A DNA stretch of 64,000 bases from an uncultured Gammaproteobacteria bacterium (GCA_963783185.1 CAWAMT010000008.1:126827-190826), one strand, 5' to 3'; positions 1 through 64,000 are shown, counted from the stretch's first letter. A program made the numbers and translations. The notes: generated from the sequence alone by a model not told the origin.

Positions 1-226
1 GGGGAACCCCAAATTCATTTGAGGCCGATATGGCGATATCGCGCGCCGTCGTAAGGTTCGCTGAGACCAAATGGGTGACCAAGCTAATGCGCTTTTCTTT
101 AGATTTGGCAATAGCGTCCTGCATGGCTACTTCGTCCAACAGCCCGTCTTGGACGAGCCGCTGCGCAAGGCCCCCCAATGCCATGCGGCTGGTACTACCA
201 GCCGTTGCTACTGCGTTGTCATTCAT
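1..226 (-). CDS. pilB: type IV pilus assembly ATPase PilB, N-terminal fragment (gene runs off the window start)
   Basis: Minus-strand ATG at 226. Translation MNDNAVATAGSTSRMALGGLAQRLVQDGLLDEVAMQDAIAKSKEKRISLVTHLVSANLTTARDIAISASNEFGVP fits the PilB/T2SSE N-terminal domain pattern. Absent from the ORF track because it has no stop inside the window. Lies directly downstream of the pilin genes. Confidence 0.7.
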   Translation of the reverse strand, partial: MNDNAVATAGSTSRMALGGLAQRLVQDGLLDEVAMQDAIAKSKEKRISLVTHLVSANLTTARDIAISASNEFGVP

Positions 227-413
227 AGACTTACGGAAAACCCCATGCGCTAAAGGCGACTACTCTATTACTGCTCCCAGATGAGCAATTGTCAAATAGG
301 CCCCAATGGTCGCATACGGGATGGGGAGGCTACGTGACTTTCCTCCCAATATCGGACCTGGAGGCCAGGGATTTCGAGTGACTGGTGTTCGGCTTGTGCC
401 GCTTTGGGAATGG

Positions 414-438
414 GAAGCCCCTCGTGAAGAGGGGCTTC
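414..438 (-). terminator. GC-rich hairpin downstream of pilin copy 1
   Basis: Perfect 10-bp stem gaagcccctc/gaggggcttc with a 5-nt loop, about 40 nt after the stop at 481. No clear U-tract. Confidence 0.45.
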
Positions 439-480
439 CACATGACCTCAGGTACACGCCCAGCGTCCCGCCAGATACTA

Positions 481-975
481 TTACGTGTGGCAGACCGTCG
501 GCAGATACTGCGGAAAGCCAGTGGCAATGGTCGACGCTACGACAGCGTCACCGGCTGGCAAGTTCGCACCGGCCGGGACGAGCGCATTGCCGCACACCCA
601 CACCACGTCGTTATTGGCGTTGGTATAGGCGTTCAGAGACAACGTCAGGCCGAGAAGCTTCGCATTCGCCTGCGAACCATACGTTGCAGTAATAGCACCC
701 AGGTTGCTGGTGATGCCCGTGACGTACTTGCCGGCCGCGGTGACTTGACCGGAAGCCAGGACTTGCGCGGTAGTTGGGAACTTGCCGTTATTGGCAAAGT
801 ATTCCGCAGCCTGTGTTTTCCAACCGTCCATGAGGTTCAAACCTTCCGTCACCTGGGCACGGATGGTGTAGTTCTGGTAGGCGGGAATCGCGATCGCGGC
901 CAAGATACCGATGATGGCAACCACGATCATCAATTCGATGAGTGTGAAACCCTTATGCCTTCGTGCGTTGCTCAT
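481..975 (-). CDS. pilA: type IVa major pilin (copy 1)
   Basis: 164-aa ORF. The N-terminus MSNARRHKG|[27 protein letters not shown] is a canonical prepilin leader plus conserved hydrophobic helix. C-terminal Cys...Cys loop (CGNALV...PTVC). RBS aggagg lies 8 nt upstream of the ATG. Confidence 0.95.
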
Positions 976-1020
976 TGTCAGTGCCTCCTAATCATTTAAT
1001 CAATTTTACTGCTTTGCTTC

Positions 1021-1049
1021 AAAAAGAAGCCCCTCCGGGGAGGGGCTTC
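1021..1049 (-). terminator. rho-independent terminator after pilin copy 2
   Basis: Hairpin at 1026-1049 (gaagcccctc / 4-nt loop / gaggggcttc) followed on the minus strand by TTTTT (1021-1025), about 40 nt after the stop at 1091. Confidence 0.7.
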
Positions 1050-1090
1050 CGTACGACCTCAGGTACATCCCGGGGTCCCGCAAGCCACTA

Positions 1091-1582
1091 TTAGGTGTGG
1101 CAGACCGTCGGCAGATACTGCGGAAAGCCAGTGGCAATGGTCGACGCTACGACAGCGTCACCGGCTGGCAAGTTCGCACCGGCCGGGACGAGCGCATTGC
1201 CGCACACCCACACCACGTCGTTATTGGCGTTGGTATAGGCGTTCAGAGACAACGTCAGGCCGAGAAGCTTCGCATTCGCCTGCGAACCATACGTTGCAGT
1301 AATAGCACCCAGGTTGCTGGTGATGCCCGTGACGTACTTGCCGGCCGCGGTGACTTGACCGGAAGCCAGGACTTGCGCGGTAGTTGGGAACGTGCCGTTA
1401 TTGGCAAAGTATTCCGCAGCCTGTGTTTTCCAACCGTCCATGAGGTTCAAACCTTCCGTCACCTGGGCACGGATGGTGTAGTTCTGGTAGGCGGGAATCG
1501 CGATCGCGGCCAAGATACCGATGATGGCAACCACGATCATCAATTCGATGAGCGTGAAGCCTTTTTGCATTTTCTTAAACAT
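1091..1582 (-). CDS. pilA: type IVa major pilin (copy 2)
   Basis: The ORF track gives 1091..1606. ATG 1582 is preferred (MFKKMQKG|FTLIELM...) because aggag lies 5 nt upstream. The mature sequence differs from copy 1 by one residue (NNGTFP vs NNGKFP). Confidence 0.95.
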
Positions 1583-1654
1583 TTTGACTCCTGATGATGA
1601 ACACAAACAAACTTAGTCTTTCGAACAACGGCCTGTGCCGGTGATAGTAGTAGA

Positions 1655-1669
1655 GCAAGCGCTGTGCCA
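1655..1669 (-). promoter_or_regulatory. sigma-54 (-24/-12) promoter for pilin copy 2
   Basis: The minus strand reads TGGCAC-agcgc-TTGCT, matching the TGGCAC-N5-TTGC consensus, about 70 nt upstream of ATG 1582. The PilR (sigma-54 activator) and PilS genes are in the same locus. Confidence 0.75.
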
Positions 1670-1825
1670 AGGAACGATTGGGTCACATAACTCATTGAAG
1701 CAATTTGATTATTTGGCGTAAGTGCTGGGGCCGTTTGACATAGAACCGTCGTCAACCGGCGCCGCCATGTGGCGGCCTTCGTCACACAGTGACAATTTTT
1801 GTCAGCCTGTAGAGCCTGAAGCCGG

Positions 1826-3436
1826 TCACGTTAGCTCTTCGATCTCCTCGTGATACCCATCTTCCGCGTTGATATCCCAAATCTTCGATTTGCCGACGCC
1901 CCCCTCGAGCATCGAGTTGACGGCGCTGTTGGCGGCCAACATGGAGTGGTCTTGATTGTTATAGCGATGCATCCCATTGCGTCCAACCGAATACAGATTC
2001 GGAAACTCGTTGAGATACGAACGAACGGTTTCGAATTCGCGGTATTCGCCGAAGTACGCGGGATACGCCTTGGGGACGCGAACTACCGTCCCGTCGAGTA
2101 GGTCTTGACGGTTGATCAGGCCGATTTTCTCGAGCTCTCCCGCGGCGAAATCGAGGAAGCGACCGTTCTCCATGGACCACAAATCGTCGCCCTCGCGGCA
2201 GAAGTACTCCAACCCCAACCAAATCGTGTCGGGATCCGCGACCAACGCGGGACTCCAGTTATTGAATACTTGCAGCCGGCCGATTTTCACGTCCGGCTCC
2301 TGGATGTATATCCAATTGTCGGGGGGCATGCCATTGCGGGCGATCTGACGTTGCTGACCACGCGGCGCATTCATTCTGCGGAGCAGCAGCCCTGCGGTCA
2401 TGAAATCGCGATACGGAAGCCGCTGTGACACGCGGCTCACGTCATCGTTCTCCGGCTCGAGCATTGCGACCAGATCCCGAACAGGCAGAGTGGAGACCAA
2501 AAAATCGCATGCGACGCTGCGCACTGACCCGGTCGTCTCATCACGGACTGTGACCGCGGCGATCCTGAAACCTTCCCGCTTTATTCCAACTACCCGATGG
2601 CGCAAATGGACGCCTCCTCCCAGCGCGCGCACCCGGCGCGCCACCTCTTCCCACATCTGGCCGGGACCTAACTTTGGATACAGAAAGCGCTCGATGAGGC
2701 TGGTCTCGGTTTGTTTTTGAGAAGAGTCTTTTGATAAGCGAAAGTGGCTCCTCAGCGCGTGACCGATCGCCTTCGTCACCGACAGCCCCTTGATCCGTTG
2801 CGCGCCCCACTCCGCGGAGATCTCTCGGCAAGGTACGCCCCAGACCTTTTCCGTGTACTCCTTGAAGAACGTGCGGTACAGGCGGTCTCCGAATCGATTG
2901 ACGAAAAAGTCCTCTAGGGAGGCGTCCGGGGAGTGGCGAACCAATTTGGCGTGTCCGTAACTTAGGCCAACGCGCAGCGTCTCGATGAGGCCCATATTCT
3001 TGAGCGTGTTCGCATTGAGCTTGAGCGGGTAATCGAAAAAGCGGCGCCGATAGAATATTCTCGACAGACGCTGGCGAAGCAACATGACGGCGTCGGGTGA
3101 GGTGGGTTCAAAAACTGCCGGAGTCACATCGTGCGATTGGTTCTGGTAGTTGATACGCAGCACCTTGTTTGCCTCGACCTGGCCTTCGGCCAACGGAAGA
3201 ATTTCTTGCCACCAGCGCATTACCCAGTCGGATTTCGAAAAAAATCGATGACCACCTAGGTCCAGTCGATTGCCGCGGTAGTTGACGGTCTTTGAAATCC
3301 CGCCCACTTGCTCATCGCTTTCGAACACGATGGGCGTGATATTCGAACGGCGCAGCAGTTCCAGAGCCGCCGTCAATCCAGCTGGGCCGGCCCCCGCGAT
3401 TACGGCGGTCTTTGTGCGTCCATCAGCGGAATTCAT
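1826..3436 (-). CDS. NAD(P)/FAD-dependent oxidoreductase (UDP-galactopyranose-mutase/amine-oxidase-like flavoenzyme)
   Basis: The 701-aa track ORF is a read-through. The real start is ATG 3436: [27 protein letters not shown] (GxGxxG dinucleotide fold), followed by ...[10 protein letters not shown].... Its ATG overlaps the gtrA stop (ATGA). Confidence 0.75.
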
Positions 3437-3843
3437 AACGAGTCTGCAATCCTGGACTGGCCTACGAACAGAATCTGGCGGCGCGCAATGAAGTTGCATG
3501 TGAACGTAAAGCCCGCGGCCAGGCACTTCGCGATGAGGTAATGCAGGCCCAAAAACCTCACTCCGATGTAAATCACTGCTGCGTTGATGAGAAGCCCTAT
3601 GGCCCCGATGGCCACAAAGCTCGCGAGTTCGGCGCGTCGATCCCGAAGCCGATGCTGATTGAACGCGATCCTTAGCGACAGCTCGTAGGCAACCCAGGCG
3701 CCGGCGAGAAATGAAGTCGTCGCCGCCGAGAGATAACCCCAGGAGAAGAAATGCACCAGAGAGAAGAGGATCGTCATGTCGACCACGAGCGCACACCCGG
3801 ACGCAGCGAGATAACCCACCGCTTCGCCTAGAAACTGTTTCAT
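3433..3843 (-). CDS. GtrA-family membrane protein
   Basis: 136 aa from ATG 3843 ([30 protein letters not shown]...). Small and multi-TM with a GtrA-like pattern. ATGA overlaps at both ends indicate an operon. Confidence 0.7.
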
Positions 3844-5715
3844 GCGGAGGGAGCCAGAGCTCGCACATGCCGGCAGTCGTAGAGGTTCCAATCCTTCCAT
3901 CTGCCCGACTGCGTGTGACGCATCGGATCAAAGCCTACGCTCTCCCGCGACACGACGAACCCCAGCTGCGGGTCGTTGCATATGGTCTCTAGACGATCTT
4001 TGGTCAGTGGTCTGGACATCGATTTTGGCGCGGTCATGAGCCTCCAATCCGGATCCAACACGGGCAGCAACACCTCCGAACGTCGCCGCACCTCCATGGC
4101 CGTCTCCCGGGAGAAGACGACCCCGGCAGATTGGTCCACGGACAGATAACTCGGCCGTTCGAGCGCGAACCAGGCGAATGAAGCCGAATTGTGCGATGGC
4201 ATGACGAATACGTTGCCATCGACCGGAATCGCCTGGCGCCAGTCCGAAAATTCCGCCGTTTCGGCGGGGGTGATTGCTGGCACGTTGGCTCACGTAGCCA
4301 GGTAAGCTGAATCCGATTCCTGTGATAAGCACGGCCGAGATCACTGTCACCACCCATGCCGAGCGGCGGGTTCTGATCCAGAGCCAGAGAAGCCACACCA
4401 GCACCAAGGCGGGGACTTCGAGCCCCAGAATATTCCTTACCTTCATGATCGTTGAGGGCTCGACGCCTGCTCCGCCATTTCCTGGAACCGCTGCATGCCA
4501 AGATTTCGTGAGAACCCAGGCGGCAATGCCGACTCCGAACAGCCCGGCAGCCCAGCGCAAATACGTTGCGGCGGACTGCGGGAAATGACCCCGTATCAAC
4601 CAAAGAATCAGCGCGAGCGCGCAGAGCGCCGTCGCGCCGTTGTCAGGAAAGACCCAACCAGCTACCAGCAAAATGGCGCAGAGCGGGCCGCAGCTGCCGT
4701 CGTGCCAAACTTTCAATGCTGTGGGCGCGAGCAATAAAACGCTTGTGAAGGCGGTAATCCAAACCCAACGCCAGGCCTGACCTTGGACCAAGACAGCGAC
4801 CGGACCGACGGCACTGGCTACCAAGGCCACCGCAATTCCGCTGGCGCCCACCAGCATAGCTGCCAAACACAGTTTACGTACGCGGATATCACGCAACGCC
4901 ATTACCGTGACCGACAAGCTTATGAAGGGACGGACCGTCAATTCCCAATCATTGAACGACCATAGCTCAGGGAACAGAAACTTCGACCGCTCGCGCACGA
5001 CCTCGAGCCATTCCGCATCCATGATTGCAAGCACATGCTGGGGCATCCGGTATTTCGATGAAATGGCTGCCATGCCAAGGACAATCAACACGCCTACTCC
5101 CGACGCGATCACACTGACTCGCAGCGGCAGCCACAGACATACCAACAACAGGACGCCGGGTAACGCCATCAACGGGTGGATGATCAGCGCGCCGAGCGCT
5201 AGTATCAGGCCAAGCGCCTTCCAACCGCGAAAATGACAGCCAAGTGCGGTTACGATGAGAACCTCAGCCGGCGATCGGGCCGTCAGCCAATCTTCCGAAT
5301 AGTGAAATACGCTATAAGCGCCGTAACTTCCGACGGTAACAATGAGCAAGGCTACGGCAAGGAACGCCATGGCGCTGTCGGAAAGCTGGCGCGCCAGCGC
5401 CCAGGAAGCCGCATAAAAGCCGACACTGCAGATAATCGTCAGCGCCAGAGCGGCATTCTGCAATCCCCAACCTTCGATACACCAGGAATAAAAAGGCGAA
5501 AAAATCGTATAACTGTCCTGCGATACATACCTTAGATATAAATCATGGGCGAGGCCCGGTTGTATCCTCGCGAGCGCCTGAACGGCGTATAGCTCAGCGT
5601 CGCCGGTGAGCCCCTTATATGGGCGCATCCATACCCAAAGCATGATAAGCGTCAACGTCAATGCGATAGAAATGGCTGGCCGGGGTAGCCGATTTGCAGG
5701 CGTATGCGTAATCAA
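3840..5715 (-). CDS. large polytopic membrane protein with C-terminal soluble domain (GT-C-like glycosyltransferase candidate), reading frame broken near 4285
   Basis: ORF 3928..5715 has many predicted TM helices up to ...[10 protein letters not shown], then turns into Arg/Gly-rich non-protein-like sequence. ORF 3840..4283 in another frame ([25 protein letters not shown]...[14 protein letters not shown]...) looks like real protein, and its TGA overlaps the gtrA ATG. TTG start at 5715, 21 nt after the pilR stop. Confidence 0.55.
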
Positions 5716-5736
5716 TGGTCGGATGCGGATCGTCCG

Positions 5737-7074
5737 CTACTCGATACCGAGCTTCTTGATCCGGTAGCGCAATGCGCGAAAACTCATTCCCAAAACCTTG
5801 GCGGCCGCCGTTTTGTTGAACCGCGTCTGTTCCAACGCTTTGAGAATGGCATCGCGCTCGATGTCCTCGAGATGGTCGCCCAAGGCATTGCCATTCGGCG
5901 CGTTCGCGCTCGTTGCCGATCCAACGGGCGAGGGCCGCAATTGGATGTCGCTGGCGCGCACTTCGCCGCTGGTGCTCATGGTGATCGCACGCTCCAGGAT
6001 GTTCTCGAGTTCTCGCACGTTACCGGGAAACGTGTACGATTCGAGGGCCGCCAGCGCATCTTTCGCGAGCATCGGCGGAGTGATTTTCATGCGCCGCCCG
6101 AGGCGGCGCAGAACGGCTTCGGCGAGTTCCGGGACGTCCTCGGGCCGTTCGCGCAGCGACGGCACCCGCAATTCGATGACGTTCACGCGGTAGAACAGGT
6201 CCTCGCGAAATTTACCTTCTGCGACCAACAGCGCGAGATTCTTGTGCGTTGCGGAGAGTATCCGCACGTCGATGCCCACCTCCGATTGTTCGCCGATAGG
6301 GCGCACGGCCTTCTCCTGGATGACGCGCAGCAGCTTGACCTGCATATGCAGCGGCAGATCGGCGATTTCATCGAGAAACAGCGTGCCGCCCTCCGCGGAC
6401 TGAATCAATCCTTTCTTATCGCTGACCGCGCCGGTGAAACTTCCGCGCTTGTGCCCGAACAGCTCGCTCTCCATGAGTTCAGTGGGTATCGCCCCGCAAT
6501 TGACCGGCACAAACGGGCCGTCGCGGCGCGGTCCCGATTCATGGATGAGTTTTGCCACCAGCTCCTTGCCCGTGCCGGATTCGCCGAATATGTGCACCGG
6601 CGCCTGGCTGCGCGCGACGCGCGCAATCATTTCGCGCATGTGCTGCATGGCACTCGAGGTGCCGAGCAAGCGCGGTCCAAACACGCTGGTGTCGCCGTCA
6701 TTGGGGTCGGACAGCTTGATGGCCGTGGCGACCAATTTGCGCAAACCCGCAAGATCGAGCGGCTTGGAAACAAAATCGAACGCGCCCAGTTTCAGGGCGC
6801 GAACCGCCGTTTCCATGTTGCCGTGAGCAGTGATCACCGCGACGGGGACGCTCGGGGAGTATTGCTGTATCCACTTGACCAGGTCCAACCCATCGCCGTC
6901 GGGGAGCTGCATGTCGGTCAGGCACAAATCGAACTGTTCCGTCTTGAGCATGCGCTGGGCGGCGGCGAGGGTGTCGGCCGTTCGTGGACTCAAGTCCATA
7001 CGTTGCAACGTGATGGACAGCAATTCGCAAATGTCCGGCTCGTCATCGACGACCAATACTGCGGGCTTCGGCAT
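5737..7074 (-). CDS. pilR: sigma-54-dependent response regulator PilR
   Basis: Receiver domain (VLVVDDEPD...DLCLTDMQLPDGDG), AAA+ sigma-54 activator core (GESGTGKELVA, ESELFGH) and a C-terminal HTH. Adjacent to pilS and the pilins. Confidence 0.9.
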   Translation of the reverse strand: MPKPAVLVVDDEPDICELLSITLQRMDLSPRTADTLAAAQRMLKTEQFDLCLTDMQLPDGDGLDLVKWIQQYSPSVPVAVITAHGNMETAVRALKLGAFDFVSKPLDLAGLRKLVATAIKLSDPNDGDTSVFGPRLLGTSSAMQHMREMIARVARSQAPVHIFGESGTGKELVAKLIHESGPRRDGPFVPVNCGAIPTELMESELFGHKRGSFTGAVSDKKGLIQSAEGGTLFLDEIADLPLHMQVKLLRVIQEKAVRPIGEQSEVGIDVRILSATHKNLALLVAEGKFREDLFYRVNVIELRVPSLRERPEDVPELAEAVLRRLGRRMKITPPMLAKDALAALESYTFPGNVRELENILERAITMSTSGEVRASDIQLRPSPVGSATSANAPNGNALGDHLEDIERDAILKALEQTRFNKTAAAKVLGMSFRALRYRIKKLGIE

Positions 7075-7109
7075 GGCTCTATTGTAGCGTCAGCGGATCA
7101 AGGTCTGCG

Positions 7110-8735
7110 CTATTCCTCCCAACGCTGCGGATCGCTGAAGACGACTCTAAAAGTACTGCCGCTGCCGCTGCGCGGTTCGTAGAGGAGAATGGCGCGGTTC
7201 AGCTGGCACAATTCGCGAGCGATGAAGAGCCCCAGTCCCGTGCCGCCCTTGCGCCCGGTAAAAAAGGGCTCGAAGATGCGGTCCGCCGCCTCAATATCGA
7301 TACCCGGGCCGCGATCGGACACCTCCAAATAGGGTCGAAAACTCGGGTTAATTCGGCTCAATCTGATTTCGACGCTGATCCCGTCGCGCGCCTCGCCGTA
7401 CTTGACCGCGTTGTCGCACAGGTTCCACACGACTTGACGGAGTTGGCTGGGATCGAACCGCACCTCGAGATCGTCCGCTTCCTCGTAGAGGCCGATCCGC
7501 CCCATCGGGATTTGCATGGTCTCCGAGAACTCGTCCACGAATTCCTCCAGCCAGTCGCCGAGCATCAATCGAGCCGGCTTGGTGGCGTCCCGCCGCGACA
7601 GCTGCAATACGTTGTTGATGATGGTGCTGACTCGTTCGGAATTGTTATGAATGATGTCGGTCAGTCTCCGCTCGTCCGGACCGATACGCGGACTTTCAGC
7701 CAGCAATTGGCCGGCATGGCTCATGGCGCCGACGGGATTGCGAATTTCATGCGCAATGCTGGCGGACAGCCGGCCAAGCGCCGCGAGTTTGCTCTGTTGG
7801 ACGCGCTCCGCGAGAAGGCTGGTGTCTTCCAGGAAAATCAGGGTGGGGCCCGGCGCCAGCCCGCCGAGCGGCGCAAAATGCGGTTGGATCATTCGCGCGC
7901 CATCGGCCGCCACGAAGGTGGAGGGCGCGTCCTCATCTCGCGCACCCTGACGCCAGGTACTCAAGGAGTAAAGCAGGCGCGGCGAGACCTCCCCCACCAA
8001 GGCTCCGGGAACCGCATGAGTGTCGCCGAGAATTTCGGCCGCCGATTCGTTGATCAAACGAATCCTGTCCGCGGCATCGACGACCAGCAAACTCTCGCGC
8101 AGATGCTGCACGATGTACTGGGATAAGTTGGCCAGGTTCGCCAGGTCGACGTCTTTTTGGCGAACGAGATCCTCGCTCTCGCGCATGCGGCTCGCGACCA
8201 CGCTGGCGGATCCCGCGATGGTGAACAGCACCAGCCCCAGAAAACCCGCGGCGGCGTACGCCGTGATATCGGCATGGCCACTGAGTTGCTGCCAAATCGT
8301 GTGCGCGAGGACGGCGAGGGCGGCCAGGGCGGCCAGGAACAGGGCGCTGCGCGGCGGCAGCAGGAACGCGAGGCCGCCCACCGGCACCAGCAGCAGTAGC
8401 CCCAAGCCGCCCGTAATGCCGCCGCAGGCGTGGAGCAGCAACATCAGGCTCGCGAGATCGACGGTTGCCTGAAGAATCGTCTGAATGTGGGCGGTCGCCA
8501 GGCGCCGGCGCACCAAGACAACGTTGCACAACCCGAAACACAGATAAAAAATCGCAACGGCGAAGAAGAGCTCCGGCGAGTCGACGGCTATGCCGCGCGA
8601 ACCGCCGAGGGAATAAAGGCCCAGGAGTACCAGGGGTACCAGGACCCGGTACAGGTTGAGCAGACCCAGCACGCGCCAATTTAGTGCGATCTTGGGACCG
8701 GCACTTCGGTCGAATTGGCGGTTCAAAAGGTCCAC
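7110..8735 (-). CDS. pilS: sensor histidine kinase PilS
   Basis: N-terminal multi-TM region, H-box SASIAHEIRNPVGA and a HATPase_c region (DRGPGI...GGTGLGL). GTG start. Directly upstream of pilR. Confidence 0.9.
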   Translation of the reverse strand: MDLLNRQFDRSAGPKIALNWRVLGLLNLYRVLVPLVLLGLYSLGGSRGIAVDSPELFFAVAIFYLCFGLCNVVLVRRRLATAHIQTILQATVDLASLMLLLHACGGITGGLGLLLLVPVGGLAFLLPPRSALFLAALAALAVLAHTIWQQLSGHADITAYAAAGFLGLVLFTIAGSASVVASRMRESEDLVRQKDVDLANLANLSQYIVQHLRESLLVVDAADRIRLINESAAEILGDTHAVPGALVGEVSPRLLYSLSTWRQGARDEDAPSTFVAADGARMIQPHFAPLGGLAPGPTLIFLEDTSLLAERVQQSKLAALGRLSASIAHEIRNPVGAMSHAGQLLAESPRIGPDERRLTDIIHNNSERVSTIINNVLQLSRRDATKPARLMLGDWLEEFVDEFSETMQIPMGRIGLYEEADDLEVRFDPSQLRQVVWNLCDNAVKYGEARDGISVEIRLSRINPSFRPYLEVSDRGPGIDIEAADRIFEPFFTGRKGGTGLGLFIARELCQLNRAILLYEPRSGSGSTFRVVFSDPQRWEE

Positions 8736-8863
8736 GTCTTCCGTCCAGGTCCTTGCGGCTTTGCGCTGGAGTTAAGCTTAATTCAGAATAGCGCGCCTCA
8801 ATGCGACCAGATCGGCACTCGAGGATAATTTATGAATCTGCACGGATATAGTAGGGGATCGGA

Positions 8864-10504
8864 TTGAGCGATCCACGTCAGCTGCGTTGTGTCATGGCGC
8901 AGCTCAATTTGGTCGTCGGCGACGTGGAGGGTAATACCTCACGAATCATCGCCGCGGCGAACCAAGCGCGCGATCAGAGCGGCGCCGATGTGGTGATGCT
9001 GCCTGAACTTGCCGTGTCCGGTTATCCACCGGAGGATTTGCTGTTCCATTCGGGCATGCGCACGCAAGTAAACAACTCGATCGTCCGGCTGAAAACCCAC
9101 GTGCGGGGAATCACTTTAATTGCGGGCTATCCGGAATACGATGGGGAGCGCATTTTCAATTCGGCCATCGTGATCCGCGACGGTGCGGTCCTCGCCAATC
9201 ACCGCAAGGCCTGCCTACCGAATTACCGAGTATTCGACGAGAAGCGCTATTTCACACCCGGTACCGAACCCACGGTGGTCGAATTGAAGGGAGTGAAGGC
9301 GGGGATATTGGTATGTGAGGACGTGTGGGATCCCGAGCCCGCCGACCGGGCGCGCCGCGCCGGCGCAGAAGTGCTGCTCGTCATCAATGCCTCGCCCTAC
9401 GAGGTAAACAAGCAAATCCAGCGTGAACAGGAAGTCGGCCGCGAGCGAGTGCAAGAGACGGGAGTTCCACTGGTGTTCGTCAACTTGATCGGCGGCCAGG
9501 ACGAATTGGTGTTCGACGGAAATTCCTTTGTCCTCGATAAAAAGGGCGAAGTCACGATGCGGGCTCCGGCATTCACCGAAGGCATGTACGTCGTGGATCT
9601 AGCGCGCGGCGATGGCGGGGAAATCGTGCCATTGCCCGGCGCTATCGTGCCGCTGCAGGGGCAAGAGGAAAGTGTGTACGGCGCTCTAGTCCAAGGCACG
9701 CGCGACTATGTGGACAAGCATCGCTTTCCGGGTGTGGTCTTGGGACTCTCCGGAGGCGTTGATTCTGCCCTGACCCTGTGCATCGCCGTCGATGCGTTGG
9801 GAGCGGATCGAGTGCACTCAGTGGCGATGCCGTCGCGGTACACCTCGCAGATGAGCCGGGACGATGCCGCAGAGCAGGCGGGTTGGCTCAACGTCAAGCA
9901 TAGCGAGATTTCCATCGAGGGCATGTTCGAGGCGACATTGACCGCCTTGAAGGCCGAGTTCGCGGGGCGGCCGCCGGATACCGCCGAGGAGAACATACAA
10001 TCGCGCTGCCGCGGCGTGCTACTGATGGGCATCTCGAACAAGACCGGCCGCATGTTGCTCACCACCGGCAACAAGAGCGAGATGGCGGTGGGCTATGCGA
10101 CATTGTACGGCGATATGGCCGGCGGCTTCGCGCCCATCAAGGATTGCAGCAAGCTGTTGGTATACCGGCTCTGTGCCTGGCGCAACGCCCAATCCCGGGT
10201 GATTCCCGCGCGAGTCATCGAACGGCCGCCCTCGGCGGAACTGAGACATGATCAAAAGGACACCGACAGCTTGCCGCCCTATGAGGTTCTCGATCCCATC
10301 CTAGAGGCCTTCATCGAAGATGATTTATCGGTCGATCAGATCGCGGCGCGCGGCTTCGACCGCAAGACCGTCGGACGCATCCTCGATCTCGTGAAGCGCA
10401 ACGAGTACAAGCGGCGCCAGGCGCCGCCCGGCGTGCGTGTGAGCGGCCGGGCATTCGGACGAGATTGGCGCTACCCGATCACCAGCGGCTATCGTTCGCA
10501 TTAA
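8864..10504 (+). CDS. nadE: glutamine-dependent NAD+ synthetase
   Basis: N-terminal CN-hydrolase domain (LAQLNLVVGD...LPELAVSGYP...ICEDVW) plus NAD synthase domain (GLSGGVDSA...SGGVDS motif). TTG start at 8864; alternative ATG at 8894. Confidence 0.9.
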   Translation: MSDPRQLRCVMAQLNLVVGDVEGNTSRIIAAANQARDQSGADVVMLPELAVSGYPPEDLLFHSGMRTQVNNSIVRLKTHVRGITLIAGYPEYDGERIFNSAIVIRDGAVLANHRKACLPNYRVFDEKRYFTPGTEPTVVELKGVKAGILVCEDVWDPEPADRARRAGAEVLLVINASPYEVNKQIQREQEVGRERVQETGVPLVFVNLIGGQDELVFDGNSFVLDKKGEVTMRAPAFTEGMYVVDLARGDGGEIVPLPGAIVPLQGQEESVYGALVQGTRDYVDKHRFPGVVLGLSGGVDSALTLCIAVDALGADRVHSVAMPSRYTSQMSRDDAAEQAGWLNVKHSEISIEGMFEATLTALKAEFAGRPPDTAEENIQSRCRGVLLMGISNKTGRMLLTTGNKSEMAVGYATLYGDMAGGFAPIKDCSKLLVYRLCAWRNAQSRVIPARVIERPPSAELRHDQKDTDSLPPYEVLDPILEAFIEDDLSVDQIAARGFDRKTVGRILDLVKRNEYKRRQAPPGVRVSGRAFGRDWRYPITSGYRSH

Positions 10505-10545
10505 GAAGCGCCTGGCAGCGAAGGTGTGCCCGGCGGAGCCAGGGG

Positions 10546-11343
10546 CTAGCCGATGAGCTTCCACCAGTGCTTCTTTCGCTGGGTGTCTCTTGCGTTGGCC
10601 GGGTAATTGTCGGCGTACACGCGCTCCGCATTCGCCGCTAGTTCCGGCATATTGAGTTTCCGATAGGCATCGACGAGCACCTTGACGGAGCCTTGCACCG
10701 CGGGCGCGCCGTCATAATTATCGATGCAGAACTTGGCTCGATTGAGGGCGCCGACCCAGGCGCCGCGCCGCATGTAGTATTGTGCAACGTACAATTCGAA
10801 ATCGGCCAGGCGGTTGCGCAGGAATATCATGCGTTGCCTCGAGTCGGCCACATACTCGCTGTGCGGGTACTTTTTCAGCAACTCGTCGAATGCTTCGAAT
10901 GATTTCTTCGCGTTGACCGGAGGCCGCTTCGATAGGTCGACATTGAACCAGCGCTCCATGAAGTTCGCCTGGCGCTCGAAATACACTAGACCCTTCATGT
11001 AGTAGGCGTAATCGACTCGGGGATTGGTCGGGTTCTCGCGAATGAAAGTGTCGGCAGCGTCGATGGCCGGATCGACTTCGCGATTCTTATAGTAGGCGTA
11101 GATCAGATCGAGCTGCGCCTGGCGCGCAGGTTCGCTGAAAGGAAACCGAGATTGTAGTGTTTCAAGCTGTTTGATGGCTTCCCCATAGCTCGAATTCTTC
11201 ATGGCTTTCTGAGCACGGGCATAGAGTACTTCGGGCCCGGATTTGGCGTCGTCTCGATGGCTGCGGCAGCCCCCGGCCAGCACCGCGATGCTGATCGCGA
11301 ACAACAGAACGCCGCACGGACGGACAAGATCACGCAGTCTCAC
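10546..11343 (-). CDS. bamD: outer membrane protein assembly factor BamD
   Basis: GTG at 11343 preceded by aagga. MRLRDLVRPCGVLLFAISIAVLAGGC gives a lipobox, followed by TPR-like YfiO/ComL sequence (LYARAQKAMKNSSYGEAIKQLETLQSRFPFS...). The track ORF start at 11526 is an upstream extension. Confidence 0.85.
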   Translation of the reverse strand: MRLRDLVRPCGVLLFAISIAVLAGGCRSHRDDAKSGPEVLYARAQKAMKNSSYGEAIKQLETLQSRFPFSEPARQAQLDLIYAYYKNREVDPAIDAADTFIRENPTNPRVDYAYYMKGLVYFERQANFMERWFNVDLSKRPPVNAKKSFEAFDELLKKYPHSEYVADSRQRMIFLRNRLADFELYVAQYYMRRGAWVGALNRAKFCIDNYDGAPAVQGSVKVLVDAYRKLNMPELAANAERVYADNYPANARDTQRKKHWWKLIG

Positions 11344-11419
11344 AAGCAATTCCTTACAATGGGTGGACCCTAGGGCGCGGCAGTATACCCGATGCCCCGC
11401 CGCTAGCTTCGAGTGCCCT

Positions 11420-12408
11420 ATGAACGCAGAGTTCCAAGTCATCGACCTCGAAATCCCGGCGGAATTGGCGGGCCAGCGCCTGGACAGCGCGCTGGCGCGG
11501 CTTGCTGCCGGAACATTCACGCACACGCATCAAGGGCTGGATCGACGCAGGCCAGGTGCGGGTCGGCAGCCTGCCCTGCAAGCCCCGCGATTTGGCGATT
11601 GCAGGATCCCGCGTCCATGTGCGGACGAGCACCGAAGCGCCGATAACTGCCGTGTTGCCGGAAGCGATTGCGCTCAATGTGGTGTACGACGACCCTGATG
11701 TGCTGGTAGTGGACAAGCCAGTGGGGTTAGTGGTGCATCCCGGGGCCGGCAACCCGCAACATACTCTGCAAAACGCCTTATTGGGACTGGATCCCGCGCT
11801 GGCGGCATTGCCGCGCGCCGGCATCATCCATCGGCTGGACAAGGACACCAGCGGTTTGTTGGTCATCGCACGAACACCCGAAGCGCATACTGCCCTCAGC
11901 CGCCAGCTCCTGGTCCGCTCGGTGTCTCGCGAGTATCTCGCCGTGTGCGTCGGCGTCATGACCGCCGGAGGCACGATCGATGAGCCGATTGGGCGGCACC
12001 GCAGCGACCGGCTGCGCATGGCCATTCGGCAGGATGGACGGCCTGCGATTACCCACTACCGCGTGCTCGAGCGCTTTCGCGCCCATACCTTCCTCAGCGT
12101 CAGGCTCGAGACCGGGCGGACTCACCAAATAAGGCTGCATCTGGCGCACCTGCGGTATCCCATCGTCGGGGATCCGGTGTATGGCGGCCGCTTTGCACGC
12201 GCCAAGGGCGCAGGGGACGTGCTGGTCGACATTTTACGCGGTTTCAAGCGCCAGGCGCTGCATGCCGCCACGTTGGCCTTCGATCATCCACGTTCCGGTC
12301 AGCGCCTCACGTTGCAAAGCCCCCCGCCCAAGGATTTCGAGGAACTCCTCGTTGCCCTGCGCGATGACCTGCTGCGGTGCCCAGGACAAACGATTCGAGG
12401 GCGCGTAG
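11420..12408 (+). CDS. rluD: 23S rRNA pseudouridine synthase RluD (frame breaks near 11501 and near 12380)
   Basis: [28 protein letters not shown] in one frame continues as [20 protein letters not shown]... (S4 domain) in the next. Catalytic [11 protein letters not shown] motif. The end is inferred at TAG 12406-12408. Confidence 0.8.
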
Positions 12409-13182
12409 GTGGAGGTCGCTTGGCTCACGCCCGATTGGCCGGCGCCCCCAGCCGTGCGGCGCTCTGTCGACCCTGCGCGGCGGCGGGTCGAGCGTGCGCT
12501 CCCTATGCGTCTCTGAACTTGGGCACTCACGTCGGGGATGCGCCGGAAGCGGTCGCCTTGAATCGCCGGCGCCTGCGAAGCGCGGCCGAACTTCCTGCAG
12601 AACCTTCGTGGCTCGCCCAGGTGCACGGCACGCGTGTCGCGGACTTGGATGCTCCTGGGTCGGACGCTCGAGCGCTGGATACTCCCGGTGCGGCAGGTCC
12701 GGCCGATGCCGCCGTTACCCGCCAGCGTGGCCGGGTCTGCGCGATTCTCACCGCCGATTGCCTGCCGCTCCTGTTCGCGAGCGATTCGGGAGACGTCGTG
12801 GCCGCGGCGCATGCGGGCTGGCGGGGGCTTGCCGGCGGCGTGATCGAGGCGACGGTGCGGGCGCTGGCGGCGGCCCCGGAGAGCTCTGCTGGTCTGGCTG
12901 GGCCCCGCCATCGGCCCTCGGCATTTCGAGATTGGGGCCGAAGTCCGCGAGGAGCTGCTCGGGGCGACCCCGGGGCCGAGGCGGCTTTCGAGGCGAATGC
13001 GCGCGGCCGCTTCATGGCGGATTTGGCCGCGCTTGCGCGCCGGCGGCTCAAGCCGGCTCGGCATCGAGCGCATCTACGGCGGCGGCGAATGCACCTACGC
13101 CGACTCGGACCGGTACTTCTCGTACCGGCGCGACGGCAAGACCGGCCGGCAAGCCACCCTCATTTGGCTGCAGACGCCGTAA
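12409..13182 (+). CDS. pgeF: peptidoglycan editing factor PgeF / YfiH family (multiple frame breaks)
   Basis: GTG 12409: [17 protein letters not shown] | [12 protein letters not shown] | [26 protein letters not shown] sit in three successive frames (breaks near 12460 and 12497). Also ...TADCLPLLF...AAHAGWRG... and the C-terminus [27 protein letters not shown]. Confidence 0.75.
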
Positions 13183-13252
13183 AACCGTTGAATTGCCCGG
13201 CGCGAACCCCCACCTAGGAAGCATTCGACGAGCGACTCTCAAGGGCATTCTC

Positions 13253-15837
13253 ATGCGAATGGACAAGCTGACGACCAAATTCCAGGCGGCTCTGGCGGAT
13301 GCCCAGTCGCTCGCCGTGGGCCGCGATAATCAGTACATCGAACCGGTGCACCTGATGGCGGCATTGCTCGACCAACAGGGCGGCACCGCGCGTCCATTGC
13401 TGGAGAAGGCCGGCGCCAACGTGGCGAAGCTGCGCTCCGAGCTCGCGGGCGCGCTCGATCGCCTGCCCAAAGTCGAAGGGTCGGCGGCGAGGTGCTGCTC
13501 GGCAACGATCTCAACAAGCTGCTCAACGTCACCGACAAGCTGGCCCAGCAGCGCGGCGATCAGTTCATTTCCAGCGAACTGTTCGTGCTCGCGGCCTGCG
13601 ATGATCGCGGCGAACTCGGCCGGATATTGAAATCCTGCGGCGCGGCGCGCGCGGCGTTGGAGAAGGCGATCGAGGAAGTTCGCGGCGGCGCCAAGGTGGA
13701 GGATGCCGGCGCCGAGGAGAATCGCCAGGCGCTCGAGAAATACAGCATCGATCTGACCGAGCGCGCGAGCCAGGGCAAACTCGATCCGGTCATCGGCCGC
13801 GACGATGAGATCCGCCGCACCATTCAGGTCCTGCAGCGGCGCACCAAGAACAATCCGGTGCTGATCGGCGAGCCCGGCGTCGGCAAGACCGCCATCGTCG
13901 AGGGGCTCGCGCAGCGCATCGTCAATGGCGAGGTGCCGGAAGGATTGCGCAACAAGCGCATTCTCGCGCTCGACATGGGCTCTCTGATCGCCGGCGCGAA
14001 ATTTCGCGGCGAATTCGAGGAGCGCCTGAAAGCGGTGCTCACCGATCTGGCCAAGCAGGAAGGCCAGATCATTCTGTTCATCGACGAATTGCACACCATG
14101 GTCGGCGCCGGCAAAGCCGAAGGCGCAATGGACGCGGGCAACATGCTGAAACCCGCGCTGGCGCGCGGCGAGTTGCATTGCGTCGGCGCGACCACGCTCG
14201 ATGAATATCGCAAGTACATCGAGAAAGACGCGGCGCTCGAGCGGCGTTTCCAAAAGGTGCTGGTGGATGAGCCATCGGTGGAGGACACCATCGCGATTTT
14301 GCGCGGCCTCAAGGAGCGCTACGAAGTCCATCATGGCGTCGAGATCACCGATCCTGCCATCGTCGCAGCGGCGACGCTGTCGCATCGCTACATTTCCGAT
14401 CGGCAATTGCCCGATAAGGCCATCGATTTGATCGATGAGGCGGGCTCGCTGATTCGCATGGAAATCGATTCGAAGCCCGAAGCGCTCGATAAACTCGACC
14501 GGCGAATCATTCAGCTCAAGATCGAGCGCGAGGCGCTCAAAAAAGAAACCGATGAGGCATCCCGCAAACGCCTGAGCATGCTGGAGGACGCACTCAAGGG
14601 ATTGGAGAAGGAATACTCGGATCTCGAGGAGGTCTGGAAGGCGGAAAAAGCTTCGGTGCAGGGCGCCGCCCACATCAAAGAGGAACTGGAGCGAGCTCGC
14701 CAGGATCTCGATACTGCGCGGCGCGCGCAGGATCTGGGCCGCATGTCGGAGCTGCAGTACGGACGCATTCCCGCTCTCGAGCAGCGGCTCGCCAAGGCGC
14801 TGGAGGTCGAACAGAAACCCAACCAACTGTTGCGCAATTCGGTGACCGAAGTCGAAATCGCCGAGATCGTCTCGAAGTGGACCGGGATTCCCGTGTCGCG
14901 AATGCTCGAAGGCGAGCGCGACAAGCTGCTGCGTATGGAAGAAGTGTTCGGCAAGCGCGTCGTGGGCCAAGAAGAGGCGGTAAAAGCGGTGGCGGATGCG
15001 ATTCGCCGCTCGCGCGCGGGATTGTCCGATCCGAATCGTCCCAGCGGCTCGTTCATGTTTCTCGGCCCGACCGGCGTCGGTAAAACCGAACTCTGCAAGG
15101 CCCTGGCCGAATTCCTGTTCGATACCGAAGAGGCCTTGGTGCGCATCGACATGTCGGAGTTCATGGAGAAGCACTCGGTCGCACGCCTGATCGGCGCGCC
15201 GCCGGGCTACGTGGGCTACGAGGAGGGCGGCTATTTGACCGAAGCGGTGCGGCGCAGGCCCTACAGCGTCATCCTGCTCGATGAAATCGAGAAGGCGCAT
15301 CCCGACGTGTTCAACGTGCTGCTGCAGGTCTTGGACGACGGACGCCTCACCGATGGCCAGGGGCGCACCGTGGATTTTCGCAACTGCGTCGTGATCATGA
15401 CGTCGAATCTCGGCAGCCAAGTCATTCAAGAACTCGCCGGCGAAGCGAACTACGCGAAGATGAAGGCGGCGGTCATGGAGGTGGTCACTCAGCATTTTCG
15501 GCCGGAATTCATCAATCGCGTCGATGAAATCGTGGTATTTCATCCGCTCGGCCGCGAGCAGATCCGTTCCATCGTGGACATCCAGTTGGGGCGGTTGCGG
15601 CAGCGGCTGGCCGAGCGCGACATCCAGCTTCGGCTCGATGAGGCCGCGCGCGACAAGATCGGCGAGGCCGGCTTCGATACCGTGTACGGCGCGCGGCCTT
15701 TGAAGCGCGCCATCCAATCGCAGATCGAGAATCCTCTGGCGCAGCAGATTTTGCGCGGCGATTTCGTCGCGGGCGATCGGGTCGTGGCGAAGCTCAAACG
15801 CGACGGCTTGGTATTCGAGAAGGAGCGCCTGCACTGA
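13253..15837 (+). CDS. clpB: ATP-dependent chaperone ClpB (one frame break near 13482)
   Basis: [35 protein letters not shown]...LPKVEGS is followed in the -1 frame by (G)[35 protein letters not shown]. Two AAA+ modules ([18 protein letters not shown]). Confidence 0.92.
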
Positions 15838-15933
15838 GCTGCGCCCACACTGAGCTGCGTCATCGGCCTGCGGCTTCGTTATACTTTCTCGCGGGCCAAA
15901 ACATCGGGATGAAGGCGAGAATAAAGGAAACAC

Positions 15934-16488
15934 ATGCCTTTTTATGAGTATCAGTGCAACCACTGCGGCCACACGCTGGAGGCCATGCAGAAGGTCAGCG
16001 ATTCGCCGCTGAAGAAATGCCCGCATTGCGGCAAGTCTCAATTGCAGAAGCTGATGTCGGCACCCGTTTTTCGATTGAAGGGCGGCGGCTGGTACGAAAC
16101 CGATTTCAAGTCGGACCAGGATAACAAGCGCAATCTCGCGGATCGACCGGAGGCGGAGGCACCGAAGGAAGACAAGAAGGAAGACAAAAAGGAGACGACC
16201 GAGGCCGCCTCCAAGGATTCCGCGACGGCCGATTCGAAGCCCGACGCGGCGAAATCCAACGACAAACCCGCGGAAAAGACCACGGCTAAGCCTTCGGCAA
16301 CGGAGGCCGCGGCGAAACCGGCCGGTGCCGAGTGCTGCGTCGAACCGCGGCGGAACGTCCGCCCCGAAGAAGTCCCGATCGAGGCCGCCGGCCAAACGGC
16401 CGGTCCGGCCGGCTGCCAAAAGAAGCGCCGCGAAACCGGCGCGGCGGCGCTAGTCTCATCCGGCAGGGGCGCTGCGAAGCGCCGATAG
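15934..16488 (+). CDS. FmdB-family zinc-ribbon protein with low-complexity tail
   Basis: MPFYEYQCNHCGHTLEAMQKVSDSPLKKCPHCGKSQLQKL contains the CxxC...CxxC motif. The Lys/Glu/Ala-rich tail makes the 3' end uncertain. Confidence 0.7.
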   Translation: MPFYEYQCNHCGHTLEAMQKVSDSPLKKCPHCGKSQLQKLMSAPVFRLKGGGWYETDFKSDQDNKRNLADRPEAEAPKEDKKEDKKETTEAASKDSATADSKPDAAKSNDKPAEKTTAKPSATEAAAKPAGAECCVEPRRNVRPEEVPIEAAGQTAGPAGCQKKRRETGAAALVSSGRGAAKRR

Positions 16489-16563
16489 CCGGCCGCTTTG
16501 GGCTTGCTCGCGCCCGCCCTAAGCCTTAGCATCGCGCGCTTTCCCTTTTGTGGTTCGAAGCTT

Positions 16564-18341
16564 ATGCGCACTCATTATTGTGGTCAGGTCGGCGAGTCGT
16601 CGATCGGCAAGGTCGTCACGGTGGCCGGTTGGGCGCATCGGCGCCGCGATCACGGCGGCGTGATATTCGTCGACTTGCGGGACCGCGAGGGGCTGCTGCA
16701 GATCGTGTTCGATCCGGACACCGCCGAGGTTTTCGCCAGGGCGGAGCGCGTACGCAATGAATTCGTGCTCAAGGTCACCGGCGTCGTGCGCATGCGCCCG
16801 AGCGGGACGGCGAACCCCAATTTGAAGTCGGGGCAAGTCGAGTTGCTGTGTCAAACGCTCGAGATCCTGAACCGCTCCGAGCCGCTTCCTTTTCAGCTCG
16901 ACGAGCACGTCAGCGAGGAGGTGCGCCTGCGTTTTCGCTACATCGACCTGCGCCGCGAAGAGATGCGCGAGCGCTTGCTGCTTAGGCATCGCATTACGCG
17001 TGCCATGCGCCACTACCTCGATGATGCCGGTTTCGTCGATATCGAAACGCCGATGCTCTCCAAGGCGACGCCCGAGGGTGCGCGCGATTACTTGGTGCCA
17101 AGCCGCACCCATGCCGGCAAGTTTTTTGCGTTGCCGCAGTCGCCGCAGATCTACAAGCAATTGCTGATGATTGCAGGCTTCGATCGCTACTATCAGATCG
17201 TGCGCTGTTTCCGCGATGAGGATTTGCGCGCGGATCGTCAACCGGAGTTCACCCAGCTCGACATCGAGACCTCCTTTCTCGACCAGGCGCAGATTCAGGG
17301 GTTGATGGAAGGATTGGTGCGGTTCTTGTTCAAGCAGGTGCTCGGCGTGGAACTGCCAAACCCGCTGCCCCGCATGACATATGCCGAAGCGATGCGCCGT
17401 TACGGATCGGATAAACCGGATCTGCGCGTGTCTTTGGAATTGGTCGATGTGGCCGATCTCGTTGCGGGCTGCGATTTCAAAGTCTTCGCCGGGCCGGCCG
17501 CCGATCCGAACGGGCGCGTGGCGGCGTTGCGCGTGCCGCAGGGCGGGAAGCTCACGCGCAAAGAGATCGACGACTACACGGGTTTCGTGGGCGCGCTTCG
17601 GCGCCAAGGGGTTGGCGTACATCAAAGTGAACGAAGCAGCCAAGGGGCGCGACGGATTGCAATCGCCGATTTTGAAATTCTTGAGCGATGCGGCCGTTGC
17701 CGGAATTCTCGAGCGCACGTCGGCGGCGAGCGGCGATCTGATTTTCTTCGGCGCGGACACCGCGCAAAGTGGTGAGCGACGCGCTAGGGGCACTGCGCCT
17801 GAAGGTGGGACAAGATCTCAAACTTGCCGCGCCGGGATGGCGGCCGCTGTGGGTGGTCGATTTTCCGATGTTCGAGTGGGATGCCGATGGGCGTCGCTGG
17901 GCAGCCATGCATCATCCTTTCACGAGCCCGGTGAATTTGGACGCTGCCGCGCTTGCGGCCAATCCGGGCCAAGCGGTCGCCAAGGCCTACGATCTCGTGC
18001 TCAACGGTTCGGAAATCGGCGGCGGTTCGGTGCGTATTCACTCGCAGGAACTACAGTCGGCCGTGTTCGATTTATTGGGTATTTCGCCAGAGGAAGCGCG
18101 GCTCAAGTTCGGTTTCTTGCTCGACGCGCTCAAGTTCGGTGCCCCGCCCCACGGCGGCATCGCCTTCGGACTCGATCGGCTGGCCATGCTGATGGCCGGC
18201 GCAGACAGCATCCGGGATGTCATTGCATTTCCGAAGACCCAGACCGCTGCCGACCTGTTGATGGATGCGCCCACGGAGGTGAGCGAGGCGCAGCTTAAGG
18301 AATTGCACATCCGCCTACGCGTTCCGCCCAAGGTCGAGTAG
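16564..18341 (+). CDS. aspS: aspartate--tRNA ligase (frame breaks near 17595 and 17768)
   Basis: MRTHYCGQV...[40 protein letters not shown], then ...[12 protein letters not shown]... and ...[13 protein letters not shown]...MHHPFTSP...GGGSVRIH...GLDRL in shifted frames. Confidence 0.92.
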
Positions 18342-18344
18342 ACG

Positions 18345-18773
18345 TTGCAGCCGTTTCGACGCCCGGAATCGGTGCTGATCGTGATTTACACTGCCGGCGG
18401 CGAATTTCTGTTGCTGGAGCGGCGTAAACCCCCGGGTTTTTGGCAATCGGTAACCGGCAGCCTCGAGTGGGGCGAGAGCGCGGACGATGCGGCACGCCGA
18501 GAGCTCAGCGAAGAGACCGGCATCGTGCAAGGCTTTTTGCGCAATCTCAACTGGACGCAGGTGTACGAAATTTTGCCGTCGTTCGGCAAGAAATATGCGC
18601 CCGGCATCACGCGAAATCTGGAGCACGCCTTCGCGTTGAAGCTCTTTGGGCGCGTGCCGGTCACCTTGAGCGAGCACGAACACGTACACTATCGTTGGGT
18701 GTCGGCGGACGAGGCCATGGAGACCGCTTCATCGAGCACCAATCGCGCCGTCATCCAGCAGTTACGACACTAG
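18345..18773 (+). CDS. nudB: dihydroneopterin triphosphate diphosphatase (Nudix)
   Basis: RPESVLIVIY...FWQSVTGSLEWGESADDAARRELSEETGI (Nudix box) and YAPGITRNLEH. Conserved position immediately after aspS. TTG start. Confidence 0.8.
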   Translation: MQPFRRPESVLIVIYTAGGEFLLLERRKPPGFWQSVTGSLEWGESADDAARRELSEETGIVQGFLRNLNWTQVYEILPSFGKKYAPGITRNLEHAFALKLFGRVPVTLSEHEHVHYRWVSADEAMETASSSTNRAVIQQLRH

Positions 18774-18786
18774 GCAATTCGAATCA

Positions 18787-19446
18787 ATGAGCGCGATGGT
18801 CGTGTATGTGCACGGACTATGGTTCAACGGCTGGGAGTCCGCCAGACTTCGTCGCAGCCTTTCGCGCGAACTGGGATGCGAGACCTGCATTTTTCCTTAT
18901 TCTTCGATGTCCGGGCACATGGCCGCAAATGCCTTGTCACTGGCGCGATTCCTGTCGACAACGCAGGCGGACACCTTGCATCTGGTCGGCCACAGTTTGG
19001 GCGGCCTGGTCATTTTGGAATGCTTTGCGAATGCGCTATTGCCGCAGCGCTTGCCCGACAACGCCACGTCGTTGCCGCCGGGGCGCGTCGTGCTCTTGGG
19101 CTCTCCGGTGCGCGGCAGCATTACGGCGCAGCGCCTGGCACAACTCCCTTTCGGAAGAACCCTCCTTGGGTCGGCCGCGGCCGACGTTTTGTTGACGTCG
19201 CGGGAGCGCAGCTGGAATGGCGCGCGTGAATTGGGAACTGTCGCCGGGGATGTGCCTCTCGGCCTCGGCCGGCTGCTCGGATCGTTCGACGCGCCGAACG
19301 ACGGCACCGTGTTGGTCGAGGAGACGCGCATCGAGGGCGCCAAGGAGCGCCTCAGCTTACCCGTGACTCACAGCGGCATGGTGTTTTCAGCGGCGGTGGC
19401 GCGGCAAATCGCCGCATTCTTGAGGGATGGCTGCTTTTCGCGATGA
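18787..19446 (+). CDS. alpha/beta-fold hydrolase
   Basis: VVYVHGLWFNGW... and the nucleophile elbow GHSLGG. Confidence 0.7.
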   Translation: MSAMVVYVHGLWFNGWESARLRRSLSRELGCETCIFPYSSMSGHMAANALSLARFLSTTQADTLHLVGHSLGGLVILECFANALLPQRLPDNATSLPPGRVVLLGSPVRGSITAQRLAQLPFGRTLLGSAAADVLLTSRERSWNGARELGTVAGDVPLGLGRLLGSFDAPNDGTVLVEETRIEGAKERLSLPVTHSGMVFSAAVARQIAAFLRDGCFSR

Positions 19447-19476
19447 AGAAAGTTGAAGTAGCGCGGCCGCGCGCGC

Positions 19477-20013
19477 CTAGGAATCCAGCACACGATAAAA
19501 ATACGTGGTGTCGCAGAGTCCCCCGTGCGGCAGGAGCGCATAGCCGGGAACCACGCCGACTCTGATCCATCCTAACCGGGCATACAGCCGCCGCGCATCG
19601 TCGCTCGCTGTGTCGAGCACCAGCAGTGATTTCCCCAGCTCACGGGCGAGGTTTTCCGCGGCCCGTAAGAGAGCCGCTCCCACACCTCGGCGCCGCGCTC
19701 GAGGGTGGACCAGCATTTTCGACAGGTCGGCTCGGTGAGGCTGGTTCTCCGGTTGATCGACGATCAACTGGACCGTACCCATGATGCCCCTCGCATCCTC
19801 CGCGACGAGCAGCAAGCGCTCCCCTCGCTCTACTTCGTCGGCCACACGATGCCAGAAGGCCGACGCCTTGGCCACGCTCAGCGGACTCATGAAGTTCACC
19901 GACGCGCCACTGTCCACGCATTCGATCAACACATCACTCAGATCTTGAAGCTCTGCATCGGTTACGGTGTTCAAATGCCGAACGGTGTAGTCCGGAGCGC
20001 TCTTAAGCGGCAT
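19477..20013 (-). CDS. GNAT-family N-acetyltransferase
   Basis: Acetyl-CoA binding motif HPRARRRGVGAALL, plus ...LVLDTASDDARRLYARLGW. Confidence 0.8.
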   Translation of the reverse strand: MPLKSAPDYTVRHLNTVTDAELQDLSDVLIECVDSGASVNFMSPLSVAKASAFWHRVADEVERGERLLLVAEDARGIMGTVQLIVDQPENQPHRADLSKMLVHPRARRRGVGAALLRAAENLARELGKSLLVLDTASDDARRLYARLGWIRVGVVPGYALLPHGGLCDTTYFYRVLDS

Positions 20014-20014
20014 T

Positions 20015-22632
20015 TCATGTGCCCCCGGCGTCGAGCTGTTGCAGGCGGAATAGCATATCCAGTGCTTCGCGCGGACTCAAAGCGTTGGGATCGACGGTGC
20101 GCAAGGCTTCGAGGGCGGCCGATTCTGTGCGCGCGACGCTAAGCGGCGCGAGGAACAGGGGCAGTTCGGATTGCGGCGACACCGAGTTTCTCAAGGCGTC
20201 GCGTTCGCGCTCCAGTTCGGTCAGATAGCGGCGAGCCGCGGCGGTGACGGATTTGGGAATGCCGGCGAGCGCGGCAACTTGCAATCCGTAGCTCTGATTC
20301 GCGGGGCCTTCCTTGACGCTGTGCAAGAACACCAACGTGTCGGCATGTTCGACTGCTTCCACGTGCACGTTGACCACGCCGGGCGTCTCGCCGGCAAGAC
20401 TGGTCAGCTCGAAATAATGAGTGGCGAATAGCGTGAAGGCACGGATTTTGGTGGCTATAAAGGCAGCGCACGCCCAGGCCAGCGACAACCCGTCGAAGGT
20501 ACTGGTGCCGCGGCCGACCTCGTCCATCAATACCAAGCTCCTGTTCGTGGCATTGTGGAGAATATTCGCCGTCTCGGTCATTTCGAGCATGAACGTCGAG
20601 CGGCCGCCGGCAAGATCATCCGAGGCGCCGATGCGCGTGAAAATGCGATCGAGCGGTCCGATGCACGGCGCGCTTCGCCGGCACGAAGCAGCCGATGTGC
20701 GCGAGTATGGCGATCAGCGCCGTCTGGCGCATGTAGGTGCTCTTACCGCCCATGTTCGGGCCGGTGATGATGAGCATGCGCCGTGCCTCATCGAATCGTA
20801 GGTCGTTCGGAATGAACGGTTCGCGGCTGGCGCGCTCGACCACCGGATGGCGGCCGCCGTCGATGTGAAGCATCGGCGTCTGCACCAGCTCCGGCTGCAC
20901 GCAATCGAGCGTCGTGGCGCGTTCAGCGAAACAGGTCAGGACATCGAGCTGGGCAATTGCCGCAGTGGTTTTTTGCAGCGCCGGTAATCGCGCCGTGAGC
21001 ATGTCGAGTATGCCGTCATAGAGCTCTTTCTCGCGGGCGAGAGCGCGATCGCGCGCTCCTAGCACCTTGTCCTCGAAGGACTTCAGTTCGGGCGTGATGA
21101 ACCGTTCGGCGGATTTCACAGTCTGGCGGCGCAGATAGTCTTTCGGGACTTGATCGGCTTGCGAGCGGCTGACTTCGATGAAGAATCCCTGTACCCGATT
21201 GAAGCCGAGCTTCAAGCTGGACAGGCCGCTGCGCTCACGTTCTCGGCGCTCGAGATCGAGCAAAAACTGTTCGGTGTTGCTGCCGAGCAGGCGCAGTTCG
21301 TCGAGTTCCGCATCGTAGCCGGGAGCGATCACGCCGCCGTCTCGCAAGAAATGCGGCGGCGAGTCGACGATGGCGCGCACCAGCAGCGCATGCTCGTCGC
21401 GATGATCGCTGAATTCCCCGAGAAGGTGTGCAATCAACGGCGCGGGTGTCGTACCCGCCTGCATGTGCAGAGCGACTGGTGCAGGTCCGGCAGCGCAGCG
21501 AGCGCCGCGCGCAAGCTGTGCAAGATCCCGCGGCCGCGCCGAACGCAAGGCGATCCGGGCCAAGATGCGCTCCAGGTCGCCGATAGGCGCGCAGCGATTC
21601 GGCGAGCGCTGCGTGGCGCGAACCTTCGATCAGTGTCGCAACCGCCTGATAGCGCGTGCGCAACGTATGCGTGGTCTCGCAGGGCCGATGCAGCCAGCGG
21701 CGCAGCATGCGAGCCGCCCATCGCGGTGACGGTATGGTCGAATACGCCGGCAAGGGTCAATTCGGGCTTGCCGGCGAGGCTCTCGTCGAGTTCCAAGATT
21801 GCGCCGGGTCGCAGGATCCATGATCAGCGCCGCCGTCGTGTTCTTCGGAGGTGAGCGACAGCAGATGCGGCAGTGCCGCCTTTTGCGTCTCGCGCACATA
21901 GGCGAGCAGCGCACCGGCGGCGGCGACTCCGAGAGGTTTGTCGGCGCAGCCGAATCCGCGCAAGATCTCGAGTGTGAAATTGCTCGGCGAGCGCGCGGGT
22001 CGCCGAATCCGTGTCGAAATGCCACGGCGGGCGCAGCCGCCACGAGCGGTCCGATGCATACGGCCGCCCGCGCTCGGCGGTTGGGCGCCGTCCGGCGCCA
22101 ACAACTCGGCGGGACGCAGCCGTTCGAGCTCCGCCTCGAGCGCCGCGCCGCCGGCGAGTTCCATGACGCTGAAGCGGCCGGCCGACAGATCGAGCCAGGC
22201 GAGACCGAAGCGGCCGTTGGCGCCGCAGACGCTCGCGAGCACGTTGTCGCGACGCTCGTCGAGAAGCGCCTCGTCGGTGACGGTGCCCGGCGTGACGATG
22301 CGCACGACCTCGCGCTCCATCGGACCCTTGGTCTTGCCTGGATCGCCGCGCTGCTCGCAAATGGCGACCGATTCACCCTTGCGCACCAGGCGCGCCAAAT
22401 AGGTGTCGAGGGTGACGGCCGGCACGCCGGCCATGGGAATCGGCGCGCCGGCGGAGGCGCCGCGCTGCGTCAGCGCGATATCCAGCAATTGCGCCGCGCG
22501 GCGCGCGTCGTCGTAGAACATCTCGTAAAAATCGCCCATGCGATAGAACAACAGCACGTTGGGGTGCTGGGCCTTGATGCGCAGATACTGCTGCATCATG
22601 GGGGTGTGCTCTACCGGGGCGCTCGTGCTCAT
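20015..22632 (-). CDS. mutS: DNA mismatch repair protein MutS (at least five frame breaks)
   Basis: ATG 22632: [39 protein letters not shown]. Later fragments carry ...[11 protein letters not shown]..., [18 protein letters not shown] and [14 protein letters not shown]...[14 protein letters not shown], spread over ORFs 21757..22674, 21434..21796, 21235..21753, 20616..21563 and 20015..20590. Confidence 0.9.
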
Positions 22633-22731
22633 GCGCGCGCATTGTCCACGTCTGGGGCTGCTGGCAATCCGCACAGGTCAAGACTGAGTCATGCCGTGCG
22701 GGCCGTGAAGGGGCAATCGCTCGAGGGGATC

Positions 22732-23236
22732 ATGATGAAGGGTACGGATGGCGAGATTTTGCGCCTCGCCGCCCGGGTGGGGCGGCATCTGCTTCAAACC
22801 GGACGGTCCGGTGGCAACCGCGGAGTCGTGTACCGGCGGCTGGATCGCCAAAGCTCTGACGGACATCGCCGGCAGCTCACAGTGGTTCAGCGAAGGGTTC
22901 GTAACGTATAGCAACGACGCGAAGTTGCGCCGGCTCGGCGTGCCGCGCTCGCTGCTCGAAAGCGACGGGGCGGTGAGCGAGGCGGTGGCCTGCGCGATGG
23001 CCGGCGGGGCGCTGCATCGCACGGACGCGCACCTCTGGCGGTGGCGGTGACCGGAATTGCCGGCCCCGATGGGGCGGTGCCGGGCAAACCCGTGGGAACG
23101 GTGTGGCTGTGCTGGGCGGAGCGGCGCGGGCGCGCGAGTTCTGCTGACCGCGCAGCGCAGGCGATTTCGCGGCGACCGCGACGCCGTGCGGCGAAAAACG
23201 GTGCGCCTGGCCCTGGCCGGGCTGCTCGAGCGTTGA
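22732..23236 (+). CDS. pncC: nicotinamide-nucleotide amidohydrolase PncC / CinA C-terminal domain (frame breaks)
   Basis: [21 protein letters not shown]..., then [22 protein letters not shown]..., [11 protein letters not shown]...KPVGTVW, and in another frame [23 protein letters not shown] ending at TGA 23234-23236. Confidence 0.75.
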
Positions 23237-23263
23237 CGATCTGCGCGGCGAGAAGCTTCCGTC

Positions 23264-23798
23264 GTGCGATTGTTTTTTGCGCATATTCCCCGATAGCGAA
23301 ACGCGACAGCGCATCACCGCGTGCCGCTCTAGAACTCGGGCTCAGCCGGCATCGCCACGGTGCCGCCTGAAAACTACACATGACACTGGCTTTCGTCGGG
23401 GAGGTGCCCGCATCGCAAGTCGCTGCCTTGCGCGAGATCGGCGGCGCGCAGCGGATACCCGCGTTTACCGTCCGGTTCGATGCGTACGAGTACTGGCCGA
23501 AGGCCAAAGTGGTGGTGGCGGCAGCCCGCGAGTCTCCCGCGTCGCTGGAGCTATTGTGGCGACAGATTCATGCGCGACCTCGCGAAGCACAACTTGGCGC
23601 CCGCACACTGCAGCGTCTTCGGCCGCATGTAACTCTGGCGAGGAAGGTCTCGCAAGCCCCTGTGCTGCAAGCAATGTCTGCATTCGACTGGACGGTGCGC
23701 AGGCATTCAGTCTGATGCATTCGGATACGGCCGGCGCACGACCCATCTATACAGTAGTCGACACCTGGCCACTACTGGATGAGGCGCGGCAACGCTAG
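23264..23798 (+). CDS. thpR: RNA 2',3'-cyclic phosphodiesterase ThpR/LigT (frame breaks)
   Basis: GTG 23264 gives MRLFFA..., with two HxTL motifs (HMTLAFVGEV; PHVTLARK) and a C-terminal ...FSLMHSDTAGARPIYTVVDTWPL in a shifted frame. Confidence 0.65.
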
Positions 23799-23883
23799 AG
23801 AAACTCTGTCATTTCGATGCATATGAGATGAGCGCGGGCGCTGAATATGAAATAATGGCGCCACACTTCGTCAAGGACTCCCC

Positions 23884-24915
23884 ATGGAAGAGAATCGCAA
23901 GAAGGCTCTCGCGGCTGCGCTGAGCCAAATCGAGAAGCAGTTTGGTAAAGGCTCCGTGATGCGTTTGGGCGACGCCGGCGCCACGTACGAGGTGGATTCG
24001 ATTCCCACCGGCTCGTTGGGCCTCGACATCGCGCTTGGAGTCGGCGGCATTCCGCGCGGCAGAGTGATCGAGATTTTCGGGCCCGAGTCCTCGGGCAAAA
24101 CAACACTCACGCTCGCCATCATCGCCTCGGCGCAGAGCAACGGCGGCACCGCGGCGTTCGTCGACGCCGAGCATGCGCTTGATCCGGTGTACGCGGAGAA
24201 ATTAGGCGTCAAGGTCAACGATTTGCTGGTGTCGCAGCCGGACACGGGCGAACAGGCGCTGGAGATCACCGACATGCTGGTGCGCTCGGGCGCTGTCGAT
24301 GTGGTCGTCGTCGATTCGGTCGCTGCGCTCACGCCGAAAGCGGAGATCGAGGGCGAAATGGGCGATCAGCACATGGGCTTGCAGGCGCGCCTCATGTCGC
24401 AGGCGCTGCGCAAGTTCACCGGCAACATCAAGCGCTCGAACACCATCGTCATTTTCATCAATCAGATCCGCATGAAAATCGGCGTGATGTTCGGCAATCC
24501 GGAAACCACTACCGGCGGCAATGCGCTGAAATTCTATTCTTCGGTGCGCATGGATATTCGGCGCATCGGCGCGATCAAGAATGGCGAGGAAGTCGTGGGG
24601 TCGATGACGCGCGTCAAGGTCGTCAAGAACAAAGTGGCGCCGCCGTTTCGCGAGACCGAGTTCGAGATCATGTACGGTACCGGCATCTCCAAGGAAGGCG
24701 AACTCATCGAGCTCGGCGTGCTGCACAATTTGGTCGAAAAATCCGGCTCTTGGTACAGCTACAAGGGCGAGCGCATCGGCCAGGGCAAGGACAATGCCCG
24801 AACATTTTTGCAGCAGCATCCGGAAATCGCGAAGGACATCGAGGGGCAAATTCGCGCCAAGTTGATTCCGGAAAAGGCGACCATGAATCGGGGTGGCGAC
24901 GCCAAAGAGGCGTAA
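23884..24915 (+). CDS. recA: recombinase RecA
   Basis: Intact 343-aa [32 protein letters not shown], Walker [10 protein letters not shown], ...[10 protein letters not shown]... Confidence 0.98.
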
Positions 24916-25405
24916 CATCTGGGCCGCCGCGAGGTAGATCCGCTCGATTCGCGCGCGGCTCGGGTCGCGGCGCTCGATGCGTTGGCGCGGCGCGACCACG
25001 CATCCGGGGAATTGCGCCGCAAACTGCTCGACAAGGGTTACGACTCGGCCGTCGTCGACCAGCTGATCGAGCGGCTTGCGCGCCGAGAAATTGGTCGATG
25101 ATCGGCCGCTACTTGGAGAATTTCGTCGCCTATCATGCGGCGCGCGGCCATGGCCCCAACCGGGTGCGCGCGGATTTGCGCAAGATCGGACATGCACGGC
25201 GAGCAAGTCGAGGCATGCATCGAGGCCTATCCCGACTGGATCGCTGCAGCTGCGAAGGGCGCGACAAAAGAAGTTTGGCACTTCGCTGCCGAGCAATTAC
25301 GCTGATCGACAGCGCCAGGCGCGATTCCTAGGTTACCGAGGTTTCACGGGCGCTCAGATTCGAATGGCTTTAGGCTTTGACACCGACCTTGATATAGACA
25401 CCTAA
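24916..25405 (+). CDS. recX: recombination regulator RecX (several frame breaks, start not resolved)
   Basis: Pieced translation: ...ARAARVAALDALARRDHASGELRRKLLDKGYDSAVVDQLIERL...LVDDRRYLENFVAYHAARGHGPNRVRADLRKIG...EACIEAYPDW...KKFGTSLPSNYADRQRQARFLGYRGFTGAQIRMAL. Stop TAA at 25403-25405. No start codon seen in the first frame after the recA stop. Confidence 0.6.
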
Positions 25406-28045
<2,640 letters not shown>

Positions 28046-28240
28046 ACGGTTTGTTTATTTTGATCAAGAAGATGCAACAATTGCATTTAGTATTCTTGTA
28101 TTCTTGGGTGATTAATCAGTAGAGTTTCTTGTTGCGACATCGATAGCCGGCTTCGCATGCGACGAGTGCTCGACGGCGAGTGGTCTCAAAGGCGGTCAAT
28201 TCCGCCGCAGTAATTGCCAAGGAAGATTAGGAGCACGAAT

Positions 28241-28465
28241 ATGTTGATATTGACGAGGCGTGTCGGTGAAACCGTAATGATCGGCAACGAAGTAACGGTT
28301 ACCGTATTGGGCGTCAAGGGCAACCAAGTGCGTATAGGGGTCAATGCTCCCAAGGATGTCGCGGTTCACCGCGAAGAGATCTACGAGCGCATCAAGCGCG
28401 AAGAGGATCATGACGGCCGAACCGCCCGGTTCGGTCGCGAAAGTCGTCGACGACGCCTGAAATAG
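28241..28465 (+). CDS. csrA: carbon storage regulator CsrA/RsmA
   Basis: [55 protein letters not shown] aggag at 28229-28233. GGA motifs in the leader. Confidence 0.95.
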
Positions 28466-28547
28466 GCGTTTAGACTCCTATCGCTTTACCTAGACTGCTC
28501 CGCACGGGTATCATCCCGCGCTCCTTGATGGGGCTAGAGCCCGATCC

Positions 28548-28638
28548 GGAGAGGTGGCCGAGTGGTCGAAGGCGCGCCCCTGCTAAGGGCGTATGGGTCA
28601 AAAGCCCATCGAGGGTTCGAATCCCTCCCTCTCCGCCA
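28548..28638 (+). tRNA. tRNA-Ser (anticodon GCU)
   Basis: Acceptor stem ggagagg/cctctcc, long variable arm, anticodon loop ct-GCT-aa, T-arm gaggg-ttcgaat-ccctc, encoded CCA. Closely resembles E. coli serV. Confidence 0.9.
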
Positions 28639-28665
28639 TGTATTTGCCTTCGATTTGCTCAATGC

Positions 28666-28742
28666 GCGCCCGTAGCTCAGTTGGATAGAGCGCCTGGCTA
28701 CGAACCAGGAGGTCGGGAGTTCGAATCTCTCCGGGCGCGCCA
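28666..28742 (+). tRNA. tRNA-Arg (anticodon ACG)
   Basis: Acceptor stem gcgcccg/cgggcgc, D-loop agctcagttggatagagc, anticodon stem cctgg/ccagg with loop ct-ACG-aa, T-loop ttcgaat, encoded CCA. Confidence 0.9.
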
Positions 28743-28758
28743 TATGTCCAAGAAAAAT

Positions 28759-28782
28759 GCCGGCTCCGAGCCGGCGTTTCTT
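28759..28782 (+). terminator. rho-independent terminator after the tRNA pair
   Basis: Stem gccggct/agccggc (28759-28775) followed by gtttctt. Confidence 0.6.
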
Positions 28783-28930
28783 GGGCCCAGTGCAACGTTC
28801 GTTTGGAACTCCCGGCCGACGAAGGCCGTGGAGTTCGACAACTTGGCCGCAGGCCAAGTTGGACGCCCGGAGCGAAGCGACGGCGGTCCCGAGCGTAAGC
28901 GAGGGATGAGCGGCCGTCGCGGCCGCGAAC

Positions 28931-28949
28931 AATCTCTCCGGGCGCACCA
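28931..28949 (+). repeat. direct repeat of the tRNA-Arg 3' end (att-like)
   Basis: aatctctccgggcgcacca versus the tRNA 3' end aatctctccgggcgcgcca (28724-28742): 18 of 19 nt identical. Confidence 0.7.
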
Positions 28950-29075
28950 GTCAATCAAGAACTCGCGGCCCAGGTATCCAGCAAAGGTGCCGCACGGCAT
29001 GAATATACGTATCTTGAGTCTTGGTGGCAGCTTGTGCATCCGAATGTCTTCGATCATGCGACGATGCAGCGGTGA
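28950..29075 (-). pseudogene. remnant of a tyrosine recombinase/integrase N-terminus (SAM-like domain), truncated at the att-like repeat
   Basis: The minus strand reads ...ISPLHRRMIEDIRMHKLPP(R) / TQDTYIHAVRH / (F)AGYLGREFLID across shifted frames. This resembles the PLRQRMIEDMQ(L/I)RNLS..TQ..Y motif of integrase N-terminal domains. Only about 40 codons remain, and the call rests on remembered motifs. Confidence 0.35.
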
Positions 29076-29237
29076 GATCTTACGATACGAGGCGGAAATG
29101 CCTCACTTCGCAGCTTGCGAAGGAAACCCATTTGATAGGTGAAACGCGGATGTTTTGCGATAATCTGGCGCCAATGATCCGGCGCTGAGCGCCGTCGGCG
29201 GCAGATTAGCGACGCCAGCGACAGCCCGAACAATCGC

Positions 29238-31239
29238 GTGATTGCGGGAGTTCAGTCCTTGTCGATCGAAAGTATTCAGCGCCGACCGCGGATTTGGCCT
29301 CCTTGGACTTCGACGCCTGCACAGTGGGATTCCGCGTGGCTCCTCGCTGTTTGCCTTGTTCTGTCCTCGCAAGTGCTAGCGCAGCAGCGTGCTCAGGACA
29401 ATGCCGTGACTGTGGCCGATGACGCCTTTGGCACGGCCATCGGCCTGCAAAATGTCGGGTTGTATTCCGCGACCGATGCGCGAGGCTTCAATCCCCAACA
29501 AGCGGGTAACCTAAGGATCGAGGGTCTTTACTTCGACCAGCAGACCTGGGTCACGAGCCCTTGCATGGTGCGTGAGACCGCTATGCGCATCGGGATTGCT
29601 GCGCAGGCCTACTCGTTTCCATCCCCGACCGGGATCGCCGACTTGAGCTTGCGTACGCCGGGCGATCAATGGGCATTCAGTGGTCTCTCGAGCCTCGGAC
29701 CGTTCAACGGCCGTACGATACAATTGGAAGAACAGATTCCGATCATTTCGAAGACCTTGAGTGCTGATGTTTGCGGTGGCTATTATCGAAACGTCAATCC
29801 GGACCAGAATCGTCAGGACGGCACCGCGGACTTCGGAACCACTCTGCGTTGGCGACCCGGCGAAAAGACTGAAATAATTCCATTCTGCTCGTATCTGGTC
29901 GGCGGCGGCCACCAGAGCCTGCCGGCCGTCTATACCGATGGGACCGTGCCCCTGCCGCAATTTCGCGAACGCGATCTCGCCAGTCAAACATGGACGACGC
30001 AAGCATGGCGCATGACCACGCTCGGCACGGTAGTCAAGAGCGAGCTGACGGATCGGTGGCAACTGGCCGCCGGACTGTTTCATTCGCAGGAGCATGACCC
30101 CTGGAATTTCAGTCCCTATCTGCAGTTAAATGCCAACGGTACGGCGAATTCGTTCGTTGACGTCACGCCGCCGTTAGATTCCAGCTCCACCTCCGGGGAG
30201 GTGCATCTCAGCGGAGTCGCGACGCAGGACGTACATCGACACAAGCTGGAATTTGCGATTCGCGGTCGCACCGTTGACCATAGCTACGGCGGCGATGACA
30301 ACCTGAATTTCGGCAACATCGATCTGCAGAGCCAAACGCAATTTGTGCAGCCGCCGATCGTGCTGACACAGCAGAGTCAAGACCTCACGCGCGAACTCGA
30401 TGTCGGCGCGACCTACGAAGAGCGTTGGCAGGGTTTGGGGTCGGCAGCAATCGGGGTACTGAAGGATAACTATCGGCGCACAAACGAAGTGCCATCATTG
30501 ATGCCCGCGACATTCCGTACCACCCCCTGGTTGTTCAATCTGCGGATGGCGCTCGAGGGTGGGAGGAGCCTCCTCTACTACGGCAGCTATACGCAAGGAC
30601 TGGAAGATTCGGCCCTCGCGCCAGTCTCTGCAGTCAATCGCGGCGAGCCGCCGGCTGCGGCGCGCACGTGGCAAGTGGACGGCGGCATACGCTTTGCGCC
30701 CGGTGAGAGGCTGCGAGTGATTGTGGGCGTGTTCGATATTCATAAGCCGTACCTGAATCTCGATGCCGCGAACGTTTACCGGCCTCTCGGCCGCTTGTAC
30801 AACGAAGGTCTCGAGACTTCGCTGTCGTATAGCAGCGCGGGGCTTACCTTGCTGGCGGGCAGCGTGTGGCTGCGGCCCCGTGTCGATCTGACCGTCATGC
30901 AGCCCGGAGCGACCGGCAGCGAACCCATTGGTCCTGTGCCGCTAACCCTGACCGCCAATCTAGATTACGCCCCCCAAGTTGGGGTCCCTGGGCCGGGTCG
31001 CTGGCGTGGAACCGACTTTCGTCCCGATATTCGACGAGCGACGATATGCAGCGTTTGCCGCCGCTCGACACCGTGGGCGCGGGCGCGCGCTACCAATGGA
31101 AGCTACGTGATAACTCGTGGACCTTGCGGTTCGACGGCTTTAATTTGGCCAATGCCCAGGGCCTGCATGTCTCCGCTCTCGGCTTGGTGCTGCCGGAACA
31201 GACCGCCACTACGCGCTGACGCTTGCAACAGACTTTTAG
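29238..31239 (+). CDS. TonB-dependent-receptor-like outer membrane protein (frame breaks near 30975 and 31205)
   Basis: Signal-peptide-like AWLLAVCLVLSSQVLAQQ and plug-like N-terminus. Beta-barrel-type sequence continues in ORF 30866..31219 (...GAGARYQWKLRDNSWTLRFDGFNLANAQG...). The typical terminal ...RHYALTLATDF is followed by TAG at 31237-31239 in a third frame. Confidence 0.65.
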
Positions 31240-31531
31240 GCTGCAATCCCAGGGGAGCACTTACTGATGGGGAGATTCCGCTTGCAGAGCAAAGTCACGA
31301 CGCTAAGAACTATCTCGCCAACCGAGTCGCCCTTCGAGGAAGCTATCCCTCATCTCGGTTCCACCAAGCCTCTCAAAATAGCGCTAGGATGCGACGCAAC
31401 GAATGAATCTAAATGATCACGGTTCCAGAGGTGTCGCAGGGCTGAGCCGCCGGCGGAAGAACGCCAAAATACGATTGCAATGAAATAAAGCGGCGCCTAT
31501 CGCCGCAGCAAATTGGCGGCTTCGTGAGGGC

Positions 31532-32979
31532 TTGCGGTTGACGAAAAAGGTCGCGACTCTTTCTCAGTGGGCGTTCGCATGCAGCGGAGTACCGACCACG
31601 GGCATCATCAGCAATGGGATCGACTATTTCCTCTTCTTTTTCTACAGCCAGGTCATTGGCCTTTCCGCGGCTCTGACCGGCCTTGCGCTCGCAATTGCGC
31701 TGACGTTTGACGCCGTATTCAATCCACTGGTCGGATACCTGTCGGATAACTGGCGATCGCGGCTCGGGCGGCGCCTCCCGTTCATGTACGCGTCGATACT
31801 TCCGATGACCCTGTTGTATGTGCTGGTTTGGTATCCGCCGGCTGGTTCGCGGTCGCAATGGAGTTCGTTCGGGTACCTTTTGACGGTGTTAATCCTCTTG
31901 CGGCTGTCGATGATGATGTTCGACGTGCCAGTCCGAACGTTGGTGGCGGAATTGACCCCCGATTATGATGAGCGGACCCGACTCGCGTCACTTCCGACTT
32001 CGGTCAGTTGGTTTACGGGTTCGATCATGACGATAGCGATGTACGCCATTTGGCTCAAAGATTCCGCCGAGCACGTGAACGGCCAGACCAATATCGCCGG
32101 ATACCGGCAGGCCGCTGTCGTCTGTGGCGCGGTGATCCTTGCTTCGCTGCTGTTCTCCACCGTGGGACTTCATCCGGAAATTCCTCATCTGCATGTGAAG
32201 ACCTCGGTCCAAACAGCCAGCCTCAAGGACATGGTTCGCTCTTTTGGCGAGCTGCTGCAAAACCGCTCGATGCGGGCGCTGCTCCTTTCCGGTCTGTTTG
32301 TGGGGACGGGTCTCGGCGTAACCGCTGCGCTTTGGATCTACCAGTACGGCTTCTTCTATGGGATGCGCAGTGAGCAGATGTCGCTGCTGACGATCATCGA
32401 GTCGCTGGCATCATTCGCGGTCGCTCCCGTGATCCGGCGGTATGTCGTCAAGGGCGACAAAAAGGTCATGGCGATCCGCTTTCTGACGGCATCCGTGGCC
32501 ATCAGCATGATCCTGCCGCCGCTGCTCTGCTTTGGGATGGCTTCCGGAGCGCGGCAGTAATGGTCTGTGGTACGTGCTGACGACCTATGATTTTCTCAGC
32601 CAGTTGATCTGGATCGTGACCGCTTCCATCATTTACTCACTCTATGCGGACGTTACGGATGACGTGGTGCTGGCGATAGGCAAACGTTTGGAGGGGGCGA
32701 TATTCGCGTGCCAGACATTTGTCGAGAGAGTCGCGATGGGCCTTGGCGCATTGCTTGCCGGCCTGCTGCTTACCATGATTCATTATCCAACGGCCGCCGA
32801 AAATGCGCCGATTCCAGCGGAGATCCTTACGCGACTCGGGTTAAGCTACATGGGCGCGTGGTTTGTATTCGCTTCCATCGGAATCTGGTTCCTTTCCAAA
32901 TATGAAATCACGCGTTCCTTACAGGCGGCGGAAGTCGATGTTACTGGAGCGGTCGGATGCCGGAACCGAGGATTGGTAG
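31532..32979 (+). CDS. GPH/MFS-type cation symporter (frame breaks near 32540 and 32940; 3' end inferred)
   Basis: ...IDYFLFFFYSQVIGLSAALTGLALAIALTFDAVFNPLVGYLSDNWRSRLGRRLPFM is a MelB/GPH-like N-terminus. Continues in ORF 32532... A likely real C-terminus, LLERSDAGTEDW, stops at 32977-32979 in a shifted frame. Confidence 0.6.
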
Positions 32980-33009
32980 CATCGTGCCCTGAATATGTTC
33001 AGCTGCAGC

Positions 33010-33900
33010 TCAATCTCGAGTCGCCGGTTCTGCCGACAATGGTCGACGTAAATCCACGCTTCCCGGCAATTGCCCGCGCGCCGCAGCCTCCGCTTCATTT
33101 TGCTGCACCCAGACCGGGTCGTTACCGCCGTAATAGCCGAGTTGGTCGTGACCGGCGCCATGAGTCGTATATCCCAGGAGACGCCGGACTCTCTTGTCAT
33201 ACTGCCGTGCCACTTGCGGTGGAACCTCGAGACAGTGGTTCTCCTCCGAGCGAAGCCAGCCCAGACAATAGGTGTTGATAAGACCGGCCCGGGGAGAATG
33301 GCTGCGGTTTGCGCCACCGCCATGCCAAGTCGATCCCAGATAGAAAAGCGCGGAACCCTTCGGCATTACGGCGTTCGCCCAGTGTGTCAGGTCGGGCCGG
33401 TGCCAGGCGCGGAGAAAGCGATGACTGCCTGGGACGACGCGCGTCGCTCCATTCTCCGCCGTGAAGTCATTAAAAGACCACATCACCCCGATTTGAAGTT
33501 CGAGTCCTGCGACCTGAATCGGATAGGGCGTATCGTCGCGATGAAGTTGCTGGTCGCTCTCCCCCGGCAATATCTCAATACCCGTGGTGCTCCCGAGCTG
33601 ATAGTCGGCGCAAGACGGCAAGAGGATAGCATCGGCCACATTCAGTACCATCGGGTGAGCGATCAGTTCGGCGCAGCGCGGCGCGTAGCGCAGCACACCG
33701 CCACATCGAAGCGTCTTCGGACCACTGAAGCCCGTGCGTTGACTTTCGTCGAATTCATCGAGCGACGATCGCAGCTCGGCGGCGCAGGCGTCGATCAGTT
33801 CGACTGGAGCCAGATTGCGGACGATGACGCCACCATCGCGCCGCAGAACATCGACAACCGCTGCCGGTGATGCATTCGCATCAAATGACGTCAGTAACAT
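33010..33900 (-). CDS. phytanoyl-CoA dioxygenase (PhyH) family Fe(II)/2-oxoglutarate oxygenase
   Basis: 296-aa intact ORF. ...[11 protein letters not shown]...[12 protein letters not shown]...[17 protein letters not shown] gives the HxD...H facial triad pattern. Confidence 0.75.
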
Positions 33901-34067
33901 AGTCGTTCCCCCGATTCTGCAATCAGCAGTGATGTTGGTAGATGCACCCTGTGTTTATCAAAGTGTAGGGACAAACAAGCACTTGAGGCGACTTATCGGA
34001 CGGAAACATTAGATGATTCGCGCATTGGTTTGATGCGAGAATCATTGACTTGTGAATGACCGACTGA

Positions 34068-34115
34068 CGGCCTACGAACCGGGAGGCCGGGAGTTCGAAT
34101 TTCTGCGGGCGCACC
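34068..34115 (+). repeat. partial tRNA-Arg (3' half from the anticodon loop to CCA), att-like
   Basis: ggcctacgaaccgggaggccgggagttcgaatttctgcgggcgcacca aligns with tRNA-Arg positions from ggctacgaaccaggaggtcgggagttcgaatctctccgggcgcgcca. The 5' half is absent. Confidence 0.75.
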
Positions 34116-34292
34116 AATACAATCAAACAGTTGCGAGCCGAGAGCCATAAATTTCGGACACATTCTTCGATCTGACGATCTATTAGATATGAAGGCCGAT
34201 GGCAAACACGAAGCAACATACCCGGCGAAATTAGACGTTTTGCGTGGTGACCTGAGATGCGAATCATTGACATGCAAATGATCGAGCGACGG

Positions 34293-34323
34293 ACCGGGAG
34301 GTCGGCGGTTCATATCTCTCGGC
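34293..34323 (+). repeat. degenerate third copy of the tRNA-Arg T-arm region
   Basis: accgggaggtcggcggttcatatctctcggc. Its left flank gaatcattgacatgcaaatgatcgagcgacgg also repeats the flank gaatcattgacttgtgaatgaccgactgacgg (34037-34067) of the previous copy. Confidence 0.5.
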
Positions 34324-35029
34324 TTACGAGATGGCGAAACTGAAGCGCATCCTCCCAAGCCGCGTAGCGAGCTGTATTGTCGAAGATGCACCAGATTTCT
34401 TTGGCTGTGGAACCGAGAACTTCCGTAGCGAAAGCATGAAGCTGCGCGTCCGAATATTTTGAATGGTACAAGCACGGGGTGCCGTGCCAGCGAAAGTACG
34501 CTAGGCCGCACGCCCCGCCTTCCTCGCCCGCTCCCGCGCAGCGAGCGGGATCCGCGGCGACGCGGGTGATGTTAAGCTCGCGTAAAACCGCATCGGCCGA
34601 GGCGGAAAACCAACTCTCGTGCCGCGGCTCGCAGGTGATGATAGTGCCTTTAATCTGTGGCACTGCCTGAAAGAATGCACGAGTGGTCCTGACGCTAAAT
34701 TCCAGCGAAGGGGGCAATTGCACCAGCACTGCCCGGAGCTTTGGCCGCAGAAGAGCGATCTCCTCGAAGAATTGCGACACCTCTCGAGATGTTCGCCGCA
34801 AGCGTGCCTCATGAGTAACGCTTCGCGGCATTTTTACCGAGAAGCGAAACTGGGCGGGCGTCTCATCGCGCCAGCGTTTGTAAGTTGCGGCTCGATGGCT
34901 CTTATAAAAGGACGAGTTGATTTCTACACACGAGAACCGGGAACCGTAATACGCAAGATGCGATTCATACGGTCCCCTCTCGTTTCGCCGGTCTGGAGGA
35001 TTGGTCCATCCAGCGATACCTACGCGGAT
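34310..35029 (-). CDS. DUF72 family protein (start codon not identified)
   Basis: The track ORF starts at 34831, but the same frame upstream reads LIRVGIAGWTNPPDRRNERGPYESHLAYYGSRFSCVEINSSFYKSHRAATYKRWRDETPAQFRFSVKMPRSVTHE. This is the typical DUF72 N-terminus. No ATG/GTG/TTG is present there. Confidence 0.65.
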   Translation of the reverse strand: MRVGIAGWTNPPDRRNERGPYESHLAYYGSRFSCVEINSSFYKSHRAATYKRWRDETPAQFRFSVKMPRSVTHEARLRRTSREVSQFFEEIALLRPKLRAVLVQLPPSLEFSVRTTRAFFQAVPQIKGTIITCEPRHESWFSASADAVLRELNITRVAADPARCAGAGEEGGACGLAYFRWHGTPCLYHSKYSDAQLHAFATEVLGSTAKEIWCIFDNTARYAAWEDALQFRHLVSREI

Positions 35030-35063
35030 TAGTCGTCCGGCTAAGATATGCTCACCGCGAGCG

Positions 35064-36137
35064 CTACTGCTTTCTGAGAAATTCCCGCACCAGCTTTTCG
35101 CCTTTGCGTGTCGAGACGCTGGCTAGGTTTCCGCCGAAGGCTCGATGGATGGCGCCCGTGCGCCATGCGTCGAACACGCCCGGGTTGATATAAGACTTGC
35201 GGCACACCGCGGGCGTATTGCGCAGCTCAGAGGCCACCTGCTTGAGGACGCCGACGATCGCGCTTTTCAGGGTGCTCTCGCTCGCGTCGGGATCCCTGGG
35301 AGTGCGCGCGAGCAATACTACTGCCCGAAGAGTTGCGCCCCAAGTCCGGAAGTCCTTGGCCGTGAAATCATCGCCCATCGCGTCGCGCAGATAGTCATTG
35401 ACCTGTCCGGAGTCGACCGGACAGCGGCTACCGTCGTCGGCAACGTACTGGAACAGATGCTGGCCGGGAAGCTCCTGACAACGCTGGACAATGCGCACGA
35501 TCCGTTTGTCGTCGATAGGAATCTCGTGTTGAACGCCGCCCTTACCTCGAAAATCGAGGACCGCACGCCCGTCGCGCACGAAAGTAACGTGACGGTTACG
35601 CAGCGTCGTAAGTCCGAAACTCTTGTTGTTCCGCGCATATTCCGCGTTGCCGATGCGAGCGCGGGTGGCATCGAGCAGCGCCGCCACGGCCGCGAGTACT
35701 TTTTCACGCGGTAGACCGGGGAGCACCAGATCTCGAGTGAGTTTCCGCCGCAGCTTCGGTAGTGCATCGCCGAAGGCGACCATTCGGTCGAACTTCGCGC
35801 TGTCGCGCACTTGCCGCCAATTCGGATGGTAACGGTACTGCTTACGGCCGCGAGCGTCGTGGCCGATAGCCTGCAGGTGACCACGCGGGTTCGCGCAGAT
35901 CCAGACATCCTTGTAGGCGGGCGGCACCGCGAGGCTCACGATACGCTTCAATTCGCTGGTGGATGTTAACCGCCGATTCTCGGGAGTCAGGTAATAGAAG
36001 CCTTTGCCGGCGCGCATGCGACGTATGCCGGGTTCTTTGGATGAGACATAACGGAGCCCCGCTTCGATTGCCATTTGCGCCGCGTCGGCTGAGGTGGCTG
36101 CTGAAGTGTCAATCGTCGTTGAGGTTCGGAACGTCAT
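35064..36137 (-). CDS. DNA topoisomerase IB (poxvirus-like bacterial TopIB)
   Basis: ATG 36137: MTFRTSTTID...LRYVSSKEPGIRRMRAGKGFYYL..., PPAYKDVWIC, GHDARGRKQYRYH, FRGKGGVQH, TAKDFRTWGAT and a C-terminal ...CRKSYINP (catalytic Tyr region). Confidence 0.85.
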   Translation of the reverse strand: MTFRTSTTIDTSAATSADAAQMAIEAGLRYVSSKEPGIRRMRAGKGFYYLTPENRRLTSTSELKRIVSLAVPPAYKDVWICANPRGHLQAIGHDARGRKQYRYHPNWRQVRDSAKFDRMVAFGDALPKLRRKLTRDLVLPGLPREKVLAAVAALLDATRARIGNAEYARNNKSFGLTTLRNRHVTFVRDGRAVLDFRGKGGVQHEIPIDDKRIVRIVQRCQELPGQHLFQYVADDGSRCPVDSGQVNDYLRDAMGDDFTAKDFRTWGATLRAVVLLARTPRDPDASESTLKSAIVGVLKQVASELRNTPAVCRKSYINPGVFDAWRTGAIHRAFGGNLASVSTRKGEKLVREFLRKQ

Positions 36138-36379
36138 GGATGGTCTAGTTTCGTTGAGAACCCGGCCGTCGATCCTGCCCATTGCCGGACCGGCGAGCTT
36201 CCGGACGGCGGCACACTCGGGGAGCCAGGGCTCGTCCCCTGGCCGGGCGGAGTGGTCGGCGAGCCGGGAGTGGTCCGTGGCGGTACGGGAGGCGAGTCCG
36301 GAGCGGACTGCGCAAGTGCGGCACTAGCACAGGTCAGCCCCAATGCGAGTAAGGCCATTATTGCAATTGGCCTAATCAT
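36134..36379 (-). CDS. small secreted proline-rich protein
   Basis: ATG 36379 is preceded by aagagga. Signal peptide MIRPIAIMALLALGLTCASAALAQ, then a Pro/Ser/Thr/Gly-rich sequence. Its TGA overlaps the TopIB ATG (ATGA). Confidence 0.5.
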   Translation of the reverse strand: MIRPIAIMALLALGLTCASAALAQSAPDSPPVPPRTTPGSPTTPPGQGTSPGSPSVPPSGSSPVRQWAGSTAGFSTKLDHP

Positions 36380-36676
36380 GAAAATCCTCTTTTCGGTTGA
36401 GCGGTGCAATCGACAGTACTCGCGGGCCAAACTGTCGGCTGTCGGCGAGCGCGATCATTTGCTGTAGGGCGGCTCCAATTGAGCGCCCATCCGCTGCTGT
36501 GTAGTATCTGGCTCGTCAGCGCAGCTAAGCCGAGCAACCAATGAAAAGAAGAGAATTTTGCATGAACAACCCGTACTGCGCGCCCACGGGGGACTCGGCG
36601 ACGAATTGGTCCAAGCAATCCGGCCTAGGCCAGACGACGCTGGCATTCACCCGACTCGCGTGAGCATTAGGTCAAT

Positions 36677-37357
36677 GTGCGAAATATAGACTTCTCGTCT
36701 TGGCAGGCATTGATTTCGACTCTGCTAGGGCTCAGCGTGATTACCCTTATAGGGGTCGGCATCCGACTGCTCGCGATGCAGACAATTCAGCAGCGCCGCG
36801 AACGCGAAAACCGCCAAATTAACGAACGCTTGCGCACGTTGATTGCCGCCTATAAAACGTTGGGCGGTTCCTTCACTGGCGATCTTGCCGTGGATCCGGC
36901 GCATCTTAGGGATTTGAAACGCAATGCGGATGGCACGCCTGACCTTGGGACCGGGACAACGGTGGATAGAGTACGACTGGGCTCCGATCGTTCGCGCCGC
37001 ATTCGCGATGCGGTCGAAGCTTCGTTGTCCGACATTATTCTTCTCGGGACCGAAGAGCAGGTACGGTTGGCGGCAGCGGCGGCCGCTGAACTCGCCGCGG
37101 GCCGCCCGGTAGAAACTGCTGCGCTGGTGGTCTGCCTGCGTGATTTTATTCGTCAGGTATTGGATCTGCAGCCCGTGCCTTCGCAACTCTTGATTCCGAA
37201 ACAGGGGCCTTCGCGTGCGATGTCCTCAAAGAGTGGCAAAGAGGGCGAAAGGAATGCGAAGCAGAGTAGCGGCAGCGGCGGGCTGGGCGGGACCGCAGGA
37301 GGCGCGGGTTTTGGCCGTGGTTTCAGCCCTGAGGAAGAGTCTGAGCATCACGATTAG
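36677..37357 (+). CDS. hypothetical membrane-anchored protein
   Basis: 226-aa ORF with a GTG start. One N-terminal TM (ALISTLLGLSVITLIGVGIRLLA), a coiled charged segment and a Gly-rich tail. No family recognised. Confidence 0.4.
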   Translation: MRNIDFSSWQALISTLLGLSVITLIGVGIRLLAMQTIQQRRERENRQINERLRTLIAAYKTLGGSFTGDLAVDPAHLRDLKRNADGTPDLGTGTTVDRVRLGSDRSRRIRDAVEASLSDIILLGTEEQVRLAAAAAAELAAGRPVETAALVVCLRDFIRQVLDLQPVPSQLLIPKQGPSRAMSSKSGKEGERNAKQSSGSGGLGGTAGGAGFGRGFSPEEESEHHD

Positions 37358-37472
37358 GAGGCGCCGGTCCTTGGGCGAGGCGTCGCATTTGCGCTCCCAT
37401 TTCCATTTAGCTGACATGTGATCGGCCGCCCCTCTGACTATGCGTCCTCGCCGCGCACGGTAAATTTGGCAT

Positions 37473-37685
37473 ATGGTAAAAAAAATCGAAGTGACTTCCG
37501 ATGGCGACGAACCGGTCAGGCCATCGCCATCTTTTGACCCTCCTCACGAGGCCGATTGGCATCGCATGATCTCGGAAGCAGCCTACTTTTGCGCGGAAAA
37601 GCGCGGCTTTGCAGGCGGCGGCGCCCTCGACGACTGGCTCGCAGCAGAAGAGCAAGTCAGGTCTTTGCTCTCTTTTCCTAAGTAG
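37473..37685 (+). CDS. DUF2934 family small protein
   Basis: HRMISEAAYFCAEKRGFAGGGALDDWLAAEEQV matches the DUF2934 I..AY..AE.RGF..G....DWL.AE pattern. Confidence 0.55.
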   Translation: MVKKIEVTSDGDEPVRPSPSFDPPHEADWHRMISEAAYFCAEKRGFAGGGALDDWLAAEEQVRSLLSFPK

Positions 37686-38054
37686 CGCGCCCCTTCTAAT
37701 GATTCTATGATTTTGCGCGCGCGTTTGATGGCTCGATGTGCGGCGGCAGGCTCCTTTGGGACTCCGTGTAGGAGAAACACTCGTCTGGCGTTCCCACCGT
37801 GAGGTGGATGGGCCGTCTGAAAATCAACCGCACGCTACTCCGTGGTAAGAACTACCTTGCCAATTGAGTCGCCGCGTTCGACGCAGATCAACGCCAATGC
37901 CATCGCCTCTTGCTCTAGCACAGCCTTCTCGGCATAACGCCGCCGCCGCCGATTCCTACCATACCAGCCACTTTCGCCGACTTTGAACCGAGTGGCCTGT
38001 GCGCCGCACTTCTCGAAGAACATCCGGTGGTTCCGTGTGAGTTCCTGACTCAGA

Positions 38055-39612
38055 TTAGCCACCCTGCCCGTCGAAGAAGGACTTCACGGCCGCCAGACAG
38101 AAGGGCGGCACGAGCTGCGCGTGGTAGTCCTCGAGCACCGCGGCATGCCCGCCGTCGGTGGCACCGCCGGCGATGGCGGCGACCTCCACGGCCGTGACCG
38201 CCGCCTCGAATGCGTCTTTCTCGTCCGCATACGGATCGTTCGCCGTCGGCGTGGAGGCGATGTCCAAGATGGTCACGGGCGCGCTCGGCGCATTCTTCGA
38301 CCAATACTCCTGCATGAGCTGCGTATTGAAAAAGAAGACGTCAGGATCTTCATCGCCGCCACACAGCAGCGTCGGCATGGTCGGCGTCCAGTTGCGCAGA
38401 TCGTTCGTCTTGAGATCTTGCCGCAAAGGTATTCTTGGGCGAAGCGGCGGGCAGCCCGGTGGTCATCGTCGGAAAGCCGCCGTCGGGATTGGCCTGCTCG
38501 TCTTGCAGATAGGCGAGGCGGTAGCTGTTGAGGATGAGGTAATCGCTGCTGCAAAACCCATCGCAAACACGATGGCGAGGTCGGCCGGCGTGGTCGCCGG
38601 GGTGATCGAGGCGTACTGCGGGGCGGGCGGTGTGCTGCTGAAGAGCGCGTATTGCGGCAGCAGGCCCTCGGAGTAGATGGTGCTGATCGGCGTCGTGCTC
38701 GGCAGCAGGCCGGCGATGTCGTTGGCGTAGGGCGTGGCGAAGATATCCGTCGGCTCCGAGTAGAGATTGCCGTATGCGTTCTGATAACCGTTCGCAAGGA
38801 GTGCCACGTTCTCCGTCGCGCTGTAGTTCACTTCGCCCAGAAAAATGGCATCACCGAATGCGGCGAGCGCATAGGGCCCGGACATCGGCGCCGAGGCGGT
38901 CACGGTCTCGCCGGCCGCTTGCATCGCGCGCGTCGCGGCCATCGCCACGTAGCCCCCTTGAGAATAACCGGTGACGAACAGCTTGTGATTGTCGGTGACG
39001 GTCGGTGCGAGCGCGACCGGCAGCGCGCTGCGCGCCGCCGTGAGCGCATCCATCATCTCGTCCGCTTGCTGCGCGCCGACCAGGTACGGATGGTAGCTGA
39101 GCGTCGAGGTGTCGTAGCCCGCATAGTTCGGCGCGACGACAATGTAACCCTCGGCGGCAAAGAGCGCCGCGAGAATGAGCCCCTCGCTGCTGGCGTTCGA
39201 GCCCGACAGCTGTGCGATGTCGTAGTTCTTGTTCGGTGAGGTGCCGTGGGCGTACTCGACGATGGGACGTGGGCCCTGACAGCCGGCGGCCGATCCGCTC
39301 GGCACCATGAGCGCGCCGGTGGACGTGGTCGGCTCGGACTTCGCCCCGACCGTCTCGTAGTTCAACCGGTAGACGTTCACGGTGCAGACGGGCGAGTAGG
39401 CGAGCGTCAGAAGCTCCTGTCCGAGCGCGTCTGAGGCTCAGCAGTCCGAGCAGATCCGAGGTGCTGAAGGTGGCGAGCAGGATCGGCGGATTGGTCAGCA
39501 GCTGCCCGCGCTGCGGCGTCAGGGTTCCGGGCGCAGAGCTATTGTTAATGCCGGTATTACAACCAATGAGCAGCGCCGCCGCGATGATGAAAAAAGAAGT
39601 CGGACGAGCCAT
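38055..39612 (-). CDS. secreted lipase/alpha-beta hydrolase lipoprotein (at least two frame breaks)
   Basis: ATG 39612: MARPTSFFIIAAALLIGCNTG gives a lipobox. ORF 38463..39380 carries ...APNYAGYDTS...LFVTGYSQGGYVAMA (GxSxG nucleophile). ORF 38055..38426 carries the C-terminal ...LLCGGDEDPDVFF... part. Confidence 0.65.
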
Positions 39613-40025
39613 GAAATATCCTCGGGCCAGCGGGTTTGAAAAGTTGCGTAGCGGCACGTTGCTGCTTGACGGTAGCGCACTCTTCCCGCGGCGGTGCCCT
39701 GGTTTATTGTGAGCGGGCAACTTACGCCGTTGTAGGAAACATCTGATCTGTGGCGCTGTTGCGGCACCGGTTCCGCCCGTGTGACCCGGGTCAACGGCAA
39801 ATCCTCGGATGGCGGGAACAAGTGCCGGCGCGAAGATGAAAATGAACAATTGAGATCTTAATCACGTTTTGCTTCGAAACTCTGAGCGTTGCGCAGCCTC
39901 GCAAAAACCAACACTTGCTTCAGACTTTGAGCCTAGCCCCAGATTAAGTTGAGCCGCCGGGCCGCAATATCAGCTGCGCGCCTCGGCCGCCCGGGGTATC
40001 AGATCGCGAGTGTACTGATGAATCT

Positions 40026-40676
40026 TTGATGAGACCACCAATGACCATTATTACTCCTCCTCCGGATATTGCAAAGCGCTGGCACGGCGCACTAAGCGCC
40101 AGACTACGGCGTGCCCCGCTAGAGCGTTTCCTCGCAAGTCACGGACTTTCGAGCGCTGCCCCGGGAGCGGCGCAGAATAGCGATAATGTTGCCCGCGCTA
40201 CGATACACGTTGTTACCACATATCTTGATGCCTCCAAGCAACTGCGAGTGTTTTCCTCCAGCCAACGCTGGGGAATTGGCGCGGCGACCTGCGCGCTCTG
40301 CGAGACGATAGCCTCTGGAATAGGCGAGGAATCTCACTGGAGGATTGCCGCCCTGGTAAGCATCGCACGACTACTGGCTCCTCAAGGCGACTTGACGGAG
40401 TCGGCAAGTTTTGCTGCGACCGTGGTGCGCGCCTATGAGCGTCGGAATTTAACGATCATGCCCGTCGGTGAAATCGAACGTCTTAAGATTGCGGTTCGCG
40501 AGTATCGTCTTGACGCTCCACCTTGGCTCGCGGTCGCTTGCGATGCTGTTGCAAGATACCTGCGATCGGTCGAGTGGCCCTTGATCTCAGCCGATAAGCA
40601 GGACGAGGGCACGCGCCCATTTCCCACATCGTCGTCAAAGGCAGTCACCCTGCGCTTAGTCCACAATAGTGGCTAA
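40026..40676 (+). CDS. hypothetical protein
   Basis: 216-aa ORF with no overlapping better ORF and no recognisable motifs. Confidence 0.3.
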   Translation: MMRPPMTIITPPPDIAKRWHGALSARLRRAPLERFLASHGLSSAAPGAAQNSDNVARATIHVVTTYLDASKQLRVFSSSQRWGIGAATCALCETIASGIGEESHWRIAALVSIARLLAPQGDLTESASFAATVVRAYERRNLTIMPVGEIERLKIAVREYRLDAPPWLAVACDAVARYLRSVEWPLISADKQDEGTRPFPTSSSKAVTLRLVHNSG

Positions 40677-40887
40677 CCGGAAGCGCCGACCGGCTTGGGT
40701 TCCTCCGTTAAGTCTGCGGACGCTTTAATCCCTGGCGAGGCCGTGCGCCATCGAGTCGCAAGGAAGTCAATAGATAAAATCGTGACCTGATTAACGCCGA
40801 GGCGAGCTTCAATGAAATCGGGTCGATGGAATGCGTTGATAAAAAGCAGCATCCTGCGGCGTTCATTAGCAAAGAAGGGCGCAGCGC

Positions 40888-41121
40888 ATGGCAAAGCCAG
40901 GAGTCGAGTATCACTACATGAGAACGTCCGCGCAAAGCGAGCCACGCAAGTACCTTTCCTTAGAAAGCGTAATAGCCGCGATCAAGGACCTTAATCACAT
41001 GCAAGTTGGGCGGGGATTCATTACCACCCGTGACGACGTGGGCAAGCACACGAGCCGGCATCCTGACGGCAGGACCGTGCAGTTCTGGGCCGAAAACGAA
41101 CGAGGCGAAATAGTCAGCTGA
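40888..41121 (+). CDS. hypothetical small protein
   Basis: 77-aa ORF in a visibly more A/T-rich stretch, with balanced amino-acid composition. No family recognised. Confidence 0.3.
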   Translation: MAKPGVEYHYMRTSAQSEPRKYLSLESVIAAIKDLNHMQVGRGFITTRDDVGKHTSRHPDGRTVQFWAENERGEIVS

Positions 41122-41157
41122 GAAAGCGACGAACCAGTGCCATATGGTCCCAAGTAT

Positions 41158-41688
41158 TTATGCGGGACGCCGCTGAGTACTCGTACTGGCCTCAGTCGAC
41201 ATGGCGACTACGCGATGTTCTCCCAGGTCGCGCGGCTGCCGGTTCGTAATCAGAGCCTTTGCGAAGCCGAACAGCTGAACCAACTTGCTGTTGGATGAGT
41301 CCCAATATTCAGCGTGGTCCGGGGTTACAGCGATTAGAACATTGAGTGGCGACGTTGCCCCTTCGGGGAACCACGCCTGCACTCCCGCATTCCATAGTTC
41401 CTGCTTCTTCGCCACGTCGGTGATCACCACGCTTGGACCCGCCGCACACACGAACTCGGCGGAGCCGGAATCACTATAGGAAAGACATACCTTGGAATGC
41501 GTACGCAAGGCTGCCACGCTGGCCGAGTCTGCCTTTGCGAAAAACCAAAGGGTACCGTCAAACTCTCGATTGATCGTGGTCATTGGACGGCTTCTGAGAA
41601 GCTGTTCGCCCTCCAGCGTCGTCAGCATGGCGAATCGATGCTTCCTGATTAGGCTCCATAACTTCTCTGGGCCTGATTGTTGGGTCAT
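41158..41688 (-). CDS. pyridoxamine 5'-phosphate oxidase-like / general stress protein 26 family
   Basis: LWSLIRKHRFAMLTTLEGEQLLRSRPMTT...DGTLWFFAKADS...VCLSYSD...LIAVTPDHAEYWD. Confidence 0.75.
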   Translation of the reverse strand: MTQQSGPEKLWSLIRKHRFAMLTTLEGEQLLRSRPMTTINREFDGTLWFFAKADSASVAALRTHSKVCLSYSDSGSAEFVCAAGPSVVITDVAKKQELWNAGVQAWFPEGATSPLNVLIAVTPDHAEYWDSSNSKLVQLFGFAKALITNRQPRDLGEHRVVAMSTEASTSTQRRPA

Positions 41689-41894
41689 TCTTGAATTATG
41701 GCAGCTGCATTCAAGAGCACTGTCCGGCTAATCGAGGCACTTCTTACCGGCGCCCTCCTACAACGCTGCGAAGGGAAAGTGCGTCAAATAAAAACGAGCG
41801 GGCGATCACCGGAGGAGAGCGCGGACTAGCGGATTCATCAAACAAAGTCGCGGCCATCGAACTTCACGTCCGACATTGAAGGTGCATTCCATGA

Positions 41895-44800
41895 TCAATG
41901 AGTAGGTTCAAGCGGCTCGCCCGTGAGGTTGACGAGTTGTGGCCGCACCCCGGACGCATCGGTCGACCTTTCGATCAACGCATGAAGTTCTGGCGCCAGC
42001 GTCGTCAGCAGCAAGACGGCCAGTGAGCTGGTGAAGTGATAATTCGCCGCCTGTTCCCCGGGCACGAAAGCGGTGACTGTGCCGTACAGCCGGTCGCCCA
42101 GAAAGAACACGAACGTCGCGGTCCGGTCGACCAGGCGTGCTTCGATGAGTTGGTGTCCGGGACCGAACGACTCGAAGCGGTTGTCGCCGGTTCCCGTCTT
42201 GCCGCCAATCGGAAGCGGCCTCCCGTCCTGTCCGAAGAATATGCCGCGCGCCCTAACTGCGGTTCCAGTATCGACGACGCCGGCGAGGGCGCGACGCAGC
42301 GTCGTGGCGACCTCGGCGGACATCACCCGCCTTGACACTTCGGGCCGATAGATCATTTCCGTCTCGTACGGCGTATCGGCAGCGAAACGCACGTGTTCAA
42401 GATCAGTGGTCGGCTGCTTTACACCGTCATTGAGGATGATCCCCATCAGTGTGGCGAGCGCATCGGGGCGATCCCCAGAGCTGCCGATCACGGTCGCCAA
42501 CGATGGAACCAGGCGGGCGAATGGATAGCCCTGCTGCTTCCAGTCCTGCCAAAGATGGTCGAACGCATCCTGCTCGATGAGCTCCCGGATGCGTACGTTC
42601 TGTTGGTGGGTTCTCCCGGTCTTCAAGAGCCAGGAATACGCCTGTTGTCGTTGCTCGACGCTCGCCGCGATGACCTGCGACCGAGTAACGTGCGGATGCT
42701 CATGCAGGTAAGCCACAAGCCAGAGCTCGAGCGGGTTGACTCCGGCCACGTAGCCGCGGTCATTCAGCGAAAATCTGTTCGGAGCGGATTGGGCGTATAT
42801 TTCTCGGGCAGCGCCCGCGGGCACCTCCTCTCGGACATGGCGAGCGAGGAAACCTTGCATCAGCGCCAGGGAGTCCCCGGGCCGCACACTACGGAAGATC
42901 ATGGCGAGCCGGCGCGGCAACGGCTGCCACGCTACCGGCAAGGTGCTCAAGCGCCTCATCGGGCGACAACCTCCCGTACGTCAGATAGAAATGATTGAGG
43001 TAAGTAGTGCCTTCCTGATCGGCGAAACGGCGCAACAGATCTTTGCGCATCGAACTATCGGAACCGTGCACACCCTCGTGCGCGCCCAAGTTAGCTTCGT
43101 AATGCCGTATCACGTCACGCATCAACCGCACGAAGGCCAGATTGATCGAGCGCTCGAAGGCCTGTTCGACGGTCGGAATCTCACTGTCTTCGAAGGGCTC
43201 GAAGTTATGAAAGACGTGGAGGCCGCCGCCGGTGAAGAATTCCTCGAACGGGCTGGCGGAATAGCGACGCTGCATCGCGGCGTCTAGCATCGGCTGCAAG
43301 CGCGCGGCGGCCCGGCGGCACACCTGCCAGGTAGTCCGCTGCCCATCGCCGCAGCGGGTCATCGCTCGTCGCGGCCAATTGCCGCAGCGCCGGAACCGAG
43401 AGCTTCGACAGTTCGCGATACTGGCCGTCGATGATGCCCAGATAGGTCGAGAGTGTTCTCAGCTTGGCGGTAGAGCCGAGGATCAGCTTCGCCCCGGAGT
43501 TCAAGTCAAACGGCTGCTCCATGCTGTCGGCGTGAACGCGGATCAGATTGTGGTCCTTACCGCGCTCATAGAGAACAACGCTCCAGGCAACTTTGCCCGG
43601 ATCCCCGTCGCCCAGGAGCTTGTCGCCCTTCAGCCCCAGCGCACTGACCTCCATTGGGATCCCTCAGCCGCTCGAGAAGCGCCGCCACTCGGCTCTGAGT
43701 CGGCCCATCGATGCTGACATCGGCCGAGAGATCCATCCGGTCGAGGCTGTAGACCTGCGGCAGGCCAAGCACTCTCATCAATTCCGTCCGCACGGCATCG
43801 ACCGCTTTGCGCTCGACGAATGAGCGCGCGCCCGGTGCCGGCGGCCCCGGCGTGAAGACGAGCCGGCGCACCAGCGCCGCATCGCGCATTGCGGGATCGA
43901 TCACGCCTGCCGACGCCAGAGCGCGCAGATAGCTGTCGGTGAGGCGCTCGAGATCCTCTCGCCCGGCATTCAAATAATAGGAGGGCCGACGCTGAGCGAT
44001 CAGCAGGCTGAGTACCTCCTTGTAGACCTGCGCACGGCGCCGCGTCTCGGCGTCGGAGGCAACCTGATGCGAGAGGAGTCTGTTTACCTCGGCCAGATCG
44101 ACACCGAACCACGCGGACATCGCATCGCCGAAACCAACGACCTCGCCATATCCCGGCCTGGAGCCCAAAGGCGTCGAATCAAGGTAAGCGGTGACGATCT
44201 CCCTTTGGGCGGTAGTCGTCTCGATACCGTCCAGATAAGCGCGTGCAGTCGCGGTCACGATCTGCCGCATTTTCTCGGTAACGCTTTCCGTACGCCCGTC
44301 GGGCGAGTGCCGATATTTCTCGATCTGCGTCGCCAACGTGCTGGCTCCGCCGTGCTTGAGGCGGGGATTGACGATTCCACCGAGCCGTCCGGCCACCGCC
44401 CAGGCGAAGCGACGCCATTCAAGGGCCGGGTTGCGATAGGGATCCTTCGGATCGAGAAGGTCACGATCTTCAATGAACCGTAACGTGTCGATCAGCAGCG
44501 CGCGGGATTTCCTCGAAACGCCGATAAACCGCCGATGGATAGGATGCGGCCTCGAGCGTGCGGCCCGAACTATCCTTCAGCACCAAGCCTGCCTGAGACT
44601 TTTCATGGTAAACGGCATAGCCAACCGCATCGATAAAGCGCAGCAAAGCAGAAGACTGAACCGCCTGCCTGACGATTTCGAAATTACGGGCCTTCAGGCG
44701 CTGAATCAGGGACGGCATATAAGCGTAGCCCAGGCGGCGATCGTATGGTCCCGCATGAGGAAATAGCACAGCCGGGCTTGCCCCCGGCTTGATCTCGAAC

Positions 44801-44966
44801 CTCAAGTCGGCAACAGCGCGATGGAAAACAGCGAATTCAGACGCGTGTTGCTGAGCAGCAGCACGGTCAGAGCGCATCCCAGCAGCAAGCTCAAGCTCCA
44901 GGATATCGCGCGCCTGATCTTGATTTCGCGGTCGCGCTGCCGCTGCGATCCTATCGGCAGCGCGAG
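41895..44966 (-). CDS. GT51 transglycosylase plus penicillin-binding-like large protein (several frame breaks, N-terminus unresolved)
   Basis: Fragments: TM anchor ...RRAISWSLSLLLGCALTVLLLSN, then FIEDRDLLDP... and GGASTLATQIEKY (GT51-like) in ORFs 44470..44877 and 43566..44396. Also LILGSTAKLRTL (SxxK-like) in 43205..43654 and GGKTGTGDN (KTG) in 41895..42959. Confidence 0.6.
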
Positions 44967-45386
44967 CTACACTCGTATCTGACGTGCGAGCGCCTGAGAC
45001 TCGTTCGCTGATCTCTGCACCGGATGCAGAGCCGGCATCGCGACTCGTTGACGGTGTCCTTCGCTAGAGAACTGGACTGACACTCGCGGCCCCAAATAAA
45101 TCATCGTCCACACACGGACTCGAGCTGTGGATCTCGGTGAGAGGCGTTAACTAACCTGCGTCAGGAACTTGCCGTCCCTTCGAGATCAGCAGGCGTCGTT
45201 GTACTCCCGTCCGCCTCAACCTTCACGTCGTAACAGCTGTAACGAGCATATCGCAAAGATTCAAGGCGCCGCGTTGGACGAAGGTGCAGGCTGCGACCCA
45301 GCAGGACAGGTCTCCAGCGACTCCTCTTGCGTAGCGCAGCGCAATGAGAGCGTGGGACGAAAGTCCAATTGTCGCTGGTGACTGAT

Positions 45387-46284
45387 CTAGACAGCGGGAA
45401 GCGGATGCACGGTGCGTGCGGCGGCCCGGCCTGATCGAAATGAGCGCAACATCGTGACGGCGGCGTAGACCACAACGAACACTACCAGCCACCGCAGCGC
45501 GACAAGCGGCAAGCGCTTGACCACGAAAGCCGCGAGCAATACTCCCGGAATCGCCCCGATCGTGAGTGCAATCGAGGTTCCAAATCCAAATCGGCCCGAA
45601 CGGAAGAATTGCAGTCCGGCCGTCGGTTGTACCAGTCCACAGGAGCCCATCATGATCGGAAAGGCTGCGAGCGGATGCAGGCCCAGTAGCGTTACGACTA
45701 TCATGCAAGGCGCGTACAGCCCAATGCCAACACTCATCAGCGCACCGAGCAAGAAGTTCACGCCGACAGCGACACCCAACCGCCAACCCGTCAAGGTCAT
45801 CGCGACACCGCCGCCCGGCAACAAGTGCATGTTCGTCGCAGCAAATACGCAACCGGCAATCAGCAACGCCACTCCCATGGCCAATTGAATGGCAGGTCGT
45901 GGCAATGCGGTTCACCACGCCCGCCCCGATCCAAGCACCGAGCGCGGCCGAGGATATGGTCGCCATCAGCAAGACAGGATCGATCACAATAACGCTGACC
46001 ATGATCAGCATCTCAAGTATCGCCGCGGTATTGAGGCCGATATTGAGGGTTCCGGGTATTAGCTCGTCCGCCAGCTTGTTCTGAAACTTGAGAATCGCAG
46101 TGGTTGGTGCAAACGAGCCGATCCCCAATGTGTCAAAAAATGCGACGACAAATCCCACCGGATATTCCGATACGAGCGGGCGTTTCCGACCAACATAGTT
46201 CTTACGACTTCGAAACCAGTTAACGAAGAAAATTATGTTGATAAGTAAAAGTGCACTGAACAGAAGCTTCACTTGCAACGACAT
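45387..46284 (-). CDS. TSUP (TauE/SafE) family anion exporter (frame break near 45895)
   Basis: The N-terminal part is in ORF 45223..46284 (...FFDTLGIGSFAPTTAILKF...) and the C-terminal part in ORF 45387..45905 (...LLGALMSVGIGLYAPCMIVVTLLG...GAIPGVLLAAFVVKRLP). Confidence 0.7.
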
Positions 46285-46366
46285 TGGATCCCCGCGCGCT
46301 GTTACGGCTCATGCCACATTTTGACCGAATCCCGCGATCGTAGAGCAATAAGAGGCAAGTTCCTCA

Positions 46367-46495
46367 CTATTCGCCCGGACACCATGAAATGCCGCAGTGG
46401 CAGCCGATCACTAGTAAGACCGCCACGGCTCGCAATCCTTCGACATCGGGTCGAAAGGAATTGCCGGGCTGGTGGGTAGTCGCGTCTGAATTCAT
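46367..46495 (-). pseudogene. acyltransferase-3 (OafA/YrhL-like) N-terminal remnant
   Basis: MNSDATTHQPGNSFRPDVEGLRAVAVLLVIGCHCGISWCPGE then a stop. The RPD(I/V)(D/E)GLRA(I/V)AV(L)LV motif is typical of the family N-terminus. Only 42 codons remain. Confidence 0.4.
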
Positions 46496-46719
46496 TGAGG
46501 CGCTCGAAGCTCAATGCTTAGCATAGATTTTACCGGCGCTGCGGTCGGTGAATCTGCGCACGGTTTAGTGCGCCAAGCGACGATGACGACGGAGCCGCTA
46601 GCCGCCCGTCACGAGCGGTAGCACGGCATTCAGGGCGAAATCGCCGAGAAAATGCGCGGTAATGTTTCGCACCGGCAGATCGGTCATTCTTTTCTATGTC
46701 TCTTAAGCCAAGAAACCCA

Positions 46720-47475
46720 TCAGCTGTTTTTCGCCGCCGCCCGCAGTAGCGGAGTGATCAGATCGATGGGTAGGGGGAACACGATGGTCGAGCTCTTTTC
46801 GCCGGAAATATCGGCAAGCGTTTGCAGATAGCGTAGTTGCAATGATGCGGGTTCGCTCGACAGGATCCTGGCGGCTTCCGCCAGTGTTTCCGCCGCTTGC
46901 TTTTCGCCTTCCGCGTGGATCACCTTGGCGCGTCGGCCGCGCTCGGCTTCGGCCTGCCGAGCCATCGCCCGGATCATGGTCTCATCGAGATCGATATCCT
47001 TGATTTCGACATTGCTCACCTTCATGCCCCAGGCCGCCGTATTCGCATCTAGGATCTGCTGAATAGCGGCATTAAGCTTGTCGCGCTGAGCCAGCATCTC
47101 GTCCATTTCGTGTTGGCCCGCCACCGAACGCAGGGTCGTTTGGGCGAGCTGACTGGTGGCTTCCCACGGGTTGGTCACCTGCAAAATGGCCTTTTCAGGA
47201 TCGACGATACGAAAATAAACTACCGCACTAACTTTCACCGAAACGTTGTCCCGGGAAATCACGTCTTGCTTCGGCACATTTAGCACGACGGTGCGCAGCT
47301 CCAGCTTCTTCATCTGCTGAATCAACGGCAATACCAGTCGCGGACCTGGGCCTTTGACACCGGTGAACCGGCCGAGCGTGAACATCACGCCACGCTCGTA
47401 TTCCTTCAGAATACGTAGCGAGCCGGCGAACAGAAGCACCAGTACGACGACGATGACGGGTATCGAAAGGCTCAT
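46720..47475 (-). CDS. SPFH/band-7 (stomatin-like) protein
   Basis: ATG 47475 is preceded by aaggagag. [37 protein letters not shown]...[16 protein letters not shown]...[17 protein letters not shown]. Confidence 0.9.
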
Positions 47476-47489
47476 CAGCGACTCTCCTT

Positions 47490-48890
47490 CTAATTCTGCG
47501 GTTCGACCCAGAGTGTCAGGTCCACGACTTTGACGATACGGGCCTGTTGACCCGCACGCAGTGGGCTCGCGGCGCGGGCGTTCCACAATTCTCCGCCGTA
47601 GCGAACGACGCACCGGTCCTGACAATCACTGACTGCTTCCACGGTTGCGCCGATCATCGTCTCGACACCGGCGCTCAGGGGCCGGCGTCGCGCACGCGCG
47701 GCCAGCCAGCCGATCGTGACGATGACGAGCCCGCCCGCCACGGCGATTCCGACGATCAACGGTAGTGCCACGCGCAGTCCCGACTCGTGATTGCCGAAGA
47801 GAATGATGGAACCGATGACAAACGCCGTCAGGCCACCCGCGCCGAGTGACCCATACGCCGGCATGAAGAATTCGGTCACGATCAGGCCGATTCCGAGAGC
47901 CATGAGGGCAAGACCTGCGTAGTTGACCATCAGAAGTTGCAATCCGTAAAGTCCCAGCAACAGCGAGAGCGCACCGACGACACCGGGCAGCACCGCTCCG
48001 GGGTTATAACCCTCGAGGAGCAGGCCGTAGATGCCGATCAATAACAGCCCGTAGGCGATGGTGGGATGAGTCAATACCAGCAACAGCCGTGTACGCCAGT
48101 CCGGAGCAACACTTCGCACCGTCAGTTGCTGCGTGTCGAGCACCACCTCGCGATCCGCTAGTTTGACTTTGCGTCCCTGTAGCTGGCGCAGCAGATCCGG
48201 AATGTCTCTCGCGACGATTTCTATGACGTTTTGCTCGAGCGCATCGTTCGCCGAGAGGCTTGCGGCACCGCGCACCGCGGATTCGGCCCACACGGCGTTG
48301 CGCCCACGCAGTTGCGCCAAAGAGCGAATGTACGCGACGGCATCGTTCACCGCCTTGCGCTCACCGGCGGTGCCTGCGGGAATCGGATCTGGGCCGCTCT
48401 TGTTCTTGTCTTCGCCGGGATTGGCGGTCGGCGATGCCGGCGGCGTACTCGGCTCGCCGCCAATCGATATAGGCGTCGCAGCGCCGAGATTAGTCGCCGG
48501 GGCCATCGCGGCGAGGTGGCTCGCGTACAATATGTAGGTCCCGGCGCTTGCAGCGCGGGCGCCGCTCGGTGCCACATAGGTCACGACCGGCACGGGCGAA
48601 GCGAGTATCGCTTTGACGATGTCTCGCATGGAAGTATCGAGACCGCCGGGTGTATCCATCTGAAGGATGACGACGGTGCTGTGGTAGTTCCCCGCATCCG
48701 CGAGCGAGTCCTCGACATAGCGACTCATTGCGGGCCCGATGGGACCGCTGAGTTCGACCAGGGTTGCGAACCGGTCAACGGGTGCGGCTGCATCGGTGCC
48801 GCTCGACACGGAAATCACAAGCAGCAACGCAGCCGCGAGCCGCAGTGCGACGCGGCGAAAATCCATCCCCCCGGACCAAACCTCGCTCAC
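47490..48890 (-). CDS. NfeD-family membrane-bound serine protease
   Basis: ClpP-like N-terminal domain ([20 protein letters not shown]...[11 protein letters not shown]), a multi-TM middle region and a C-terminal OB-fold-like NfeD domain. Directly upstream of the SPFH gene. Confidence 0.85.
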
Positions 48891-49008
48891 TGCCTGACCC
48901 TCGTTGGCGGCGGCTGCGTGTCACCCACCCGGTGATGGTAGCTTGAAGCGGACCGCACGTGTGAGTCCAGGCTCCTTTTGAAGGGCCGAACGCGCTCCGT
49001 TCGTGCCG

Positions 49009-49749
49009 TCATAATATTTGCATCAATGCTCTCGCCCCGGTCAGGACCGCCAACAGCATCAAGAGGCGCAACACCCAGCGTCGAAAATCTACCGGGTCCG
49101 CGTTCATGAAGCCTCGATTGCCCAACCAGACGCCGGCCGCCAGGGGAGGCAAGAAAAGCACCCCGTTCCAGACCGTCGTCCGGCTAAGTAAGCCGCTCCA
49201 GGCCTGCCACGCAAGTGCGCTGACATCGGTGATCAAAAAGAAGGCGATCAATGAGGCGCGACCGGCTACCGCGCCGGAGGGCGAACTGAAGAAGAACAAG
49301 ATCACCGGCGGCCCGCCGATTCCGAAGCTGCCGTTGAAAAGGCCCGAAGCGGTGCCCGTAGTGAAAGTGACAGCCGGCCCCGGCACAGATTTAAGCGCAT
49401 AGCCCTTCGCCAGCAGGACCGCAGCGAACAGCACGAAAACGGCGAGAGCCAGGGTCATGGGGACCGCCGGCACATGAGCGAGTGCATAGACTCCGATAGG
49501 TGTGCCCACGAGGCTGCCTAGGGTGAGCCAACAAAGCGACCGCCAATGGATGTCGCGCCAAACCCCCGGCAAAAGATGCAGGCTTGCCATGACTTCCATG
49601 ATGAAGATCGAAGGTACGATCTGCGCCGGCGGCAATAGAAGAGAAAGCGATACGATGGCGAGCATCGAGAAGCCAAAACCGCTGTACCCTCGGACGACGG
49701 CGGCACCGAAGATGCAGGCAACAGCATAGAGGAGTATCAGGATTTGCAT
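49009..49749 (-). CDS. TSUP (TauE/SafE) family anion exporter
   Basis: Intact 246-aa multi-TM ORF. ...VVRGYSGFGFSML...GTASGLFNGSFGIGGPPVILFF... Confidence 0.8.
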   Translation of the reverse strand: MQILILLYAVACIFGAAVVRGYSGFGFSMLAIVSLSLLLPPAQIVPSIFIMEVMASLHLLPGVWRDIHWRSLCWLTLGSLVGTPIGVYALAHVPAVPMTLALAVFVLFAAVLLAKGYALKSVPGPAVTFTTGTASGLFNGSFGIGGPPVILFFFSSPSGAVAGRASLIAFFLITDVSALAWQAWSGLLSRTTVWNGVLFLPPLAAGVWLGNRGFMNADPVDFRRWVLRLLMLLAVLTGARALMQIL

Positions 49750-49770
49750 CGGTTGGGCTCGCGCCGGCCC

Positions 49771-52073
49771 TCAACGGACAGTCTGACGATCGTATCGGCT
49801 CAGAATCCACAACGCGCCCGGCAATGCGGTGAAATCGGCCAGCAGCGCGAGCACGAAGGCCGAGGCGGCGACGATGCCGAACTCGCGCATCGGCGGCAGG
49901 TCGGAGAGCGCGAGCGCCAGAAAGCCGCTGGCGTTGATGAGAGTCGCGAACAGAATCGGGCGACCCGCCACCAGCAAGGCGTGTTGCAGGGCGCCGGCGG
50001 TCGTGCCGGTCGAGCGGCCTTCCTGAAAATGATAGAAGAAATGAATCTGGTCGTTCTCGGTCGCGCCCAGCACCGTCGAGCCGATGAGGATGGTGGCGAT
50101 ATTGAGCGGAATGCCCGTCAAGCGCATCACGAGAAACACGGACAGGATCGCGAACAACGAGGGAATCATCGTCATCAAGCGGGCGGACGGGCTGCGAAAC
50201 ACCAGCAGGAAGGCGAGAAAAATGACGCTGGCCGTGAGCGCGAAGCTCTCGGTGAGAGTGGGCAGCAGACGCTGCGTGATCTCCGCGCCGAGCACGCCCT
50301 TGCCGACCACGCTGCCGCGCACCGCGCGCAGCGCCGGCTCGCTCGGCCTGGGCCGCGGCCCATGTCCGCTCCACGAAGGTACGCATCGCGCCGACCTGTC
50401 CGAAGAGCTTCGCTCGGCCGCGGATGCTGAGCCGGACGTTGGCGAGGTCTGTCACATCGACATACGCTGCGCGCGCCGGGCTCGGTCAGCATGATCTGCT
50501 CGAGATCCGCGGCGAGCTTCGGCCACGCGGACGCCGCTGTCGGCAGCTGATCGGATCCGGTTTCGACATAGCGCGCCCAGCGCAGCACCGACGTCGGACC
50601 GTCGACCGCGGTGATGCGCGGATCGCTCTCGAGCCGGCGGGTCAACTGCTCCAGCGCGCGCAGGAAATCCGGGTCCAACGCGTGGCCGGGCGGCGTCTGC
50701 AGCCAGAGCTCGACCACGTCGAGCGCGTTCGACTCCTCGAAATGGCGGGTGTCCTGCGCCACGCGCTCGCTCGGGATTGACGTAGGTCAACACGTCCATT
50801 TCGAGCGCAAGCGGTGCAACCACGCCGGGAATGCCGAACAACGCGGCCGCTCCGCACAGCATCAGCACGAGGGCGCCGCCGACCAGCGGCCAGCGATAGC
50901 GGCGGCTCGCCGGGACCAGGACGTCGACGAAACCCGGGAACCATTTGCCGACCGGCACGATGCTCGGAGCGCATCGGGGTCGCGCAGCAGCGACTGCAGC
51001 GCCGGAAACAGCGTGAAGCAGCCGATCCACGCCACGATGAGGCCGCACGCGGTCCACAGTCCCATCTCGCGCACCGGGACGAATGTCCGAGATGGCGAGC
51101 GCGCCGAAGCCGACCGCGGTGGCGAACATCGAGGCGGTGCACGGCAGGAATTTATTCGCGAGCGCGCGCGCATGGTGCTCGAGAAGAGTCGGCGAATCGT
51201 CCGGCTCGATGTAGCGCGAATGAACATACACGAGCGTGGCGGTGGTCGTGACCATGACGGTCAGCGGCACGAGGGTCGAGATCACGGTGTGCGACCAGCC
51301 GAAGAGATCGGCCAGTCCCATGGCGATCGCGACCAGCGGCGCCGAGCGTAAGAATGATGGCCCCCAACGCGCGCCAGGAGCGGTAGATGATCAGCACCAG
51401 CGTCATCAGAAAAAGTCCGAACAGCGGCATGAAGCGCACCGTCGCCGCGCCGGTCTGCCGCTCGAGCCAGGCATCGAGCCACGGCGATCCGACGCGCCGC
51501 ACCTTGGTGAAGGGACCGCCGGAGGCCTCGAGCGGCAGAGCGAGCGCATCGATCGCCGCCAGTGCCCGGTCGCGCTCGGCGGGCGAAGCCACGCGCAGCT
51601 CGAGCGCGATGCCGAAGTAATGGTCGCCCAGAAGGCCGGCGCGGCGGAACAGCGGCGTTCCGGTCGCGAACGTGCGCAGTACGCTCGGCCTCATCCGGGG
51701 CTGATTTCCGCCGCCGAACCGGCGCGGCGGTAGAGGTCGAGGAGGCTGTGAGCCTCGACGTGCGGAATCTTTGCGAGTTCCTGCTCGAGCCGGTCGGCGG
51801 CGCGCAGCGCGGCGGGGCTCAGAGGGTCCGGCGCTTCGAGCATGATCAGCGCCTGCTCGCCCTCGGGAAACAGTCGATCGAATTCGGACGTGGCGCGCGC
51901 GACCGGATCGCCGCGCGACGATCAGTCGCTCGATCGCGGGATCGTTGGGCACCCGCAAGGCGCCGAATATGCCGGCAGCCGTCGAGGATCAGGAATGCGC
52001 CGGCGATCCAGCGTCGCGCTCGCAGTACACGGAGGAAGAATTGAACGACCTTGGGCGAAGCGGGCACACTCAT
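49771..52073 (-). CDS. MMPL/RND-superfamily exporter (many frame breaks)
   Basis: ATG 52073 gives MSVPASPKVVQFFLRVLRARRWIAGAFLIL. Fragments in ORFs 51152..51958, 50452..51321, 50175..50762 and 49771..50322 carry two membrane-domain repeats (...FMPLFGLFLMTLVLIIYRSWRA...; ...ASVIFLAFLLVFRSPSARLMTMIPSLFAILSVFLVMRLTGIPLNIATI...). Confidence 0.65.
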
Positions 52074-52138
52074 GGATGCAGGCGCGCTCTCTTCGACCGG
52101 AAAAGGTCCTCGGCGCCGTAGCATGATAGCCTAAACAC

Positions 52139-52911
52139 ATGAGTACACTGCTAGCCGCAACGCTTTCGACCCTGGTGTTCTGTGCCCCCGGCTATCCGGG
52201 CGGCGCCGGCGACGCGCAGCCGCTCGTAGACCAATTCGCGACCGCCGCCGCAGCGGTGTCCGGCTGGCCGGCGGGCAGTCTTGCGGCCGTCTACGATCCG
52301 ACCGAGGAGGGCGGCCTGGCGAAGCTTGGCCAGGCCGACGCAGTGCTCGCCTTCGTGCCTTATCCGTTCTTTGTCGAGCACGCGGCGGAGCTGCATCTGA
52401 CGCCGCTCGTGCAGGCAGACGTGGCGGACATCGGTCCACAGCAGCGATGGACGTTGGTTGCAAAGGCGGGCCGCGTTACCGATCCGGCATCCATGGCGGG
52501 GTACACGATACTCAGCGTTGCAGGCTATGCCCCCGATTTCGTTCGACATAGCGCGCTCGCGGGCTGGGCGCTGCCGCCGGACGTGAAGATCGCGTCGACG
52601 GGACAAATCTTAAGCGCGTTGAGGCGGGTCGCCGCCGGCGAACCGGTGGCAGCGCTGCTCGATCAGACTCAGGCGGCGGCGCTGCCAGCCTGCCGTTCGC
52701 ATCGCAGCTCAAGGCCGTCATGCAGTCCCCGGAGCTGCCTGTCGCGCTCATTGCCGTGGTCGGCTCGCGCGTGACCGCAGACCGCGCACGGTCTTTGCAG
52801 GAGGGGCTGCTCAAGATGGGTCATGCAGCGGGAGGTACCAACTCATTGGGGCCGCTGCGTTTGCAAGGTTTCGTGCTGCCGAAACTGCCGCCCGCTGCGG
52901 CAGCGCCGTGA
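52139..52911 (+). CDS. hypothetical exported protein (frame break near 52690)
   Basis: N-terminal signal-like MSTLLAATLSTLVFCAPG. Continues in ORF 52720..52911 (...MQSPELPVALIAVVGSRV...). Divergent from the MMPL gene. Confidence 0.4.
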
Positions 52912-53568
52912 CCCCGCGATCCTGGTGCGGGATCTTGATGCTCGCGATCGCCGGCTGCGCGACACAACCCCGGCCGGCCCCGCCGATACAGGGCGCGGCG
53001 CCGTCGTCGGTCGCTGAACTTGCCGCGGCAATCGAGGCGGACGCGCAACGCAGCGATCACGAACCCGACTCGAAGATTCGCGATCGAACTGGCGGCCGAG
53101 GCCAGCCGCGATGCGGATGCCTGCCTCGCGCGTGAGCCGCAAGCGGCCGCGTGTCTCTACGGCAACGCGGTCGCGCTCGGCCTCGATGCGCGCGCGCACC
53201 CGACGCGCGCGGGCGAATCCTTGAACAGCATGCTCGAGAGTCTGGCGCGCGCCGATTCGGTGGATCCCGACTATGACGAAGCAGGACCCGCGCGCGTGCG
53301 GGCGCTGGTGCTGATTCGTGCGCCGGGGTGGCCGCTGGGACCCGGCGACGCCGAGGCAGGTTTGGCTGCCGCGCGTCGCGCCGTAACGCTCCGGCCGCTT
53401 TATCCGCCAAACCTATTGGCGCTGGCGGAAGCGCTGGCGAAAACAGGAGACTCGAACGGTGCCCGGGAAAACTACGCGCGGGCGCGCGACGCCGCGCAGG
53501 CATTGCCTGCTTCGGCCGATCGGGATGATTGGGTCCGCCAAGCCGATCAGGGGCTGGTGCACAAATAG
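52908..53568 (+). CDS. TPR-like lipoprotein (frame break near 53080)
   Basis: The GTG overlaps the previous stop (GTGA). MTPRSWCGILMLAIAGC gives a lipobox. Continues in ORF 53020..53568 with helical-repeat-like sequence. Confidence 0.45.
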
Positions 53569-53622
53569 CTCCGCTGTGTGGATATATTGCTCGATGATTC
53601 GGCAGCGCAGCAAGATCAGCGA

Positions 53623-53651
53623 TTGACCGACACTCCCGGAGCGAATATAAC
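53623..53651 (+). promoter_or_regulatory. sigma-70-type promoter candidate for the Cys-rich/lyase/kinase-LanC operon
   Basis: TTGACC (53623-53628), a 17-nt spacer, then TATAAC (53646-53651), about 90 nt upstream of ATG 53740 in a relatively A/T-rich intergenic region. Confidence 0.5.
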
Positions 53652-53739
53652 CAAAAAGTACCGAGCCCGAACCGGGCGATTGCATTCAATCCAAGCGTTT
53701 AGATTCTCTCGCCGTCACACGCGTCGCAGGGGGATGAAC

Positions 53740-54453
53740 ATGGCAATGTTTCGTGTACGCAATCTTCTGATCCAGGTATTGCCGCCCATGGCGTGCGAAA
53801 CCGATTCCGCATGCATTCCCCATATTTCGGATGATCCAGTAGCCTGCGCCGAAGCCTCGGCGGCCGCATGCGGCGAGTCGACTGAGAACCCCGAAATTTG
53901 GCAGTGCGGTTGCAGCCTGCATTTCGACACTGGGTGCAATATTTGGCGCTACTCGTTGGTCTGCCGTTCGCCCGCAATCACTCTGGATTGTGTTCCCGGA
54001 GGAGTTACCCTCGTCAATAAAGAAGGCGAACTGGCGGCGATCGCGGAGCCGGACCCGTGTCCAGATCCCAACAGCGGCTGCCAAGTGTTGGTTTCTCTGC
54101 CGCTGTGTCCGGTCGTCACGGACACCGGATGCGGGATAATCGTGAATTCCGGAGTTGCGGTCGAGATGCCGGTTCGAGTCTGCTTCCGTAGCGATGAGCC
54201 GAGACTCAACCCCAATTCGTTGGCCGATCTCGGGGTTCTACGCCGTCAGCTGGCCGCCGGGCTCGCAATCGTTGAACGCCGCGAACGTGCTCTATCGGCT
54301 GAACTAACGCCCCAGACGACGCAGCAAGTTGAACAGGCCGAAGCGATTCTGAACAGTGCGCTCGAGGGTCTGAAAAAGCGCAAGGAACATATTCAATCGC
54401 GGGCGCCGGCAGCTGCGAAGAGTGCAAAGAAATCGAGGGCAAGGAAGAAGTAG
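53740..54453 (+). CDS. cysteine-rich protein with Cys-free helical, Lys-rich C-terminal tail; candidate modification substrate
   Basis: ATG 53740 lies 6 nt after aggggg (the track ORF starts upstream at 53578). 237 aa, with 14 Cys all within residues 19-148, many in (S/T)-x(1-5)-C contexts (TDSAC, DTGC twice, NSGC, SLVC, SLPLC). Residues about 150-237 have no Cys, look coiled-coil-like and end in KSAKKSRARKK. Confidence 0.55.
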   Translation: MAMFRVRNLLIQVLPPMACETDSACIPHISDDPVACAEASAAACGESTENPEIWQCGCSLHFDTGCNIWRYSLVCRSPAITLDCVPGGVTLVNKEGELAAIAEPDPCPDPNSGCQVLVSLPLCPVVTDTGCGIIVNSGVAVEMPVRVCFRSDEPRLNPNSLADLGVLRRQLAAGLAIVERRERALSAELTPQTTQQVEQAEAILNSALEGLKKRKEHIQSRAPAAAKSAKKSRARKK

Positions 54454-54473
54454 GTCCGGGAACTAGACAGTCT

Positions 54474-55604
54474 ATGCCTGTGGTCGAACAGAGACCGTCA
54501 GCGCCGGCGGAATGGTCTCGCGAATCCCTTCGCACCTGCGCTTGCTTCGAAGTCGACTTTCATGCGGCCGGCCAGGAAAAAGGATCGGTAGCGGCCGCGC
54601 GCAACCGCCACGATCATACGGTTCCAAACCGATTTTTGACGGTCGAGGAACTCGCCCTCCTCGCTGCGCTCAAAGTAGAAGGCCCTTTGCCGCCCGCGCT
54701 TCGCGCGCAAGTTCGAAGCTGCGACCAACTACTCGCACGGCTCATTTTAGATGGCTTGATAGAGGTGCGCCTGGATGGGCGCTTCCAGAGCGGGGTATCG
54801 GCGCTTTTGCGCCATAACGGCGATCCGTCGCGTGATTCCACCGCGCACGGAGCCGCCGGCATATCGGACCTCGCTCTTGAATACGCGCTCGCCGTGCGGC
54901 ATTTGCACCCCGGAATTCTTGCCGAGCGGCTCTACATGTTCAACTCGCTCCCTAGAAAAACCTTCTTTCCGGGCGATGCCTCGGCAGAGTATGCCGCCCA
55001 AACGGGTGTCGATGCGGGAAGTCCAGCCCCGAAGATCGGCGGCCGTGAATGGTCGGCGCAGACCGACCCGGGTTGGCTGTACTTCCGGCGCGGCAATCCG
55101 TCCGGGGGCCGATTTAAAATTTATCTTTCTCCGCGCCCGCAAGATATTCGACGCGTCATACATAGTTTCGCCGACGCGCTTGGCGCGCGGTCACGGGGCG
55201 GCAGCGTATTCAAAATGGCATTTCCGGCCGCGGCCCTTAGGCGGCCGGATAAGATCGTGGCGTACCTGCCGACCTTCGACGCGCTCCAGCAGTCACTCTC
55301 ACGGTTGGTGGAGCTGTCGCTCGAGGCCAAGGTCCAAGCCGTGCCGTTCTCCGCGCCGGTGCCGCGGGCTCCAATACTGAGTTGGGGAGTCGATCCGCCG
55401 AACGAAGCCACCGGCACGGGCTCGAGTTGGAGGTCCTGGCTGACACATCAGGTGGCTGCATGCGCGCACGCGATACCACAGACAGAAGCACCGGCCGCCG
55501 CGTTGGATCATTTGAAACTTGCCTTGCAATTGAGGGAGATTGATCCGGTCAGCTGGCTTCCGCGCCAGCAACTTCTGTCGCGAGAGTGGAGACTGGAACT
55601 ATGA
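54474..55604 (+). CDS. HopA1/OspF-like phospho-Ser/Thr lyase candidate (tentative), standalone
   Basis: Motifs GRFKIYLSP (55113-55130 covers FKIYLS), VFKMA and RPDKIVAYL (55242-55268) resemble the K(L/I)(H/Y)(I/L)(S/N) ... FK ... R.DK(I/V)V.Y pattern recalled from lanthipeptide lyase domains and HopA1-family lyases. Its stop overlaps the next ATG (ATGA at 55601-55604). Confidence 0.4.
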   Translation: MPVVEQRPSAPAEWSRESLRTCACFEVDFHAAGQEKGSVAAARNRHDHTVPNRFLTVEELALLAALKVEGPLPPALRAQVRSCDQLLARLILDGLIEVRLDGRFQSGVSALLRHNGDPSRDSTAHGAAGISDLALEYALAVRHLHPGILAERLYMFNSLPRKTFFPGDASAEYAAQTGVDAGSPAPKIGGREWSAQTDPGWLYFRRGNPSGGRFKIYLSPRPQDIRRVIHSFADALGARSRGGSVFKMAFPAAALRRPDKIVAYLPTFDALQQSLSRLVELSLEAKVQAVPFSAPVPRAPILSWGVDPPNEATGTGSSWRSWLTHQVAACAHAIPQTEAPAAALDHLKLALQLREIDPVSWLPRQQLLSREWRLEL

Positions 55605-57307
55605 TCGGCCTGAACCACCGCCTCGTCCTGAACTCCGATATCGTCATCCGCCGATTTGAACCGCAGCCTTCAAATGATTCCAAGGAGGGCTCGGACGACG
55701 ACTTCGTGGTGACGCGTACCGCCAGCAGGTCTCCCTCTCTCGCGGTGAATCGTGAAACCGCCGAGTTTCTCCTGGCATTCTCCAAGCCCTGCGCTTTGTT
55801 AAGTGCCGTTCAGATCATCTCCAGACGCATGCTCGCTGCGCCGGAGACGGTGCTAGAGGAGGTGTATCCAAACTTAAAAACCTTTCTCGACCGGGGGATA
55901 CTGGTGCGGCTCGGCGGCACCCGGCGCGCCGGGCGCGCGCGGCGCATCGGGCCTTGGTCGCTCGAACGCAAAATCAACGATTTCGACGATTCGTCCGTGT
56001 ATCTTGTAAAGAACGATCGCGGCCAATTCGGGGCGCTGAAGCTCGTTCGTTCGGGCGCCGCGGACGGGATGCTCGAACGCGAACGCCGCGTCATGCAAAT
56101 GGTTGGGAATGATCTCGTACCCGCCCTTTTGGATTTCGGGTCGTCATCGCAAGGATCGTATCTCGTCTCGGAATGGAAGTCCGGGTGCGTCGCCGTGGAA
56201 GCATTTGGCGAACTCCGTGCTTCACCCGAATCCAGGCCTGCGCTCCTGCGTCTCGCAATCGCACTGCTGAACGCCTACGAGCGCCTCCATGAACGCGGAA
56301 TCATACATGGCGATATTCAACCTAAGAATGTCGTATTCGATCTGCACGACAGGGCGTGGAGCATCGATTTTTCCAATTCCGTGGTCCCTGGCATGCCGCT
56401 CCCCGAGGGCCGCATGGGAGTGCCGTTCTTCTTTGAGCCAGAATACGCCCGGGCGTTGCTGCTGCAGATCGGCGGCCAGCCCGCGTCGCAGGTGCCGACG
56501 GTGCGCGGAGAGAATTACGCAATTGCCGCCATGCTCTTTTACCTCCTCTCCGGTGTCCATTGCATCGAGTTTTCACCTGAGAGAGAGACATTGCTCCGTC
56601 AAGTGTCGGAAGCGGAGCCGGGTCGTCTCACGGATCCGTGGCGCGCTGAATGGGATGCCGTCGATCGCCTGATTCGTCCGTTTCTCTCGAAAGATCCCGA
56701 GCAACGTCCACCATCGTTGACTTGCCTGCGCGACGGCCTCGAGAGGCTGTTGACGCCTGAACGGGTCGTGCCCATTGCCTTTTCCATCAGACACCAAACC
56801 GATCCCCTGGCGAAGATGAAGGCAGAGTATGGGCTCGGCTCGGTTCGCCTTCGTAAATTCGATCTGGTTCCTCCGCGCTGTTCCCTTACCTATGGAGCAC
56901 CCGGAATCGCCTATGCCCTGTTGCGCGCGTCCGAGTTGTGCGACGACGCCGAACTCTTGTGGGCCGCAGATGCCTGGATCGAGCTTGCCGAACAGTGCTC
57001 AAACGAGCCCGAGGCATTTACAGCTCGCGCAATGGAGCTGACCCGCAATAGAATCGGATATGCCTCGCTCTCCGGCGCCGAGCCGGGACTTTTTTTTGCC
57101 AAGAGCCTGATCCGTGCGGCAGTGGGAGACTCGCAAGGAGCGAAGTTTGCCGTAGACCAGTTTCTTTCCGCCGCGAGTTTCCGGCCCTCGCATCATTCGG
57201 ACACGAATCTCGGCGGAGTCGGATTGGCGTTGGCGGCGGACCGGCTTTCGAAATTGCCGCTGCCCGTCCGATCTCGACAGAAGCTCAGCGGACTTCGTAG
57301 ACAGTGA
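55601..57307 (+). CDS. PqqD-like RRE + Hanks-type Ser/Thr protein kinase + first part of a LanC-like cyclase domain
   Basis: N-terminus: HRLVLNSDIVIRRFEP...LAVNRETAEFLLAFSKPCALLSAVQIISRRM...VLEEVYPNLKTFLDRGILV (PqqD/RRE-like). Kinase: FGALKLV, HGDIQPKN (HGD at 56306-56314), IDFS (DFS at 56366-56374), SKDPEQRP. Then YGAPGIAYALL... and GGVGLALAA, which are LanC-type Gly-rich helix-repeat motifs. Confidence 0.7.
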   Translation: MIGLNHRLVLNSDIVIRRFEPQPSNDSKEGSDDDFVVTRTASRSPSLAVNRETAEFLLAFSKPCALLSAVQIISRRMLAAPETVLEEVYPNLKTFLDRGILVRLGGTRRAGRARRIGPWSLERKINDFDDSSVYLVKNDRGQFGALKLVRSGAADGMLERERRVMQMVGNDLVPALLDFGSSSQGSYLVSEWKSGCVAVEAFGELRASPESRPALLRLAIALLNAYERLHERGIIHGDIQPKNVVFDLHDRAWSIDFSNSVVPGMPLPEGRMGVPFFFEPEYARALLLQIGGQPASQVPTVRGENYAIAAMLFYLLSGVHCIEFSPERETLLRQVSEAEPGRLTDPWRAEWDAVDRLIRPFLSKDPEQRPPSLTCLRDGLERLLTPERVVPIAFSIRHQTDPLAKMKAEYGLGSVRLRKFDLVPPRCSLTYGAPGIAYALLRASELCDDAELLWAADAWIELAEQCSNEPEAFTARAMELTRNRIGYASLSGAEPGLFFAKSLIRAAVGDSQGAKFAVDQFLSAASFRPSHHSDTNLGGVGLALAADRLSKLPLPVRSRQKLSGLRRQ

Positions 57308-57927
57308 TGACGCGCGCGTGGCAGCAATCTCCGCCCGCGTTTGGCGGCCGCAGCCGCCTTGGCTTTGCGCACGGCGTCGCTGGCGTGGTTTTCGCGGCGC
57401 TCGCCGATGGAACATCGCGAGAGACATCGGAAGCGGCGGATCGGCTTCGCGGTTTGCCGGCGATGATTCGCAAAGGTATCCGTTGGCCCGTGCGTGCGGG
57501 AAGTTCCTACTTCATGCCGGGCTGGTGCAACGGCGTGGCGGGGCATCTGTTGGTGTGGACGAGATTGTGGCAATGGTCCGCAGAGACGGCGGACCGGGAA
57601 ATGATGGAGCGGATCGCGTGGGGAATAGTGGAGTCGCGGACCTCGATGGGGAATCTTTGCTGTGGGGCGGCCGGTCAAGCGGTCTCGCTGGCCGTATTCG
57701 CTGCGGCCGCCGCCGAGCCGTCCTGGCGGCGGCGGGCGCAGGAATTCCTCGATAAGCTCGAGCCGCAATGGCCGAAGGACGATCATCCTCAGAGCTTGTA
57801 CCGCGGAGAACTCGGACTCTTGCTCGCGCGGCTGGAGTGCGACGCGTCGGTGCCTCGGTTTCCCGTTTGGGGAGCGAGCCTCGACCCGCGTCCTAGCGTT
57901 TCACGAAACCCGGTCAACGTAGCGTGA
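57304..57927 (+). CDS. C-terminal part of the LanC-like cyclase domain (probably one gene with 55601..57307)
   Basis: Motifs GFAHGVAG, GWCNGVAGH (Cys codon 57526-57528) and NLCCGAAGQA (Cys-Cys codons 57658-57663) correspond to LanC G.AHG.AG / WC.G / CHG motifs. The junction is GTGATGA at 57304-57310. Confidence 0.65.
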   Translation: MMTRAWQQSPPAFGGRSRLGFAHGVAGVVFAALADGTSRETSEAADRLRGLPAMIRKGIRWPVRAGSSYFMPGWCNGVAGHLLVWTRLWQWSAETADREMMERIAWGIVESRTSMGNLCCGAAGQAVSLAVFAAAAAEPSWRRRAQEFLDKLEPQWPKDDHPQSLYRGELGLLLARLECDASVPRFPVWGASLDPRPSVSRNPVNVA

Positions 57928-57949
57928 TCGAGTGCAGCTTTGGCCAGCG

Positions 57950-59584
57950 CTACTCGAGCTCTTGTGCGCCGACCAAATGCGTGGTCTTCGGCCCTTCGCC
58001 GATTTGAAAGCGGCGGACAGCCTGCTCCAACACGCGATCCGCCTTGGTCACGCGCTGGTGTTGTCGCAAATGCTCGAGCCAGGAGTCCGTCCGAAAGGTC
58101 TCGATGAATCGGCCCTCCTCGGCGGGGTCCTCAAATATCCCCCAGTCATACGCGCCGTCGCGGCGCCGCTCGCGCGCATATCGGCCGAGCGCGTGCAGGA
58201 ATGGTTCTCCGGTTCTTCGGATCGATGCGGTATTCGATCGTCACCAGAACCGGTCCCCGGTCCGGTTCTATCGCCTGGACGTGACCGGCGCCGGCCAATG
58301 CATGGACGGCGAAAAATCGACGATTCGCGCCCGTCTGCAGCTTCCATCGCCAGGTGAGCGGGATGGCGATCAGCGCGCCCGCGGCCGCGACGAGCAGGGC
58401 GGCGGGCAGCCCGGCGACGGCGGCGAACTCGCCCCACAGCGCGCTGCCGATGGTCAGTGCACCGAACATCACCGTCACATACATCGCAAGTCCGCGACCG
58501 CGAACCCAGTCGGGCAATGCGACTTGCGCCGAGACATTGAGGCTCGACACCGCGGCGATCCACGATGCGCCGGCGATGAGGCTGGCTGCGATCGCCGTCA
58601 CGGGGTCGTGAGCGAGCGCAAACAGCGCCATGCCGACCGAAGTGGCCAAAGTGGCGGCCGCGACCAGCCGGTCTGCGCCCAATTTCGCCTTGAGACTGTC
58701 GCAGCAAGAACGCGCCACCCACGGCCGCGGCCCCGATGGCGCCCAGCAACAGCCCGTACAGCGCAGGGCCCCCGGCGATCTGGCTGCGTGCGACCAGCGG
58801 CAACAGCGCCCAGTAGGCGCTGGCAAATACGAAGAAAGCCGCTGGCCCGGATCAACGTCGCGCTGAGATGCCTGTTGTATCGCGCGTGTCGCAGACCGGT
58901 GCGCACCGCGTTGCCGAATGGCTTCGGGCGGCAGGTGCGCGCCGCTTTTGTCCGGGCGGACGCCACCATAGCGAGCGCCGCAATGACCCCGACGTTACTG
59001 AATGCATCGAGCCAGAACGGCGCCGCAATCCCGAATGCGCCAATGAGCAAGCCGCCGAGTGCCGGCCCGACGGCGCGGCTGACGTTGATGCCTACACTGT
59101 TCGCCGCAACTGCGGCGGTCAGTTCCGATTTCGGTACGAGCTGAGGCACCACCGCCTGCCACGCGGGAGCGGTGACGGCCGAGCCGACGCGTCACAATGA
59201 AGCTGAAGACCAGGAGACCGGCCGGCGTGATGAGATGCAGCCAGACGAGCGCTGCGAAGGCGGTCGAGGTGATCAGTGATCGGCGGACTCGCCAAGGATC
59301 AGGAATCGGCGCTGATCGACGATGTCCACGAGCGCGCCCGCAGGAATGGCGAACAGAAACATCGGCAGGCTGTTGGCGACCTGCACCATCGAGACGATGA
59401 AGGGGTCCGGATCGAGGCTGGTCATGAGCCAGCCGGACGCGACGTTATACATCCAACCACCGATGTTCGAGACCACCGTCGCGATCCAGATCACTGCGAA
59501 CATCTTGTGGCGAAACGGAGCCCACGGCGAAGCGGCTGGGTGATTCGCTTTAGCCGCTGGATCGTTCAGGGTTGGTGCGCTCAT
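57950..59584 (-). CDS. MFS_3 (EntS-like secretion effector) transporter with C-terminal ABM-like extension (several frame breaks)
   Basis: N-terminus: PFRHKMFAVIWIATVVSNIGGWMYNVASGWLMTSL...LFAIPAGALVDIVDQRRFLILGE. Further TM segments in ORFs 58598..59152 and 58146..58826. The tail ...VLVTIEYRIDPKN...DWGIFEDPAEEGRFIETFRTDSWLEHLRQHQRVT... reads through to TAG at 57950-57952. Confidence 0.65.
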
Positions 59585-59708
59585 GTCGATCAGTTGGGAG
59601 CCTAACCGAAGAGAGCAATCCTAACTCAACTCGAGGAGCGGGATTGCCCGCGATGGCATGCCTCGTCTACCATCACAGCCCTCGCTTCGCGGCGTCGAGC
59701 ACATCCCC

Positions 59709-60639
59709 ATGATTGCCTCCGAGGTCTTCATCACCTGCGCCGTGACGGGTTCGGCGGATTCGGTGAGCAAGAGCCGCAACGTGCCGGTGACGCCCGCGCA
59801 GATTGCCGCCTCGGCGCTCGATGCCCACGCGGCCGGCGCAGCGATCGTCCATCTGCATGTCCGCGATCCGCGCTCCGGCGCCGCGAGCCGTGACCCGGCG
59901 CTGTTCCGCGAAGTCGTCGACCGCATCCGCCAAGCGAACAGCGAGGTGATCCTCAATCTCACCGGCGGCATGGGCGGCGATCTCGTGCTCGGGCCGGAAC
60001 AGGCACCGCTCAATCTAGCAAGCGGCACGGATTTCGTCGGGCCTCGCGAGCGGATTGCGCATGTCCTCGAGTTGCTCCCGGAGATCGGAAGCCTCGATTG
60101 CGGTTCCCTCAATTTCGACGAAGTGCTCTACGGCACGACTCCCGGCTATCTGCGGCGCATGGCGCGCGCCTACCAGGAGAGGAACGTGCGGGCGGAGCTC
60201 GAGGTCTTCGAACTCGGCCACATCGAACTCGCCAAGCAGCTTCTCGCCGAGGGGCTCATCGATCCGCCGGCCCTGTTTCAGCTGTGCCTCGGCATCAAGT
60301 ACGGTGCGCCTGCCAGTTCGGAGGCCATGCAGGCGATGCGCGATGCGTTGCCGGCGGGAGCGCTGTGGTCTGCATTCGGGCTCGGCCGAATGCAGATGCC
60401 GATGGTGGCCCAGGCGGTGCTGCTGGGCGGCAATGTGCGCGTGGGGCTCGAGGACAATCTCTACCTCGAGCGGGGTGTCCTGGCGACGAACGCTCCAATT
60501 GGTCGAACGGGCGCGGTCGATCATCGAGCTGTTGGGCGCTCGTGTGCTCACCGCGCCGCAAACACGCGAGCGGCTCGGACTGCGCGACACTTGGTCGAGG
60601 CAGAGGGCACCGCTAGCGTCGCCTTCAAGATCGCGGTAA
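59709..60639 (+). CDS. 3-keto-5-aminohexanoate cleavage enzyme (BKACE/DUF849) family (frame break near 60490, 3' end uncertain)
   Basis: MIASEVFITCAVTGSADS...VPVTPAQIAASALDAHAAGAAIVHLHVRDP...LNLTGG...LGGNVRVGLEDNLY..., then in a shifted frame LVERARSIIELLGARVLTAPQTRERLGL. Confidence 0.75.
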
Positions 60640-60642
60640 TCT

Positions 60643-61376
60643 TCAAGCTGGCACGGATCGATCACCGCGAGCAGAGGTCGCCCGCGGCCGGTCAGCGCGA
60701 TGGCATCGTGGCTGATCCGTGGCGAGACCGGCTGCCCGCATGCGCTCCTTCAGCCGCTTTTTTTCGTCTCGCGAGAAGAATTCAATGTCGTCCACTTTCT
60801 TCAGTTGCGGTACGAAGCTCCGGCAGTCCCTCGTCCCAGCGCTTGAAGATAGCGCGGCATCGAGATGACGTCGAAGCCTCCCTGGACGCGGAGGCGACGA
60901 TCTTGCCGCGCTTCCGTCGGATCCTCGGGCAGCGGCGCCCAGATCCAGCGCGGCAAGCTGTACCAATGCGGTACCAGTGCGGCGCGTTCTGCTGGCGGGC
61001 GAGGTCCAATTCCTCGGGCTCGATGTCGTACGCTTGCACGATTTGAAGACAGTTTTCGGAAAACGCGTAATACAAGGGCCGTCCGTTCCAGAGCGCGGTC
61101 GTGCCATAGATCAGCGCGATCAGTTGCACGGCGACGATCATGGCGATGTCGCGCGTGAGCTCGCGGCGCGATTTTTCGGAGCTGGCGATGATCAGCGTGA
61201 GCGAGCGGGCCGAACACCAATCGACGCCGACCATGCACGGCGACGACCCGCGGGACATCGGCCAAATACCAGCCCGGCCAGTGATACCAGCCGAGGTAGA
61301 GCGCGCCGAGCGTCAGCGTCAGGACGCTGGCGCTGCCGAGAAGATGCAGCCCGAAGGCTTTGAATCTGAACTTCAA
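60643..61376 (-). CDS. membrane protein resembling type IV pilin accessory protein (TfpX/TfpZ/FimB-like), several frame breaks
   Basis: TTG 61376 gives MKFRFKAFGLHLLGSASVLTLTLGALYLGWYHWPGWYLADV. Other frames carry ...LTLIIASSEKSRRELTRDIAMIVAVQLIALIYGTTALWNGRPLYYAFSENCLQIVQAYDIEPEEL..., PHWYSLPRWIWAPLPEDP and ...LKKVDDIEFFSRDEKKRLKERM. The family assignment is from memory. Confidence 0.45.
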
Positions 61377-61500
61377 GCTTGGTATCCGTGTGGCTGGCGA
61401 AGGTCGTCGATGAAGTGCTCGCGGACATCTATTGTTCACAAATCGATGCGCTGACGGAAGGACCGCAGAGTCAGCGAATCGGTGAAATCTGCAAATGCCG

Positions 61501-63042
61501 TCACACTGCGCCGAAGGGGCGACCCCGAGGGGCCGCGCCGAAAGGGGCACCGGCCCTATGGGATCTCACCCGCCGCACGGCATCTCGCCAGCCGTCGATT
61601 TCGGCATCCCGTGCGGCGCCGGTCTTCGGCTCGAAACGCGCATCGGCTGCTCGCCGAGCGCGGCGATATCTTGAGCGAGCCATACATCCCGCAGCCGAGA
61701 CCCGCTAAACAGGCGGCGCCGAAAGCTGTCGACTCGGTGATCTTCGGCCTCTGAATCGGGAGCCCAAGATATCGGCGAGGCGCTGCATGAACAACTCGTT
61801 TTGCGCCATACCCCCGTCGACTTTGAGCATCGTCGGCCGCAGGCCGTCGGCGGCCATGGCCTCGAGCAGGTCGTAGGTCTGGTAGGCCACGCTGTCGAGC
61901 GCCGCACGTGCGATCTCGCCGCGGCTCGAGGCGCGCGTCAGTCCGATAAGTGCGCCGCGCGCGTCGGGATCCCAATACGGTGCGCCGAGTCCCGTAAAGG
62001 CGGGCACCAAGTACACTCCGCCGCTATCGTCGACGGAAGCTGCCAATGCCTCTACGTCCGACGCGCGTGAAATGAGGCCGAGACCATCGCGCAGCCATTG
62101 GATCGCGGTGCCCGCCGAGAGGATGGAGCCTTCCAGAGCGTAGGTCACTTCGCCCTTCAATTGATAGGCGATCGTACTGAGCAGTCGATTATGACTCGGC
62201 ACCAACATGCTGTGCGGTATTGAGCACCAGGAACGCGCCGGTGCCGTACGTGCTCTTGACGTCGCCGGCCGCGAAGCAGGCTTGACCCATCAGCGCCGCT
62301 TGTTGATCGCCGGCAATGCCGCTGATCGGCAGGGCGTGGCCGAGCACGGACTTCTCGATGTGTCCGAAGTCTCCCGCGCTATCTCGCACCTCGGGCAGAC
62401 AGGATCGGGGGACGTCGAACAGTCTCGCACAGTGCCTCGTCCCAGCGGCCTTTGTGGATGTCATAAAGAGCCGTGCGGCTTGCGTTGGTCGCGTCGGTCG
62501 CGTGCAACCGGCCGCCGCTGAGGCGCCAGAGCAAGAAGCTGTCGACCGTGCCGAAGGCGATGTGACCAGCCTTGGCGGCGTCGCGCGCGCCCTGGCACAT
62601 GATCCAGAATCCAAGCGATTTTGGTGGCGGAAAAATAGGGATCGAGCAGCAGGCCGGTCTTGCGGCTGAGTTCCGCCTCGGCGTCGGCGCGGTTCAGTTC
62701 CCGGCAGCGATCCGCGGTGCGACGGTCCTGCCATACGATAGCATTGTAAATGGGCGCGCCGCTGCGGCGATCCCACAGGATAGTGGTCTCGCGTTGATTG
62801 GTGATGCCGACCGCGGCCACGGTACCGCCCTGAATCGCGCAAACGCTGCAGAACCTGGCGGGTCGGTGGACAGCACGGTCGCCCAAATCACCTCCGCATC
62901 GTGCTCCACCCAACCCGGCGCCGGATAGATCTGCTCGAAGGACTGCTGTTCGATCGCCAGCATATCGCCCGCGGCGGAGAAAGCCGATGGCGCGGCTGGA
63001 ACTCGTTCCCTGATCGATCGCGAGCAAAATATCCTGAGACAA
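61501..63042 (-). CDS. glpK: glycerol kinase (many frame breaks)
   Basis: TTG 63042 gives [19 protein letters not shown]. Other motifs: [125 protein letters not shown] and [22 protein letters not shown]. Confidence 0.88.
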
Positions 63043-63088
63043 GGAATGCACCTCGATCTTGCCTGGAAAGAGAATGTAACACTTGGGG

Positions 63089-63730
63089 TCAATCGAAATC
63101 CGCCGGCAGATCGGGATGCTCCGCGTGCTCGAACATGCGGTCGATCTGCTGTGCGGTCGTGCGGCCGATGGAAAGAGGCGGCAGTGCGTCTCGGGAGAAA
63201 AATGCCGCATCGCTGGTTTCGATGCTCGGCCGAGCGCTGCCGCCCGTGAGCTCGCAGATGAAGAACATCTTGTAGATGGCATCGAGATGATGAGGGCGGT
63301 TGCGCTTGCGGTAATCGTAAACCGCGGCAAGCTTGATGGCCCGGGCCTGGTAGCCCGATTCTTCCGCAACTTCCCGGACCACGCTTTGGGCGGCCGATTC
63401 AGTCACATCGGCCCAACCCCCGGGAGCGTCCACGCACCATCACTGATCTCCCGGACCATGAGCACGCGGCCGCTCGAGGAATGCTGCCGCGCGAACGTCG
63501 ACTTTCGGGGTCGCGTATCCCTTGTCCTCGCTGAACGACTCGAGCACGGCCGCGCGAGACTGGCCAGTGCCTTGTGCGATCAGGGACGCCGCCAATTCGC
63601 GGATGCGCTCATAGCGCTGGCGGTCGAATGGATCGCTACAGAAGCTAAGACCAATCTGTGCAATGGCCCGCAACTCCCGGCTGATGGTCAGCCAGGAGGG
63701 TTCGTTCGCCGATGAGTCGTCGGTGGGCAT
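63089..63730 (-). CDS. Nudix hydrolase with N-terminal Nudix_N-type domain (frame break near 63435)
   Basis: ATG 63730 gives [47 protein letters not shown]... The downstream fragment carries the Nudix box region [24 protein letters not shown]. Confidence 0.65.
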
Positions 63731-64000
63731 TGAATTTTCACAGTCATACGTCGCCTCGGCTTCGACCAACGGCCGCAACGCCTTCGAGACGGGAATTCGC
63801 ACGATCAGCTCCGCTCCGCCTAAAGGGGAATTGGCTACGTCGAAGGTTCCGCCCAGCGCATAGACACGGTGCCGCATGGAGGCCAAGCCGTTAGTGCCTC
63901 TCGCAGAGCCTGCATCGGATATTCCCTTACCATCGTCGGTGATGCGAAACACGACGTTGTCATCGTCGATATCAAGTGCAATGGCCACCGACTTTGCACC
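63731..64000 (-). CDS. sensor histidine kinase, C-terminal HATPase_c fragment (gene starts beyond the window end)
   Basis: ...VAIALDIDDDNVVFRITDDGKGISDAGSARGTNGLASMRHRVYALGGTFDVANSPLGGAELIVRIPV (G1/G2 boxes). No stop separates it from the Nudix ATG in the same frame. Confidence 0.6.

Follow-up and report, generated by a model that had tools for sequence, protein, structure and literature searches.

The locus described here raises the question of what joins a cysteine-rich protein to a kinase, a cyclase and a putative lyase in the genome of an uncultured Gammaproteobacteria bacterium. The window, which is the whole stretch of 64,000 nt that was analysed, carries four co-directional ORFs on the + strand in the order ORF1, ORF2, ORF3 and ORF4. 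A gap of 20 nt separates ORF1 from ORF2, ORF2 and ORF3 overlap at ATGA, and ORF3 and ORF4 meet at GTGATGA, all as given in the initial annotation, which saw in them a non-canonical lanthipeptide-like operon. That overall reading is supported by the present study, with the revision that the cassette consists of three genes and not four, specifying a Cys-rich precursor, a separate phospho-lyase and a frameshifted kinase-cyclase. The promoter previously described as good, TTGACC-N17-TATAAC (53623..53651, + strand), can be read directly in the sequence. It is missing from the list of a consensus promoter scan, its final base being C, and a site of this kind is expected about once by chance in a 5.5-kb stretch, so it is weak as evidence. 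A lower third-position GC had also been pointed out and was found again, with GC3 values of 0.62-0.73 in the four ORFs versus 0.73-0.84 in seven flanking ORFs, and this gives modest support to the horizontal acquisition that had been suggested.

The reduction to three genes comes from the junction of ORF3 (568 aa; 55601..57307, + strand) and ORF4 (207 or 206 aa, depending on the start; 57304/57307-57927, + strand), which together represent one kinase-LanC gene with a one-base frameshift. At the site of the break (57301..57309, + strand) the window reads CAG-TGATGA where relatives have CAG CTC ATT or CAA TTG ATA, one base of a conserved Leu codon being missing at about 57304. In relatives with 82%, 75% and 74% identity the two parts are fused in a protein of 769-770 aa, kinase and LanC lie in one ORF of about 770 aa in 58 of 64 related loci, and the other five broken loci are interrupted at different places. 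Since reading frames are likewise broken in at least four nearby genes of the window, one of them by an indel relative to an independent contig, the interruption most likely reflects an indel in the assembly or else a mutation that inactivated the gene recently. A real, working cyclase of two polypeptides, produced by translational coupling at GTGATGA, would fit the exact stop/start overlap, the position of the break between helices of the LanC toroid with no residue lost, and the presence of the 568-aa product in the deposited record (P0220), but it is unlikely given the fused relatives, the differing break sites of the other broken loci, the loss of just a single base from a conserved codon and the damaged neighbouring genes. 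With its cyclase split, the copy in the window may be inactive.

The kinase-cyclase begins with a putative RRE (residues 1-103 of ORF3; 55601..55909, + strand). Its AF2 model (pLDDT 76) predicts four short strands followed by three helices, the arrangement of a PqqD-like winged helix, a domain defined by three beta-strands and three helices, and Foldseek matched it to MibB, TigE, PqqD, TbiB1 with its leader, TbtB, ThcOx and MccB, with TM scores of 0.70-0.74 when normalised to the stand-alone RREs. The Pfam families ThcOx and PqqD match this domain weakly, below threshold, so that the PqqD-like element proposed earlier for the kinase is confirmed by fold. It is followed by a Hanks-type Ser/Thr kinase domain, again as proposed (residues ~126-400, with K147, E161, D238, N243 and D256; 55976..56800, + strand), for which the Pfam match to Pkinase (1.4e-9) is stronger than that to APH (5.8e-5), and the catalytic residues are invariant in an alignment of 21 diverse members. 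LanC had been placed in ORF4, where a LANC_like domain is indeed found (Pfam 1.3e-14, positions 156-340), but this is the C-terminal half only. The N-terminal half (profile positions 4-95) occupies residues ~420-568 of ORF3 (56858..57304, + strand), collinear with the fused relatives, and the two ORFs together make up a full-length LanC (positions 4-340). The best NCBIfam match of both the kinase and the cyclase parts is class IV LanL, with ORF4 aligning to LanL positions 657-801. The motifs AHG, WCNG and CCG are nearly invariant among the same 21 members, and the zinc residues expected of LanL are present in ORF4 as H22, C74 and C118/C119, the third ligand being Cys and not His (CCG instead of CHG). 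The CCG zinc motif had gone unmentioned in the initial annotation.

ORF2 (376 aa; 54474..55604, + strand) is a candidate stand-alone phospho-Ser/Thr lyase, for which a HopA1/OspF-like identity had been put forward. The predicted fold agrees with this, while a significant profile match was not obtained. In the AF2 model (pLDDT 76) the C-terminal half clearly adopts a predicted phospho-Ser/Thr lyase fold (residues ~190-362; 55041..55559, + strand), and the top 17 Foldseek matches in the PDB were all phospho-Ser/Thr lyases, led by LxmY (9dk2_B, 1.7e-4) and including HopA1 (4rsx/4rsw), SalKC, CuvL, ThurKC and SpvC; the alignments are partial, with TM scores of 0.24-0.37 normalised to the query. 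Membership of the OspF/SpvC/HopA1 group was judged by the fold together with a catalytic Lys base, a carbonyl-activating Lys or Arg, a phosphate-binding Arg and a Tyr. K215, K247, R257 and Y264 do not vary among 32 diverse members of the lyase family, and their spacing of 32/10/7 is that of R187/K219/R229/Y236 in CaoY, residues validated by mutation (PMC9486802), an equivalence drawn from spacing and not from structural superposition. Pfam HopA1 matches ORF2 below threshold (E=0.21; 11.9 bits against a cut-off of 22.7) and is found in seven of 23 close relatives (best E 0.006), several members of the lyase family have weak Pfam matches to HopA1 and RamC_N, and profile searches of ORF2 against PDB sequences returned nothing relevant. 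The lyase assignment thus draws on the predicted model and the residue spacing, with no significant sequence match. ORF2 also has an N-terminal RRE-like domain (residues ~19-105; 54528..54788, + strand), predicted by AF2 to consist of beta-strands and three helices, which aligned with the ORF3 N-domain profile in hhalign (probability 79.5%, E 1.5e-5). This domain had likewise escaped notice before.

The candidate substrate is ORF1 (237 aa; 53740..54453, + strand), which starts with ATG behind an AGGGGG ribosome-binding site and gave no match in profile searches of Pfam, NCBIfam or PADLOC. A candidate recognition motif stands at its N-terminus and a conserved helix follows its Cys-rich core; it also has a coiled coil and a Lys-rich tail. 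The N-terminal motif, FRVRNLLIQVL (residues 4-14; 53749..53781, + strand), follows the family-wide pattern F-x-[VI]-[KR]-[DN]-L-[ML]-[IV] and would serve as the leader bound by the RRE. A search with this motif itself as the pattern found a precursor directly 5' of the lyase gene in 56 related loci besides the window, the F of the motif being residue 2-4 in most of them. The core (residues 19-148; 53794..54183, + strand) has 14 Cys and is hypervariable, with few Cys conserved even among the close relatives, which bear CDDSG-type repeats instead. Across the family the cores are 13% Cys and 18% Ser plus Thr, with Ser and Thr at least as numerous as Cys in 46 of 46; they are also rich in Asp, Gly and Pro, and often consist of tandem Cys-Ser/Thr units such as CTPSPP, CTGTT, CPDDSHG and CDDSG. 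Ser and Thr are enriched more on the C-terminal side of Cys (+1, +3, +4) than on the N-terminal side, a statistic inflated by the repeats, and this is not known to be the most frequent direction of rings among lanthipeptides. Beyond the core lies a helix motif, LADLGVLRRQLAAGLA (residues 161-176; 54220..54267, + strand), recognised by a family-wide pattern, L-x-x-L-R-Q-Q-L, that in 55 of 56 precursors comes after the last Cys, in most at a distance of 13-33 residues. In ORF1 it takes the form LADLGVLRRQL, and it would serve as a follower recognition helix. Relatives have precursors of the same build with 58-270 aa, the protein-sized form being specific to the clade of the window.

The family is not rare, the lyases forming 1,250 clusters at 50% identity in Acidobacteriota, Proteobacteria, Gemmatimonadota, Actinomycetota, Chloroflexota and Planctomycetota. 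Conserved synteny had been named as a check on the initial annotation, and the order of lyase gene followed by RRE-kinase(-LanC) gene is kept in essentially all of 80 species-representative loci from several phyla. The flanking genes vary, and among the related loci compared no protease, transporter or immunity gene is conserved beside the cassette. In many loci of Thermoanaerobaculia and other Acidobacteriota it lies between proteins of about 1180 aa with two Pkinase domains and PD40 propellers, and in one related locus an ECF sigma factor gene and a Pkinase-TPR gene lie upstream. A proteobacterial subgroup has the kinase and the lyase, no detectable LanC, and a precursor with a single Cys, so that not all of the wider family can be expected to cyclise.

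Taken together, these features make it probable that the cassette puts lanthionine-type thioether cross-links into ORF1, its own precursor. The RRE of the kinase-cyclase and the related N-domain of the lyase would bind ORF1 at its two conserved ends, which are the strand motif FRVRNLLIQVL at the N-terminus and the helix LADLGVLRRQL beyond the core, and the Hanks-type kinase would phosphorylate Ser and Thr in the hypervariable core. ORF2 would then beta-eliminate the phosphate to give dehydroalanine or dehydrobutyrine, with K247 as the candidate base and K215, R257 and Y264 assisting, and the LanC domain, through its three-Cys (CCG) zinc site, would join Cys thiols of the core to the dehydro residues. 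Neither a protease nor an exporter is encoded in the cassette itself, so the product may stay a cross-linked protein or be processed by genes elsewhere. It could be speculated further, and more tentatively, that this is an undescribed class of lanthionine synthetase, in which an RRE-kinase-LanC (CCG) and a stand-alone RRE-lyase grip the substrate by its leader strand at one end and its follower helix at the other, and build many thioether rings into hypervariable cores that are made of repeats and as large as a protein. The product would then be a cross-linked 'lanthi-protein' kept in or on the cell, and not a small secreted peptide.

Modification of ORF1 need not end in an intramolecular lanthionine network. 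The product could stop at dehydro residues, receive an external small thiol from the LanC domain, in the way that eukaryotic LanCL proteins add glutathione, or use its Cys for purposes such as metal binding. The subgroup with a one-Cys precursor and no detectable LanC points this way, as do the unusual offsets between Cys and Ser/Thr and the abundance of Asp, Gly and Pro alongside Cys in the cores. We nevertheless consider such an outcome rather unlikely, since the zinc and acid/base residues of LanC are nearly invariant in the main family, Cys at 13% accompanies Ser/Thr in every core, and Cys at unconserved positions fit a substrate and not a folded metal site.

It is very unlikely that the cassette is a signalling or regulatory module, in which kinase and lyase irreversibly switch a regulator, ORF1, perhaps together with neighbouring membrane kinases. 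RRE domains are a hallmark of RiPP enzymes, and hypervariable, repeat-built cores between conserved ends typify RiPP precursors and not regulators; and the dual-kinase/PD40 proteins that flank many acidobacterial cassettes, and that would suit a signalling role, are missing from the window and from many other loci. The ECF sigma factor and Pkinase-TPR genes of the one related locus, the coiled coil and Lys-rich tail of ORF1 in this clade, and the absence of an exporter and protease would also agree with such a role. Defence against phage by way of a Ser/Thr kinase is extremely improbable as the function of the cassette: the ORF3 kinase domain matches PD-T4-6, MkoA and mad6 of PADLOC at 1e-9 to 1e-15, but these matches are confined to the generic kinase domain, ORF1, ORF2 and ORF4 have none, and restriction-enzyme genes, in fragmented form, occur near only one related locus (L005).

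If the cassette does make lanthionines, it remains to be asked how it relates to known systems. Six classes of lanthipeptide synthetase are distinguished on the architecture of the enzymes, and the layout seen here fits none of them. Among the closest is class IV LanL (VenL, SgbL), which shares a Hanks-type kinase followed by a zinc-site LanC on one polypeptide and a phosphorylation route with an OspF-fold lyase. LanL, however, carries its lyase as an N-terminal domain and has no RRE, leader binding being attributed to its kinase domain (PMC8341899), whereas the present lyase has a gene of its own, the kinase-cyclase starts with an RRE and the zinc motif is CCG. ORF3/ORF4 were rejected as a LanL on the ground that their N-terminus is an RRE and not a lyase, as in the 58 fused relatives, and the LanL model NF038150 scores 63.5 bits with ORF3 and 60.7 bits with ORF4 against a cut-off of 650.

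Class V LanK/LanY (LxmKY and CaoK/CaoY; also TvaC/TvaD of the thioamitides) shares the stand-alone HopA1-like lyase, which ORF2 resembles in predicted fold, LxmY being its best structural match, with sequence similarity below threshold. CaoY and ORF2 have the same Lys/Arg/Tyr spacing and both lack an equivalent of SpvC His106, but ORF2, like OspF and LanL, has Lys at the position of CaoY Arg187, and unlike class V lyases it carries the extra RRE-like N-domain. Class V uses an APH-type kinase and has no LanC (PMC10604976). Assignment of the cassette to this class was rejected, as its kinase matches Pkinase better than APH, aligns to the kinase region of LanL and is fused to LANC_like.

The single-polypeptide enzymes of class III (LanKC) and class VI (LanKCb) share the lyase, kinase and cyclase chemistry, and the ORF2 model matches SalKC, CuvL and ThurKC in their lyase domains, but LanKC lacks zinc ligands. 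These are present in the cassette, its lyase is separate, and the NF038151 score is 40.7 bits, the cut-off being 575, so class III was set aside. LanKCb has truncated lyase and cyclase domains and very short substrates, and is reported only in streptococci (PMC10676316); class VI was set aside as well, with a full-length LanC (4-340), a separate lyase and a precursor of 237 aa. The departure from textbook layouts claimed initially holds. From class I, where LanB dehydration is glutamyl-tRNA dependent and chemically unrelated, the RRE of MibB is the best fold match of the ORF3 N-domain, and the precursor motif F-x-V-K-D-L-M may resemble the class I F-N-L-D leader box. ProcM is a LanM enzyme with a lipid-kinase-like dehydratase, is not known to have a separate lyase or an RRE, and acts on substrates with a long conserved N-terminal leader. 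The ProcM-like class II systems (prochlorosins) share with the present family hypervariable cores on conserved recognition sequences and the three-Cys CCG zinc motif, which has been described as setting ProcM-like enzymes apart and has been connected with promiscuity (PMC8524650).

These comparisons support the view that the cassette is a new architectural variant of lanthipeptide synthesis, and no published description of a separate lyase with an RRE-kinase-LanC was found in the literature. Its precursors are unusual in having conserved sequence on both sides of the core, tandem Cys-Ser/Thr units and lengths of up to about 330 aa. If the proposed chemistry is true, lanthionine formation reaches protein-sized substrates, a promiscuous-looking cyclase becomes available for engineering, and genome mining gains a rule for finding the family. 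Its kinase-cyclase members are at present named generically in the source databases, as 'serine/threonine protein kinase' or 'hypothetical protein'.

The cassette lies on the + strand of the window and comprises ORF1 (53740–54453, 237 aa), ORF2 (54474–55604, 376 aa), ORF3 (55601–57307, 568 aa) and ORF4 (57304/57307–57927), which would specify, in turn, a precursor, a candidate phospho-Ser/Thr lyase and, across the last two, an enzyme with a RiPP recognition element (RRE), a kinase and a LanC cyclase domain. In its architecture it represents a new variant of lanthipeptide-type biosynthesis, with a putative chemistry. The four co-directional ORFs and their junctions (a 20-nt gap between ORF1 and ORF2, ATGA at ORF2/ORF3 and GTGATGA at ORF3/ORF4) are as described in the initial annotation, and its reading of a lanthipeptide-type operon is supported overall, with two corrections that concern the number of genes and a second RRE-like domain. 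The promoter element it proposed, TTGACC-N17-TATAAC, is present at 53623–53651; such promoter-like sites are expected by chance once per 5.5 kb, and this one was not among the sites listed by a consensus promoter scan. The lower third-position GC also holds, with GC3 values of 0.62–0.73 in the four ORFs vs 0.73–0.84 in flanking ORFs.

Instead of four genes, the cassette is read here as three, ORF3 and ORF4 being one frameshifted kinase-LanC gene. LanC had been placed in ORF4, which does match Pfam LANC_like (profile positions 156–340), but the domain is not confined to it, since positions 4–95 are found at the end of ORF3. Similarly, NCBIfam LanL aligns with ORF3 over positions 237–544 and with ORF4 over 657–801. 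In the first related loci examined, kinase-LanC is a single product of 762–815 aa, fusion is also seen in the relatives with 82%, 75% and 74% identity, and ORF3 and ORF4, when joined, are collinear with the fused relatives apart from a one-residue gap at the junction. At this point the DNA of relatives reads CAG CTC ATT or CAA TTG ATA, and that of the window CAG-TG ATG, with one base of the Leu codon missing; the missing C/T position directly precedes TGATGACG, and the full-frame reading would be CAG CTG ATG ACG. Kinase and LanC share one ORF in 58 of the 64 related loci with both domains, while five loci, all from MAGs, are broken at positions other than that of the window. One locus (L019, Acidobacteriota) has a fused gene, yet carries an extra stand-alone LanC-like ORF upstream of the cassette (L019 424–1830). 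Exact-sequence look-up of ORF3 and ORF4 gave no match; the 568-aa product is nonetheless present in the deposited record (P0220, from the homology search).

Neighbouring genes are frame-broken as well. An MMPL/RND-like gene (49391–51958, − strand) is broken into at least four ORFs that overlap, a 1-nt deletion at 52683, as judged against contig L001, cuts short the gene at 52139–52912 (+), an MFS_3 exporter-like gene (58146–59584, −) is in three pieces, and a BKACE gene (59658–61046, +) has its C-terminus in another frame, all of which is indicative of indels in the assembly or of genome decay. Taken with the fused relatives, the 58 one-ORF loci and the deletion in the 52139 gene, these flanks indicate that the ORF3/ORF4 split is probably an assembly indel or a recent mutation, and the window copy of the cassette may be broken. 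The only independent contig, L001 (Logan ERR10755938), corresponds over positions 1–5042 to window 52043–57084. It is 100% identical from 53436 to 57084, all of the cassette that it spans, and differs at about 30 sites, including three indels, across 52043–53435, with the boundary some 190 bp upstream of the candidate −35 box. This pattern is consistent with the cassette having been shared or recombined recently, or with a chimeric assembly. L001 stops at window 57084, 220 bp before the frameshift, which is therefore outside its coverage. Its end coincides exactly with a GC-rich hairpin followed by eight consecutive Ts (57071–57097) within the ORF3 coding sequence, probably a spot where short-read assembly breaks rather than a terminator.

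For ORF2 as a candidate HopA1/OspF-like lyase, the evidence is clear at the level of fold and weak at that of sequence. The Pfam HopA1 match of the window protein has an E-value of 0.21; among 23 close relatives, seven match HopA1 (best E 0.006) and two match RamC_N, which represents the lyase portion of a class III enzyme. NCBIfam and PADLOC gave no match to ORF2, profiles of either the full-length protein or its lyase domain returned chance matches only among PDB sequences (RAD51, a GGDEF protein, RdmE), and Pfam Rng_hyd_C matches were regarded as chance, arising from a short RPDKIVAY-like motif. An AF2 model was built from 23 sequences (pLDDT 76, pTM 0.70), and its first 17 PDB matches in Foldseek are LxmY (from LxmKY, the lexapeptide dehydratase), HopA1, SpvC and the lyase domains of SalKC, CuvL and ThurKC, with a best E-value of 1.7e-4 and a probability that falls sharply past rank 17. 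Seven residues (K215, Y217, K247, R257, D259, K260 and Y264) are invariant across 32 diverse family members, and the 32/10/7 spacing of K215-K247-R257-Y264 equals that of R187-K219-R229-Y236 in CaoY, from which we infer that these residues are equivalent. Mutational evidence supports K219 as the base in CaoY, where R187, R229 and Y236 correspond to K104, R148 and Y158 of SpvC (PMC9486802). An equivalent of His106 is absent from ORF2, as it is from class V lyases.

The Hanks-type kinase was borne out by the alignment to the LanL kinase region and by K147, E161, D238, N243 and D256, invariant among 21 diverse members. In the same set the cyclase motifs AHG, WCNG and CCG are nearly invariant, so that both domains look competent, judging by their conserved residues. 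The PqqD-like element proposed for the kinase was likewise recovered: residues 1–103 of ORF3 are modelled (pLDDT 76) as four short strands followed by three helices and match the RREs of MibB, TigE, PqqD, TbiB1 with its leader, TbtB, ThcOx and MccB, with TM-scores of 0.70–0.74 when normalised to stand-alone RREs; the Pfam matches to ThcOx and PqqD are sub-threshold only. In the AF2 model of ORF2, a comparable layout, strand plus three helices, is seen over the first ~100 residues, which match the ORF3 domain profile (hhalign probability 79.5%, E 1.5e-5); this adds a second RRE-like domain, on the lyase, to the initial annotation. Two such domains, together with the two conserved ends of the precursor (MAMFRVRNLLIQVLPP and NPNSLADLGVLRRQLAAGL in ORF1), suggest bipartite recognition, in which each end might pair with one domain.

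ORF1 had been proposed as the linked substrate, and a conserved-end precursor does lie upstream in the window and, by a pattern search of the wider family, in 56 related loci. Close homologues directly adjoin the lyase gene on its upstream side and keep the N-terminus and the C-terminal ~90 aa, with the Cys-rich middle replaced (e.g., by CDDSG/CDDDSG repeats). The N-terminal motif is F-x-[VI]-[KR]-[DN]-L-[ML]-[IV], with F at residue 2–4 in most, and a helix, L-x-x-L-[RK]-[QR]-Q-L, follows the last Cys in 55 of 56 precursors, 13–33 residues past it in most. The cores between are hypervariable, often in tandem units (CTPSPP, CTGTT, CPDDSHG, CYASGGG, CT-x-CT), and contain 13% Cys and 18% Ser+Thr, with Ser+Thr matching or exceeding Cys in 46 of 46. 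Relative to Cys, Ser/Thr enrichment is found at +1, +3 and +4 on the C-terminal side and at −2 on the N-terminal side, with z-scores inflated by the repeats. Motif-matched precursors are 58–270 aa and closer ORF1 homologues up to 333 aa; precursors made of CTPSPP repeats are among the short ones, at 85–110 aa. Conserved ends around a hypervariable core fit a RiPP-type substrate. In the window and its clade, ORF1 closes (residues ~177–237, 54268–54450) with a segment resembling a coiled coil and a tail rich in Lys and Ala (AAKSAKKSRARKK); many long-form precursors share the coiled coil, and the basic tail is limited to the Acidobacteriaceae/Bryobacteraceae clade. A folded zinc-binding or histone-like ORF1 was rejected, since the Cys positions are unconserved and the Lys-rich tail is clade-specific.

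Class III cyclases lack zinc ligands. The cassette shares its kinase-LanC core with class IV LanL and differs from it in that LanL has the lyase on the same chain and no RRE (PMC8341899); its enzymes miss the curated NCBIfam LanL cut-off tenfold. With class V it shares a stand-alone HopA1-like lyase, whereas the class V kinase is of the APH type and LanC is lacking there (PMC10604976). The class VI enzyme, a single truncated chain, has been reported from streptococci only (PMC10676316). The CCG motif, in which all three zinc ligands are Cys, has been described as a distinctive trait of ProcM-like class II enzymes, which are promiscuous (PMC8524650). A literature search found no description of the cassette architecture, although most subscription journals were outside its coverage and absence is not proof.

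Close relatives of ORF2 numbered only 25 in a word-indexed search, and an exhaustive profile search expanded the lyase family to 1,250 clusters at 50% identity (1,058 with E ≤1e-10). A scan of species-representative genomes gave 93 loci, from Acidobacteriota (Thermoanaerobaculia, Holophagales, Acidobacteriaceae, Bryobacteraceae), Rhodocyclaceae, Zoogloeaceae, Gemmatimonadota, Actinomycetota, Chloroflexota, Pirellulaceae and Alphaproteobacteria, the closest to the window being an Acidobacteriaceae MAG at 67% identity. Synteny is retained elsewhere: in essentially all of the 80 loci kept, the lyase gene is immediately followed by the RRE-kinase(-LanC) gene. Flanking genes vary, and no protease or exporter was found conserved beside the cassette in the related loci examined. 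Source records name the kinase-cyclase relatives only as ‘serine/threonine protein kinase’ or ‘hypothetical protein’.

An end chemistry different from lanthionine formation is possible. In a proteobacterial subgroup (L062, Roseomonas alba; L069, Sphingomonas parva; L065, L083 and L084, Phenylobacterium; L063, L074, L076, L082) the lyase is short and without the N-terminal domain, the kinase protein (~660–710 aa) has no detectable LanC domain, and the precursor, of ~195 aa, contains just one Cys, which falls within a conserved PNPDCGGTSLETIPTPITPVV motif; the subgroup may represent a related system whose chemistry differs. An anti-phage defence system was rejected, the PADLOC matches covering the generic kinase domain only. 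Dual-kinase/PD40 proteins next to the cassette in many Acidobacteriota loci suggest a role in signalling; the window has none of them. The flanking ORFs, of ~1180 aa with two kinase-like regions, occur in many loci of Thermoanaerobaculia and other Acidobacteriota (L013, L014, L017, L018, L020, L026, L035, L040, L042, L054, L079), often on both sides and on the same strand, at about 1800–5400 and 9300–12900 of each locus. Domain scans of three such ORFs (from L014 and L018) showed two Pkinase domains and PD40 beta-propeller repeats in each.
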